DNA of 64,000 nt from Hemiscyllium ocellatum (Eukaryota): assembly GCF_020745735.1 (NCBI RefSeq), contig NC_083409.1, positions 14,975,873-15,039,872 of the forward strand, in the 5' to 3' direction. The translations under genes were made by a program, and so were the position numbers. The notes beneath the pieces were generated by a model. It made no database searches, was not told the DNA's origin, and was given only the letters and a program-made list of their open reading frames with translations. Positions 1 to 64,000 of the stretch are shown here, in pieces. Position 1 is the stretch's first letter; each line of letters begins with the position of its first letter.

Positions 1-504
1 GAATCAGGTGGAGCGTGACCAGCTTGCTCAGTAGTGATGCTTCTGAGCAGCTTTTGATGGTGGACTTCGAAGTCCCTTACTCAGGGTATATCCTGCATCA
101 TTCCCATCCTCAGTGCTTCCTCCAAGTGTTGTTCAACATGGAGGAGGACTGACTGCTCAGTTGAGGTTGGAGCGGAGGGCGGTGCTATGTGATAATCAGC
201 AGGAGGTTTCCTTCCCCATGTTTGACCTGCTGTCATGAGGCTTCATGGATTCCATAGTTAATGGTGAGGACTCTCAGGGCAACTCCCTTCCGACTGTATA
301 CACCACTGTGTTTTTTCCCCTGCTTGGTCTATCCTGCCAGTTATAAACTGAATGAGGGAACAATTCTGTGCAGGTTTCACAGCTTGGAGACAGAGCAGCT
401 GCTGGATTCTGTTTCTGATCTCCGAGTGCAGGCGTGTGTGTTTGTGAGAGAATGACTGACACCTTTTCCAAAACTGTGCTGTTTCTGCAAAAAATAAATC
501 CTAG

Positions 505-790
505 AACCAGCCTCCTGTGCTGTCAGATTCCAGGGAGTGCAGATGGTTCACAGTTTTCTCCTGTCTCAGTAACAAACACCCAGCTGCTCTGAGCTCCTTC
601 TTTCTCTTCCTCTTTTGGTGAAGTTTCAACCTTGCGATCTGACAGCCTTTGCAGTTATTTTTTACACTGGGGCTTTCTGCTGTGGTCAGAATCTCTAATA
701 ATAAGTGTCTAATCAGTGACAATCACAGCAGCTAAGAGCAGTCAGGACTGAGGTGCCAGGCTCACTGTGAAACATATTGGGAAGATCAAA
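505..790. promoter_or_regulatory. Candidate B-cell enhancer module, copy 1, inverted (EICE 601-612, CAGCTG 581-586, kB-like GGGGCTTTCT 669-678, RUNX TGTGGT 681-686)
   Basis: Reverse-complement match to 22700-22995 with all four motifs retained. Confidence 0.5.
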
Positions 791-1260
791 GCCATCCTCT
801 TCAGATTCTGGTATAAACTCCATCCCTCTCCCTGAGCACTGTCTGCTGCTCAACCAGACTCTTTACAAACTGGGTCTCATGTTTGAGAATGATCTAAGCC
901 CCATATCTTCCATATCACAAAGATCAGCCACTGAAAATCTCAGCCAGGTTTATGGGGCTCCAAACATGACCATTCCAATGGCTGATGCACATCACAGCCA
1001 CTGCCCTCCGTATCCTTCAGCTCATCCAAAATTATGCAGCCCGTATCCAAACTTGCACCAAGTCCCGTTCCCACAACCCCCTGCACCTCGTGCCTATATT
1101 GGCTCCTGGTCAAGCAACACCTCGATTTTCAAATTCTCATCGTTGTTCTCAAATCCCTCTCTGCCCTCCACTCTCCCTATCTCTGTAACCTCCTCCAAGC
1201 TGCCTCACTCCGTGTGGTCAGCAATCTTGGATAATTGGCTCTCTATTCCTTCATCCAAGT
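790..1260 (+). mobile_element. L2 LINE ORF2 3' fragment
   Basis: Degenerate LHWLPV/IDFKIL-like L2 C-terminal coding sequence. Inverted paralog at about 22310-22700. Confidence 0.6.
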
Positions 1261-1399
1261 CATTGAGAAATATCGTGAAATACTGAGGCCCCTGCACAAA
1301 TCCCTGGGGACACCACTATTCACATCTTGTTTATTGGAGAGCATTATCCCTCTTCTCTGTCTCCTACCTCCAAACTAATTCCTAACCAAAGACAAATAC

Positions 1400-2275
1400 T
1401 TTTCTATCACTGTCTTGATGATAGGAAGCAGAGGTAATATTGGAAGGATGCTTGTCAGACTGGAGGCCTGTGTTGAGTGGAGTGCCTCAGGGCTCAGTGC
1501 TGGCCCCATTACTGTTTGTTATCAATATTAATGATTTGGATGAGAAACTGTAAGGCATGATTAGTAAGTTTGATGTGCAGGTCAGGTGAATTGGCCATGT
1601 TAAATTGGCCATAGTCTAAGGTACATTAGTCAGTGGGAAATGGGTCTAGGTGGGTTACTCTTCAGAGGATTGGTGTGGATTGGTTGGACCGAAGACCTGT
1701 TTCCACACTGGAGGGAATCTAATCTCTAATCTTGTACAGGATGTCAGTGAGGTCGCACTTGGAATATTGTATTCAGTTTGGTCACCTTGTTATAGGAAGG
1801 ATATTACTAAACCAGAAAGAGCACAGAAGAAATTTACAAGGATGTTGCCTGGACTCAACATATAGGGAGAAGTTAGGCAAGTTAGGACTTTTTTCTTAGA
1901 GTGTAAGAGACTGGTTGGGAAACCTTTAGAAGTGTATAAGATCATGAGAGACATGGATAGGTTTGGAGAATCGAGGATGAGAGGGCATCAGTTTAGTGTT
2001 AGAGAGAAATGAATAAAAGGGAACCTGAGGGGCAACATTTTTACACAGAGGGTGGCACGCATGTGGAATGAGATGCCAGCTGAAGTGATTGAGGTGGATA
2101 CATTAACAATATTTAAAAGACATTTGAACAAATACATAGATAGGAAAACATTTGAAGGATATGGGCCAAGTGCAGGGAAATGGGGTTAGCATGGATGGAA
2201 ATTTTGGTCAGCACGGTCCATTTTGGGCCAAAGGGCCTGTGTCTGTGCTGTAGGACTCGATGGCTCTAAGACTCT
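1400..2275 (+). mobile_element. CR1 LINE 3' fragment with an internal SINE piece (~1575-1735)
   Basis: Degenerate VPQGSVLGP, LEYCVQFWSP and FTRMLPG motifs, followed by a CR1 3' tail. Confidence 0.8.
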
Positions 2276-2309
2276 ATAATTCCATATGTTTCCATGTTTA
2301 TGAACAGTC

Positions 2310-3595
2310 TCTCAAACATAGAAACAAAGGAACTAGGAGCAAGAGGAAGCCATTCAGCCCTTCGAGTTGGCTCTGCCATTCAATATGACTACGGCTGATC
2401 ATCCAACTTAGTCCCCTGCTCCCATTTTTTCTCCATAAAATTTATCCCCTTTAGTCCTAAGAAAATACTTATCCTCTCTTGAAAATATTGAATGTTTTGG
2501 TCTCAACTGCTTTCTGTGATAGAACATTCCACGAGCTTCCCAGTCTCTGGCTAAAGAAATGTCTCCTCAGCTCAGTCTGAAATAACCTTTCCCTTTTCTT
2601 TAAACCATAATTCGTAGTTCTGGATTCCCCAGTCATCAGGAACATCCTCCCTGTGTTGTTCTAGTCTTGTCCTGTTCGGATTTTCAAGGTTACAATATGA
2701 TTCCTTTCAATCTTCTAAGTGCCAATGAATATAATCCTAACTGATCCAGTTTCTCATCAGATCTAAGTGCTGTCTTCCCAGGAATCAGTCTGGTAAACCT
2801 TCACTGCCCTCCCCCCACAGCCAGAACATCCTTCCTCAGTTAAGGAGCCTGAAACTACCCACGACAGAATCAGAAAATCACACAGTACAGAGGAGGCCCT
2901 TCAGTTCATTAACTGTGTACCAGCCACACTACACTAAACCTATACCAGTCCCACTTTCCAACATGAGGCCCACAGCTTGAATGTTATGACATTTCAACTG
3001 CTCACCCAAGTACATTTTAAACTTTGTGAGGTTTCCCACCTCAACTCCCCTCTCAGGCTGTGCATTCCAGATGCACACCAACCTCTGGATGAAAAACATT
3101 TTCCTTAAAACATCTTGAAGCCTCCTAGCTTTCACATTGAATGTGAGTCAACTTGTTATTGACCCTCCCAAGAAGGAGAACAGCTGCTTTCTCACCTCCC
3201 TGCCAATTCCCCTCATAACCTTATACACCTCTATCAGGTCCCCCCTCCACCTTCTCTGCTCTGAAGAAAACAACCCGAGCTGATCCAATTTCTCTTCATC
3301 ACTGCGAGGTTCCATCCCACACAACATCCTGGTGATTCCCCTCTGCACCCCAACCAGTGCAATCACATCCTTCCTACAGTGTGGTGACCTGAACTGCACA
3401 CAGTACTCCAGCTGTGGCCTAACCAATGTTCTGCTTAACTGCACCATATCCTCCTGCTTTTATAACCAATACCTGACATGACAAAGCCAAGTGTCCCCTA
3501 TGCCTTCATAACTGCTCTGTTAACCTGTCTTGCCATATTCAGGGATCAGTGGAGAAGCACCCAAGATCACTCTGTTCCTTTGAGCTTCCTCAGTT
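2310..3595 (-). mobile_element. Stacked CR1 3' fragments
   Basis: ORFs 2929-3135 and 3148-3447 resemble the CR1 ORF2 C-terminus (RPQLEYCVQF, RGDLIEVYK). Confidence 0.8.
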
Positions 3596-3599
3596 CAAA

Positions 3600-6500
3600 G
3601 AACAAAGAGCAACGAAAATTACAGCACAAGAACTGGCCCTTCGGCCCTACTCGCCTGCACTGGTCCATATCCTCCATCTAAACCTGTCATCAATTTTCCA
3701 AGGGTCTGTCTCCCTTTGCTCCCTGCCCATCCATGTATCTATCTAGATATATCTTAAACGATGCTATTGTACCTGCCTCTACCACCTCCACTGGCAACAT
3801 GCTCCAGGATCAATCACTTTCTGTGTGAAGAACTTTCCATACATATCTCCCTTAAATATTTCCACTCTCACCTTGAACTCATGACCCCCGAGTAATTGAG
3901 TCCCCCACTCTGGGAAAAAGCTTCTTGCTATCCACCCTGTCTATATCTCTCATGATTTTGTAGACCCCAATCAGGTCCCCCCTCAACATTTGACTTTCTA
4001 ATGAAAATAATCCTAATCTACTAAGTCTCTCTTCATAGCTCGTGCCCTCCACACCAGGCAATCCTGGTGAACCTCCTCTACACCCTCTCCAAAGCATCCA
4101 CATCTTTCTGGTAATGTGGCAACCAGAACTGTACGCAGTATTCCAAATGTGGCCAAGCCAAAGTCTGATATAATTCTAATATGACCTTCCAACTCTTGTA
4201 CTGAATACCACGTCTGGTGAAGGAAGATGTGCCATATGCCTTCTTGACCACTCTGTCGACCTGTGTTGTCACCTCCAGGGTACAATGGACCTGAACACCC
4301 AGGTCGCTCTGGGCATCAATTTTCCCAGGGTGTTCCATTCACCGTACAGTTTACTCCAGATTTGGATCTTCCAAAATTCATCAGATCGCATTTGCCTGGT
4401 TTGAACTCCATCCATCCGTTTCTCTGCCCAACTGTCCAATCTGTCTATATTCTGCTACATTCTCTGACAGTCCACTTCACTATCTGCTACTCCACCAATA
4501 TTAGTGTCATCTGCAAACTTGCTAATCAGACCACCTATACCTTCCTCCAGATCATTTATGGAGATCAAAAACAAGAGCGGTACCAGCACGGATTCCTGTT
4601 CTCCATTTTGAGAAAGTACTCCCACCACTACTGTCTGTCTTCTGTTGCCCAACCTGTTCTCTACCCATCTAGTGAGTACACTCTGGACCCCATGCGACTT
4701 AAATTTCTTTATCAGGCTAGCATGGGGAACTTTATCAAACACCTTACTGAAGTCCATGCGTATGACATCCACAGCCCATCCCTCCTCAATCAACTTCATC
4801 AGTTCTTCAAAAAAATCTATAAAGTTGGTAAGACATGACATTCCCTGCACAACTTCATGCTGCCTATAACTGATAAGTCAATTTTCTTCCAAAAGTAAAT
4901 AGATCTTATCCCTCAGTATCTTCTCCAGCAGCTTCCCTACCACTACATCAGGCTCACTGGTTGATAGTTACCTGGATTATCCTGGCTACCCTTCTTAAAC
5001 ATTAGTAATTCTCCAGTCCTCTGGGACCCTCATCCATGTTCAGGGTTGCTACAAAGATATCGATTAAGGCCCCAGCTATTTCCTCTCTTGCTTCCCTCAG
5101 TAAGCTGGGATCGATCCCATCCTGACCTGGGGACTTGTTCACCTTGATGCCTTTTAAAATACCCAACACTTCCTCCCTACTTAAATCGACTTGACCTTGA
5201 GTAATCAAACACCTATCCCCAACTTCAACATCTGTCATTTCCCTCTCCTTGGTGAATACCGACGTAAAGCACTCATTAAGAATCTCATCCATTTTCTGAC
5301 TCCACACATAACTTTCCTCCTTTATCCTTGAGTGGGCCAACCCTTTCTCGAGTCATCCTCTTGCTCCTTATGTATGAATAAAAGGATTTGGGATTTTCCT
5401 TAATGATATTTTGTGACCCCTTTAGCCCTTTTAATTCCTCACTTCAGATTGGTCCTACTTTCACGATATTCTTCCAAAGCTTTGTCTGTTTTCAGCCACT
5501 TAGACCTTATGTATGCATCCTTTTTCCTCTTAGCTAGTCTCACAATTTCATCTGTCATCCAGCGTTTCCTAATCATGCCATTTCAATCCTTTATTTTCAC
5601 AGGGACATGTCTGTCCTGACTCTAGTCAACCTCTCTTTAAAAGCCACCCACATATCAAATGTGGATTTCCCTTTAAACAGCTGCTCCCAATCCACATTCC
5701 CCAGCTCCTTCCAAATTTTGGGATAGTTGGCCTTCCTCCACTTTAGCCCTCTTCCTTTAGGACCACTCTCATCTTTATCCATGAGCATTCTAAAACGTAT
5801 GGAATTGTGATCATTCTTCCAAAGTAATCCCCGACTGAAATTTCAATCACCTGGCCGGGCTCATTCCCCAACACCAGCCCAGTATGGCCCCTTCCTAAGT
5901 TAGATTACTTCCACATTACTCTGTGAAATCCTCCTGGATGCTTCTTACAAATTCTGCTCCATCTTAACTTCTAACATGAAGTGAATCCCAGTCAATGTTG
6001 GGAAAATTAAAATCTTCCATCACCACCACCTTGTTACTCCTACATCTTTCCATAATCTGTTTACATATTTGTACCTCTATCTCACGTTCACTGTTAGGAG
6101 ACTTGTAGGATAGCACCAACATTGTTACTGCATCCTTCCTGTTTCTGACCTCTGCCCATATTGCCCTACTGCTTGAGTCCTCCATAGTGCCCTCCTTCAC
6201 CACACCTGTGATATTCTCTCTGACCAGTAATGCAACTCCTCCATCCCTTTTACTTCCCTCTCGAACGCATCTGATACATCTGTATCCTGGGATATTTAGT
6301 TGCCAATCTTGCCATTCCCTCAACCACGTCTCAGTAATAGCAATAACATCATACTCCCAGATACTAGTCCAAGCCCTAAATTCCTCTGCCTTACCTACTA
6401 CGCTTCTCACATTAAAACAAATGCATCTCAGACCATCTGTCCCTTTGCGTTCATCATCTGCTCCCTACCTACTCTTAACCTTAGTCACACTGACTTCAAT

Positions 6501-7060
6501 ATCTCGTTCCTGACAGGCTTTAGTTACTCCCTCCTTATTGCCCACTAACCTCCTCATTTGGTTCCCATCCCTCTGCTACACTATTTTGAACCCTCCCCAA
6601 GAGCGTGATCAAACATATCCCACAGGACACTGGTTCCAGTCCTGCCCAGGTGTAGACCGCTCAATTTGTAATTGTCCCACCTCCCCAGGAACCAGTCCCA
6701 ATGTCCCAAAAATCTGAACCCTCCCTCCTGCACCATCTCTCAAGCCACGCATTCACCCTGCCTATATTTTCATTTCGACTCTGACTAGCACATGGCACTG
6801 GGAGCAATCCTGAGATTACTACCTCTGAGATCCTACATTTTAATATGGTTCCTCACTCCATAAATTCTGCTTGTAGGACCCCATTCCATTTATTACGATA
6901 TCATCAGTCCCTTCATGCACTATCACAGCTAGCTGTTCACCCACCCCTTCAGAATGTCCTGCAGCCGATCTGAGACATCCCTGAGCTGTACAACTGGGAG
7001 GCAACATGCTATTCGTGAGTCTTGTTTTTGACCACAGAACCGCCGATCTATTCCCCTTAC
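3600..7060 (-). mobile_element. Near full-length decayed CR1 (ORF1 esterase remnant, APE endonuclease 5964-6410, RT 4455-4850)
   Basis: DVIAITETWL endonuclease motif, CLTN...DFSK...KFADD RT motifs, multiple frameshifts. Confidence 0.88.
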
Positions 7061-7949
7061 ACAGTCCAAACAAACCATATCCATGGGCCCCCACCTTATC
7101 AAATCTACTCACTACATCCTCAAACAATTCCAGTCGATTTTTTAAGCATGATTTCCCTTTCGACAATTCATGCCGACTCTGTCCAGTTCTGCCACTGTTT
7201 TCAAAGTGCTAAGCTATAAAATATTTTATAATGAACTTAAGCATTTTCTCCACTGCTGACTTCTGGCTAATTGGTCTAAAATTTCTTATTTTCCCTCTCT
7301 CTCTCTCTCTCTCTTTCAATAGGCGTGTTAAATTAACTCCCTCCATTTTGTAGGACCTATTCCACAGTCGACAAACAGATAACCATCAATATTTCTCGTA
7401 TTTTACAACCACTTCCTGAAGCACTCCTGAAAATAGATTATTTGGCCCTCCTGATTTAAGACATTCTAATTTACCCAGAACCATTTTTCTCCAACAACTG
7501 ACTTCCCTCAGCTCCTTCCTCTGATAAAACCCCAAGTTCACCAACGTGTCTGAGATTTATTTGAGAATTCATTTGTGCAGAAAGATCCAGAATATGTTTA
7601 TCTGTCATCTCTTTGTTCCAACGATAACATTATAACACTTGTGCAGAACTTCCTTGAATGTCATCTGGACGTCCATATAAACAACACATTCCCTTATCTC
7701 ACACATTAGTGACCTCGTTAAAACATGTAACCAGGTTAGTTAAAGATGTCTGACCCTTTTTAATCCATGCTGACTTACTCTGATCTGTTCACATTTGTCA
7801 GACATTCTGTCTCTAAACAGATTTAATTACTTCCCAACAATAGACGTTCAACAGAGATAAAAACAATGTCTGCAGATGCAGGAAACCAGATTCTGGATGA
7901 GTGGTGCTGGAAGAGCACAGCAGTTCAGGTGGCATCCGAGGAGCAGCGA

Positions 7950-7986
7950 AATCGACGTTTCGGGCTAAAGCCCTTCATCAGGAATA
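7950..7986 (-). ncRNA. Minimal type I hammerhead ribozyme motif in a Penelope pLTR (CUGAUGA-A-GGGC/GCCC-GAAA-C-GUC)
   Basis: Full catalytic core, 4-bp stem II, palindromic ACGU stem III and GUC triplet. Activity is untested. Confidence 0.65.
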
Positions 7987-8304
7987 AAGGCAGTGAGCCT
8001 GAAGTGTGGAGAGATAAGCTAGAGGAGGGTGGGGGTGGGGAGAAAGTAGCATAGAATACAAGCAAATGTGGCTGTGGGAGCGAGTTTGTTTCATGACATG
8101 GTTGAAGAGCTTCTCTCTACAATAATCTCAGGGAGTCCCTCTCCCACTGCAACTCCCAGGTCATTTCCTCTGCCCTGAAGCTCTTCAAACATTTCATGAA
8201 ACAAACTCGCTACCACAGACACATTTGCTTGTACTCTATGCTACTTTCTCCCCACCCCCACCCTCCTCTAGCTTATCCCTCCACGCTTCAGGCTCACTGC
8301 CTTT

Positions 8305-8340
8305 ATTCCTGATGAAGGGCTTATGCCCGAAACATCGATT
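8305..8340 (+). ncRNA. Hammerhead motif in a Penelope pLTR (AUC triplet)
   Basis: CTGATGA at 8309-8315, GGGC-TTAT-GCCC, GAAA at 8329-8332. Confidence 0.55.
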
Positions 8341-8477
8341 TCGCTGCTCCTCGGATGCTGGCTGAATGGCTGTGCTCTTCCAGCACCACTCATCCAGAAT
8401 TCAGTGGAGATGTTCATTGTGAGTGAGGTTAGTAAACAGCTAGTACTGACACAAGGGGCTGAACAGCCTCCTTCTAG

Positions 8478-11400
8478 AGTCATAGAGATGTACAGCATGG
8501 AAACAGACCCTAAGGTCCAACTTGTCCATGCCAACCAGACATCCCAACCCAATCTAGTCCCACCTGCCAACACCTGGCCCAGTTCCCTCCAAACCCTTCC
8601 TATTCATATACCCATTCAGATGCCTTTTAAATGTTGTAATTGTACCAGCCTCTACCACGTCCTCTGGCAGCCCCATTCTGCACTTGCACCACTCTGTGCG
8701 TGAAAAAGTTGCTTCTCAAGTCTCTTTTATATCTTTCCCCTCTTACCCTAAACCCATGCCCTCTATTACTGGACTCCACCAGCTCAGGGAAAAGACTTGG
8801 TCTCTTTGCCCAATCCATGTCCCTCATGATTTTGTAAACCTCTGTAAGGTCACCCCTCAGCAGGGACCTCTGTAAGGTCACACCTCACTCAAGGGAAAAC
8901 ATTCCTAGTCTATTTAACTTCTCCGTATAGCTTAAATCCTCCAACCCTAGTAACATCCTTGTAAATCTTTTCTGAACCCTTTCTAGTTTCACAACATCTT
9001 TCTGATAGGAAGGAGATCAGAATTGAACACAATACTCCAAAAGTGGTTTAGGTGACCTCCCAACACCCATACTCAATTCTCTAATCAATAAAGTAAAGCA
9101 TACCAAATGTCGTCTTCATTATCCTACCTACCTACGACTCTACATTCAAAGAGCTATGAACCTGCACTCCAAGGTCTCTTTGTTCAGCAACACTCCCGAG
9201 AACCTGACCATTAAGTGTATAAGTCCTGCTAAGATTTGCTTTCCTAACTGCAGCACCTTGCATTTATCTGAATTAAACTCCACCTGCCATTCCTCAGCCC
9301 ATTGGCCCATCAGATCAAGATCCTGGTGTAATCTGAGGTAACTTTCTTCGCTGTCCACTACACCTCCAATTTTGGTGTCATTTGCAAACTTACTAACTCT
9401 ACCTCCTATGTTCACATCCAAATCATTTATGTAAATGACAACAAGTAGTTGCCCAGCACCAATCCTTATGACACTCCACTGGTCAGAGACGTCCCGTCTG
9501 AAAAACAACCCTCCACCATCACCCACTGTCTTCTACCTTTGAGCCAGTTCTGTATCCAAATGGCTAGTTCTAACTGTATTCCATGAGATCTAACCTTGCT
9601 AACCAATCTTCCATGGGGAACCTTGTTGAATGTCTTACTGAAGTCCGTACAGATCCAGTCTAATGTTCTGCCCTCATCAATTCTTTCTGTTACTTCTTCA
9701 AAAAACTCAATCAAGTTTGTGAGACATGATTTCCCATGCACAGAACCATGCTGACTATCCCTAATCAGTCTTTGCCTTTCCAAATTTATGGACAATCTGT
9801 CCCTCAGGATTCCTTCCAATAACTTCCTCACAATTGACGTCTGGCTCACTGGTCTACAGTTCCCTGGCTTGTCCTTACCACCTTTCTTAAGTAGTGGCAC
9901 CAATTAGTGAACCTCCAGTCTTCTGGCACATCATTTGTGACTATTGAGGATACAAATATCACAGTAAGAGGCCCAGCAATCACTTCCCTAGCTTCCGACA
10001 GAGTCCTAGGGTATACCTAATTAGGTCTTGGGGATTTATCCACATTTATGCATTTCAAAGACATCTGGCACCTCCTCATCTGTAATATGAACATTTTTCA
10101 AGATATCACCATCTATTTCCCTGCATTCTATATCTTCAATATCCTTCTCCACAGTTAAAGTGAAGCAAAATACTCATTTGGTATCTGCCCCATCTCCTGC
10201 TGCTCCACACAAAGGTCGCCTTGCTGATCTTTGAGGGGCCCTATTCTCTCCTTAGTTACCCTCTTGTCCTTAATGTATTCATAAAACCCCTCTGTATTCT
10301 CCTTAACCCTATTTGCCAAAGCTATCTCATGTTGTTGCCCTCCTGATTTCCATCTTAAGTGTACTCCTACTGCCTTTGTATCCATCTAAGGATTCACTCA
10401 ATCTATCCTGTCTATACCTGGCATATGCTTCATCCTTTTTCTCAACCAAACCCTCAACTTCTCTCATCATCCAATATCCCCTACACCTACCAGCCTTTCC
10501 TTTCACCGTAACTAGAATATACTATCTCTGGGCTCAATTTATCTCATTTCTGAAGGCTTCCTATTTTCCAGCTGTCCCATGACCTGCGAGCAACTGCCCC
10601 CAATCAGCTTTTCAGAGTTCTTGCCTAATACTGGCAAAATTAGCCTTCCTCCAATTTAGAACTCCAACTTCTGGATCTGGTCTATCCTTTTCCTTCACTA
10701 TTTTAAAATGAATAGAATTATGGTCGCTGACCAAAAGTGCTCCTCCACTGACACCTCAGTCACCTGCCCTGCATTATTTCCAAGGTTGAGCTTTGCACCG
10801 TCTCTAGTAGGTACATCCACATTCTGAATCAGAAAATTGTATTGTACGCACTTAACAAATTCCTCTACATCTAAACCCTTCACACTATAGCAGTCACAGT
10901 CTATGTTTGGAAAGTTAAAATCCCCTCCTATAACCACCCCATTATTCTTACTGATAACTGAAATCTCCTTACAAATTTGTTTGTCAATTTCCCGCTGACT
11001 ACTGGAGGGGAGCTATATTATAATCCCAACAAGGTGATCATCCCCTTCTTTTTTCTCAGTTCCATCCGAATAACTTCCCTGGATGTATTTCTGGGAATAT
11101 CCTCCCTAAGTACAGCTGTAATGCTATCCCTTATCAAAAATGCCACTCTCCCTCCTCTTGTGCCTCCCTTTCTGTCCTTCCTGTAGCATTTGTATCCTAG
11201 AACATTAAACAGCCAGTCCTGCCCATCCCTGAACCATGTTTCTGTAATTGCTATGATATCCCAGTCCCATGATCCTAACCACGCCCCATGTTCATCTTCC
11301 TTCCCTGTTGGGCCTCTTGCACTGAAATAAATGCAGTTTAATTTATCAGTCTTACCTTGTTCTCTGCTTTGTCCCCGCCTGCCCTGACTGATTGACTTGC

Positions 11401-12170
11401 CTTTGTTCTCAACTTTACCAATCTCAGGTTGAAATCTCTCCTCACTATCTCCCTGGGTCCCACCCGCCCACCTTACTAGTTTAAATCCTCCCGAGCAGCT
11501 CTAGCAAATCTCCCTGCCAGTATATTAGTCCCCTTCCAATTTAGTGCAATCTGTCCTTCTTGTACAGGTCACTTCTACCTCAAAACAGCTTCCAAAGATC
11601 TAAAAATGTGAATCCTTCTCCCATACACCAGCTCCTCAGCCATGCATTCATCTGCTCTATCCTCCTGTTCCTGCCCTCACTAGCTCATAGCACCAGTAGT
11701 AATTCAGATATTACTACTCTTGAGGACCTCCTTTTTTAAATTCCTGCCTAACTCTCTGCAATCTCCCTTCAGAATCTCAACCTTTTCCCTTCCTATGTCA
11801 TTGGTTCCAAAGTGTACAAGACCTCCTGCTGGTCTCTCTCCACTTAAGAACATTCTGCACCCTCCCGGAGACATCTTTGATCCTGGCACCAGGGAAGCAA
11901 CACACCATTCTGATTTTTTACTGCTGGCCACTGAAATGTCTGTCTGTACCTCGGGCTAGAGAGTCCCCTAACACAGTCGATTGTTTGGAACCCGACGTAC
12001 CTCCCATTACATTAGAGCCAGTGTCAATACCAGAAACTTGGCTGCTCATGCTAAGTACCCCTGAGTTTCCATCACCCCCTACATTTTCCAAAACAGCATA
12101 CTTGTTTGAAATGGGAATAACCACAGAAGACTCCTGCACTACTTGCCTACCTCTCTTGCCTTTCCTGGAG
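8478..12170 (-). mobile_element. Near full-length decayed CR1 (ORF1 SGNH-esterase region 11700-12170, ORF2 fragments)
   Basis: VHFGTNDIG (ORF1), GDFNFPNID (EN), SCLTNLIEFFEEV and SKFAND (RT). Confidence 0.88.
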
Positions 12171-12199
12171 TTATGGTAAGAGCCCATGGGATCCAAGGC

Positions 12200-15150
12200 A
12201 TTTTGGCAAATTGGATCCAAATATGAGGCAAAGAGTGATGGGAGAGGTTTGTCTTTGTGATTGGAAGCCTGTGACCAGTGGTGTAAGACAGGGATTGGGG
12301 CTGGGACCCTTGCTGTTTGTAATGTACATTAACAAATTGACTGTGATTGTAAAATTAGAAAGTTTTCAGAGGCCACATAAATTGGTGGTGCTATTGATAT
12401 TGATTTGATTTTTATTTAAGTTTATTGTCACGTGTTCTCGATTGCAAAAGTATTGGAGTACAGTGAAAAGTATGTAACGTCACCTCACAAGGTGCCATCT
12501 TAGGTACAAGGACCTCAGTACAGAATCGTAAGAACAAGGTAGAAAGAAAGAATAAAGTTCAAGGTTACACGTTGCAGATCTTTTTTAGTTTTAAGTAGAA
12601 AATGAAGAAATAAAGCTGAAAGTTCAAACATTACAGCATTTCTTAAGAACTTAGCTACCATGGGATCATTCTTTAAATCATCATCTCGAGACCGGAAGTC
12701 CACGCTGAGGCCTTCCCGGGTGGAGAGACCACCATATACAGAAAGGACCACTATGTGGGCTGAGAGAGAACCACTCTGGGCCACTCAGAGATCGCTACAC
12801 TAGGCCGAGTGACCATCACGCTGGGCTGAGAGGCCACCACATCAAACAGAGGCCATCATGTTGGACTGCCTCGTTGGGCTGGAAGGTATCCCTGAAGAAG
12901 GGCTCATGCCGGAAACGCCGACTCTCCTGTTCCTTGGATGCTGCCTGACCTGCTGCGCTTTTCCAGCAACACATTTTCAGCTCTGGTAGATCTCCCTGCC
13001 AGGCCAGGACACTGCCACATCAAGCCAAGAGGCTACATCATTAGGTCTGCACTGGGTCAGAGGCCTGGCAACTGAGGCTGCGAGTCCGAGTCCGGGAGAA
13101 GAAATTAGGGAGAAGGACAAAAGAAAAACACAAAAGAAAAGGAAAAGAGAAGTGGGATAGAAAGAAGAAAAGGAAACAGATGGAGCAGATGAACTCGGTC
13201 TGAAGTGTCTGACTCTGCGGCCATCTTGGATTACTGGGTCTCAGGCTGCAGTCTGATATTGGTCAGCTGGTAAATTGGGCAGAGCAATGGCAGATGTAAT
13301 TTAATCCTGATACCTCTGAGGTGATCCAACTTGGGAGGTCTAATAAGGGAAGGATATACACAATGAAAGGCATGTACCTTGAGTATCCTTATGCATGAAT
13401 CACAGAGGGTTGGTCTACAGATAAAACAAGCAATTAGGAAGGCAAATGGAATTTTGTCCTTCATTGCTAAAGGGATTGAGTTCAAAAAGCGGGAAGATTA
13501 TGTTGCAGCTGTACAGGGTGCTGGTGAGACCACACCTGGAGTACTGCATGCAGTAATGGTCTCCTTACTTGAAAAAGGCAATACTGGCACTAGAGGGGTG
13601 CAGAGAAAGTTCACCAGGCTGATTCTGGGGTGGAGGGGTTTCGCTTATGAAGGGAGACTGTGTAGACTGGGATCTATTCATTGGAACTTAGAAGAATGAG
13701 GGGAATCTTATAGAAACAAATAAAATTATAAAGAGAATAGATAAGACAGAAGTAGAGAGGATGTCCTCACTGGCAGGTGAAACTAAAACAAGAGGGTTTA
13801 ACCTCAAAATTAGGGGGAGCAGATTTAGGACTGAATTGAGAAGGAACCTCTTATCCAGAGGGTCATAAATCTATGAAATTCCTTGCTCAATGAAGAAATT
13901 GATGCTACTTCAGTAAATGTTTTAAAGCTAAGTAGATTTTTTTGAACAATAAAGGAATTAAGAGATACAGTGAGAGTAAATGCCAAGTCTTGAACTTCAG
14001 AAAAAAGACTACAGGCATGGACAATTTTCTAAACGGTGAGAACATTCATAAAGCCAAAGTACAAAGTGATCTGGGAATGCTAGTCCCGGATTCTCTAAAG
14101 GTTAACTTGCAGGTTGAATCCGTGGTTAAGAAAGCAAATGTAATGTTGTCATTTATCTCGAGCTGAAAAATGTGTTGCTGAAAATGCGCAGCAGGAATGA
14201 AAAAGGGCTTATGCCTGAAACATCAATTCTCCTGCTCCTTGGATGCTGCCTGACCTGTTGCACTTGTCCAGCAACACATTTTTCAGCTCTGATCTCCAGC
14301 ATCTGCAGTCCTCACTTTCTCCAGTTTATCTCAAGAGGGTTGGAATGTAAAATGAGATGTGCTACTGAGACTTTATAAAGCTCTGGTTAGGCCCCATTTA
14401 GTCCACTTTTGTGCCCCACACCTCAGGAAGGACATATTGATACTGGACCGTGTCCAGTGGAGATTCACATGGGTGAGCCCTGGAATGGTAATCCTAATAT
14501 ATGATGAATGGCTGAGGATCTTGGGATTGTATTCATTCGACTTTAGAAGGGGAGATCTAATAGAAACTTACAAGATAATGCATGGTTTTGAAAGGGTGGA
14601 TGCTGGGAAATTGTTTCCATTAGGTGGGAGTACTAGGACCCGAGGGCACAGCCTTAGAGTTAGAGGGGGTCAGTTTAAAACATAACTGAGGAGACATTTC
14701 TTCAGCTAGAGAGTGATGGGCCTTTGGAATTCATTGCCACAGAGCGCACTGGCGGCTGAAATATTAAATGTCTTCAAGGCAGAGATTGATAAATTCTTAA
14801 TCTTGGAATGAATTAAGGGCTACAGGGAGAGTGTGGGTAACTGTCCTTCAATGCCCATCACCCATGATTGAATGACGGAGTGGACTCGATGGGCCAAATG
14901 GCCTTACTTCCACTCCTTTGTCTTATGGTCTAATGTGGAGCTGAGTCCATGAAAAGATCAGCCATGATCTTATTGAATGGCAGAGCAGGGTTGAAGGGAC
15001 AGATGGCCTACTCCTGCTCCTAGTTCTTATGTTCTTATGTTCCTTGGGAGTACTGAGGAACAAAGGGACCTTGGTGTACAACTCCATCAATCCCAGAAGG
15101 TATCAGCATAGCTAGACAGGGTGGTGAAGAAGGCATATGGGATGCCCTAT
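12200..15150 (+). mobile_element. CR1 3' fragments interrupted by an insertion at 12410-13230 and a Penelope end at 14160-14324
   Basis: VTSGVRQGLGLGPLLF, ANGILSFI and RGDLIETYK motifs in successive frames. Confidence 0.75.
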
Positions 15151-15719
15151 TCCCAGCTGAGAAGGTTGTATAGAGAGGGTTTGTTGTATGTCATTCTTGT
15201 ATAAAATTGATTTGTTAAAAGGATGTTGACAAGAACTCACTGATAACTAGAACTAAGCGAGGTTCTGTATTTATCACACCTAATGGATTATACCCAATGG
15301 CAAGTTTTGCTCTGTGGACTTAACAACTCTCCAGTCACATTTGAATGATTATTATGAAAGTGAACAAGGTCACACTCCCCCACATTACACTCCATCTGCC
15401 CAATATTTCTTCAAAGCCCAGCTGTATCTAATATTCAGCAGGATGGATCTTCACTGAGAAATAGCCATTTGTAACTAGAATAATGATATCTCTGAGAATC
15501 GCATTTATAATTATTTTATTGAAGCTTTCATTAGGTCTGTGTTGATTGACACAATGTTCAGGTTTGGGCTTTGCTGTCTGTACAAACCATCTGTAATGTC
15601 TTTGCTGCAATGGTTCACATTTACATCATCAAACTCACACCCCAAATATCCCGTCATTATTCTCCATGGGATTCACTGGAATTGGCTCAGATCGAACTCC
15701 CAGCAGCTGAAATGGAGGG

Positions 15720-15753
15720 AGGGATACGGCTTAGAGAGCAAGAGATGGAGCAC

Positions 15754-15793
<40 letters not shown>

Positions 15794-15910
15794 CACTAAG
15801 AGAGAGGGGGATAGAGCTTGGACAGAGAAAGAGGAATGGAACTCAGAGTGAGATCTATGCAGCTGAGTTAGAGAGGGGTGGGGAGAGAGAATGAGTGAGA
15901 GAGATGGAGT
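15720..15910. repeat. (GA)n microsatellite and GA-rich tract
   Basis: Base composition read directly. Confidence 0.85.
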
Positions 15911-16099
15911 CAAGGAGTTCTATGTCAAAGATAAATTATACTCTGTTAAAGATTGCACTGGATGAATGCTGACTCTCTGACTCTATGAACACTACCTACA
16001 AAGCTGTCTAACTTTGTGTCATTAGCAAACTAGAGTATCTGACTTTCTATGCCATTATCCAATGCATTAATAAATAATGTAAATAATTGAGGTGTGCGC

Positions 16100-18080
16100 A
16101 CACATTCCTATTGGACACCACTGGTCACATCCTGCCAATTTCAGCACTTATCCATGATCCCTATTTTCTGTCACCTGTCAACCAATTTCGGTATGGCAGT
16201 ATTTTAGCCTCAATTCTGTGGATTTCTAACTGAGTTGAACAGTTTCTTACATGGGATTTTATCAAATGCCTTCTGGAAGTCCCTATAAACAACATCCATT
16301 GACATTACTGTGTCCAGTAATTTTGTTTCCTCTTCAAAAATGTTCAGTGAGATTTTTTCACCATGACCAACTTGTCATGAATCTATGCTGATTCTCCCTG
16401 ATTAACTGACCATTTTCAAGGTCTTCAGTTACCCCCATCCTTGATTATAGACTACAACAATTTCCACACCACAAACGTTGGCTTCGTGACCTGTAATTCC
16501 CTGGTTTTTCTCTAACATTCTTGTTAAATGTGAAATGAAATTTGCAATTTTCCAATTCAGAGGTACGACTCCTGAAGCCAGGTAACTCTGAAAGATTATA
16601 GTCAGGGTGTCTGCAATGTGGTCTATTACTACTTTATCACCCTCAGGTCCTGAGGATTTGTCACTCTTTAGTTCCATTATTTTCCTTATTACACATGTTC
16701 TATTGACATTAACTTTATTCAGGTGACACAGTGGTTAGCACTGCTGCCTCACAGCACCAGAGTCCCAGGTTCAATTCCAGCCTTGGGCAACTGCCTGTGT
16801 GGAGTTTGCACATTGTCTGCATGGGTTTCCTTCTACTATCCAAAGATGTGCAGGTCAGATGAATTGGCCATACTAAATTGCCCATAGCGTTAGGTGCATT
16901 AGTCAGAGGGAAAATGGGTCTGGGTGGGTTACTCTTCGGAGGGTCGGTGTGGACCGGTTGGGCCAAAAGGCATGTTTGCACACTGCAGGGAATCTAATCA
17001 GTCCCTGACACAGATCCTCTGTTAATTCCTTTGGGACTTCAGGCAAGTCCTCTTCCTTTTCTGCTGCAAATCTTGAGGTAAAGTATTTATTTAATATGTC
17101 TGTCATTTCCCCATTGTCACTGACAATATCCCTCACTTTCAGTCTTTAATGGCCAACATTGCTCCTGACCTCCCAGCTTCCCTTTTATGGAACTGGAACA
17201 TTTCTCCTTATTGATTTTGTTATCCCTTACATGTTTCCTTTCAGAATCCCTTATGGTAGCTCTTAGAAGCTGATATGGGGCCCTTTTGTATCCTTCCCAT
17301 TCAGCGGAATCTGTCCTTTTTTTGGCTTTTCTGTAAGCCTTTTTTAACATTTTATTCTTTCCCTTATCTCTTTAATTGACCATTGTTGTTTGTTCGCTTT
17401 TCCCTCTCAGGTATAAACTGGCTTTGTTTTGTGCTGAATGTTCCTTTAAGTATTCCCCACTGTTCTTCAGTTGTTTTACCCATGAGCAGATTTTCCCAGT
17501 TTACTGTGGACTGTCTCTGTCGCATCTCGTTAAAGTCGGCCCTTACCTTAATCTCAAATTCTAGCAGCTGATTCATGCTTTTTACTTTCAAATGCGACAC
17601 TGAACTAGATCATGTTATGATCACTATTTGATAAATATTCATGCACAAATAGTTACAAACTAAATCTGGCTCATTATTCATTACTAATTCCAATATTGCT
17701 TGTCCCCTTTTTGTATCCAGGACCTATTGCTGTTGGAAACTATTCTGGACACACAGCAGCAATTCACTACCTTTCTGACAGAGGGCTTGTCTGTCTCCCA
17801 ATCTAATTTAAAGTTAAACTTCCCCATTAATAATACACTGGCTTTGCTACACACTTGTCTAATTCCTCCATTTATACAATCCAGCACCTCAGAGCTGCTG
17901 TCAGGGGGGTCTGTATCCAACATCTACTACAGTTTTAGATCCTTTCCTGCTTCTCAGTTCCACTGAATGTTTTCTCCTCATTATGACCTCCCTCACCATT
18001 GAAACCGTTTTTTTAACCTCATCAATGAAGCTGCTCCACCTCTTCTGCCATTTCCCTATATCCATCCTGTGAACCTTCTA
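16100..18080 (-). mobile_element. Old CR1 ORF2 remnant hosting younger insertions
   Basis: Degenerate KSSGPEG, NWKIANF, ILNKYF and GKFNF motifs. Confidence 0.65.
16722..17000 (+). mobile_element. HE1-like V-SINE; further copies at ~43050-43300 (-), 51576-51715 (-), 59120-59440 (-) and 63211-63480 (+)
   Basis: Same head, core and tail motifs as 55661-55969. Confidence 0.8.
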
Positions 18081-18085
18081 ACCCG

Positions 18086-20255
18086 ATATATATAGAACAT
18101 ATAGAAGGATACAGCGCAGTACAGGCCCTTCGGCCCTCGATGTTGCGCCGACCGAGTCCTACCTAACCTATACTAGCCCAATAACTTCCAAATGCCTATC
18201 CAATGCCCGCTTAAATGACCATAAAGAAGGAGAGTTCACCACTGATACGGGCAGGGCATTCCATGAACTCACAACCCGCTGTGTGAAGAATCTACCCCTA
18301 ACATCTGTCCTATACCTACCACCCCTTAATTTAAAGCTATGTCCCCTAGTAACACCTGACTCCATTAGCGGTAAAAGGTTCTTAGTATCTACCCTATCTA
18401 AACCCCTAATCATCTTATACACTTCTATCAGATCTCCCCTAAACCTTCTCTTCTCCAATGAGAACAGCCCCAAGTGCCTCAGCCTTTCCTCATAAGATTT
18501 TCCTACCATTCCAGGCAACATCCTGGTAAACCTCCTCTGCACTCGTTCTAAAGCTTCCACATCCTTCCTATAGTATGGCGACCAAAACTGCACACAATAC
18601 TCCAGATGAGGCCGCACCAGAGTCTTATACAACTGCAACATGACCTCAGGACTCCGGAACTCAATTCCTCTGCCAATAAAGCCCAGTACACCATATGCCT
18701 TCCTCACAGCACTATTTACCTGGGTGGCAACTTTCAGAGATCTGTGTACATGGACACCAAGATCCCTCTGCTCATCCACACTACCAAGTAGCCTACCATT
18801 AGCCCAGTAATCCATCATCTTGTTATTCCTACCAAAGTGAACGACTTCGCACTTAGCTACATTGAATTCCATTTGCCACATTTCCGCCCAGCTCTGCAAC
18901 TTATCTATATCCCGCTGTAACCTACCACTTCCTTCCTCACTATCCACAACTCCACCGACTTTTGTGTCATCCGCAAACTTGCTTACCCAGCTTTCAAGTC
19001 CTTCCTCTAGATCATTTATAAAGATAACAAAAAGCAATGGTCCCAAAACAGATCCTTGTGGTACACCGCTAGTAACTGTGCTCCAAGATGAACATAATCC
19101 ATCAACTACTACCCTCTGTCTCCTTCCAGCCAGCCAATTCCTAATCCAAACCTCTAATGTATCCTCAATGCCATACCTCCGAAGTTTTAGCATTAGCCTA
19201 CCATGGGGAACCTTATCGAACGCCTTACTAAAATCCATATACACAACATCTACTGCTTTACCCTCATCCACTTCCTTGGTCACCTTCTCAAAGAACTCAA
19301 TAAGGTTTGTGAGGCACGACCTGCCCTTCACAAAACCATGCTGGCTATCCTTGATCACGTTATTCCTACCCAGATGTTCATAAATCTTATCCCTTACCAT
19401 TCTCTCTAAGACTTTGCCCACCACTGAAGTCAGACTCACTGGCCTATAGTTGCTAGGGCTATCCCTACTCCCTTTCTTGAACAATGGGACCACATTCGCT
19501 ATCCTCCAGTCCTCTGGTACTATTCCTGTTGACAACGACGACATAAAAATCCAGGCCAATGGCTCTGCTATCTCCTCCCTAGCTTCCCATAGGATCCTGG
19601 GGTAAATGCCATCAGGCCCAGGAGACTTATCTATATTCATCCTTTCCAATATTCCCAAAACCTCTTCCCTGCATATTTCCAGGGCATCCATTCTAATTAT
19701 TTGTGATTCCATATTCACATCAGCAACAGTGCCCTGTTCCTGAGTGAATACTGATGAAAAGTACTGATTTAATGTCTCTCCAATCTCCTCCGCCTCCACA
19801 CACAACTTCCCACTACTATCCTTGACTGGACCGATACCTACCCTAGTCATCCTTTTATTCTTGACATACCTATAGAAAGCCTTTGGGTTTTCCCTAATCC
19901 TACCAGCTAAAGACTTTTCATGTCCCCTTCTCGCTTCTCTTAGCTCCCTCTTTAGCTCCTTCCTGGCTACCTTATAACACTCAATCGCCCCTACTGAACC
20001 TTCACGCCTCATCTTTACATATGCCGCCTTCTTCCCTTTCACAAGGGACTCCAATTCCTTACTAAACCACGGCTGCCTTACCAGGCCCTTTACACCATGC
20101 CTGACTGGTACATACCTATCGAGGACACGCAGTAGCTGCTCCTTGAACACTCCCCACATCTCATTAGTGTTCTTCTCTTGAAGCCTGTTTTTCCAATCCA
20201 CACATCCTAAGTCATGCCTCACTGCATCATAATTTCCCTGCCCCCAGCTATAGTT
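18086..20255 (-). mobile_element. Young 5'-truncated CR1 LINE with an uninterrupted RT reading frame
   Basis: ORF 18168-20306 has no stops and contains QGSVLGPLLF and FADD. The endonuclease domain is missing. The 3' UTR ends in a TTCTATAT-type tail. Confidence 0.95.
18168..20255 (-). CDS. CR1 ORF2 reverse transcriptase, 5'-truncated
   Basis: 712-aa ORF call; the first ~17 residues come from flanking DNA. Confidence 0.9.
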   Translation of the reverse strand, partial: NYSWGQGNYDAVRHDLGCVDWKNRLQEKNTNEMWGVFKEQLLRVLDRYVPVRHGVKGLVRQPWFSKELESLVKGKKAAYVKMRREGSVGAIECYKVARKELKRELREARRGHEKSLAGRIRENPKAFYRYVKNKRMTRVGIGPVKDSSGKLCVEAEEIGETLNQYFSSVFTQEQGTVADVNMESQIIRMDALEICREEVLGILERMNIDKSPGPDGIYPRILWEAREEIAEPLAWIFMSSLSTGIVPEDWRIANVVPLFKKGSRDSPSNYRPVSLTSVVGKVLERMVRDKIYEHLGRNNVIKDSQHGFVKGRSCLTNLIEFFEKVTKEVDEGKAVDVVYMDFSKAFDKVPHGRLMLKLRRYGIEDTLEVWIRNWLAGRRQRVVVDGLCSSWSTVTSGVPQGSVLGPLLFVIFINDLEEGLESWVSKFADDTKVGGVVDSEEGSGRLQRDIDKLQSWAEMWQMEFNVAKCEVVHFGRNNKMMDYWANGRLLGSVDEQRDLGVHVHRSLKVATQVNSAVRKAYGVLGFIGRGIEFRSPEVMLQLYKTLVRPHLEYCVQFWSPYYRKDVEALERVQRRFTRMLPGMVGKSYEERLRHLGLFSLEKRRFRGDLIEVYKMIRGLDRVDTKNLLPLMESGVTRGHSFKLRGGRYRTDVRGRFFTQRVVSSWNALPVSVVNSPSLWSFKRALDRHLEVIGLV

Positions 20256-21149
20256 CCCAATCTGAATGATTCTGCAACTATGTCTCATTATTTGATACGA
20301 TACCACAATCTTAAATTTGAATTTGTGCCTGCAGATTATTGTATTTATTCCTTACGCTTCATGCATTCGGATATAGAACTCTTATTTAGTCCATTCATTG
20401 GAATCTGTTCCTCAGCACTGATGCTGTATTCACCTCTTTCTTATTTCTCTCCATCTGTCTAATCAATATCCTTCTGATAGCTTTCCTGATATTGTCCAAA
20501 TAGGGCCTTTTGCCGATTTTTGTTGACGTTGTTGGTCCCGACACAGACAACAACAACTGGATCCTCAACCCCCACCCCCCCCACCCCCCAAGTCTGTTAT
20601 ACTTAAAAGCCGGCTCGAGATGCCCTTACCTTGAAACCAGGCAGGCAACACACCATGTGGGGCTCTCAATCCTGCTCACAAAGGATGCTATCAGTTCCCC
20701 TCATTATCAAGACCCCTCTTTTCTTTATGCTCCCCCAGTCTGAGTGGTCTCCTGGACCATGGTGCAGTGGTTTCCTTCATTCATTCATAGGAAATGGACA
20801 TCTCTGGCCAAGCCAGCAATGACTGCCCGTAGGAGTCATCGAATCATAGAATCCATACCGTGTGAAACAGGCCATTCAGACCAATGAGTCCACACCAACA
20901 TTCTGAAGAGCATCCCACCCAGACTTGTCTCCCTACCTTATCCCTGTAAATCTGCATCTCCCATGGCTAATGCACCTAACCTACACATCCCTACATTTTC
21001 CCCAGTTTAGGCATTATAATTTCTGCCCTATCTTTATCTTTTTATATAATGACTTTGAAACTTACAGAGTTATGGTCACTATCACCAAAATCCTCAAACT
21101 ACATTTTCCCATTCTCCCGACAATCCTTTTCCTCATTGACACAGGGAGC

Positions 21150-21480
21150 AAGTACCTCATTCCTGTTGGACAAGGAGCTGAGGCACCTGTAAGGCTAAAT
21201 CCAGGCTGCATCGACCTGTTCACTTTTGGTCACACCCTCCTGTCCCTGACCACTGGCCATAATTTGAAGTATTTAACCTACAAGGTGTGACTGTCTCCCC
21301 AAACACAGTGTCCAGGTAACTCTCCCCCTCCCTGATGTGTCGCAGTGTTTGAAGCTCAGATTCCAGCTCATCAACTCTGAGCTGGAGTGCCTTGAGCAAC
21401 CAACACTTGCTGTAGATGTGGTCACTCTGAGCTACAATGGGCTCCACCAGCTTCCCCATCGTACAATTACTACACATCGC
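21150..21480 (-). mobile_element. CR1 ORF1 fragment (zinc finger plus coiled coil)
   Basis: CSNC...CSKC..LQLRVDELESELQTLRHIREGESYLD. Similar pieces at 33076-33420 and 50599-50784. Confidence 0.7.
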
Positions 21481-22309
21481 CCGGCCCTGTATGTGGAAAT
21501 TATTTGAGGAGTTTTTAATTTATATTTTAAAATTTGCTGCTGGTCTTTAGTTTTTAATCTGTAAAATATTTCAGTCCAGGAGACAGAGAATGTGCCAGCA
21601 CAGGAGGAGGCTGTTCAGCCCCTCGTGTCAGTGCTAGCTGTTTACGAGCCTCAATCACAATGAACATCTCCATTGAATGTCTGTTGTCAGGAAGTGGTTG
21701 AGTCTGTTTTTAGAGACAGAATAACGGACAAATATGAACTGGTCCGAGAGAGTCAGTCTGGATTGACAAAGGTTCAGACATCTTTAACTAACCGGGTTAC
21801 ACTTTGTTAGGAGCTCACTGGTGTGGGATATAAGGGAATGTCGATGGCTATTGTCTATAGGGAATTCCAAAAGACATTTAAGAATGTTCCACAAAAGAAA
21901 CATTGATTCAGACCTTACACTCCACAACCATCTGATGAAGGAGCAGCGCTCCAAACGCTGATGCTTCCAAACAAACCTGTTGCATTAGAACCTGGTGTTG
22001 TGTGATTTTTAACATTTACACGACAGTCCAACACCGGCATCTCCAAATCATGGAATTGGATGGAATTTGAGAAATGCATTTACCTTGGGTCAGGAATGGG
22101 TCTGTCTAAGAGACAGAGAGGAAGGATAATGTGCGTGTGTTCCAATGAGCCAGATGTGAGTAGTGGTATTCCCAGGGATCTGTGCTGGGACCTCAGCTTT
22201 TCACGATATTTCTCAATGACTTGGATGAAGAAACAGAGAGCCATATATCCAAGATTATTGATCACAGTGAGTGAGGCAGCTTGGAGGAAGTCACAGAGAT
22301 AGGGAGGGT

Positions 22310-22700
22310 GGAAGAACAGGGAGCAGATTGAGAACAAGGATGAGAATTTGAAAATCGAGGTGTTGCTGGACCAGGAGCTTATGTCAGTCAGTGAGGATTG
22401 TGATGGTCATGGTGGAGTAGGGAGGCGTGGACAGGAGTATGGGGTGGACTTGGTGTGAGTTTGAACACTGACAGCAGAGTTTGGGATGAGCTGATGTTTA
22501 CGGAAGTCAGTAGCTGTGATGTGGGCGTGGATAACATTGGAATGGTCTCAAAAACATGGTTGAGATTTTCAGTGGCTGATAATCGTGATGTGGAGGATTT
22601 GGGCCTCAAATCAGCCCCAAAGATGAGGCCAAAGTTGTAAAGAGTCTGGTAGAGCAGCAGACAGTGCTCAGGGAGAGGGATGGAGTTTGTACTGGGAGCT
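22310..22700 (-). mobile_element. L2 LINE fragment adjoining the enhancer-like module
   Basis: Reverse-complement similarity to 790-1140 and the same junction with the module. Confidence 0.6.
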
Positions 22701-22995
22701 GAAGAGGATGGCTTTGATCCTGCCAATGTGTTTCCCAGTGAGCCTGGCTCCTCAGTCCTGACTGGTCTTAGCTGCTGTGATTGTCACTGATTGGACACTT
22801 ATTATTAGAGATTCTGACCACAGCAGAAAGCCCCAGTGCAACAAATAACTGCAAAGACTGTCAGAGCGCAAGGTTGCAACTTCACCAAGAGAGGAAGTGA
22901 AAGAAGGAGCTCGGAGCAGCTGGGTGTTTGTTACTGAGACAGGAGAAAACTGTGAACTGTCTGCACTCCCTGGAATCTGACAGCACAGGAGGAGG
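22700..22995. promoter_or_regulatory. Candidate B-cell enhancer module, copy 2 (EICE 22891-22902, CAGCTG 22917-22922, RUNX ACCACA 22817-22822, kB-like 22825-22834)
   Basis: Motifs read directly from the sequence. Inverted paralog at 505-790 is about 94% identical. Function is inferred. Confidence 0.55.
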
Positions 22996-23574
22996 CCATT
23001 CAGCCCATCATGCCTTTGAATGACCCAGTTAATCCCACTGCTCCCCTCTCTCTCCCCGTAACCAAGCAAATCTTTCTTTTATAGCTCAATCTCCAATTCC
23101 CTCTTATAGACCTCATGTCCACAGAGTGAGACTGCCCTGAACCTGGACTTCAAATTGGCATCTCATTCATTCATTGGGAGACAAACTGCCTGGGCTGGGA
23201 AATGGAGCTCAGGATCCTGAACATTCCCTCTCCCCTCCTGAGGGACACTTCATTTGGTTTTACATATTCACCTGTGGGAAGTGGGCATCACCGGCTGGGC
23301 CAACATTTTTTACCCTGTCCCTAGTTGCCCTGGAGAAGGTGGTGGGAAGCTGCCATCTTGAATTGTTATCGTCCACAAGCTGTAAGTTGACCCACAATGC
23401 CAGCATTTTAACCCAGCAAGGCTGAGGGATCAGCGACATATTTTCAAGTCCGGATGCTAAGCTTTTTCGAGGGGAACTTGCAGCTCACAGTGTTCCCATG
23501 TATCTGCTGCTCTTGTTCTAAATGGAAGTGAACGTGGGTTTGAAGGGAAACCAAAAGAACTGCAGATGCTGTAA

Positions 23575-23740
23575 ATCTGAGACAAAAATAGAAAGTGCTG
23601 GAAAAGCTCAGCAGGTCTGGCAGCATCTGTGAAGAGAAATCAGAGTTAATATTTCATACTCAACCCGAAATGTTAATTCTGATTTCTCTCCAAGATGCTG
23701 CCAGACCTGCTGAGCTTTTCCTGAAATTTCTATTTTTGTC
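23575..23740. mobile_element. Palindromic Penelope end of a diverged family
   Basis: gacaaaaatagaaa..ctcagcaggtctggcagcatct and its reverse complement flank a short centre. Confidence 0.7.
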
Positions 23741-23899
23741 CATGGGTTTGGAAGGTGCTATCTGAAGATCAGTGATGAATTTCTGCAGTGCATCTTATCG
23801 ATAATACACACTGCTGCTATGGAGCGTCAGTGACGGTGAGTTTGGGTGTTTTGAGAATGCGATGCCAATCAAGGAGTTTGCTTTGCTCTGGATGGTATC

Positions 23900-25390
23900 A
23901 AGCTTTTTGAGTGGATAAGAAAGACATAGGATACAATCGACATAGATAGGAAAGGTTTCAAGGGATATGTGTGAAACGCAGGCAAATAAGATGAGTTCAC
24001 TTCAGAAAACTTGGTCAGCATGTAGAAGTTTGGCTTAAGGGTTTGTTTCTGTGCTGTTTGACTCTGTGACACTATCAATCAATGAATGTTGTTGGAGCTG
24101 CACCTGTCCAGGCAAGTGGGGAGTATTTGCTCACACTCCTGACTTGGTTGACAGGCTTTGGGGGATCAGGAGGTGAATTACTGGATGCAGTATTCCTAGC
24201 CTCTAACTTGCTCTTGTAACCACTGTGTTTCTTTGGTGAATACAGTTGTGTTTCTGGTCAATGACACCTCAAGAATGTTGATAGTGGGGATTCAGTGATG
24301 GTAATAGCATTGATTGTCAAGGGGCGATGTTTAGATTGTCTCTTATTGGTGATGGTGATTGGCTGGCATTTGCATGGCACCAATGGGAAATGTCACTTCT
24401 CAGACAAAACTTGGATATTGTCCAGATATTGTTGCATTTGCATGTGGACTGCTTCAGTATCTGAGGAGTTGGGAAGAGTGCTGAGCATTGTGCAATAAGA
24501 GTTTGCCTTGAGTTGCAATATCTGTTCGGAGTCTGTCCTATTTAGTACGGTGATAGTACCACACAACACAATGGAGGGGATTCTCAATGTGAAGGACAGA
24601 CTTTGTTTCCACAAGGACTGTGTGATGGTCACTCTTACCAATACTGTCAAGGATAGATGCATCTACAGCCATAAGATTGGTGAGGATGGGGTCAAGCAAC
24701 TTTTTCCATCTCTTTGGTTCCAGCTGCAGAGCCAGTCCCTCAGCTACATCCATGAGGAACCAACCAGCTCGATCAGTAATGCTGCTGCCGAGCCACTCTC
24801 AGTGGTGGACATTGAAACCCCCCCACACAGAGTACACTCTCTGCTGTCATCACCCTCAGTGCTTTCTCCAAATGTTGTTCAACATCCAGGAGAGACTGAT
24901 TCATCAGCCGAGGGAGCAAGATATCTTGTAATCACCAGGAGGTTTCCACGCCCATGTTTAACCTGGTGTCATGAGTCTTCACGGGAGACAACTTTGAGAC
25001 TTCCCAGGGTAACTCCCTTCTGGCCGTAGACCACTGTGTCATCAGCTCTGCTGGGTCTGCCTTTCTGGTAGGACAGGACACATGCAGGGACAGTGATGGT
25101 GGTGTCTGGGGCATTGTCTGTAAGGTATGGTTCTGTGAGTGTGACTGTGTCAGACTGTTGCTTGAGTCATCTGTGAGACAGCTCTCCTGAATTTGGCACT
25201 AACTCCCAGATGTCAGTAAGGAGGATGGAGCAGGGTAGACAGGGTTGTTTCTGTCATTGTCTTTTTGGTGTCTAGATCGATGCCTGTGGTCCGTCCGGTC
25301 TCATTTCTTTGTTGAAACATTGTCATAATTGATACAACTGAGAGCCTTGCTCGGCCATTTCAGAGGGCACTAGAGAGTCAACCACATTGC
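23900..25390 (-). mobile_element. Decayed LINE (CR1-group-like) with EN and RT remnants; related pieces at 1-345, 51030-51200 and 52770-52900
   Basis: Shared cctcagtgct..ccaa.tg.tgttcaacat motif; LDSIGKSDHHTV endonuclease remnant. Confidence 0.55.
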
Positions 25391-26199
25391 TAGAGGACAG
25401 TGCCGTGTACCCCGGCAGTACATTCCGACATCCCCCACTTCCCCATTCTGTATATGGAAGGCGGGAGCCTGCCAGCAGGATATTCACCCGCAGGATCTAT
25501 CACAGCCCGTGTGCAATTCTGTCCCCACATTAAATCCACACAAATCCTGAATTCACATAACTCCTTCGATGTCCAAGCATTCCAAGAATGTTCACAAAGT
25601 TGCAGTAAGAGGGATGGGGGAGAGGGTGGAGGAACATAAGAACTAGGAGCAGGAGCAGGCAATTCAGCCCCTCGAGCCCACTCCACCATTTAATACAATC
25701 ATGGCTGATCCCATCTCAGACTCAACTCCACTTTCCTGCCCACTTTCCATCATCCTTTAACCCATTACCCATTAAATATCTGTCCATCTCCTCCTTGGTG
25801 TGAGACAGGGAAGGGACCTCTCCATTCAGAAAAGACTGACCATGGAAGGGGAAGGAGAGGGGAAAGGATTGGAACATGTTGTGAATGGACAGGATGGGTC
25901 AGTGGGTCAGAGCCTCTCCTGTCTCCCCTCGAACTCACGCTGATGATCTGAGGATCTCCTCTCTCTGCTGGGCCTTCACGGAATGAGGTTTGTGTCCAAA
26001 TCAGTCCCCAGTGAGAATAGGCCAACAGCACAGAACTGCCCTTCATTTGACCAGAATCTGTCCATCTTCCTGAGAAAGACCAAACCCTGGTCAACGTGGA
26101 AATAGGGCCTTACCCAAGGAGAAGACAGGGGTCAAGGGTTAACATCCATTAGTGGGGCAAAGCAGAGGGAGATTTATCCTGCATTCAACTGTCACCACC

Positions 26200-26261
26200 C
26201 AGGACACTATCAGAAAGAGAGAGCAGTGAGCAGAGAGAGAGAGAGATGGAGGGAAAAATAA

Positions 26262-26298
<37 letters not shown>

Positions 26299-26910
26299 AA
26301 GAAAGAAAGAAAGTGAGAGAGAGAGATAGAGGGACGAGCATCTGATACGGTGTAAGATATGTGAGGGGACCAAGAGAGAGGTAGAGGGAGGTAGAAATGG
26401 TGAGGTTGAGGGATAGAGAGAGAAAAACAAGATGTGAGACAGTGTGACTGAGAGGGATGGAGAGAGACAAAGAGACAAGGAGAGAGAGAGAGAGAAAGAG
26501 ACAGGATGGGTGTGAGACTAAGCATGAAGAGAGTTGAGAGGGAGGGTAGGGTTGATTGTGAGAGAAAGAGATGAGTATGGGTAGATTTATAATGACAGAG
26601 AGAGAGGGAGAGAGACTGTAAATTGGAAGATAGAGAGGGAGGGAGAGAGAAAGAGGGAGGAATAGAGAGTGACAGGTAACAATTGGAGGCTGAGTGAGAG
26701 AGGGAGCGAGTAACAGAGACAGTGAGAGAAGGCGAAACAGATGATAAGATGTAGTCAGAAAGCATCAGTGAGTTGGAGAATGTGGCTATGAGACAGAGCG
26801 CGTGTGTGTGTGTGAGAGAGAGAGGGAGAGAACATGAAAGAGATTAACATTAGGAGAGAGAGATAGAGGTAGAGAGAAAGAAATGGCAGATGTGAGTCAG
26901 AGAGAGAGGG
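26200..26910. repeat. GA-rich polypurine low-complexity tract with (GT)n and (GA)n cores
   Basis: Base composition read directly. Confidence 0.9.
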
Positions 26911-27958
26911 ACAAGTCCTGGTCACCACACTCTGGGAAGAATGTGATTGTACCTGAGAGGGTACAGGGAGATTTTCCAGGATGCTGCCTGAATGTGAGCT
27001 TTGAGCAGTGAAGGCTCAAAAGGGACCTGATAGAGAGGGATAAGATTATTCAGGACAATGATAGGGTAGGTAGGATGGCACATTTTACATCAGTAAAGGA
27101 TTTAATAACCTGGTACAGAGATTGAAGGTAACACAGACATGGACACGTAGAAACTTGGAGCAGCAGTAGGCCATTCGGCCCTTTGATTCTGCTCTGTCAT
27201 TCAGTATGATCATGGCTGTATCAAGTTTTGAATGTCATCATTTTTTTGAGGGTCGGTGTGGACTAGTCGGGCCAAATGGCCTGTTTCCACACTGTAGGCA
27301 TTCTAAGATCTATGGCTGATCCTCTTTCTCAAAGCCATATTCCTGCCTTCTCCCCATTCTCTTCAAGCTGTTAAAATGCAAAACAATTATCTCTCTCTTG
27401 TTTTCTTGAATATATTCAGTTCCTTATCCTCCACAGCCTTCAGTGGTAGAGAATTCCACAGGTTGACCACCCTCTGAGTGAAGAAATGTTTCCTCATCTC
27501 AGTCCGAAATGGTCAACCCTGTATCCCCCTGAGCCTGTGTCCCCTGGTTCCAGACTCCCAACCAGGGGAAACCTCCTCCCTGCCCAGCCCAGTTACAATT
27601 TTATATGTTTCAATCAGATCCCCTCTCATCGTTCTGAACACGAGGGAGTCCATAGCCAGGCGAGTTGGAGAGTGGGAGGAGAGTTGAGAAGAAATGTTTT
27701 CACCCAGAGGGTGGTGAGAGTCTGAACCTCACTGCCTGAAAGGCTGGTTGAGTCAGAAACTCTCGTGACAATTGGAGCAGTGTTTAGATATTCCCTTGTG
27801 TTGCTGTAGCCTCCAGGGTAATGGGCCAAGAGCTGGAGGATGGGATTAGTGTCATCAGATCTTTGTTTACCAGCACAGACACAATGGGCCAAATGGCCTC
27901 ATTCAGTGCTGTTCACATCAATGACTCTGAGACAGAGAGAGTGAGATAGAAAGAGAGA

Positions 27959-28053
27959 GAAGAGGAAGTATGAGGACGTGGCTCTCTCTGCCTGATGCCA
28001 TTTACATACTGAGGAACACCCAGTCAGACTCTCACAGGCTGCAGCTTTATAAA
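27959..28053 (+). promoter_or_regulatory. V-gene promoter: PU.1/Ets box AGAGGAAGT (27961-27969), octamer variant ATTTACAT (28000-28007), TATAAA (28048-28053)
   Basis: Order and spacing upstream of the leader ATG match Ig light-chain promoters. The octamer has one mismatch to ATTTGCAT. Confidence 0.75.
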
Positions 28054-28113
28054 GCAGAGCCCAGTGAAGGGAGAGTTTATCAGGAACCAGGCACAGGGAC
28101 AGGAGCACACACC

Positions 28114-28162
28114 ATGATTTCACACATCCAGCTGATCTGGCCCCTGGCATTCTGTGTCGCAG
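28114..28162 (+). CDS. IGKV: Ig kappa-type light chain, exon 1 (leader MISHIQLIWPLAFCVAG)
   Basis: ATG at 28114, hydrophobic leader, phase-1 GT donor at 28163. Splices in frame to the AG at 28347-28348. Confidence 0.95.
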
Positions 28163-28348
28163 GTACAAATCTCTCTCCTTCCACCTTGAATCTTTCGCTG
28201 CTCTCCATTTCACTCCAATTCCACTGACTTGTGATTGAAGGGAAAATGCTGAAACCAGAGGAATGCTCAGTGTCTCCAACAATCTCTCATTTGACCGGCT
28301 CTTTCTGTGACAGTTCTGACTTCACTGTGTTTCTCTTTGACCCCTCAG

Positions 28349-28678
28349 GTATCAGTGGGGACATCAGCATGACCCAGTCTCCCCCGGTGCTGTCAGTGGG
28401 ACGGGACCAGACCGCAACACTCACCTGTACGGCCAGTCAATCTGTTAGCAACTATGTTAACTGGTACCAGCAGCGAGAAGGTCAGAAACCCTCTCTCCTG
28501 ATCTATCGTGCAACAACTCGATTCACAGGAGTCTCCGAGCGATTCACCGGCAGTGGATCAGGGACCAGTTTCACCCTGACAATCAGCAACGTTCAGAATG
28601 AAGATGTCGCTGACTATTACTGTCAGCAAGGTTACAGCTGGCCTTACACGTTCGGTAAAGGAACCAAGCTCAGACTGA
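28349..28678 (+). CDS. IGKV: Ig kappa-type light chain, exon 2: pre-joined V-J (DISMTQSPP...[21 protein letters not shown])
   Basis: Canonical LTC, WYQQ, DYYC and FGKGT motifs in one frame. V runs straight into J at about 28644/28645 with no heptamer or nonamer. Perfect GTAAGT donor at 28679. Confidence 0.96.
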
Positions 28679-29053
28679 GTAAGTAAACCTCAATCCTCTG
28701 TTATTAACCCTGTCAATACTGAAACACACTTTCTAAAATACAGTTACTGATTTGTTGAAGGTGTTAGTGGGAAGCTGCAGTGAATGAAATGGTTGATTGA
28801 GGAGCACTGTGTCTAACAGGGTGTCCAGCTGTATTTCTTTACTTTCATGCCCTCTTTAAAAAAAGCAAGATATAAGTCAGTCAGTTTTACTCACTGTGTG
28901 GAGGAGCTCTGTCCATTTGCAGCCTGTGGTCCCATTCCTGCAGCATGGAGTGAAATCAGTGAGTAGCCTCCTGCCAGTCTCAGTGTGACGGACACGGGGC
29001 AGAGTTTGATGTGAGCTCTGGCTCCCTGTCCCAGTCTCTGATCTCACTGACCT

Positions 29054-29077
29054 CAGCAGCAGCAGCAGCAGCAGCAG
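29054..29077. repeat. (CAG)8 trinucleotide repeat
   Basis: Counted directly. Confidence 0.95.
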
Positions 29078-29530
29078 CACAGTGAGACACCGAGCTCCCA
29101 CCTCCCCCAGCTTTAACTCTGCTCAATCACACAATCACAGAATTGTTACAGTGCACAAGGAGGCCATTCCATCCATCCTGTCTGGACTAGCTCTCTGAAT
29201 GAGCAATTCACTGAGTGTCATTCTCCTGCCTTCTCCCTGTCACCCTGCATATTGTTCCTTTTCAGATAACAGTCTCATTCCCTTCGGAATGTTTCAATTG
29301 AAGCTGCCTCCACCACACTCTCAGGCAGTGCATTCCACACCTTAACCACCCACTGGCTGAAAATGTTTTCCCTCATCTCACTTTTCTTACTTTTTCAATT
29401 ACTTTCAATCTGTGGCCTCTCGGTCTCAATCCTTTCACAAGTGGAATCATTTTCTCCCTATTTACTCTGTTCCAGGCCCCTCCTGATTTTGAATTTCTGG
29501 AACAATTCTCCTCGCTGCCTTCTCCAAAGA

Positions 29531-29732
29531 CTTGAAGGTGCAGGGGTTGGACTGGGGTGGACAAAATTAAAAATCACACAACACCAGGTTATAGTCCAAC
29601 AGAGGGTTTATTTGGAAGCACTAGCTTTCGGAGCGCCCCTCCTTCATCAAATGGTTGTCAGCGGTGCTCCAAAAGCTAGTGCTTCCACATTAACCTGTTG
29701 GACTATAACCTGATGTTGTGTGATCTGTAACT
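29531..29732. mobile_element. Palindromic Penelope end of a second family with an 11-bp TSD
   Basis: ttctccaaaga at 29520-29530 and 29733-29743; arms span about 29573-29724. Confidence 0.8.
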
Positions 29733-29799
29733 TTCTCCAAAGAAGGCAGTCCCAAATTCTCCAATCTATCTTCATAACTGATATTCCTCATCCCTGGAA

Positions 29800-32700
29800 T
29801 GATCTTTGTGCATAAGTTTGCCAGCTCTACAAAACATTCACCTCCTTCCTGCATTATTCACATTATTTATGTCCCTCATGATTTTATAAACCTCTATAAG
29901 GTCACTCCTCAGCCTCCAGCACTTCAGGGTAAAAGATCTCAGCTTTTCCAGCCTCTAATGGTCACGGAGTCATACAGCGTGGAAACAGATCTTTCAGTCT
30001 AACTTCTCCATGCTAACTAGATATCCAAAACTGACCTCATCCCATTTGCCAGCATTTAACCCACATTCCTCTAAACCCTTCCTATTCATGTACCCATCCA
30101 AACATCTTTTAAATGCTATAATTGTATCCGTCTCCAACACTTTCTCTGACAGCTCGATCCGTACACGCACCACCCTCTGTGTGACAAGTTACCCCTCAGG
30201 TCCCTTTTGCATCTTTTGCCTCCCATCTTAAACCTGTACCCTCGAGTTTTAGATTCCCTTTCCCAAGGCAAAGACCTGGGATATACACCCTGTCCATGCC
30301 TGTCATGGTTTTATAAACATCTATACGGCCACCCCTCAGTCTCCGATCCTGCAGGAAAAATAATCTTCCGACAGTTCAAACCCTCCAGTTCCAGGCAACA
30401 TCCATGTAAATCTTTTCTGAAGAATTTTAAGTTTAACAGCATCCTTCCTATCACAGGATGATCAGAATTGTTCACATTATTCCCAAATTTCCTGTACAGC
30501 TGCAAATGATGTCCCAACTCTGATACTTAGTGCAGTGATCAATAAAGGCAAGTATACCCAACACCTTCTTCATCTCCCTGTCTCCCTGTGACTCCACTGT
30601 CAAGGAATAATGCCCCTGCCCCTGCCCCTGCCCCTGCACCCTGAGGTCACTTTGTTGAGCAACACCCCACAGGGCCCCACCATTAACAGTACAAGTCCTG
30701 CCCTGGTTTGATTTTCCAAAATGCAACATCTCACATTTATCTAAATTGAACTCCATTTGTCACACGTTTAGATCAGAGCGGTGCTGGAAAAGCACAGCAG
30801 GTCAGGCAATTTCCGAGGAGCAGGAAAATTGCCGTTTCAGGCAAAAGCCCTTTATCTGGATTCCTCTAGCCGAAAAGTCGATTTTTCTGCTCCTCGGATG
30901 CTGCCTGACATGCTGTGCTTTTCCAGCACCATTCTGATCTAAACTCTGATTTCCAGCATCTACAGTCTGCACTTTTGTCCATTTGCCACAACTCTGCCCA
31001 TTTCCCCAAATGATCAAGGTCCCACTGTACTCTCAGATAGCCTTCTTCACTATCCACTGTACCAATTTTGGTGTCATTTAAAAACTCGCCATAATTCCTA
31101 TATTCACATCCAAATCATTTATTTAAATGATGAAAAGCCATGGACCCAGCACCAATCCTTGTGGCACACAGCTGACATCTGATCTCCAATCTGAAAAGCA
31201 ACCCCTTACCACCACTCTCTGACTCCTATCTTGAAGTCATTTTTTTACCCAAATGGCTAGCTCCCCCTGGATCCCATGTGGCCTAACCTTACTAATCAGT
31301 CTATCATGTGGAACCTTGTCAAATGCTTTGCTGAAGTCCATATAGACAGTGTCTACTATTCTGCCTACATCAATCTTCTCTTCAAACAACCTTAATCATG
31401 TTAGTGAGACACGATTACCATGCACAAAACTGCATTGATTGTCCAAATGCATGTAAATCCTGTCCCTCAGAATTCACTCCAATAACTTACCCAGCAATGA
31501 CATCAGGCTCACTGGTTTATAGTTCCCTGGCTTTTCCTTAAACAATGGCTAACATTAGCCAACCTCTCTGGTTCTCCAGAACCTCACTCATGGCTGTCAA
31601 TCAGAAACATACCTCAGCAAGGGGTCCAGCAATCTCTTTCCTAGCTTTCGACAATGTCCTGGGATACACCTGATCAGGTCTTGGAGATTTATCTACCGTC
31701 TTGCACTTTAAGAAATCCTCTTCTGTAATGTGGACTTGTGTCAAGACATTACTATTTACTTCCAAAGTTCCCAAATTTCCATGTCTTTCTCCATGATAAA
31801 TACTGACCTGGAATATTCATTTAAGACCTAAACCATTTCCTGTGGACCCACCCAGAGGTACATTGTTCATCTTCATGGGGCCCTATTCTCTCTCTAGTTA
31901 CTCTTTTGCCCTTTTCTTATTTACCATAATTCTACCACTTTTGCCCTTGAGTAAGTTCAGGAATTGTTTGCCCTCCTTCAAATGTATCTCGACTATACCT
32001 GGTCCACATCCTCTACTATTCTTTTCAGGACTTTCCTGCCAACCTTTGATCCCACTTTATTCAGATCCAATACATCCATATCCTATAGAAGCTGGCATTT
32101 CCCCAGTGAAGATGTTTGACCCTGAAAAGGCCTTTGTTCTTTTTTACCATCACCCTCAACTTTGTGATACAATGATCACTCTTCCTTAAGTGTCCTCTCA
32201 CTGACACTTGATCCACTTGGTCCTCCTCATTCCCAAGATCCAGATCTCGCAGAGCCTCCTTTCTCATTGGACTGGAAACCTGCGGCTGGAGAAAATTCAC
32301 ATGGACACACTCTCACGACTCTGGCCCCTCTGTCCTTCACACTGCTACTACCCCAGTCTATATTCAGAAATTAAAGACATTCCACGCTCCCCCCCCAAAA
32401 AAAAATAATGACTATTATATTTGCAGGTCTCTGTAAATTCCTTGCAAATGTAGTCCTCTAAATCCATCCCACTGGGTGGTAACTTATTGACTGCACTAAT
32501 GATTCTGTGGACATTGGTGTTCCTCTCTGACAGTTCCTCCTGACTCCCACAGCCCTGCCAAGTTAGTTTAAACCCTCTCCAACAGCACGAGTAGATCACC
32601 TCAAAGGAGCTCAGTGCCAGCTCTGTTCAGGAGCAGCGCTGTCTGGTCTATCCAGGTCCCATCTCACCCAGACCCAGTCCCAATGTCACAAGAATCTAAA

Positions 32701-33500
32701 ACCCTCCCTCCTGGATCCTCTTTCCAGCCCCACAGACACTTGTGTTATCCTCCTGCTCCTCTTGTCACTTGCCTGGGGCACTGGGAGTAATCTGAAGATT
32801 TCTACCTTTGAGTTCCTGATGTTAATTCTCTCCAGCGCCCCCTAAATTCTAATTGCAGGACTACATCCTTTTCTCCCTCTGTCACTGGGACCGATGTGGA
32901 CCAAAACTGCTGCCTGTTCCCCTCTCCCCTCAGGGTGCTTTGCAGTCGCTTAGTGACATTCTTCACCCTGGCACCAGGGAGACAACACGCCATCCTGGAT
33001 TCCCATCTGCAGCTGCAGAAACACCTATCGATGCCCTCACTCTCAAATCTCCTTTCACGATCAGTCTTCCTTACACTAACCCCCCTCCCCCCCACCCCAC
33101 CACCACCCCCCCAACAATATAGCTGAGTCACCAGTGGTGCCATGGACTTGGCTCTGGATGCACTCCCCAGATGAACCATCATTCTCATCAGGATTCCAAA
33201 CTGAATCCTGGTTGGAGAGTGGGATGCATTCAGGGGATTCCTCTACTAGCTGCCTGGTCCTTTTGGACTGTCTGCTGCTCCCCCATTCCCTCACTCCCTG
33301 CATATTCTGAAGCTGCGGAGTGACCACATCTAGAAACGTGTTCTCCATGGAGCTCTCAGCCTCACGGACGGTCCGCACTGACACCAGCTGCTGCTCAAGC
33401 TCCGAAATCCGGAGCTTCAACTGCTGTCAATGACCACACTTCCTGTACTCATAGTATTCCAGGAGCTAGGAAGCATTCTGAAATTCCCACATGGATGCAT
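29800..33500 (-). mobile_element. Stacked decayed CR1 elements in the J-C intron (RT, EN and ORF1 fragments)
   Basis: MEFNLDKCEMLHFG, HLRKSDHC and MACCLPGARVKNV motifs. Confidence 0.75.
30765..30977. mobile_element. Palindromic Penelope end with a near-perfect 13-bp TSD
   Basis: tccatttg(t/c)caca at 30752-30764 and 30978-30990. Confidence 0.8.
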
Positions 33501-33619
33501 TCTCTCTCCACTCTTTGGTTATCTCTTGGCAAAGTTCTGATGACAAACAGCTCCAGCAGGGCTCACAGTCCAGTGGGTTCAGTGTTCCAGGGTTTTGGGG
33601 AAACTCACCAGAAGTCTTT

Positions 33620-36500
33620 AAGAAATAGGAGCAGAAATCAGCCATTCAGCCCATTGAATCTGCTCTGCCATTTGATCTTGGCAGATATGCTTCTCACCCC
33701 CATTCTTCTGCGTTCAATCCCCTTTACAATCACAAACCTATCTATCTCTGTCTTAAATACACTCAGTGACTTGGCCTCCCCTGCCCTCTGTCGCTGTGAG
33801 TTCCACAGATTCACCACCCTCTGGCTGAAGAAAGTCCTCATCTCAGCTCGAAAGGGTCGGCCCTTCATTCTGAGGCTGTGCCTTGGTTACTGAGTCTCTC
33901 CTGATTATGGAAAAATCTTCTCCCCATCCACTCTATCCAGGCCTATCAGTATTCTGTAAATTTCAATAAGATCCCTTCTCATCCTTCTAAACTCCATCGA
34001 GTACAGACCCAGAGTCCTCAAGCACGCCTCATATGACAAGGCTTTCATTCCCAGGATCATTCTTGTAAACCCCTCCAATGCCAGCACATTGTTTCTTAGA
34101 ATAGGGGTCCCAAATCTGCTCACAATATTCCAAATTCAGTCTGATGAGACTCTTACACAGCCTCAGCAGTACATCTCTGCTCTTGTATCCTGGCCCTATT
34201 GAAATGAATGCTATTATTTCATTTGCCTTCCCAAGCACAAACTGGACCTGCCTGTTAACCTGAAGAGAAACCTGAATGTGGTTTGTGCTTTAGATTTCCA
34301 AAGGCTTTCCTCATTTAGCAAACCATCTTTGCATCTCTTCTTCCTCCCAAAGTGCACACCCTCACACTGTCACACATTATATTCTATCTGCCACTTCTTT
34401 GCCCACTCTCTGAGCCTATCGAGGAGCTTTTACAGCCTTCCCACTTCCTCAACACTACCTGTCCCTCCACCTACCTCATGTCACGAGCAACAATGTCTTC
34501 ATTTACTTCATCCAGATTGTTAATGTATAACGTGAATAGTTATGGTCCTAACATTGACACCTGCAGAACTCTGCTCATCACCAGCGGCCATTCTTCCTCA
34601 CGCTCTGCTTTATGCCAACCTGCCAGTCCTCAGTCCATGTCAGTACATTGCCCCTAACACTGTGGGCGCTTATCTTATGTCAAATGCCTTCTGAAAATCC
34701 AAATAGATTACTTCCTCGGACTCTCCTTTGTCTGACTGGCTCATTGCCTCCTCAAAGAATTCTAACAGATTTGCCAGGCATGACGTCTCCTTGATGAAGC
34801 TATTGCACTTCCAATCCTCTGCAATTTCATCATTAAATTGAAGTCTAAAACCTTACCAACATCTGAGTCCTGGCTAACTGGCCTATCATGTCCCATCTTC
34901 CACCTCCCTCCCTTCTTAAACAGGGGTGGTATGTGAGCCATTTTCCTGTCCCTTGCCCCCACCAAATCCGTCCCCATCTCACCTCCATACCCTGACTCCA
35001 TTGATTCCTGAAAGATCATCACCAATGCCTCCACAATCTCCTCAGTGATCTCCTTCAGAACACACGGGTGTAGTTCGTCCAGTCTGGGTGCGTTATCCAC
35101 ATTCAGACCTTCCAGCTTCCCCAGTACCTCCTCCTTAGTGATGGCCACTGCACTCCCATCCGACCCCTGACAGTCTTGAATTACTGGGACACTGCAGGTG
35201 TTTTCCATGGTGCAGACTGATGCAAAGTATCTATTCAATTCCTCTGCTATTCCTAATTTTCCTGTTATTCTTTCTCCAGCCTCACTTTCCAGTGATCCAT
35301 AGTCTATTTTTGACTCCCTCTTCCTTTTTATACACCTGATAAAACTCCTGCAATCTTCTTTTATATGACTGGCTAGATAACTCCCACATTTCACATTCTC
35401 CACCCTTAATGCTTTTTCAGTTATCCTCTGCAGGTTTTAAAAGGCTTCCTAATCCTCGGGCTTCCCACTATTCTCCACCACATTGTGTGCTTTTTCTTTT
35501 GCTTTTCTGCTGTCCTTGACCTCCCTCACCAGCCATGGTTGCCTTGTTCTCCCCTGAGTATGTTTCTTCTTTTTTGGGATGAATTCCTGCTCTGCTTCCT
35601 GAATTACCCCCAGAAACTCTGCTGTTTGCTGCCCCACCATCTTACCTGCTCGGCTCCCCTTCCAACCAACTCTGGCCAGCTCCTTCCTCATGTCTTTGGA
35701 GTTACCTTTACTCAACTGAAATACTGTTCAATCTGATTGCAGCTTCTCTCTCAAACTACAGGGGAATTCTATCGTATTATTGTCATGTATCCATTGGGAT
35801 ACTTTCACCTTAAACTCACTAATCAAGTTTTCCTCGTTACACATCACTGAATCCAGACCTGCCTGTTCCATCATGGCTCAACCACAAGCTGCTCCAAAAT
35901 CCATCTCGTCGACATTCCGCGAAATCCTTTCCTTGAGCCGCGCTACGCAGTCCACCTATCCATTGAGGTCTGCCCTGATACTTTGTGTATGACTTTTCTG
36001 TCTCCTGATTGATTTCCTTCCCCACACCCTGATTACTGCTTGGAGACCTGGACATAACTTGCATCAGATTCTTTGTTTATTGCAGTTCCTCAACTCTACC
36101 CACACAGATTCTACACCTTCTGACTCTCCATCACTTCTTGCCATAGATTTAATTTCATTTCTCACTAACAAGGCAACACTTGTCCCTCTGCCCATCTGCC
36201 TGTCCTTTTGATGGGACATGTATCCTTGAATATTTAGTTCCCAGCCTGGATCCCCTTACAGCCATGTCTCTGTGATACCCATAACACCGTACCTGCCAGT
36301 TTCAATCTGCACTACAATCTCATTGTGTATACTGTGTGCATTTAAGTACAACACCCTCAGTCCTGCATTGACTGCCCTCCTTCTCATCATTGTCCCCTTA
36401 TCTGCTGTGCTTTATGTTCGATTCCTGATCCTTTCTGTACTCACTGTCCTTTTACATCTTCTAGAAACTTGAATAACCTTTCCTGAGCCCTCCTCCACTT
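33620..36500 (-). mobile_element. Decayed CR1 in the J-C intron
   Basis: FFSQRVVNLWN, LNLEYCEQIW and ELNRYFASV motifs. Confidence 0.8.
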
Positions 36501-36789
36501 TAACTAGTTTAAATTCCTTAGAAACTCAATTTACCTCAATGTGTGGCATCACTATTACTCCCTTACTCGGAATGCTTTGTGCATTTAGATACAACCTCTG
36601 TAAGTTTGTACTATTATTGATTTTCCCTGCACTTTCATGGTTCCTTTGATGTTCAAAACTTCCATCCCTTTCTTTTATTTTTTGGTAACAATCAATCCCA
36701 TCACTAACCGGCAATCCTACCTTCTCCTTTACCTTCCATTTTCTCATTTTCCATCCAACTGAACCAAATTCCTTTCTCTTTGGGTTGAG

Positions 36790-36980
36790 TTCAGGCCAAT
36801 ATTTATCGTTGAGCCAACATCATTATTACTCTTTGATCTCATTGTTTCTAGTGGGATCTTGCTGTGCAGAAACTGGCTGCCACGTTACTGACATTGCAAC
36901 AGTGACTGCTTGTCAAACAAAACTGTCTGTAAATGTCTTTGGGAGAGCCTGAAGTGTTAAGGGCTGGATTGAAATACAAT
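36790..36980 (+). mobile_element. Deu/AmnSINE1-like fragment; second piece at ~37700-37860
   Basis: ggccaatatttat..gtgggatcttgctgtgca.aaa.tggctgcc..ttgcaacagtgact. Recalled consensus only. Confidence 0.45.
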
Positions 36981-37600
36981 TAGAGTCAGAGGGATGGACA
37001 GCACAGAAACAGACCCTTTGGTCCAACTCGTCCATGCTGATCAGATATCCGAAATTAATCTAGTCCCATTGGCAGCATTTGGCCCATATCCCTCTAACAT
37101 CTTCCAATTTACATATCCATGCATTTTAAATGGTGTAATTGTACCAGCCTTCACCACCTCCTCTGGTAGCTCATTCCATACATTTAACACCCTCTGAATG
37201 AAAACGTTGTCCCTTAGGTCCCTTTTAAATCTTTCCCCTGTCACCTTCAGCCTATGCCCTCCAGTTCTGGACTCCCCCACTCTGGAGTAAAGATCTTCTC
37301 TAGTCACCTTATCTATGCTGCTCATGATTTTATAAACCTGGTACGGTCACCCATCAACCTGCAATGATCCAGGGAAAACAGCCCCAGCATATTCAGCCTC
37401 TCCCTTTCACGCAAACCCTCCAACCTCGGCAACATCCTTGTAAATTTTTTCTGGATCATTTTAAGGTTCACAACATTTTTCCTACAGCAAGGAGAACTGA
37501 ATTACACACAGTATTCCACAAGTGCCCTAACCAACGCCCTGTACAGCCGCAACAGCTCCCAACTCCAATACCCAATGCAGTGCCCATTAAAGGAAAGCAA
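36980..37600 (-). mobile_element. CR1 3' fragment
   Basis: TGGHRLKV, FIQRVLNVWNELP and ALVEYCV motifs. Confidence 0.8.
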
Positions 37601-38749
37601 ACCAAATGACTTTGTCACTCCCCTACCTTCCTGCAACTTCATCTTCAAGGAACTATTCTTCATGTTTTCGATGAACTGAGAGTCTTTCAGTTGTGAAAGA
37701 TGCCATTCCATGGCACTATTGGATGAACAGCAGGTAATTTCCCCCTGGTGTCCCTGGTCAATATTTATTCCCCAGTCAAAATCACTCAAAATGTATTTCT
37801 CTGCTAATTATCACATGGGGTTTGGGATCTCGCTGTGCACAGTCTGCTGGAAAGATCCAGTGGGACATCCTGAGTTGGGGAAAGGTGGTACACAAATGCA
37901 AGTCTTTCTTTAAGGGTTGGAGTCTCCTGATCTGGATCCTCATCCATTGTCTGCGCACTCTCACTTTCCAGGAGTCATGGGGTCATTAGGAGCAGTGACC
38001 CTGTCTGACCCTAGGACACTGAGACTCTTTGCAGCCTCACCCTTGAGCTCAGCCCAATAGTGTGCAGCAAGGTTTGAAATATAATCTAGAATCTTCTACA
38101 CAGACACACAATGTGACTCTTTCATGAAGTGTGTGGATTCGAGTCTGCTCCAATGTTCTTGGATAAAGTTCTCCTGATCTGTGGGTGATCGGAGGTTTGT
38201 TAAAGAGATATCGAGCTCCATCCCACTTTCCAGCTCTTGCTCCATAGCTCTGGAGGTTTTGCTGTTTGAAGTGAATATCCAAGTGTTTTTTTCAATATGA
38301 TGAGGGTTTCGGCCTCTCCCACCCTTTCAGACAGTGAGTCCCACATCCCACCAACCTATGGCTGAAAACAAATACCTTCAACTCCCCTATAATCCTGCCC
38401 CCAACTGATTTCAATCTCTCCCCATGGTTATTGCCCTCTGTGCTGGTGGAAATCAGTCCTTCCTACCCACTCTGTCCAGGCCCCTCATCATTTTACACAC
38501 CACCATCAAATCTCCCCTCAGCCTCCTCTGTTCCAACGAAAACATTCCCAACCAATCCAACCATTCCTTAAAGCTCAAAGTCCCCATTCCAGACAAACTC
38601 TTCCTCTGTCCTGGTCTCTCGAGAGATCACATCCTTCCTGTAATGTGGTGACCAGAACCATACACAGGTCTCTCACTGTGCTCTAACTGGGGTTTCATAC
38701 AGTTCCAGAATAAACAAACTCTTTGCTTTCACAGTCAACCAAAAATGAG

Positions 38750-39090
38750 ATAAGGGAGGTGATGGTCTAATGGTGTTATTGCTGAGCTGTTAATCCAGAG
38801 ATCCAGGTAATGTTCTGGGGACCAGGGTTAGAATCCAGCAGATGGTGGCATTCAAATTCAATCAAAAAACATCTGCAATTAAGAGACTAATGATGACCAT
38901 GAAACCATCGTTGATTGTCATGAAAAAGCATCTGATTTCCTTATGTCATTTAGGGAAGGAAACTGCCATCCCTACCATGTGACCCCAGACCCACAGCAAT
39001 GTGGGTGACTCTAAACTGCCCTTTGGGTGATTAGGGATGGGCAATAAATGCTGCCGATCCAGCAATGCCCTCATTCCATCAAGGGAAGAA
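38750..39090 (+). mobile_element. LF-SINE-like element
   Basis: tttagggaaggaaactgcc..catgtgaccccagacccacagcaatgtgg..gggcaataaatgc resembles the recalled LF-SINE consensus. Not database-checked. Confidence 0.5.
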
Positions 39091-40205
39091 GAAAAACAGT
39101 TTCTCCCATGTGTCTTCTGGAACCACCTCGCTGACCTGCATTCATTAATCACCATGGCCACATCTTCCAGCTCCACACACATCTGACTTCCAGCTTCAAA
39201 ATGATGAGAGACATCCCTTCATTATCTGAGAAACAGATAGAAACATCAAACACAGGAGCAGCAGTAGGCCATTCGGCCCTTCAAGCCTGCTCCACTATTC
39301 AGTATGATCATGGCTGATCATCCAACACAGATCCCTGTTCCTACTTTCTCCCCACATTCTTTGATCCCTTTAATCCTAAGTATATCTAATTCCTTCATAA
39401 ATACACATTGCATCTAATTCCCTTTTGCTGGAAAAATGGATGACAATTATTGGGTTGTTATTTTTTGACCAGTATGGACACAATGGGCTGATGGGCCTTT
39501 TGGGTCCCTATGACTCTATTGTGATATATTATGAATAACTGGGTACCAAGGGCTGACCCCTGTGGCACCCTAAGTTGTAATTACCTGCCATTCAGAAAAA
39601 GACTCATTCTTTCTGTGCTGCCTGCCAACCAGTTCCCAATCCAAGTCTGTACATGAACCCCAATCCTCTTGTTCATTTGGTCTAGATCTGGAAGTCCCAC
39701 CCTTACTCATTGTGGGAACAGATTCTGAACAGTCTGTCTCATCCTTCGAGGGCTCCCACTGCCCTGACACTGATTTCCCATCATGCCATTGGTTCCGATC
39801 CACTTTTACCAAAGCACCGCACAGTTTCATAAAATGAAAACTTTTACACTTGCTCCATGGTTCTCCATTTCCATCCCTACTCTCAATCTCACTGAGTTCT
39901 GATCACTGTCACTAAAATGCTCCCACATTGATAGCCCTTCCAGATGCCCACATTCATTCCATAACCGATGGTCCAAAACTGTCCCTTCTCTCTCTGCTGC
40001 TTCACCATCACCTTCTCAGGGGCAACTAGGGACGGTAATGAATGCTGGCCCTGCCAGTGACACTCAGATCCCAAGAAGCAATTTGAAAAGTGTCTGTTCT
40101 TTTGTTGACTACAAATGTTCAAAAAGATTGTATTGCCAGTGAATATTGTGAGGGTTGAATTCCCTTCAAATGGCAGGGATTAAAACTGTTTCTCTTGCCT
40201 TTCAG

Positions 40206-40534
40206 CCCGTGACAACTCTCAGCCCAAGCTGACCCTGCTGCCCCCCTCCCCGGAGCAGGTCAATGCCAAGGGCACTGCCACCCTGGTGTGCCTTGCCAAC
40301 CACTTCTATCCCGATGAGCTGGAGGTGCAGTGGAAGAAGGATGGTGCAGTCATTTCGGACGGGGTTCAGACCAGCAACTACCTGCGAGCTTCGGACAGCA
40401 CCTACAGTGTCAGCAGCCTGCTGACCCTCTCTGGGTCTGACTGGGAGTCCAACGCTCACTTCTCCTGTGCCCTCACCCACGTGACCCTCCCCTCTCCCCT
40501 CAGCAAGAGCATCAGGAGATCAGAATGTGTGTAG
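40206..40534 (+). CDS. IGKC: Ig kappa-type light chain constant exon (RDNSQPKLTLLPPS...ATLVCLANHFYP...W...FSCALTH...SECV*)
   Basis: Pyrimidine tract and ttcag acceptor at 40201-40205, phase matches the J donor. C1-set Cys/Trp/Cys and penultimate Cys present; TAG at 40532-40534. Spliced CDS is 49+330+329=708 nt, 235 aa. Confidence 0.96.
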
Positions 40535-41060
40535 AGAGTGTGAGACAGTCCACAGAGGAGACACAACTTTAAATAGAACAGGGCTGAGCTGGCAGGACAA
40601 AGGTCATTGTCAGCACTGAATTTCAACTCTCTTCCTTCTCAGGACTGCTCAGAGAACCTTCTGAGGTTTGGATGTAAAAGCAGGTCATTGCGACAGTGTC
40701 GAGGGAGCTTTACGCTGTGCCAAACCCCATGCTGTCCCTGTTCTGGGAGTGTTTGATGGGGACAGAGTTGACTTGTGATGCCAAGTAAAATCTCTTGAAG
40801 TTGCTGAAGACTGTCAGCTGTACAAAACAATGTGAACCTCAGAATTCTCTGCTTCAGTAAACCAGATCTCCTTCCTGCTCAGCCACCAGTTCCAATTTAA
40901 GGTTTTGTCACTGTTTAACGGGACAGGATTCTCATGTTATTGAGCAAACCTCCACAAGTGTTTTCCTCAAGCTCCATTGTGGCTGTGAATTTGAACAGCC
41001 TCCTCTGTCTGGGCTGTTAATTGCAGGTTTTTTTTCTGTCAATGTGAATATGGAAAAGGG

Positions 41061-41100
41061 AATAAAGATGAAGATTCAGTCTCTGTTTCTGTGTGCTTTG
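41061..41100 (+). terminator. Polyadenylation signal AATAAA (41061-41066) with downstream GU-rich element
   Basis: First AATAAA seen about 530 nt after the C stop, followed by gtctctgtttctgtgtgctttg. Conserved in the inverted paralog at 52134-52139. Confidence 0.75.
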
Positions 41101-41466
41101 GAAATAGATGACCTTCCCCGCCCCCCAGTTGATTGACCTGCTGAAATGCAGCCATTGTCAAGATTGGCTGGTTGGCCTGTCAATCAATTACAATCATTAA
41201 TCATTTCCAAATGATCCCTTTGGTCAGGAATTTATGCAGGTTACAAGATTCCAAAAAGAACAGAAACTGAAAGTTGTTAGGACTCAATAAGTACAATCTG
41301 AGGCATTCCCGTTTCACTCTGTTGGTCCAGGCCCGGCTGATGGGATCGCACTGTGCAATCTCTGCTGTCTGTTGGGTAGCAGCTGAAACAATCTTCGGCC
41401 AATCACTGACATTGTCAGCTGTGTCTCTCTGAGGTAAAAACAAGGACTGCAGATGCTGGAAACCTG

Positions 41467-41670
41467 ATTCTAGATTAGAGTGGTGCTGGAAAAGCACAGC
41501 AGTTCAGGCAGCATCTGAGGAACAGGAAAATTGACATTTCGGGCAAAAGCCCTTAATCAGGAATAGATCTCTATTCTTGATGAAGGGCTTTTGCCCGAAA
41601 CGTCGATTTTCCTGCTCCTCGGATGCTGCCTGAACTGCTGTGCTTTTCCAGCACCACTCTAATCGAGAAT
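41467..41670. repeat. 204-bp palindrome of head-to-head Penelope pLTRs
   Basis: About 100-bp imperfect arms around a 4-nt loop (41567-41570). Confidence 0.9.
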
Positions 41671-43306
41671 GTGTGCCTCTCTGAGTGCGAGTGTTTAACT
41701 TAATGCTGCTTGGAGGGGTCTCTCTCAGTGTGGATTTGTTACTCAGAGAGACACCTACAGGCAGCGTTCAGTAACGCACCCACATTCGGAGACACCTGTC
41801 TGCAGCATGGAGTGTGATCATGGTCCTCAGTGCTACCTGTCTCACAGAGTGAGTGTGTTACTCTGTGCTGCCTGTAGGTGTCTCTCTGAGGTATGTGTCT
41901 CCAAGCGATGGATTGAGAATGGGTTTTGTGCTGGGGATTGAAGATTAGGCTTTAATCTTCTCAAATCATGAATGGAAAACAGGTCTGCTGATTCAGTCTG
42001 AGATGGCAGCTCACTCAGATGGCCAAAGTTAAAAAATTCAACAACTCCAGGTGATAGTCAAACAGGTTTATTTGAAAGTAGAAGCATTCAGAGCACAGCT
42101 TCTTCATCAGGTAGCTGGAGGGGCAGGATCATTGGACACAGAATTTATTGTAAATTCAGATGGCAGCTGAGAAAGGTGAATACTGAGAGTGTATTCTCAG
42201 TAAGTGAGGGATTTCAGAGGCAGTGGGCACTGTGCTCCCTAATGCAGAAATGTCGATTTTCCTGCTCCTCAGATGCTGCCTGACCTGCTGTGCTTTTCCA
42301 GCACTACTCTAATCTAGACTGTGCTCCCTAATGTGTTGCCCAATTACAAGGGGACTTTCTGAATCCAGGGTCAATCGTGGCTGCCTGCCCAGCCAATGCT
42401 GGCTCCCCATAGTCATATTTCAGTGGTTAATTAACCCAAAACAAGGTGCAGCAATATTACCTTCCAGGGAGGGGAGCTGTCTGAGGGAGGGAGGTTGAAT
42501 TCTTGCAGCCCCAAGAGAGGTTGCGGTGGATTAATGACAGGTATGACCACCATGAAGGTGCCACCTTCTCTCCCCCTGCCCCAGCTGTGATGACCCTCAG
42601 GTTAAAAGTGTGACTGCTCTGGGATGATGACCACATTCCTGGGTGATGGAGGGAAGGTCAACTGCTCCCAAAGGCAGCACAGGCTGGATCGAAGGTGAAA
42701 CAAGAGTAAGCATGGGGAGATTGAGGGTGACAGAAGGAGGGGGTTGGTTGGCAGGTTGTTATTCAGAGTCAGGTCCCAGAGTATCAGTCCTTCTGACATG
42801 CCCCTTTCTATCTGTCAGCCAGGGTTCCCTGATTGGGCAAAGTTAACTGTCCCTGTCAGAGAACTCATATTTCATCAAAAAGAATAAACATTTATTGAAC
42901 AAGGAGCTCAAGAGCTAAATGACACGAGACAAAATGAATGGTTTGAAAGATTTCATTATGGACACCGCAAATGAGATTTGGTGAAGAACTTTTTCACTCA
43001 ATGTGTGGTGGGAATGTGGAATGGACTGTCATAAAATCCCTACAGTGAGGAAACAGGCCATTTGGAAGAGTAACCTACCCAAGACCCAATCCCCTATCTT
43101 ATTACTCTGCTTTTCCCCTGACGAATGAGCCTAACCAACACATCCCTGACCACTATGGGCAACTTAGCATGGCCAATTCACCTAACCTGCACGTCTTTAG
43201 ATTGTAGGATGAAACCAGAGCACCCAGAGGAAACCTACGCAGACAGTTGGAGAATGTGCAAACTCCACACAGACAGTTGCCTGAGGCTGGAATTGAAGCT
43301 GCGTCA

Positions 43307-46082
43307 AAACACCCAAGGAGAAAGTGAGGTCTGCAGATGCTGGAGATCAGAGCTGAAAATATGTTGCTGGAAAAGTGCAGCAGGTCAGGCAGCATCCAAG
43401 GAACAGGAGAATCGACGTTTCAGGCATAAGCCCTTCTTCAGGGCTTTCCTGAAGAAGGTCTTATGCCTGAAACGTCGATTCTCCTATTCCTTGGATGCTG
43501 CCTGACCTGCTGCGCTTTTCCAGCAACATATTTTCTGCTCAAAACACCTAAACCATCCTTGACTTCGCTCCAACCTCTGCCTCTACTTCTGGCCCCTCCC
43601 ACTCTGCAAACAAGACTGAGACTACATTTCCCAGAGTCACCCTGAGTCCAACTGCCTACCTGCAGCCAGCCAGCACACTCGCTCTCCCTCCTCACCCATC
43701 CACCCCCACAGTGCACCCTATCCTTCCACTTCTCCATCTTCACCTCATCCCCACCTTCCCACTCCCACACCTCACTCCATAACCCACCTCCACTCCAATC
43801 TCCTTTCTCTCCCACACCCATTCTCTCCCATTCCCATCAGCCTTTCCCCCTCCCCTCCTTCAGCCATCTCGGAGCCCCCTGAAAACCTCGTCCCCCACCC
43901 CGAGCCTTGCCCCTTATTTCCTATCCCCCCACGACCTCGAACTCTCTGAGTCCAAAAGGTCCATCCTGAGAAAAGGCCTCACATTCGTTCCCCACCTCAA
44001 AAAATCCCGCACCCACCAGGACGTGGAGCTCTTCTTCCGCCGCCTCTACCTCCATGTCTTCTTCTTTAACAAAAACTCCCAACCTCCCTCTGAGGACCCC
44101 TCCTCCCACCTTCAACCTTCCTCCTCCACTTGGTCACCGCCCCCCCCACCACCAGCTGTGTACATACCCTAGAGCTCTTCATTGCTGACCACTGATGTGA
44201 CATCAGCCGCCTCAATTTCTCCACCTCCCCTCACCCTCTCCAATCACCCCTCCTCCAAACATGCAGCACTCCACTCTCTTCGTACCAACCCCCGGTTCAC
44301 CATCAAACCCACTGACAAAGGCGGTAGTCTGGGGAACGGACGTCTATGTCGCAGAGGCCGAACCCCAACTCTCTGACACCACGTTCTACCTCCCCCTTGC
44401 CCATGACCCCACCGTGACCCATCAGGCCAAAATCACTCACACTGTCAGTGCCCCCATTGTCTCCAGTGATCTCCCCTGCACTGTCTCCAATCTCATAGTC
44501 CCCCAGCCCTGCACTCCCAGTTCTACCTGCTCCCCAAGATCCACAAACCCAACTACACTGGCCGACCCATCATCTCAACATGCTCCTGCCCCACCGAACT
44601 CCTCTCATCCTACCTCAACTCCATCCTCTCCTCCTCACCCTCAACAACTTTTCCTTTAACTCATCCCAGTTCCTCTAAATCCATGGGGTGGCTATGAGTA
44701 TGTGGATGGGCCCCAGCTCCCCCTGCCCCTTTATTGTCTATGCTGAACAGTCCCTCTTCAGTGCCTACACAGGCACTGTACCCCAGCTCTGCTACCATTA
44801 CATCGATGACTGCATTGGTGCAGTGACCTGCACCCAGGCTGAACTGGAGCAGTTCATCGTCTTCGCCCACAACTTCCACCCTACCCTCAAATTCACTTGG
44901 TCCACCTCGGACACCTCCCTCCCCTTTACTGACCTCTCCATTCCCATCTCCAGTGACCGTGTTCAGATAGACATTTACTGCAAACTCATTATTACCCGGA
45001 ATATACATTCTCCCACCCAGTATCCTGCAAGAACTCCATCCCATTCTTCCAATTCCTCCGCCTCTGCTCTATCTGCTCGGATGAGGAGACATTCCACTCC
45101 CAAGTATTCCAGATGTCCACCTATTTCGAACAACATGCTTTTGCTCCCTTTGTCATCCATTGCACAACCTCCATTTCCCGTTCCATTGCTCTAAACCCAC
45201 CCCCCTCCAAAGAGAATAAAGACAGAGTGCCCATTGTCCTCACCTGTCACCCAAACCAATTTCTGTATCCAACCCATCATCCTCTTCTGCCAACCCCAAA
45301 CCCCACCACCAAGAATGTCTTCCTCACTCTACCCCTGTCTGCCTTCCACAAGGACTGTTCCCTTTGACAATTCTTGGTTTGCACCACTCTCTCCACCATC
45401 TCTCCTGAACCCCTCGGTACCTTCCCCTGCAAACGGAAATGATGCAAAGCCTGCTGGTACACCAACCCCAGCACCTCCATCCAGGGCCCCAAACAGTCCT
45501 TCCAGGTGAGACAAACATTCACCTGCCTCTCCTCCAACCTAGTTTACTGCATCAGGTGCCTGCGATGTGGTCTTCTCTACATCGGGAAGACCAAACATAA
45601 ACTTAGGCAGTGGTTGGCTGTGCATCTCAGCTGGGCCTGTAGGGGTCGACCAGACCTCCCAGTCACCACCCATTTTAATTCCTCTTCCCACTCCCTTTCC
45701 ACCATGACCATCTTTGGCCTCCTCCATTACCACAATGAACCAAATTGCAAATTGGAGGAACAATACCTCATCTTCCGCCTGGGCAGTCTACAGGCCAGAG
45801 GATTCAACACTGAGTTCTCCAATTTCAAACACCCTCGCTTCCCATTCCCTGACTCCCTCCCCAACCCCTCCCATCTCTTCCACTCCTCTCTGCCACCAAA
45901 CAGATTCATTCCTTCCATTGATGAACCAGGTCGTGTCCTCTGCCTGTCTTCATCTATCCCCATTCTCCACCCTGGCCCCGCCACCCCTTTATCTGCAGCT
46001 CCGCCATTCCTGAAGAAGGGTTACACCCAAAACATCAACTTCTTCACCGCCTGATGCTGCCTGGCTTGCTGTGTTCCTCCAA
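43307..46082 (+). mobile_element. Decayed Penelope-like element (Neptune-type): inverted pLTR pair at the 5' end, RT, GIY-YIG endonuclease, 3' pLTR
   Basis: YIDD RT motif in ORF 44688-45194; LVYCIRC...LYIGKT in ORF 45506-46054; pLTR copies at about 43316-43535 and 46008-46082. Confidence 0.9.
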
Positions 46083-46880
46083 CCGCCTGCCTTTCATTGA
46101 ATGGAACCAACAGGAAAGGGCTGGACAATCAAGTGTCAGGGCCATCATGAAATGGGAATGGGACACACTATAGATAGATGCATTGAGTCAGTCGATCACA
46201 AAGAGGTGACCAAACTGAAAATGAAACACTCATACACAGTGGACGGAATTTAATATCAGAAAGTGTGAGACCATGCACTTTGTTCGGAATAATCGAAAGG
46301 CTGACTATTATTTAAATAGTGAGAGATTCCAACAAGGATTCCAATTGCATATTTCCTGTAGCAGCAGATCCATTGAAGATCACAGTTTCATTTGGAGTTT
46401 GCCCAAGTTTCTGTCCAGGCTGATGCAGCACGGTCTACCAGTGCTGCTCCTATTGGGCTAAACACACGAGGGAATCTGATGGGCACTTTCTCTTTGTGAT
46501 GACAAAGGGAGAGATTTGGTTTTAATGTGATGGTGGCCAGAGAAATTAGTCAGTGGATGTAGTTCCAGCTGAGCAGAATGTTCTGATGTTCATGATGGGA
46601 TTAACCTCAACAGTTCCCACTTGCCTTTACATCGACAGTGGGGCAGGAAGTCAGTACTGACACCATCTACGTGTTTCACAGAATGAACAAACAGCACACT
46701 GTGAAGACAAGCAAAAGTCCCATCAAAGTACTTTTCTTATCACAAGGGACATTTTCATTGTGGTGCCCTCAGTACCCTACTTCTAAAGCTGCACTGGCTC
46801 TCTATGGGTCTCTGCAGATTGAGCCTGTCAGCTCCAAGCAGAGTCCCACTTTACGTTTTACTGATCAGGGACAGTGAAGA

Positions 46881-46899
46881 AGCTGCCCTCTAGTGGCGA
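46881..46899 (-). promoter_or_regulatory. Strong CTCF consensus motif (minus strand TCGCCACTAGAGGGCAGCT)
   Basis: Matches the CCACYAGRGGGC core and lies in apparently non-repeat sequence. Confidence 0.6.
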
Positions 46900-49734
46900 G
46901 AGAGCGCTTGCCCTGCTGCTGAGGATTATGGGTAAAGTCCCCTTCCATTCGCGCCCACACAAACCAGCAGCCACTTCAGCTGCTTTATTGAAAACCACAA
47001 GCTTTCAAGGCGCTGTTCTTTCAACGGTGGAACTGGGCACACGATCAAATGAGTTAGGGGCAGAGGAAGGAGATTCATCCTCTTGAGCCTGCTCCCCATG
47101 GCTGACCTGATTATTCCACATTCTTGCCTTACTCTGATAGATTCTCGAAAACAATGGCTATCTACTTCTTCACTACAAGCATTCAGAGGTTTCATTTCTA
47201 TGTTTGATGTAGAGTTCCAAAGATCTATGACCTTATGAAAGAAAAAAAAACTGCTTATCTCGGTCTTCTATGAGGGAACTTGTTTTAATTTGATGTTCTC
47301 CCCGAAAAGGAAACATGCTTTTCACATCCACGCTGCATTCTATGTTCATGTTGATATGGAATCTGCTTTAATCAGCTGCTCTCTCGTGAGAACAGCAGCC
47401 TATCCTGCCACCTTCAGTGACTGATGCACGTAAACATCCAGGTCCTATAGCTCCTACACCCACCCATACTTGTACCCTTTAGTTTGTTTTGTCTCTCCAC
47501 GTTTTCTTTCCAAAATGAATCAGTGACATCTCTTTCCATTAAATTGTTTCTACAGCCATCTGCTCATTCCATTAACTTATCTACATCGTTTTTGAAGTTA
47601 GACACTATCTTCTTTATCAACCGTAATACATTCAAGTTTCATACCATCAGCAAAGTTTGAAGTTATGCCTTGTACACTCAGGTTAACATTGATTTAAATA
47701 TTTTAAATATTTTCTTTTTTAAAAATGAACTATCTGATAAACTATTGTAAATTAAACCTCAAATTTATTGCCCATCTCTAGTTACTCAGTTCTGAGCCAG
47801 ATTATGGGGACTTTAAGAATGAATCGCGTCACTGTGTGCGACTGGAGCCACAGACCGGGTGATAACTGGGTTCCCTTGTCCAAACTACATTCATGAACAT
47901 GACATTGAGTTTCATGGGGTTTTTTTTTGTTCAGATCCCAGCACCTTCCTTCCCAGATATTACATGGCTCACTACTGCCCTCTCCAGGACAATTAGGAAA
48001 GGGCAACAAATAGCAGCCACTTTTGTGCCCGCCCATCCCAGGAGAAATCAAAATAAATGAAATACTCTTCAAATGATCAAAGTGGTGAGGCTTGAATTCA
48101 TCTTTTTGGAATACTTGAGCCTAGGCTGGAAATAAGCCATGACGTGGGTGAACCTGGTTTGTCAGACTGAAAGGTGGAGTGTCCTTCAGATTGACACTGG
48201 GATCAGACACAAAATGAATTACACTCAAAGACCGAACACACAGCTATCAAAGTGGGTCACCAAACTGCAAAGAGCAGCAATTTATCTGGGAGACCTCAAC
48301 AGGTATCAGTGGGTGTAAGTGCATTCGGCAGGCAAGTGTCAGATATTGTTGAACACACCAGAAACACAGTCACACAGAAAGGGAAGCTATTGGGATAGAG
48401 CAGGGAAACGGGAATTACTGAATTTCTCCACTGAGAGCTGGAAGGGGTTTTCTCAGTTGCAACTCCTCTGAGAATGATAAAAGTTGAAGGGCCGTTTATA
48501 TTATAAACAACACTGCAGCACGCAAGAAAGGATGTGGAGTGACAGATCTCCTTTAAATTGGAAACAATATCAGAAATAAAGGTCAATGTGATTTTGGATT
48601 GAATATTGAGAGTGAGGAGATGGAGGGGAGAGTGACCATGGCAGCTGTCCTGAAGAATGGTTAGGTCATGGCTAGAATATGGTGCACAGTTAGGGGCTGC
48701 TTTGAGGGACAATACATTATGGGTAATGGACAGGGGATCAAGGGTCACAAGAGATGTGCAGGATAGCAAATGGAAAATGCATGGTTACAGGGATAAGGTA
48801 GGGGAGGTGTGGGTCTAGGTGGGATGGTCTTCAAGGGTCGGTACGAGCTTGGTGGGCTGTGTGGCCTGTTTCCACCCAGCAGGAATTCCTCAATTCTGTG
48901 ATTCTGTGAAGGCCAGAACATGATCTCGAAAGTGGAGGGAGGGAATTCTGATGTTCACAAATTTTTAAACAAATAAAGACAGTAACTGTAGATTTATCGT
49001 CAGTGCAGACAAACTGAAAGGCAAAATGACTTATTCTCCAGTCATATACCAGGTACAGAAAAGAGATCAGGAAAAATGTTTTGATGCAGTTATTGGAACT
49101 TAATGATGAATGATGATAAACAGAGTGCTCCATTCAAAAAAAGACAGAATTACTTTTTAGAATTTCAACAGACCTGAAGCAAAAGAGGAAATCAGGATCA
49201 AATAATCATTTGCGAATATAGTACTTGAGTGAGACAAGATCCTTCGTGTGAAAGCATTTCATTTTGCCTTGCTTTCTCTCCATGGATGCTGCCTGACCCG
49301 CTGGGATCTCCATTCTTTTGCTGCGCTATTTCTTACAAATTGTCTTGTTGTGTGCAAGACAAAAGCTTTAACAAAATGTCTCTTTTTTTTCAGCAACACT
49401 TGAATTTGGATCAGTTTGGAGAGAAAGCAGGGCCATGGAATCATCTTTCCCTGCAGGGAGGGAGGGAGTGTGTGTGGAATCTCCCATGGGCAGGGTTCTC
49501 CTGGCTGCCACCACATTAGGAAGGCTGGAGCTTGATGATCGAGCTGAATGGACAGGGCTCACTCTCACAGTCCTCAGGGCCATGGAGCCTCTTGTGATGG
49601 GAGCATCTGCTTGGTGTCGAGGGCAAGCAATGACATTGCAGTGGGATTGGAAATGGGACAACTTGACAATGGATGCTGCACAATGGCTGCACTGACTCTT
49701 CCTCTCTGCCTGATCCCTCCCCACACACAGGAGA

Positions 49735-50515
49735 AGTTGCATTAGGAACCTGTTCTAAAGGGCTACAACCCACTGCAGCACTCCCAATCTGCAAAGAGAA
49801 GAACATTTCTACAAAGACTTTGCAAAGAACGGATATTCCTGCAACTTCATCCACAGATGCCTAACAGACAAACAACGCGATGAGGACATGCCACAACCTA
49901 ACTCACTAGCCACGCTACCTTATATAAAAACATCACAGAACTGACAGCTAGACTTCTCCAACCACTCATAAACTGCCCAGAAACTGACAGCCACGCTCAG
50001 ACAACAACTCATGAGAACAAAAGGCCCAATACCCACTGTGTGAAAGACAGATGTAATTTACAAGAATCCATGCAACGTTTTGCACGAAACACCTCGGACA
50101 AACAGCCAGACAACTAGCCATCCACATCCATGAACACCAACGAGCCACTAAACCCCATGAGCAGCTGTCCTGAGTAGCTATACACACAGATGACAAGGAC
50201 CACAAATTCGATTGGGCCAACACTATGATCATAGGACAAGCTCAACAGAGGGTAGCCAGAGAATTTCTAGAGGCATGACACTTATCCATGGGCTCCATCA
50301 ATAAACATATTGACCTAGACCCAGTACACTGACCACTGCAACGAACATCAGGAACCAGTAACTGAAAACAGCAAGAATGGAACCAAATAAATTCCAGAAG
50401 ACACAGCACAACAGCGCTTCACAGGAAGCTCCAAAGCTCTGAAGATGTCACCGAGACAGGGGACAAAATGTCTACAAATCAACTTCCCAGTTCAGCGAGC
50501 ATACCCACAACTACA
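49735..50515 (+). mobile_element. Penelope-like 3' fragment (Poseidon-type GIY-YIG) with a degenerate hammerhead at 50439-50472
   Basis: Frameshifted DVIYKIPC / GQTARQLA..HEHQ / HKFDW..IIGQA..REFLEA-like coding sequence. Confidence 0.75.
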
Positions 50516-51434
50516 GCAAAAGTGAAGGGTTTTCCTGTCCTACAGTGCTCTCCAAATCCTTACCTGCCCTCCTCATTGTCATACCCTCCTGCCCCTTCCT
50601 ACATATGGAATGGGACTGCCTGGTCCTGAGGCTTATAACATCCTTCTGGAACAAAGTCTCCAGGTATCTCTGCACCTCCCTGATGTGTCACCAATACTTT
50701 CAACTCAGCCTCCAATCCAAACACTCTGTGTGGGAATTGTCGTAGATTTATACATTCACTACAGATGTGTTTAATCTGAGTCACTTTAACTCAATAAAGA
50801 AATGTTGATCCCATTTACAAACGAAAGATGTCTATTCCTCTATCAGTATCTGAATTAAAGTTTTAGTGCTTTCCATTTATTGACCTTCCCAAATGGGGGT
50901 GTCCCGAAGCAGTACAAGATGACATGAGGATATAGACGGGCTGGAGGGTCAGATGGGCTGATCAGTAACAAGTGTAATTCATTCAGATAAATGTGAGTCA
51001 GTGAGCTCTCCCTGACCATGCGAGTGAGGTGAGGGCAGAGTGACGGCCCTTGACATCAAGGCCTCTTTGATGGTGTGTGGCATCAAGGAACCTGAGCAAT
51101 GCAGCAGTTTTTCACCTGCTGTTCCAGGGAAGGGATCAACATCTGGATCCCTCGGAGCAACTCCTCAGAGTTCTGTCATTCTGAAGGGACACGTTCTCCT
51201 TCTCAACTGTGTGAAGACACACTGCCAGTCCCTCAGCAATCAGGCAATCAGCTCTGAACACTCCCTGAGTGAGCTCACTCCATTATGTTCAGATGCACTG
51301 CCAGAGAGCCCATTCTCCCTCTTCTTGTTCGCCCTCCCATCCCAGAGACCCCCGTGAACCCCTTCAGTTCGCTCTCCACTGGAGGGGGCTGATCCCAGTG
51401 GTTTTGATGGATGCATCTGTGTGTGAGATGTATG

Positions 51435-51435
51435 A

Positions 51436-51469
<34 letters not shown>

Positions 51470-51470
51470 G
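51435..51470. repeat. (TG)n(TA)n microsatellite
   Basis: Read directly. Confidence 0.9.
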
Positions 51471-52078
51471 CATATAAAAAACTCAATATGTTCCCTGTTC
51501 CCCACCCACATACATATGGACACAGGCTCTTCTCCATTCACTGTACACCATCAGGCACAGGTATTCAGGATGGGTATTAGATTAGATTAGATTAGACTTA
51601 CAGTGTGGAAACAGGCCCTTCGGCCCAACAAGTCCACACCGACCCGCCGAAGCGAAACCCACCCATACCCCTACATTACCCCTTACCTAACACTACGGGC
51701 AATTTAGCATGGCCAATCTTCATCTTTATTTGGGTACTGCCCCTTCAGAGCACCAACATGGTGGATGGGGGTTATGGAGTGAAAGGTACCCTCCCCACTC
51801 TGGGTTGGAACTTCCCCATCTACACTCTGAGTTCAGCTCACTCTCAGCATCATTCTTCAATCTTTCTGTACTCCACCATACCTTTCTTCTCTTCTCCAGT
51901 TATTGGGGAAAATTTTCTCAGGGCCTTGCGTTCCTGCTGAAAGTGCCCCTTCTGGCCCTAACTGTAGTGTGGCCCTCCTGCTCCCGGGACCCCATTGGAC
52001 TCTCTATTTTCAATCCCGTTTTCCGTGCCCTAATGGTGGAGGGTTTCACTTCACACACCTTAGGCTTCAGTTCGGGAC

Positions 52079-52729
52079 ATTTCCAAAGCACACACGAAAC
52101 AGAGACAAAGACAGAGACTGAATCTTCTTCATCTTTATTTCCCTTTCCAGACTGACATTGACAGAAAACAGTCAGCAATTAACAGCCCAGACAGAGGAAG
52201 CTGCTCAAATTCACAGCCACAATGGAGCTTGAGGAAAACACTTAAGGAGATTTTCCCACTAACATGAGAATCCTGTCCCTTTAAACAGTGACAAGACCCT
52301 GAGGTGGAACTGGCGGCTGAGCAGGATGGAGATCTGGTTTACTGAAGCAGCTGACTGTCTTCAATACCTTTGAAAGGTTATGCTTGTTATCACAAGTCAA
52401 CGTTGTCCCCAGCAAACAGTCTCCTGGACAGGGACAGAATAGGGTTAGATACAGAGTAAAGCTCTTTCTGTACTGTTCCCAACAAAGACACCCAGGACAG
52501 GGACAGGATAAGAAACAGAATAAAGCTGTCTCCACACTGACAGGAACAGCACTGGTTGGGTACAGAGTGAATCTCTGTCTATCGTGTCACAGTTACCCGC
52601 CTGAAACCCCGAACCTCAGAGTCTCCAGAGGCCAGTCCTGAGAAGGAAGAGAGTTGAAATTCAGTGCTGACAATGACCTTTGTCCTGTCAGCTCAGCCCT
52701 GTTCTATTTAAAATTGTGTCTCCTCTGTG
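52079..52729 (-). pseudogene. Orphan inverted copy of the Ig kappa C 3' UTR and polyA region; coding exon absent
   Basis: Reverse complement aligns to 40551-41105. 52633-52729 differs from 40551-40647 at 2 of 97 nt; the rest is more diverged with indels. Confidence 0.9.
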
Positions 52730-53189
52730 CACAACACCTAACAAACTCGATGTTTTTTTTAAAATTCCCTTTTATTGTGGACATTGAAGCCCCCCACCCA
52801 GAGTACATTCTGTGCCCTGACCACCCTCAGAGCTTCCTCCAAGTGCTGTTCAACATGGAGGAGAGACTGACTCATCAGACGAGGGAGGACAGAACATGGT
52901 CATCAGCCGGAGGTTTCACAGAATCAGAGAATCATACAGTGTAGAAGAGGTCCCTCATCTGATCATGTCTGTCCCACCAAGGCAAAACTAAATCTACTCT
53001 CCATCCACTTTCCAGAACTGGGCCCAAGGTATTGAATGTTTGGATATTTCAGGCGCTCATCCAGGTATTTTTTAAAAGGCATATTTTATGGGGATCTGCT
53101 CTGCTCTTCTAATAGAGTCATGGCATCTTCTACTGGCCTCTGAGAGGGCAGACATCAGAATATCCCATCTGAAAGATCATCCCTGAGAA

Positions 53190-53650
53190 CTGAACGTCTG
53201 ACAGTGTTGCACTCCCTCAGTATTGACACACCAGCAGTGCATCATGCCTTCATCATGAACTATCTGACAGTGCAGCACTCCCACAGTGTGGACTTTCTGA
53301 TATTGCGGCATTCCCTCAGTACGAACCCTCTGACAGTGTGGCACTTTCTCAGTACTCACCCTCTGACAGTGCAACACTCCCTCAGTACTCACCCTCTGAC
53401 AGTGCAACCCTCCCTCAGCTCTCACCCTCTGACAGTGCAGCACTCCCTCAGTACTGACCCACCATTAGTGCAACACTCTCTCAGTACTGACCCTTCAATA
53501 GTGTGGCACTCCCTCAGGACTGTCCCTCTGACAGTGTGGCACTCCCTCAGTACTGACCCTCTGACAGTGTGGCACTCCCTCAGTACTGTCCCTCTGACAG
53601 TGTGGCAGTCCCTCAGTACTGACCTTCTGACAATGTTGCACTGCACTCTC
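53190..53650. repeat. 33-bp minisatellite, about 14 degenerate units (cactccctcagtactgaccctctgacagtgtgg)
   Basis: Tandem periodicity is visible in the DNA and in the 11-aa periodic shadow ORFs. Confidence 0.9.
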
Positions 53651-55660
53651 AGCCTGGATCATTTGCTTCAGTGATAGAATCATGTAATGATGGAATCCGT
53701 ACAACGTCGAACAGGCCATTCACTCCAATGAGTTCACACCCATCCTCCGAAGAGCATCCCACCCAGATCTAAACCAATGCACTATCCCTGCAACCTGCAT
53801 TTCCCAATGGCTCATCCACCCAGTCTGCTACATTGTGAGTGGGAGGGGAGAGTGCTCCCCACTGGGACCAGGCTGAAACCTCCCGGTCCAACAGCCTGCC
53901 TTGCTTCCCCATCCCAGCCCACACTTGGAGGAATGAGACCACCTGGGGAGGCTAGAGATGTTTCCCAGCCAGAGATAGTGCCTTCAGGAGAGAGATGGTG
54001 AACAGATGATAGGGGCAGGGGGCAGTGGGATCAGTTGTCTTGAGGTGGGGTGTAGGACAGATTGAAGCAGGCGATAGCAGGTGCTGAGCCCTTTCCCCGG
54101 AAGGAGTTTGTAAGTCGCTGGGTGAAAGTGGGAGGGGCACTAGAGTAACATCTTTGTTGCTGCTGAATCTCTTGCTGTCTGCTCAGTCACGTCTGAGAGA
54201 CACACAGACACATCAGACACACAGGAGACAGCTTTCTGTGGATGTTCTCCTGGGGCAGGTCTCATCAATCATGGAGCTATGGTCAGTAACAGTGTAAGCT
54301 GTGCGGCCCTGAAAGCCTGAGTCTGCAATTCAGCTCAGAAGGACCTCAGCTCATTTGTCAAACCTGGTTCTGTCCCTCTGCAGCCTAGCCGGTCTGCCTG
54401 TGCCTTTTCACCACTCCCAGGTTTTCCCTTGTGCCACAGCTCATTCTCCTGAGGGACAGCTGTACTCAGGCCCAGCACATGAGCTAGTCCCACTGTCAGA
54501 TCCTCTTTGAGAAACTCATGGCTCACCACCGCCCTCTCCAGGATAGTTAGGGAAGGGCAATAAACAGCAGACATATCATTGTCCTCCCCATCCCAGGAGT
54601 AATCCAAATAACTGATGAACAATTCAAACAATCAAACTGGTGGAAGGTAGTTAAATCATTCCAGTGATTAAATTTCACCTGGTAATTCCTGTATTAAGTT
54701 CAAGGTGAAGCTATCCTGGTCTCTGCTGAATTTAGATCAATTTTCATTGTTAACTTAATACATTTCCATCTTCATTCTTTCTCTCCAAACTGATCCTCAT
54801 TTGAATGTTTCAAAAAACAAAATTGTCCTGAAGAGGTCAAAACAAAAAGCTTCCAAAAGCCAGACGTTTTTCAGGCCAGTTTAATATTCTCAAATGACTA
54901 TTTGATCCTAATTTGCTCTTTTGCTTCAGACCTGTTCAAATTTCAAGAAGTAATTCTGTCCCATTTAGAATGGACGACTCAGTTTACCAGCACTTGCTAA
55001 ATTCCAATTTCTATATCAAAATATTTTTCCTGATCTCCCTCCTGTTCCTGGTGTATGACCAGAGAATGTGTCATTTTGCCTTTCTGTTTGTCAGTATTGA
55101 CATTAAATCTACATTTACTGTGTCGATTTTATCAAGAAGTTTTGTTATCAGAATACTCTCCCTCCCCCTCGAGATTCTGTTCTGGTGTTTCCCTGTAACC
55201 TAGATCCCCTATCCCTGTCCCTGCCCCATTCTGCAATGCCCCTCAATGAAGCCCCTAACTGTACACCATATCCCAGATGTGACCTAACCATTCTTCAGTC
55301 CAGCTGTCCTGGCCACTCTCCCCTCCATCTCCTCACTCTCAATATTCATTCCGAAGTCCCATTGCCCTTTCCCATTTCTTTTTTTCTGATTTTCTTTCCC
55401 AATTTTAAGCGTTTATGTTGCTCAACATCCTTTCTTGCCCACTGCAGTACATTGTTTACAATATGAGCTACACTTCACCGTTTAACGTTTATCATTCCAA
55501 CCAGGAAAGCTCTCAATAGAAAAATTCAATTAATCCCATTGCCCTGCTCTATCCCAACAGCTTTAGTGCATTTATGGTGCATTCAATGACATCTGACACT
55601 AGTCTGTCTTACCCTCTTACACCCACTAATGGCTTTCTCTTGAGTTCTTCCTGACAAATT

Positions 55661-55969
55661 GATTAGATTAGTAACAGCATAGAAACAGGCCCTTCGGGCC
55701 AACAAGTCCACTCCGACCTGCCAAAGCATAACCCACCCAGACTCATTTTCCTACATTTACCCCTTCACTATGGGTAATTTAGCATGGCCAATTCACGTAA
55801 CCTGCACATTTTTGGACTGTGGGAGGAAACCGGAGCACCCGGAGGAAACCCACGCAGACACGGGGAGAATGTGCAAACTCCACACAGAGAGCTGCCTGAG
55901 GTGGGAATTGAACCCAGGTCTCTGGCACAGGGAGGCAGCAGTGCTAACCACTGTGCCACCGTGCCGCCC
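55661..55969 (-). mobile_element. tRNA-derived V-SINE (HE1-like), near full length
   Basis: A-box TGGCACAGTGG, B-box GGTTCAATTCC, central tgtgtggagtttgcacattctccc domain and a CR1-like tail. Confidence 0.85.
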
Positions 55970-56269
55970 ATAAAATTGCAGTTTGGTGACACACTTGGGT
56001 AGTCATTTGTTCGGTCTTTGTGTATTCATTTTGTGTCTGATCCGTCGGGGACTCCACCTTGCAATTTAAAAATGCAGGCTCATCCATGTCATGGCCGAGG
56101 CTCCAGTCTTTCAAAGAGGTGAGTTCAAGCCTCACCAGTTTAATCTTTTGAATTCTACGTCATTTATTTTGATTTCTCCTGGGATGGGGCAAGCTTTGAT
56201 TTGTCTGCTATTTGTTGTCCTTCCCTAATTGTCCTGTAGAGGGCGGTGGTGAGCAATATCATATCTAGA

Positions 56270-57990
56270 ACAGAGAACATAGACCATGACAGCGCAGTCC
56301 AGACCCTTTAACCCTCTGTGTTGCACCGACCTGTGGAACTATTCTGAAGCCCATCTATCCTACACTATTCCATTTTCATCCATATGTTTATCCCATGACC
56401 ATTTAAATGCCCTTAGTGTTGGCGAGTCTGCTACTGTTGCAGGCTGTGCATTCCATGCCCCTACTAGGCTCTGAGTAAATAACTACTTCTGACATCTCTC
56501 CTATATCTATCACCCCTCAATTTAAACCTATGTCCCCTCAGCATCTGAGGAAAAAGACTCTCACTGTCCACCCTATCTAACTTTGTGATTATCTTAGTAT
56601 GTCTCAATTAAGACAACTCTCAACCTTCTTCTCTTGAATGAAAACAGCCGCAAGTCCCTCATCCTTTTCTCATAACGCCTTCCCTCCATGCCAGGCAACA
56701 TCCTAGTGTATTTCATTTGAACCCTTAAGTTTCCACATCCTTGGTTTAATGCGGTGACCACAACTGTATGCAATACTCCAATTGCGGCCAAACCAGAGTT
56801 TTGTACAGCTGCAGCATGACCTCATGACTCCTAAACCCAATCTCTCTATCAATAAAAATTGACCCACCATAAGCCTTCTTAACCACCCTATCAAACTGGG
56901 CTGAAAATGTGTTGCTGGAAAAGCACAGCAGGTCAGGCAGCATCCAAGGAGCAGGCGAATCAACGTTTCCGGAATGAAGAAGGGCTCATGCCTGATACGC
57001 CGATTCTCCTGCTCCTTGGATGCTACTTGACCTGCTTCGCTTTTCCAGCAACATATTTTCAGCTCTGATCTCCAGCATCTGCAGTCCTCACTTTCTCCTA
57101 TCAAACTTTCAAGGATCTGTGTACATGAATACCGAGATCTCTCTGCTCATCTACACTACTAAGAATCTTACCATTAGCCCAGTGCTCTTTATTCCTGTTG
57201 CTCCTTCCAAAGTGAATCACCCCACACTTTTCTGCATTAAAATCTGCATTTACTACCTCTCAGCCCAGCTCTGCAGCTTATCCATGTCCCTGTGTAACCT
57301 GTAATATCCTTCAGCACTATCCACAACTCCACTAACCACAGTGTCATCCACAAATTTACTAACCAATCTTTCGATGCCCTCATTCAGGTCATTTATAAAA
57401 ATGGCAAACAGCAGTGACCCCAAAAGAGATGATTGCAGTACACCGCTAGTAACTGAACTCCAGGATGAACATTGTCTATCAAAAACCACGCTCTGTCTTC
57501 TTTCAGCTAGCCAACTTTCTGATCCAAACCACTAAATTACCCTTAATTCCATGCCTTGGTATTTTGTGGGGAACCTTATCCAATGCCTTACTGAAGTGCA
57601 TATCCATCACATCAACCGCTTAACCCTCATGCACCTGTTTGGTCACCTTCTCAACAAACCCAATAAGGTTCGTGAGGCCGGAGCTACCATGCTGACTATC
57701 CCTAACCAACTCATTCCTTTCTAGATGATTATAAATCCTATCTCTTCTAACCTTTTGCAACACTTTACCCACAACCGAAGTAAGGCTCACTGGTCTATAA
57801 TTACCAGGGTTGTCTCTACTCCCCTTCATGTACCAGGGGACTACATTTGCTATCTTCCAGTATTCTGGCACTGTTTCTGTCAACAATAATGACATAAAGA
57901 TCAAAGCCAAAGCCTCGGAAATCTCCTCCCTGGCTTCCTAGAGAATCCTTGGATAAATCCCATCCGGCCAAGGGAACTTAAATATTTTCA
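56270..57990 (-). mobile_element. Decayed CR1 with a Penelope-end insertion at ~56900-57096
   Basis: NYRPVSLTSVVGK, GLTNLIGFVEKV, SKFVDD and QLEYCIQLW motifs. Confidence 0.85.
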
Positions 57991-58019
57991 CGCTTTCCAG
58001 AATTGCTAACTCCTCCTCC

Positions 58020-59552
58020 TTAAGAGGGAAATCAGGATGGCAAAAAGGTAACATGAGATAGCTTTACTTAATTCGGCTAAGGAGAATCCAAAGGGAGTTT
58101 ATCAGTGCATTAAGGACAAAAGAGTAACAATTAACAGAATAGGGCCCCTCAAAGATCAGCAAGGCAGCCCATGGTGGAACTGCAGGAGATGGGGCAAATA
58201 CTAAACAAGTACTTTGCGTCAGTGTTTACTGTGGAGAAAGACACAGCAGATAGAGAATTTGGGGAAATAGATGGTGACATCTTGAAAAATGTCCATATTA
58301 CAGAGTAGGAAGTGCAGTATGTCTTAAAATGCATAAAAGTAGATAAATCACTGGGATCTGATCAGGTGCACCCCAGAACTCTGTGGGAAGCTGGGGAAGT
58401 GATTGCTGGACCACTTGCTGAAATATTTATATCACTGATGGTCACCGGTGAGGTGCTGGAAGACTGGAGTTTAGCTAATGTAGTAAGGAGAAGCCAGGAA
58501 CCGGTGAGCCTGACATAGTGGGTGGGCAATTTGTTGGAGAGAGTCCTGAGGGACAGGATTTACATGTATTTGTAAAGACAAGGACTGTTTCAGGATAGTC
58601 ACCATGGCTTTGTACATGGGAAATCATGACTCACTAACCTGATTGAGATTTTGAAGAAATAACGAAGACGATTGATGATGTCAGAGCAGTGGACGTGATC
58701 TGTATGGACTTCAGTGAGGCATTCAACAAGTTTTCTTGTGGTGGATTGGTTTGCAAGGTTAGATCACATGGAATACAGGGAGTACTAGCTACTTGGATAC
58801 ATAAGTGACTTGCAGGTAGAAGACAGAGGGTGGTGGTGGAGGGTTGCTTTTCAGACTGGAGGCCTGTGATCAGTGGTGTGCCACTAGGATCAGTGTTAAC
58901 TCCACTGCTTTTTGTCATTGACATAAGGATTTGGATGTGAACATAGGAGGTATCATTAATAAGTTTGCAGATGACACCAAATTGGAGATGTAGTGGGCAG
59001 TGAAGGAGGTTACCACAGTGTACAATGGGCCGATGAGTGGCAGATGGAGTTTAATTTAGATAAATGTGAGATGCTGCATTTTGGAAAGTCAAATCAGGAG
59101 AGGATTTAGATGCTTAATCATGGAATTCCTACAGTATGGAAACAGGCCGTTTGGCACAAGTTCACAATGACCCTCTGAAGAGTAACCCATCCAAACCCAT
59201 TCTCCTATCCCATTCCTCTACATTTAACCCTGACGAATGAACCTATTGTACATATGCCTGAACTTTGGGCAATTTAGCATGGCCAATTCACCTAATCTGC
59301 ACATCTTTAGATTATGGGAGGTAACCCATGCAGACGCATGGAGAATGTGCAAATTCCAGTCATCTGAGGCTGGAACCGAACCAGGGCTCTGGCACTGTGA
59401 GGCAGCAGTGTTAATCACTGAGCCACTGAGCCACCGTGTCACCCCTTAATGGTGAGGTACTGGGGAGTGTTGCTGAACAAAAAGACCTTGAAGTGCAGGT
59501 TCATAGGTCCTTGAAATTAGAGTCACAGGTCAGAAAGATAGTGAATAAGGCA
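58020..59552 (+). mobile_element. Decayed CR1 interrupted by a SINE (59120-59440) and cut by Tx1 at 59553
   Basis: KVDKSLGSDQVHPR motif, RT remnants and the VQVHRSLK motif. Confidence 0.8.
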
Positions 59553-62500
59553 TTTTTTAAATTTCAAAAATATACTTTATTCGTAAACTATTTTGATGAT
59601 CTGTACAATTGGTCATGCCATACATCCGTAACATTCCATTTCTTTGTATACAGGGACAGAGTAATCATTCATATATACAGGTCTGTACGATTACTATCCA
59701 CATATTTAGCTGGGAGTTAGGAGAGCCCAAATGACTGCTTGGGCCCCCTGTTCTTAGGCGGGCAGATGTAACACGGTGGTCTTTTCCCACCGCGCCTTGG
59801 CGGCAGCTGCCCCAAGCTTCAGTGCGTCCCTCACCACGTTGTCCTGGACCTTGGAATGCGCCAGTCTGCAACACTCAGTCGGGGTCAACTACTTCAGCTG
59901 GAAGATCAACAGGTTTCGGACCGCCCAGAGTGTGCCTTCACCGATTTGATGATCCTCCAGGCACAGTTGATGTTCGTCTCGGTGTGTGTCCCAGGGAACA
60001 TACCGTAGAGCACGGAGTCCTGCGTCACGGCGCTGCTCGGGACGAACCTCAACAAACACCGCTGCATTCCTCTCCGGACTTCTTCTGCATAGGCACATTC
60101 CCGAAGAGGGTGTGTAACAGTCTTGTCCCCCCACAGCCGCTTCGAGGCCAGCGTGCAGTGCGGGAGAGAGTCTGGGCGTGCATAATGGATGTCCCAGGCA
60201 GAGCCCTTCTCACCACCAGCCCAGCCATGTCTTGGTGCTTTTGGAAAGTTCTGGCGATGAGGCATTCTGCCAAATGGCTTTGACAGTCTGCTCAGGGAAC
60301 CGCTCGATAGGATCCGCTCTCTCCTTTTCCCAAAGGGTCTCAAGGACACTACGTGCTGACCACTTCCTGATGGACTTGTGGTCAAAGGTGTTTTTCTTCA
60401 TAAACCTCTCCACGAAGGACAGGCGGTACGGAACGGTCCAACTACTTTGAACATTCCACGGCAGCGAGGCCAGGTCCATCCTTCGCAACACCAGGGACAG
60501 GTAGAATCTCAGTACGTAGTGACACTTGGTGTTTGCGTACCAGGGATCCACGCACAGCTTGATGCAGTCACACACAAAGATGCCCATCAGGGTGAGAGTG
60601 GCATTGGGCATGTTTTTTTCCCTCATTGCCCAGGTCTTTGTATATTGTATCTCTACGGACCCGTTCCATCTTTGATCACCACATGAAGTGGAAGATGGCC
60701 CAGGGAACTGCGGCGGAACAGGTTCTGGGGATAGGCCAGACCTGTGCCACATATAACAACACTGAGAGTACCTCACACTTGGTGACCAGGTTTTTGTTCC
60801 TGGGGATGGAGAGCAACCGTTGCTTCCATCTGCCCAGTTTCTGTCTCATCCTCCTGATCCGCTTCTCCCAGGTCTTGGCGCACGGTACCCAGCCCCACCA
60901 AACCAAATACACAGCACCGTCAAGTAGTCAGTCCTGACGGTGAAGAGGATAGAGGATTGGTCGGCTCAGTTCCTGAAGAGCTCTTGCCTTGGTTTACCTT
61001 GGTCCCTGAGGCCCATTCGAACTAGTCACGGATGCACATGAGTCTGTGCACGGACAGCGGATGTGAGCAGAAAGCGGCATCCATGTACTGGGAGACCTTA
61101 ACCTGCAGGACCCCGTTGCCAGGAATAGTCACCCCTCTCAGGCTAGCATCCTTCCTGATGCAGCACACAAACAAGGTGGGTGAGAGGGGGCAGCCCTGCC
61201 TGACTCCATATCTTACAGGGAAGCTATCTGATTCCCACCCATTGATGACAATGTTGGTGTAGAGCAGTCTGATCCAATTACCAATTCCCTCCCCAAAGCC
61301 CATTTTGGAGAGGACATTCCTCATATATGCATCAATATCCTGTCAAAGACTTTCTCCTGGTCCAGGCTGACCAACCCTCTGTCCCGCACGTAGGCAATCG
61401 TATTCCTGAGGAGTGCGAGACTCTCAGCGATCCTCCTTCCCAGTACAGGTTTGGTCAGGGTGGATCACCGATCCCAGAGCAGTCCTGACCCAGTTGGCGA
61501 TGACCTTTGACAAGATTTTGTCGTCTGTTTTTAACAGTGAGATTGGTCTCCAATTTCTAATTTCCTCCCTCTCCCCCTTCCACTTGTAGATGAGGGTGAT
61601 GATGCCTTTCCTCATGGATTCACTATGGTACCTGCCCGAAGCATACTGACATCCACCTCCAGCAGGTCCTGGCCAATCAAGTCCCAAAGAGCAGTATAGA
61701 GATCGACCAGTAACCCGTCACTTCCGGGAGTTTTATTCTTTTCAAGGAAATTGAGGGCCTTGGTCAGCTCATCCAGAGATAGCGGCTGGTCCAGCCTCTC
61801 GGGTGTTCTGTCGTCTAAGACCTCCGTGATAGAGGACAGGAACGACTGGAAGGCTGCGCTGTCGGTTGGCTTCGCGTCATACAGACTGGCATAGAAGGAT
61901 TTGCTGATCCTCATGACATCAGCCTGAGATGATGTTCCTGAGCCATCTTCTTCCTTCAGGCTGCTGAGCACAGAGCTCTCTTTGTGCACCTTCTGGAAGA
62001 AGAAACATGAGCACGTCTCGTCCTGCTCCATGGAGCGGACTCTGGACTGGAAGATTATCTTGGAGGCCTCCAAGGCAAAGAGGGAGGTTTGCTGCCCCTT
62101 CACCTCCTTGAGGTCCTCTGTGACATCGACCCCCATCGTCTGCAGCAGGAGCAGGTTCTGCATACTTTCCTGGACCTGGGATAGTTTTCCCTGCCTCTCT
62201 CTCACCTCCTGAACACCTTTGAGGATGAAGAACCTCTTGATGTTTCATTTTACTGTTTCCCACCAGTCCGCTGGGGACTCAAAGAGGGGCTTCACGGTTC
62301 TCCAACCTGCGTAGTCCCTCTTCAGCTCCTCAATGTTTCCCGGGGCCAACAGCTTTGTATTCAGCTTCCACGTTCCCTTACCCGCCTGCTGCTCGTCCTG
62401 TAGGTGACAGTCGGCCAGCAGGAGGCAGTGGTCAGAGAAGAACACTGGCTTGATGTCGGTGGATCTGACCAAGAGCGTTCGGGACACAAACAGGTAATCT

Positions 62501-63210
62501 ATCCTTGAGCGGATAGACCCGTCTGCCCGTGACCAGGTGTACCTACACTGCGCTCTATCTGCAGGGGTGCTGAAGACGTCGTGCAGATTGGCATTTTTAC
62601 CGTGTCCATCAGGGCTCTGGACGTGGCGTCCAGTTTACTGTCCCCCCCGCTGGATCGTCCATCTGCATCAATGATACAGTTGAAGTCTCCGGCCAGAATG
62701 ACTGGCCTGGACGTAGCCAGTAACAGTGGAAGCTGCTGCAGGACGGCCAACCGTTCACTATTACCTGCTGGGGTGTACATGTTGATTAGTCTCGCCGGAG
62801 CGTTTCTGTATGTAACATCAGCGACTAGGAGGAGCCAGCCCACCACCTCCTTAACCTCGGAGATGTTGAAGTTGCCTCCTCACAACAGGATCCCGAGGCC
62901 TGAGGAACGGATGTTGTTGCCCCCGACCAAACTGATGGTGCATGGGCCCACAAGCTCGACCATCTCCTGCAGCTTCTGAGGTGCGGCATCCCACACTCCT
63001 GCAGAAACAGGATGTCGGCTTTGACTTTGGCTAGGAAGGCCATCGTAGAAACACATTGCGCAGCAGATTTTATGCTGTGCACATTAATGCTTGCAATTCT
63101 TATCCCCATTTTTAACAGGTTTTGAGGTTACCCGTATCCATTTCCTACTGGCCCTGCCCGTCTGCGGTAGCTGTCTGCATCCCCATGGTGAACACGAACT
63201 GCTTAGGTGA
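59553..63210 (-). mobile_element. Tx1/L1-clade LINE: frameshifted ORF2 (APE, RT, zf-RVT), end of ORF1, 3' AATAAA and A-rich tail
   Basis: MGIRIASINV...FLQEC, LAGDFNC, SDHC, WRPISLL, GVRQGCPLSP and C..CGG..TVTH...EC motifs across ORFs 63109 to 59906. tttatt at about 59576. Confidence 0.9.
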
Positions 63211-64000
63211 TTGTGTGAATGAAGTTTGAACATTGATCTGTGTCTGCGTGGGTTCCCTCCAGGTACTCCAGCGTTCTCCCAAATCTAAAGACATGCAAGT
63301 TATGTAGATTGGCCGTGCTCAATTATACATAGTGCCCGGGGTGTGCAGGCTAGGTGGATTAGCATGAGAAATGTAGGCTTAGAGGGATGGGATTGGTCTG
63401 GGCAGGATGCTCTTCAGAGGGTCGGTGTGAAATCGATGGGCCAAATGGTCTTCTTCCAAAGTGTAGGGATTCTATGATCTATTACCATCCTCGTCTTTTG
63501 CTATTGTTGTGTCTAACTTTGTGATTCATGTCCCAGGACCCTCAGATCCCTCTGCGCCTGCCTGCAAAAGGGGATAAAAATAAAATGCTTGTTCAAGGTC
63601 TTTGTGCTGGTCAGGGGTTAGGGCTTGACAAGAGAACACTTGCTAAATGGAGCTCTTGCTGGGAGAGAAAGTCAGGAGAAAGCAGTTTCCAGTGAATTAC
63701 TCATCAACAGGTAGTTGTGGTAAGTGAAGGGGTTACGCTATGAAAATGCAGGAATAGGTACAGGCCTCAAGAGGAAGGGACAGGAAAATGTCTTTGCTCA
63801 GAAACTGCTTTGAGCAGAGAGCAGTCAGCAGGTACTGTGCTCACAGCAGCTAAGGCAGACTGGGAATGTTCAACTCGAATGTCTCAAAGCTACGAAAGTA
63901 TCACCTGAATGTAAGACTGAAGATGAAACCTCAGAGTGTGTCTTCAGTGACAGGAAACCAGGAAGCTGTGCCCCAGCAGGATGCAGCTGTTCTAGGATGG

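What the first reader, a model, noticed from the sequence alone, without database searches (positions are those of the whole stretch)
22700..22995. Duplicated ~290-bp candidate Ig light-chain enhancer (EICE + E-box + RUNX + kB-like)
Seen: this block is about 94% identical (roughly 17-18 differences in 290 nt by eye) to the reverse complement of 505-790, while the L2 fragment joined to both copies is only about 80% identical. Both copies keep GGAAnnGAAA, CAGCTG, TGTGGT and GGGGCTTTCT. Established: PU.1/IRF composite sites with E2A boxes are the core of mammalian Ig kappa 3' and lambda enhancers. Inference: this is a constrained cis-module 5.1 kb upstream of the V leader that travels with duplicated shark light-chain clusters.
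Basis: partly seen in the sequence, partly recalled or inferred. Interest (0 to 1): 0.75.

Follow-up and report, generated by a model that had tools for sequence, protein, structure and literature searches.

The report
Conserved upstream module of shark kappa genes
A 356-base non-coding block about 5 kb upstream of a shark antibody kappa light-chain gene, with an inverted second copy, changes two to four times more slowly than its flanks and keeps the binding-site set of mammalian light-chain enhancers, so it is probably the gene cluster's own B-cell switch, though no activity has been measured.

Summary
Window 22637-22992 (+) and 866-511 (-) differ at 23 of 356 bases (93.5%). The shared left flank is only 78.5% identical. 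All four motifs are present in both copies.

The block is not a dispersed repeat. Its depth in four public contig sets is 100-1000 times below the true repeats lying beside it.

It lies upstream of kappa V genes, on the V strand, in Chiloscyllium punctatum (two loci) and Stegostoma tigrinum (2.35-6.4 kb upstream). In every pair it is less diverged than both flanks.

Against a divergent cluster (background about 70-75%), a 60-nt core is 95% identical, and it is the only such island upstream of the promoter. EICE, 14 nt, then CAGCTG is exact in five of six copies.

Copy B most likely serves a head-to-head neighbour cluster beyond the left edge of the window.

Best reading (0.55): a constrained, cluster-linked cis-regulatory module, most likely a lymphoid enhancer. 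No activity, factor-binding or chromatin data could be obtained.

The scan has already noted the same block at other kappa clusters of this genome (s1-228462, s1-216793, s1-228455, s1-203484, s1-213655).

The parts
22637..22992 (+). Block copy A, the candidate cis-regulatory module. It lies 5.1 kb upstream of the V leader, on the same strand as V.
   Evidence: 93.5% identical to copy B with no gaps. 93.5% to C. punctatum L001:3266-3620, 90% to Stegostoma L005:7292-7634, and 77.5% to both L002 copies.
511..866 (-). Block copy B, inverted. It is probably the module of a head-to-head neighbour cluster beyond the left edge of the window.
   Evidence: Its onward flank, window 1-399, is 91.75% identical to L004:8726-8327, which ends 5.6 kb upstream of a kappa V leader in the orientation predicted.
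22797..22956 (+). The most invariant 160-nt core of the block.
   Evidence: 13-16 of every 20 columns are invariant across six copies, apart from 9 and 11 in two of the eight bins. Divergence from L002a is 17% in the core against 29% in the rest of the block, p = 0.008. 22795-22854 is 95% identical to the divergent L002 cluster.
22893..22902 (+). ETS-IRF composite element (EICE), GGAAGTGAAA.
   Evidence: Intact in A, B, L001, L005 and L002a; degraded in L002b. It matches the top PU.1+IRF8 co-bound motif GGAAGTGAAAC at 10 of 11 positions (PMC3214047).
22917..22922 (.). E-box CAGCTG, 14 nt after the EICE.
   Evidence: Present in all six copies. The exact pattern EICE-N14-CAGCTG occurs once each in L001, L002 and L005, and only at the two copies in the window, against 0.03 expected for a 5-30 nt gap.
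22817..22822 (-). RUNX core TGTGGT.
   Evidence: Kept in 5 of 6 copies.
22825..22834 (-). kB-like GGGGCTTTCT, 9 of 10 to GGGRNWYYCC.
   Evidence: Kept in A, B, L001 and L002a. Two bases differ in Stegostoma and three in L002b.
22799..22808 (.). MEF2-type consensus match TTATTATTAG inside the invariant core.
   Evidence: It meets the full consensus only in A, B and L001 and is partly kept elsewhere. This is a lead only.
22070..22636 (+). Left flank shared with copy B and with L001, poorly conserved. A LINE RT fragment lies at 22086-22283.
   Evidence: 78.5-81% identity between A, B and L001. tblastn to the LINE ORF. Absent beside the Stegostoma copy.
867..1405 (-). Left flank of copy B.
22993..23251 (+). 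Right flank of copy A (A-type). It is shared with L001, L002a and L005 but not with copy B.
   Evidence: 86%, 68% and 83% identity to L001, L002a and L005. It is always lower than the block in the same pair.
1..510 (-). B-type flank lying between copy B and the presumed off-window V.
   Evidence: Homologous to L002:471-~1000 and to L004:8327-8726.
28114..28683 (+). The kappa gene that copy A would serve. Leader 28114-28164; germline-joined VJ exon with splice acceptor near 28349, mature V from 28360, J ending at 28683.
   Evidence: The leader is identical to Hemiscyllium and nurse-shark kappa leaders.
40205..40531 (+). C-kappa exon of the same gene. The J-C intron is 11.5 kb.
   Evidence: 98% amino-acid identity to C. 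punctatum kappa P0002.

Best explanation
The block is a selectively constrained cis-regulatory module that belongs to each shark kappa V-J-C minilocus. It is most likely a lymphoid (B-lineage) enhancer.

Proposed mechanism (inferred, not shown):
- An ETS factor of the PU.1/Spi family recruits an IRF4/8-type partner on GGAAGTGAAA.
- An E-protein binds CAGCTG exactly 14 nt away.
- A RUNX factor, and possibly a Rel or MEF2-type factor, bind the invariant core 70-95 nt upstream.
- The assembled complex opens chromatin and activates the V promoter a few kb downstream on the same strand.

Copy A would serve the germline-joined VJ-C gene at 28114-40531. Copy B would serve a neighbour cluster lying head-to-head beyond the left edge of the window.

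Shown: the duplication, the sharp contrast in conservation, the linkage to V and the fixed orientation in two genera, the motif-level conservation, and the low copy number.

Inferred: any factor binding, enhancer activity, and the target gene.
For: 1. Slower change than both flanks in every pair:
- Block divergence is 6.5-8% among A, B and L001, against 19-21.5% in the left flank and 14% in the right flank.
- It is 10% against Stegostoma, with 17% in the right flank.
- It is 22% against L002a, with 32% in the right flank.
- Fisher p ranges from 3e-10 to 0.02.

2. A, B and L001 form a star. Each has 9 private changes and A and B share none. The similarity of A and B is therefore not a recent local conversion between them.

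3. Footprint against the divergent L002 cluster: the only 40-nt windows of 90% or more upstream of the promoter are 22795-22854. All others are the 5'UTR and leader, V framework, intron islands, the C exon and the 3'UTR.

4. L002a has 0 of 30 motif positions changed at a 25% background rate, P = 1.5e-4.

5. EICE-N14-CAGCTG is exact in L001, L002 and L005, once each, on the V strand.

6. Fixed orientation and upstream position: 5.1 kb (A), 6.4 kb (L001), 4.7 kb (L002a) and 2.35 kb (Stegostoma).

7. Not a dispersed repeat. Summed contig depth is 540-1,275 over the block against 1.2e5-8e5 over true repeats in the same 2.5 kb in X1, and 8.6-21 against 2,000-10,900 in X3. There is no other copy in the 64-kb window despite dozens of LINE fragments.

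8. No conserved ORF, no Pfam hit, no Rfam hit and no covariation, and no RNA run holding it.

9. Literature:
- GGAAGTGAAAC is the top motif at sites co-bound by PU.1 and IRF8 in B cells (PMC3214047).
- The mouse kappa 3' enhancer depends on a PU.1-bound ETS site (bioRxiv 10.1101/2022.12.28.522117).
- PU.1-family genes exist in a cartilaginous fish (PMC13670022, citing Anderson 2001).
Against: - There are no functional data of any kind: no accessibility, no binding, no reporter assay.
- Against Stegostoma the block (90%) is no better kept than the alignable J-C intron segment next to J (88%) or the V region (85-87%). The contrast is with its immediate flanks, not with everything in the cluster.
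- The two copies in the L002 pair are only 67% identical to each other, and L002b has lost the RUNX site, the kB-like site and half of the EICE.
- One kappa cluster (L004) shows no block in 10 kb of assembled upstream sequence. That sequence has an 884-nt gap, and the V of that cluster is frameshifted.
- The motifs were chosen after the fact from a large set of possible factors. The EICE count in the window is at chance level.
- In a gene array of this size, array-wide gene conversion can also produce a star-like pattern.
Confidence: 0.55

Rival explanations
1. Concerted evolution without function. The block is simply the part of the kappa repeat unit that array-wide gene conversion or unequal crossing-over keeps homogenising. 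The motifs are incidental.
For: The gene family is a large array (scan note s1-228448, unchecked, speaks of about 200 copies). The C exons are 96-99% identical between paralogues. A, B and L001 form a star, which conversion from many donors could also give. A and B are far closer (6.5%) than L002a and L002b (33%), although both pairs have the same flank types.
Against: Conversion would have to stop at the same left boundary (about 22637) in A/B, A/L001 and the Stegostoma copy. A and B share no derived change. It does not explain why the changes in the divergent L002a copy avoid the motif positions (0 of 30), nor why a 60-nt core stays at 95% in a 70-75% background.
Confidence: 0.15
2. A regulatory element of another kind. 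It could be the promoter and start site of an upstream non-coding (sterile) transcript of the cluster, or a boundary or tethering element, rather than a classical enhancer.
For: An AT-rich TATA-like run (TTATTATTAG, 22799-22808) lies about 20-30 nt before the invariant CAGCAGAAAG stretch. The orientation relative to V is fixed in every copy, which a true enhancer does not need.
Against: No RNA-type contig set of the related organisms holds any of its words. No splice donor or conserved ORF follows it. The site set (ETS-IRF, E-box, RUNX) is that of lymphoid enhancers.
Confidence: 0.15
3. A remnant of a low-copy mobile element that was in the ancestral cluster and was copied with it. On this reading it has no host function.
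For: It abuts a LINE RT fragment on the left, and the region is full of repeats. In contig set X11 the block is 5-10 times deeper than its flanks, with up to 44 distinct contigs at one position.
Against: Depth is 100-1000 times below real repeats in the same stretch. It resembles none of the many LINE and other repeat pieces in the window. It has no terminal inverted repeats or convincing target-site duplication. A neutral relic would diverge like its flanks, and it does not. The X11 excess is expected if flanks fall under the 80% likeness cut while the block does not.
Confidence: 0.07

Closest known systems
Mouse Ig kappa 3' enhancer and Ig lambda enhancers (PU.1/IRF4 composite site plus E2A site)
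   Same: It has an ETS-IRF composite element of the canonical form GGAANNGAAA. Here it reads GGAAGTGAAA, matching 10 of 11 positions of the PU.1+IRF8 co-bound motif in PMC3214047. An E-box lies nearby at fixed spacing, and the element is linked to a light-chain gene. The dependence of the kappa 3' enhancer on a PU.1-bound ETS site is stated in bioRxiv 10.1101/2022.12.28.522117.
   Different: It lies upstream of V rather than downstream of C. There is one copy per minilocus in a multi-cluster array. Sequence homology to the mammalian elements was not tested, because no such sequence was available to the tools. My recollection that the EICE-to-E-box spacing is within 1 bp of the mouse kappa 3' enhancer is from memory only. 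No binding or activity data exist.
Channel catfish IGH enhancer Emu3'
   Same: It is the best characterised Ig enhancer of a fish. Its compact core is built from an E-protein (muE5) site plus other lymphoid sites (PMC1800861).
   Different: The catfish core uses two variant octamers, not an EICE. It is a heavy-chain enhancer and lies 3' of the gene. In this window the catfish variant octamer ATGTAAAT occurs in the V promoter (28000-28007, minus strand), not in the block.
Interspersed repeat (LINE or SINE 3' end, or MITE)
   Same: It is a multi-copy sequence with sharp boundaries, next to a LINE fragment.
   Different: Its copy number is low, its position and orientation relative to V are fixed, it has no repeat hallmarks, and it changes more slowly than its flanks.

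Membership tests
EICE-type Ig light-chain enhancer (kappa 3' / lambda type) | ETS-IRF composite element GGAANNGAAA | tested here: met
   22893-22902 and 601-610. Intact in 5 of 6 copies from two genera.
EICE-type Ig light-chain enhancer (kappa 3' / lambda type) | E-protein site close to the EICE at conserved spacing | tested here: met
   CAGCTG lies 14 nt after the EICE, with the same spacing in all six copies.
EICE-type Ig light-chain enhancer (kappa 3' / lambda type) | Cooperative binding of PU.1/Spi and IRF4/8; E2A binding | not testable with these tools
   This needs EMSA or ChIP with shark factors.
EICE-type Ig light-chain enhancer (kappa 3' / lambda type) | B-cell-specific enhancer activity independent of position and orientation | not testable with these tools
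   No reporter, ATAC or histone-mark data could be reached. The orientation is in fact fixed in all copies seen.
EICE-type Ig light-chain enhancer (kappa 3' / lambda type) | Location in the J-C intron or 3' of C | tested here: not met
   The block is 2.35-6.4 kb upstream of the V leader in all four loci where V is in view.
EICE-type Ig light-chain enhancer (kappa 3' / lambda type) | Sequence descent from the tetrapod enhancers | not tested
   No tetrapod enhancer sequence was available in the tools. Loci from other shark orders (Cetorhinus, Heterodontus, Scyliorhinus) could not be served.
Constrained non-coding element | Lower divergence than both flanks in independent comparisons | tested here: met
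   All nine block-against-flank tests were significant, p from 3e-10 to 0.02. The core is conserved at exon level against L002.
Dispersed repeat / transposable element | High copy number at unrelated loci | tested here: not met
   Depth is 100-1000 times below neighbouring true repeats. All four copies with V in view are upstream of it. A full genome map was not possible.
Dispersed repeat / transposable element | Terminal repeats, target-site duplication, or coding remnants | tested here: not met
   There is only a 10-nt imperfect direct match near the ends of copy A, and it is absent in B. No Pfam hit and no open frame shared by the copies.
Structured non-coding RNA gene | Rfam match or compensatory base changes | tested here: not met
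   No relevant Rfam hit. The covariation term is unfavourable (+4.98), and most changes break the predicted pairs.
Plain segmental duplicate (neutral) | Uniform identity along the duplicated unit | tested here: not met
   93.5% in the block against 78.5% in the flank within one colinear unit.

The most novel reading that the evidence does not exclude
Every shark kappa minilocus carries its own upstream PU.1/IRF, E-protein and RUNX enhancer. If so, the EICE-based light-chain regulatory code predates the split of cartilaginous and bony vertebrates. Stochastic activation of one of many identical per-cluster enhancers could then be the physical basis of how a shark B cell picks one light-chain cluster out of a large array.
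Probability: 0.35. Interest if true: 0.8.

Novelty: new variant of a known kind. Interest (0 to 1): 0.6.

Why it matters
In the papers I could search, no enhancer of any immunoglobulin gene has been described in cartilaginous fish. Work on shark heavy-chain exclusion explicitly proposes rare formation of a promoter-enhancer complex as the limiting step (PMC2435157).

This block is short, sharply bounded and repeated per cluster, and it carries recognisable lymphoid sites. That gives a concrete thing to test by ATAC-seq, ChIP or reporter assay. It would make the question of how hundreds of Ig miniloci are individually switched on directly testable.

It would also show whether the ETS-IRF and E-protein logic of tetrapod light-chain enhancers is ancestral to jawed vertebrates.

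Tried and rejected
**Loci that could not be fetched.** Kappa loci from the chromosome-level assemblies of C. punctatum, Hemiscyllium, Cetorhinus and Heterodontus, and from S. torazame, returned no DNA because the files were too large. Conservation beyond the Orectolobiformes is therefore untested.

**Loci that said nothing.** L003 and L006 (C. punctatum) hold too little upstream sequence to be informative.

**Reads.** All laid runs were contig sets, so depth gives only a rough copy number and no expression level. X17, guessed to be RNA, covers repeats and flanks alike, so I treated it as DNA.

**Readings rejected.**
- Coding: the ORFs at 22388-22726(-), 22752-23069(-) and 777-1286(+) have no Pfam hit and are not open in the partner copy.
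- Structured RNA: rejected.
- MITE or TE: rejected.

**Possible kinship with the V promoter.** A short resemblance (GCAGA..GCCCAGTG) gave no significant BLAST match.

**Motif count.** Enrichment of the EICE in the window is no evidence. The joint chance of the three strict motifs in shuffles of the block is 0.0017, but the motif choice was made after the fact.

**Earlier scan notes by sequence.** The look-up was blank.

Full report
**1. The observation.**
The window has one inverted pair, 511-1405 against 22992-22070, at 80.5% over 939 columns. Identity along it is uneven.
- The last 356 nt (22637-22992 against 866-511) differ at 23 positions with no gap (93.5%).
- The other 567 nt are 78.5% identical over aligned bases, with 56 gap columns (Fisher p = 3e-10).
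- Homology stops abruptly at 22992/511 on one side and at about 22070/1405 on the other.
- Only 22086-22283 of the left flank is recognisable LINE reverse transcriptase. The rest of that flank, and the block itself, match nothing else in a window that holds dozens of LINE pieces.

**2. The gene context.**
- The leader ATG is at 28114.
- A germline-joined VJ exon runs to 28683.
- The C-kappa exon is at 40205-40531, 98% identical in protein to a Chiloscyllium punctatum kappa chain.
- Copy A therefore ends 5.1 kb upstream of the leader, on the V strand.

**3. Is it a dispersed repeat?**
I laid four public contig sets of related organisms on 21800-24299 at 80% likeness.
- True repeats in the stretch (21884-22051 and 23564-23647) reach summed depths of 1e5-8e5 in X1, 4e5-2.8e6 in X11 and 2,000-10,900 in X3.
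- The block reaches only 540-1,275, 16,000-38,000 and 8.6-21 respectively.
- In X1 and X3 the block is about as deep as its cluster-specific flanks.
- In X11 it is 5-10 times deeper than the flanks. This is expected if the flanks of paralogous copies fall under the 80% cut while the block does not.
- These are contigs, so the figures are rough. They fit a low- to mid-copy sequence, not a transposon family.
- In one contig of organism D the differences are dense up to 22634 and sparse after it (table 3). The same left boundary therefore appears in a fourth organism.

**4. Does it travel with kappa genes?**
I fetched the DNA around kappa proteins of other sharks.
- C. punctatum L001: block at 3266-3620, 6.4 kb upstream of the leader, 93.5% identical to A. 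The left flank there is 80%, the right flank 86% and the V region 90%.
- C. punctatum L002, a divergent cluster (V region 78.5%, C region 80%): it has two copies. L002a (4946-5298) lies 4.7 kb upstream of V on the V strand. L002b (985-1352) is inverted and lies 3.3 kb further up.
- Stegostoma tigrinum L005: one copy at 7292-7634, 2.35 kb upstream of the leader on the V strand, 90% identical to A. Homology begins exactly at 22640, and the left flank is absent there.
- The exact pattern EICE, 14 nt, CAGCTG occurs once in each of L001, L002 and L005.

The scan's own notes report the same block at other kappa clusters of this genome. I treat those notes as leads. The three loci above are my own test.

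**5. What copy B is.**
- The window and L002 are colinear from the B side through the A side to V, the J-C intron and C. The inverted pair is therefore an old feature of the locus.
- The two blocks lie 21.8 kb apart here and 3.3 kb apart in L002. The difference is LINE insertions.
- The sequence beyond copy B (window 1-399) is 91.75% identical to L004:8726-8327. That segment ends 5.6 kb upstream of a kappa V leader, in the orientation expected if B points towards a V on the minus strand.
- Copy B is therefore most likely the module of a head-to-head neighbour whose V lies about 5.5-6 kb beyond the left edge. This is inference, because the V is not in the window.
- L004 itself has no block in its assembled upstream 10 kb. 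That stretch contains an 884-nt gap, and the V of L004 is frameshifted. It is a single case and proves nothing.

**6. Constraint or homogenisation?**

| Comparison | Block | Left flank | Right flank |
|---|---|---|---|
| A, B and L001, each pair | 6.5-8% | 19-21.5% | 14% (A-L001 only) |
| A against Stegostoma L005 | 10% | absent there | 17% |
| A against L002a | 22% | not compared | 32% |

- All nine block-against-flank tests are significant.
- With Stegostoma as outgroup, A, B and L001 form a star. Each has nine private changes. A and B share none, and A and L001 share two. The closeness of A and B is thus not due to a recent exchange between the two neighbours.
- Against the divergent L002 cluster, the only 40-nt windows of 90% or more that lie upstream of the promoter are 22795-22854. 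The others are the 5'UTR and leader, part of the leader intron, V framework regions, three J-C intron islands, the C exon and part of the 3'UTR.
- Within the block, the 160-nt core 22797-22956 is the most invariant part.
- L002a has none of 30 motif positions changed at a 25% background rate (P = 1.5e-4).
- Purifying selection explains all of this simply. Gene conversion alone would need tracts that always stop at the same boundary, and it would not protect individual sites in a diverged copy.

Several points weaken the case.
- The J-C intron next to J is as well kept as the block in the Stegostoma comparison (88%).
- L002b has lost three of the four motifs.
- L002a and L002b are only 67% identical to each other.
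- Some concerted evolution in the main family therefore cannot be excluded.

**7. What it is not.**
- No ORF is shared by the copies, and there is no Pfam hit.
- There is no Rfam hit and no compensatory change.
- There are no terminal repeats.
- No RNA-type contig set of the related organisms holds any of its words. This is weak evidence against an exon.

**8. How it most likely works.**
- The 3' half packs the following, in order: an AT-rich MEF2-like run, a RUNX core, a kB-like site, an invariant AACTGCAAAG, CTTCACCA, the EICE, the E-box, and two further invariant runs (GTTTGTTACTGAGA and GAGAAAACTGTGAAC).
- The EICE reads GGAAGTGAAA, 10 of 11 positions of the motif most enriched at sites co-bound by PU.1 and IRF8 in B cells (PMC3214047).
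- The mouse kappa 3' enhancer depends on a PU.1-bound ETS site (bioRxiv 10.1101/2022.12.28.522117).
- PU.1-family genes exist in a skate (PMC13670022, citing Anderson 2001).
- The best-supported reading is a per-cluster lymphoid enhancer in which an ETS-IRF pair, an E-protein and RUNX act together on the V promoter downstream.
- That promoter carries the variant octamer ATGTAAAT at 28000-28007. The same variant is functional in the catfish heavy-chain enhancer (PMC1800861).
- Every step from motif to binding to activity is inferred.
- The fixed orientation leaves room for a promoter of an upstream sterile transcript, or another class of element.

**9. Comparison with what is known, and novelty.**
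- The block works like the EICE-type light-chain enhancers of mammals.
- It fails one of their descriptive features, position 3' of C. Descent from them was not tested.
- I found no paper describing an Ig enhancer in cartilaginous fish. Work on shark heavy-chain exclusion invokes a limiting promoter-enhancer complex without a known element (PMC2435157).
- I file it as a new variant of a known kind.
- This window is one more instance of a block the scan has already flagged at other kappa clusters of the same genome.
  - the flank-against-block rates in three lineages;
  - the star test against local conversion;
  - the footprint against a divergent cluster;
  - the copy-number check;
  - the assignment of copy B to a head-to-head neighbour.

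**10. Verdict.**
- Observation: confirmed.
- Interpretation: partly supported. Constraint and linkage are shown; enhancer function is untested.
- Confidence in a constrained cis-regulatory module acting on the kappa cluster: 0.55.
- Interest: 0.6.

Noticed in passing
window 28000-28007 (minus strand) and 28045-28055: The V promoter carries the variant octamer ATGTAAAT about 110 nt before the leader ATG, followed by a TATA-like TTTATAAAG. The same variant octamer is the functional one in the catfish IGH enhancer (PMC1800861).
   Followed up: partly
window 28202-28291, 28923-28991, 29200-29239, 32871-32910, 40858-40937: These non-coding islands are 90% or more identical to the divergent C. punctatum cluster L002. 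They lie in the leader intron, at three places in the J-C intron (the first holds a RUNX core at 28925), and in part of the C-kappa 3'UTR. They could be further regulatory or RNA-processing elements.
   Followed up: no
window 23152-23251: A second island to the right of the block is 85-95% identical to Stegostoma L005:7789-7888, while the 160 nt between it and the block are only 68-80%.
   Followed up: no
window 1406-22069: The 21-kb interval between the two block copies is packed with LINE fragments, including a 712-aa ORF with an RVT_1 domain at 18168-20306 (minus strand). The same interval is 3.3 kb in C. punctatum L002.
   Followed up: partly
window 28684-40204: The J-C intron is 11.5 kb here, against about 3.4 kb in L002. 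The extra length is largely LINE insertions.
   Followed up: no
L004 14541-14805 and 1-14000: This C. punctatum kappa cluster has a frameshifted V exon (it is split over two frames with a ~27-nt loss). It has the B-type flank but no block in its assembled upstream region, which contains an 884-nt gap.
   Followed up: partly
window 21884-22051 and 23564-23647: These are very high-copy repeats, with summed contig depth of 1e5 to 2.8e6 in related organisms. The second is flanked by many alternative joints, which suggests a short mobile element with an internal ~230-nt variable part.
   Followed up: no
window 53180-53642: This segment matches itself at offsets of 132, 165 and 198 nt, suggesting a tandem array with a period of about 33 nt.
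   Followed up: no
window 52105-52732: An inverted partial copy of the C-kappa 3' region matches 40548-41092 at 78-81%. No block copy lies near it.
   Followed up: no
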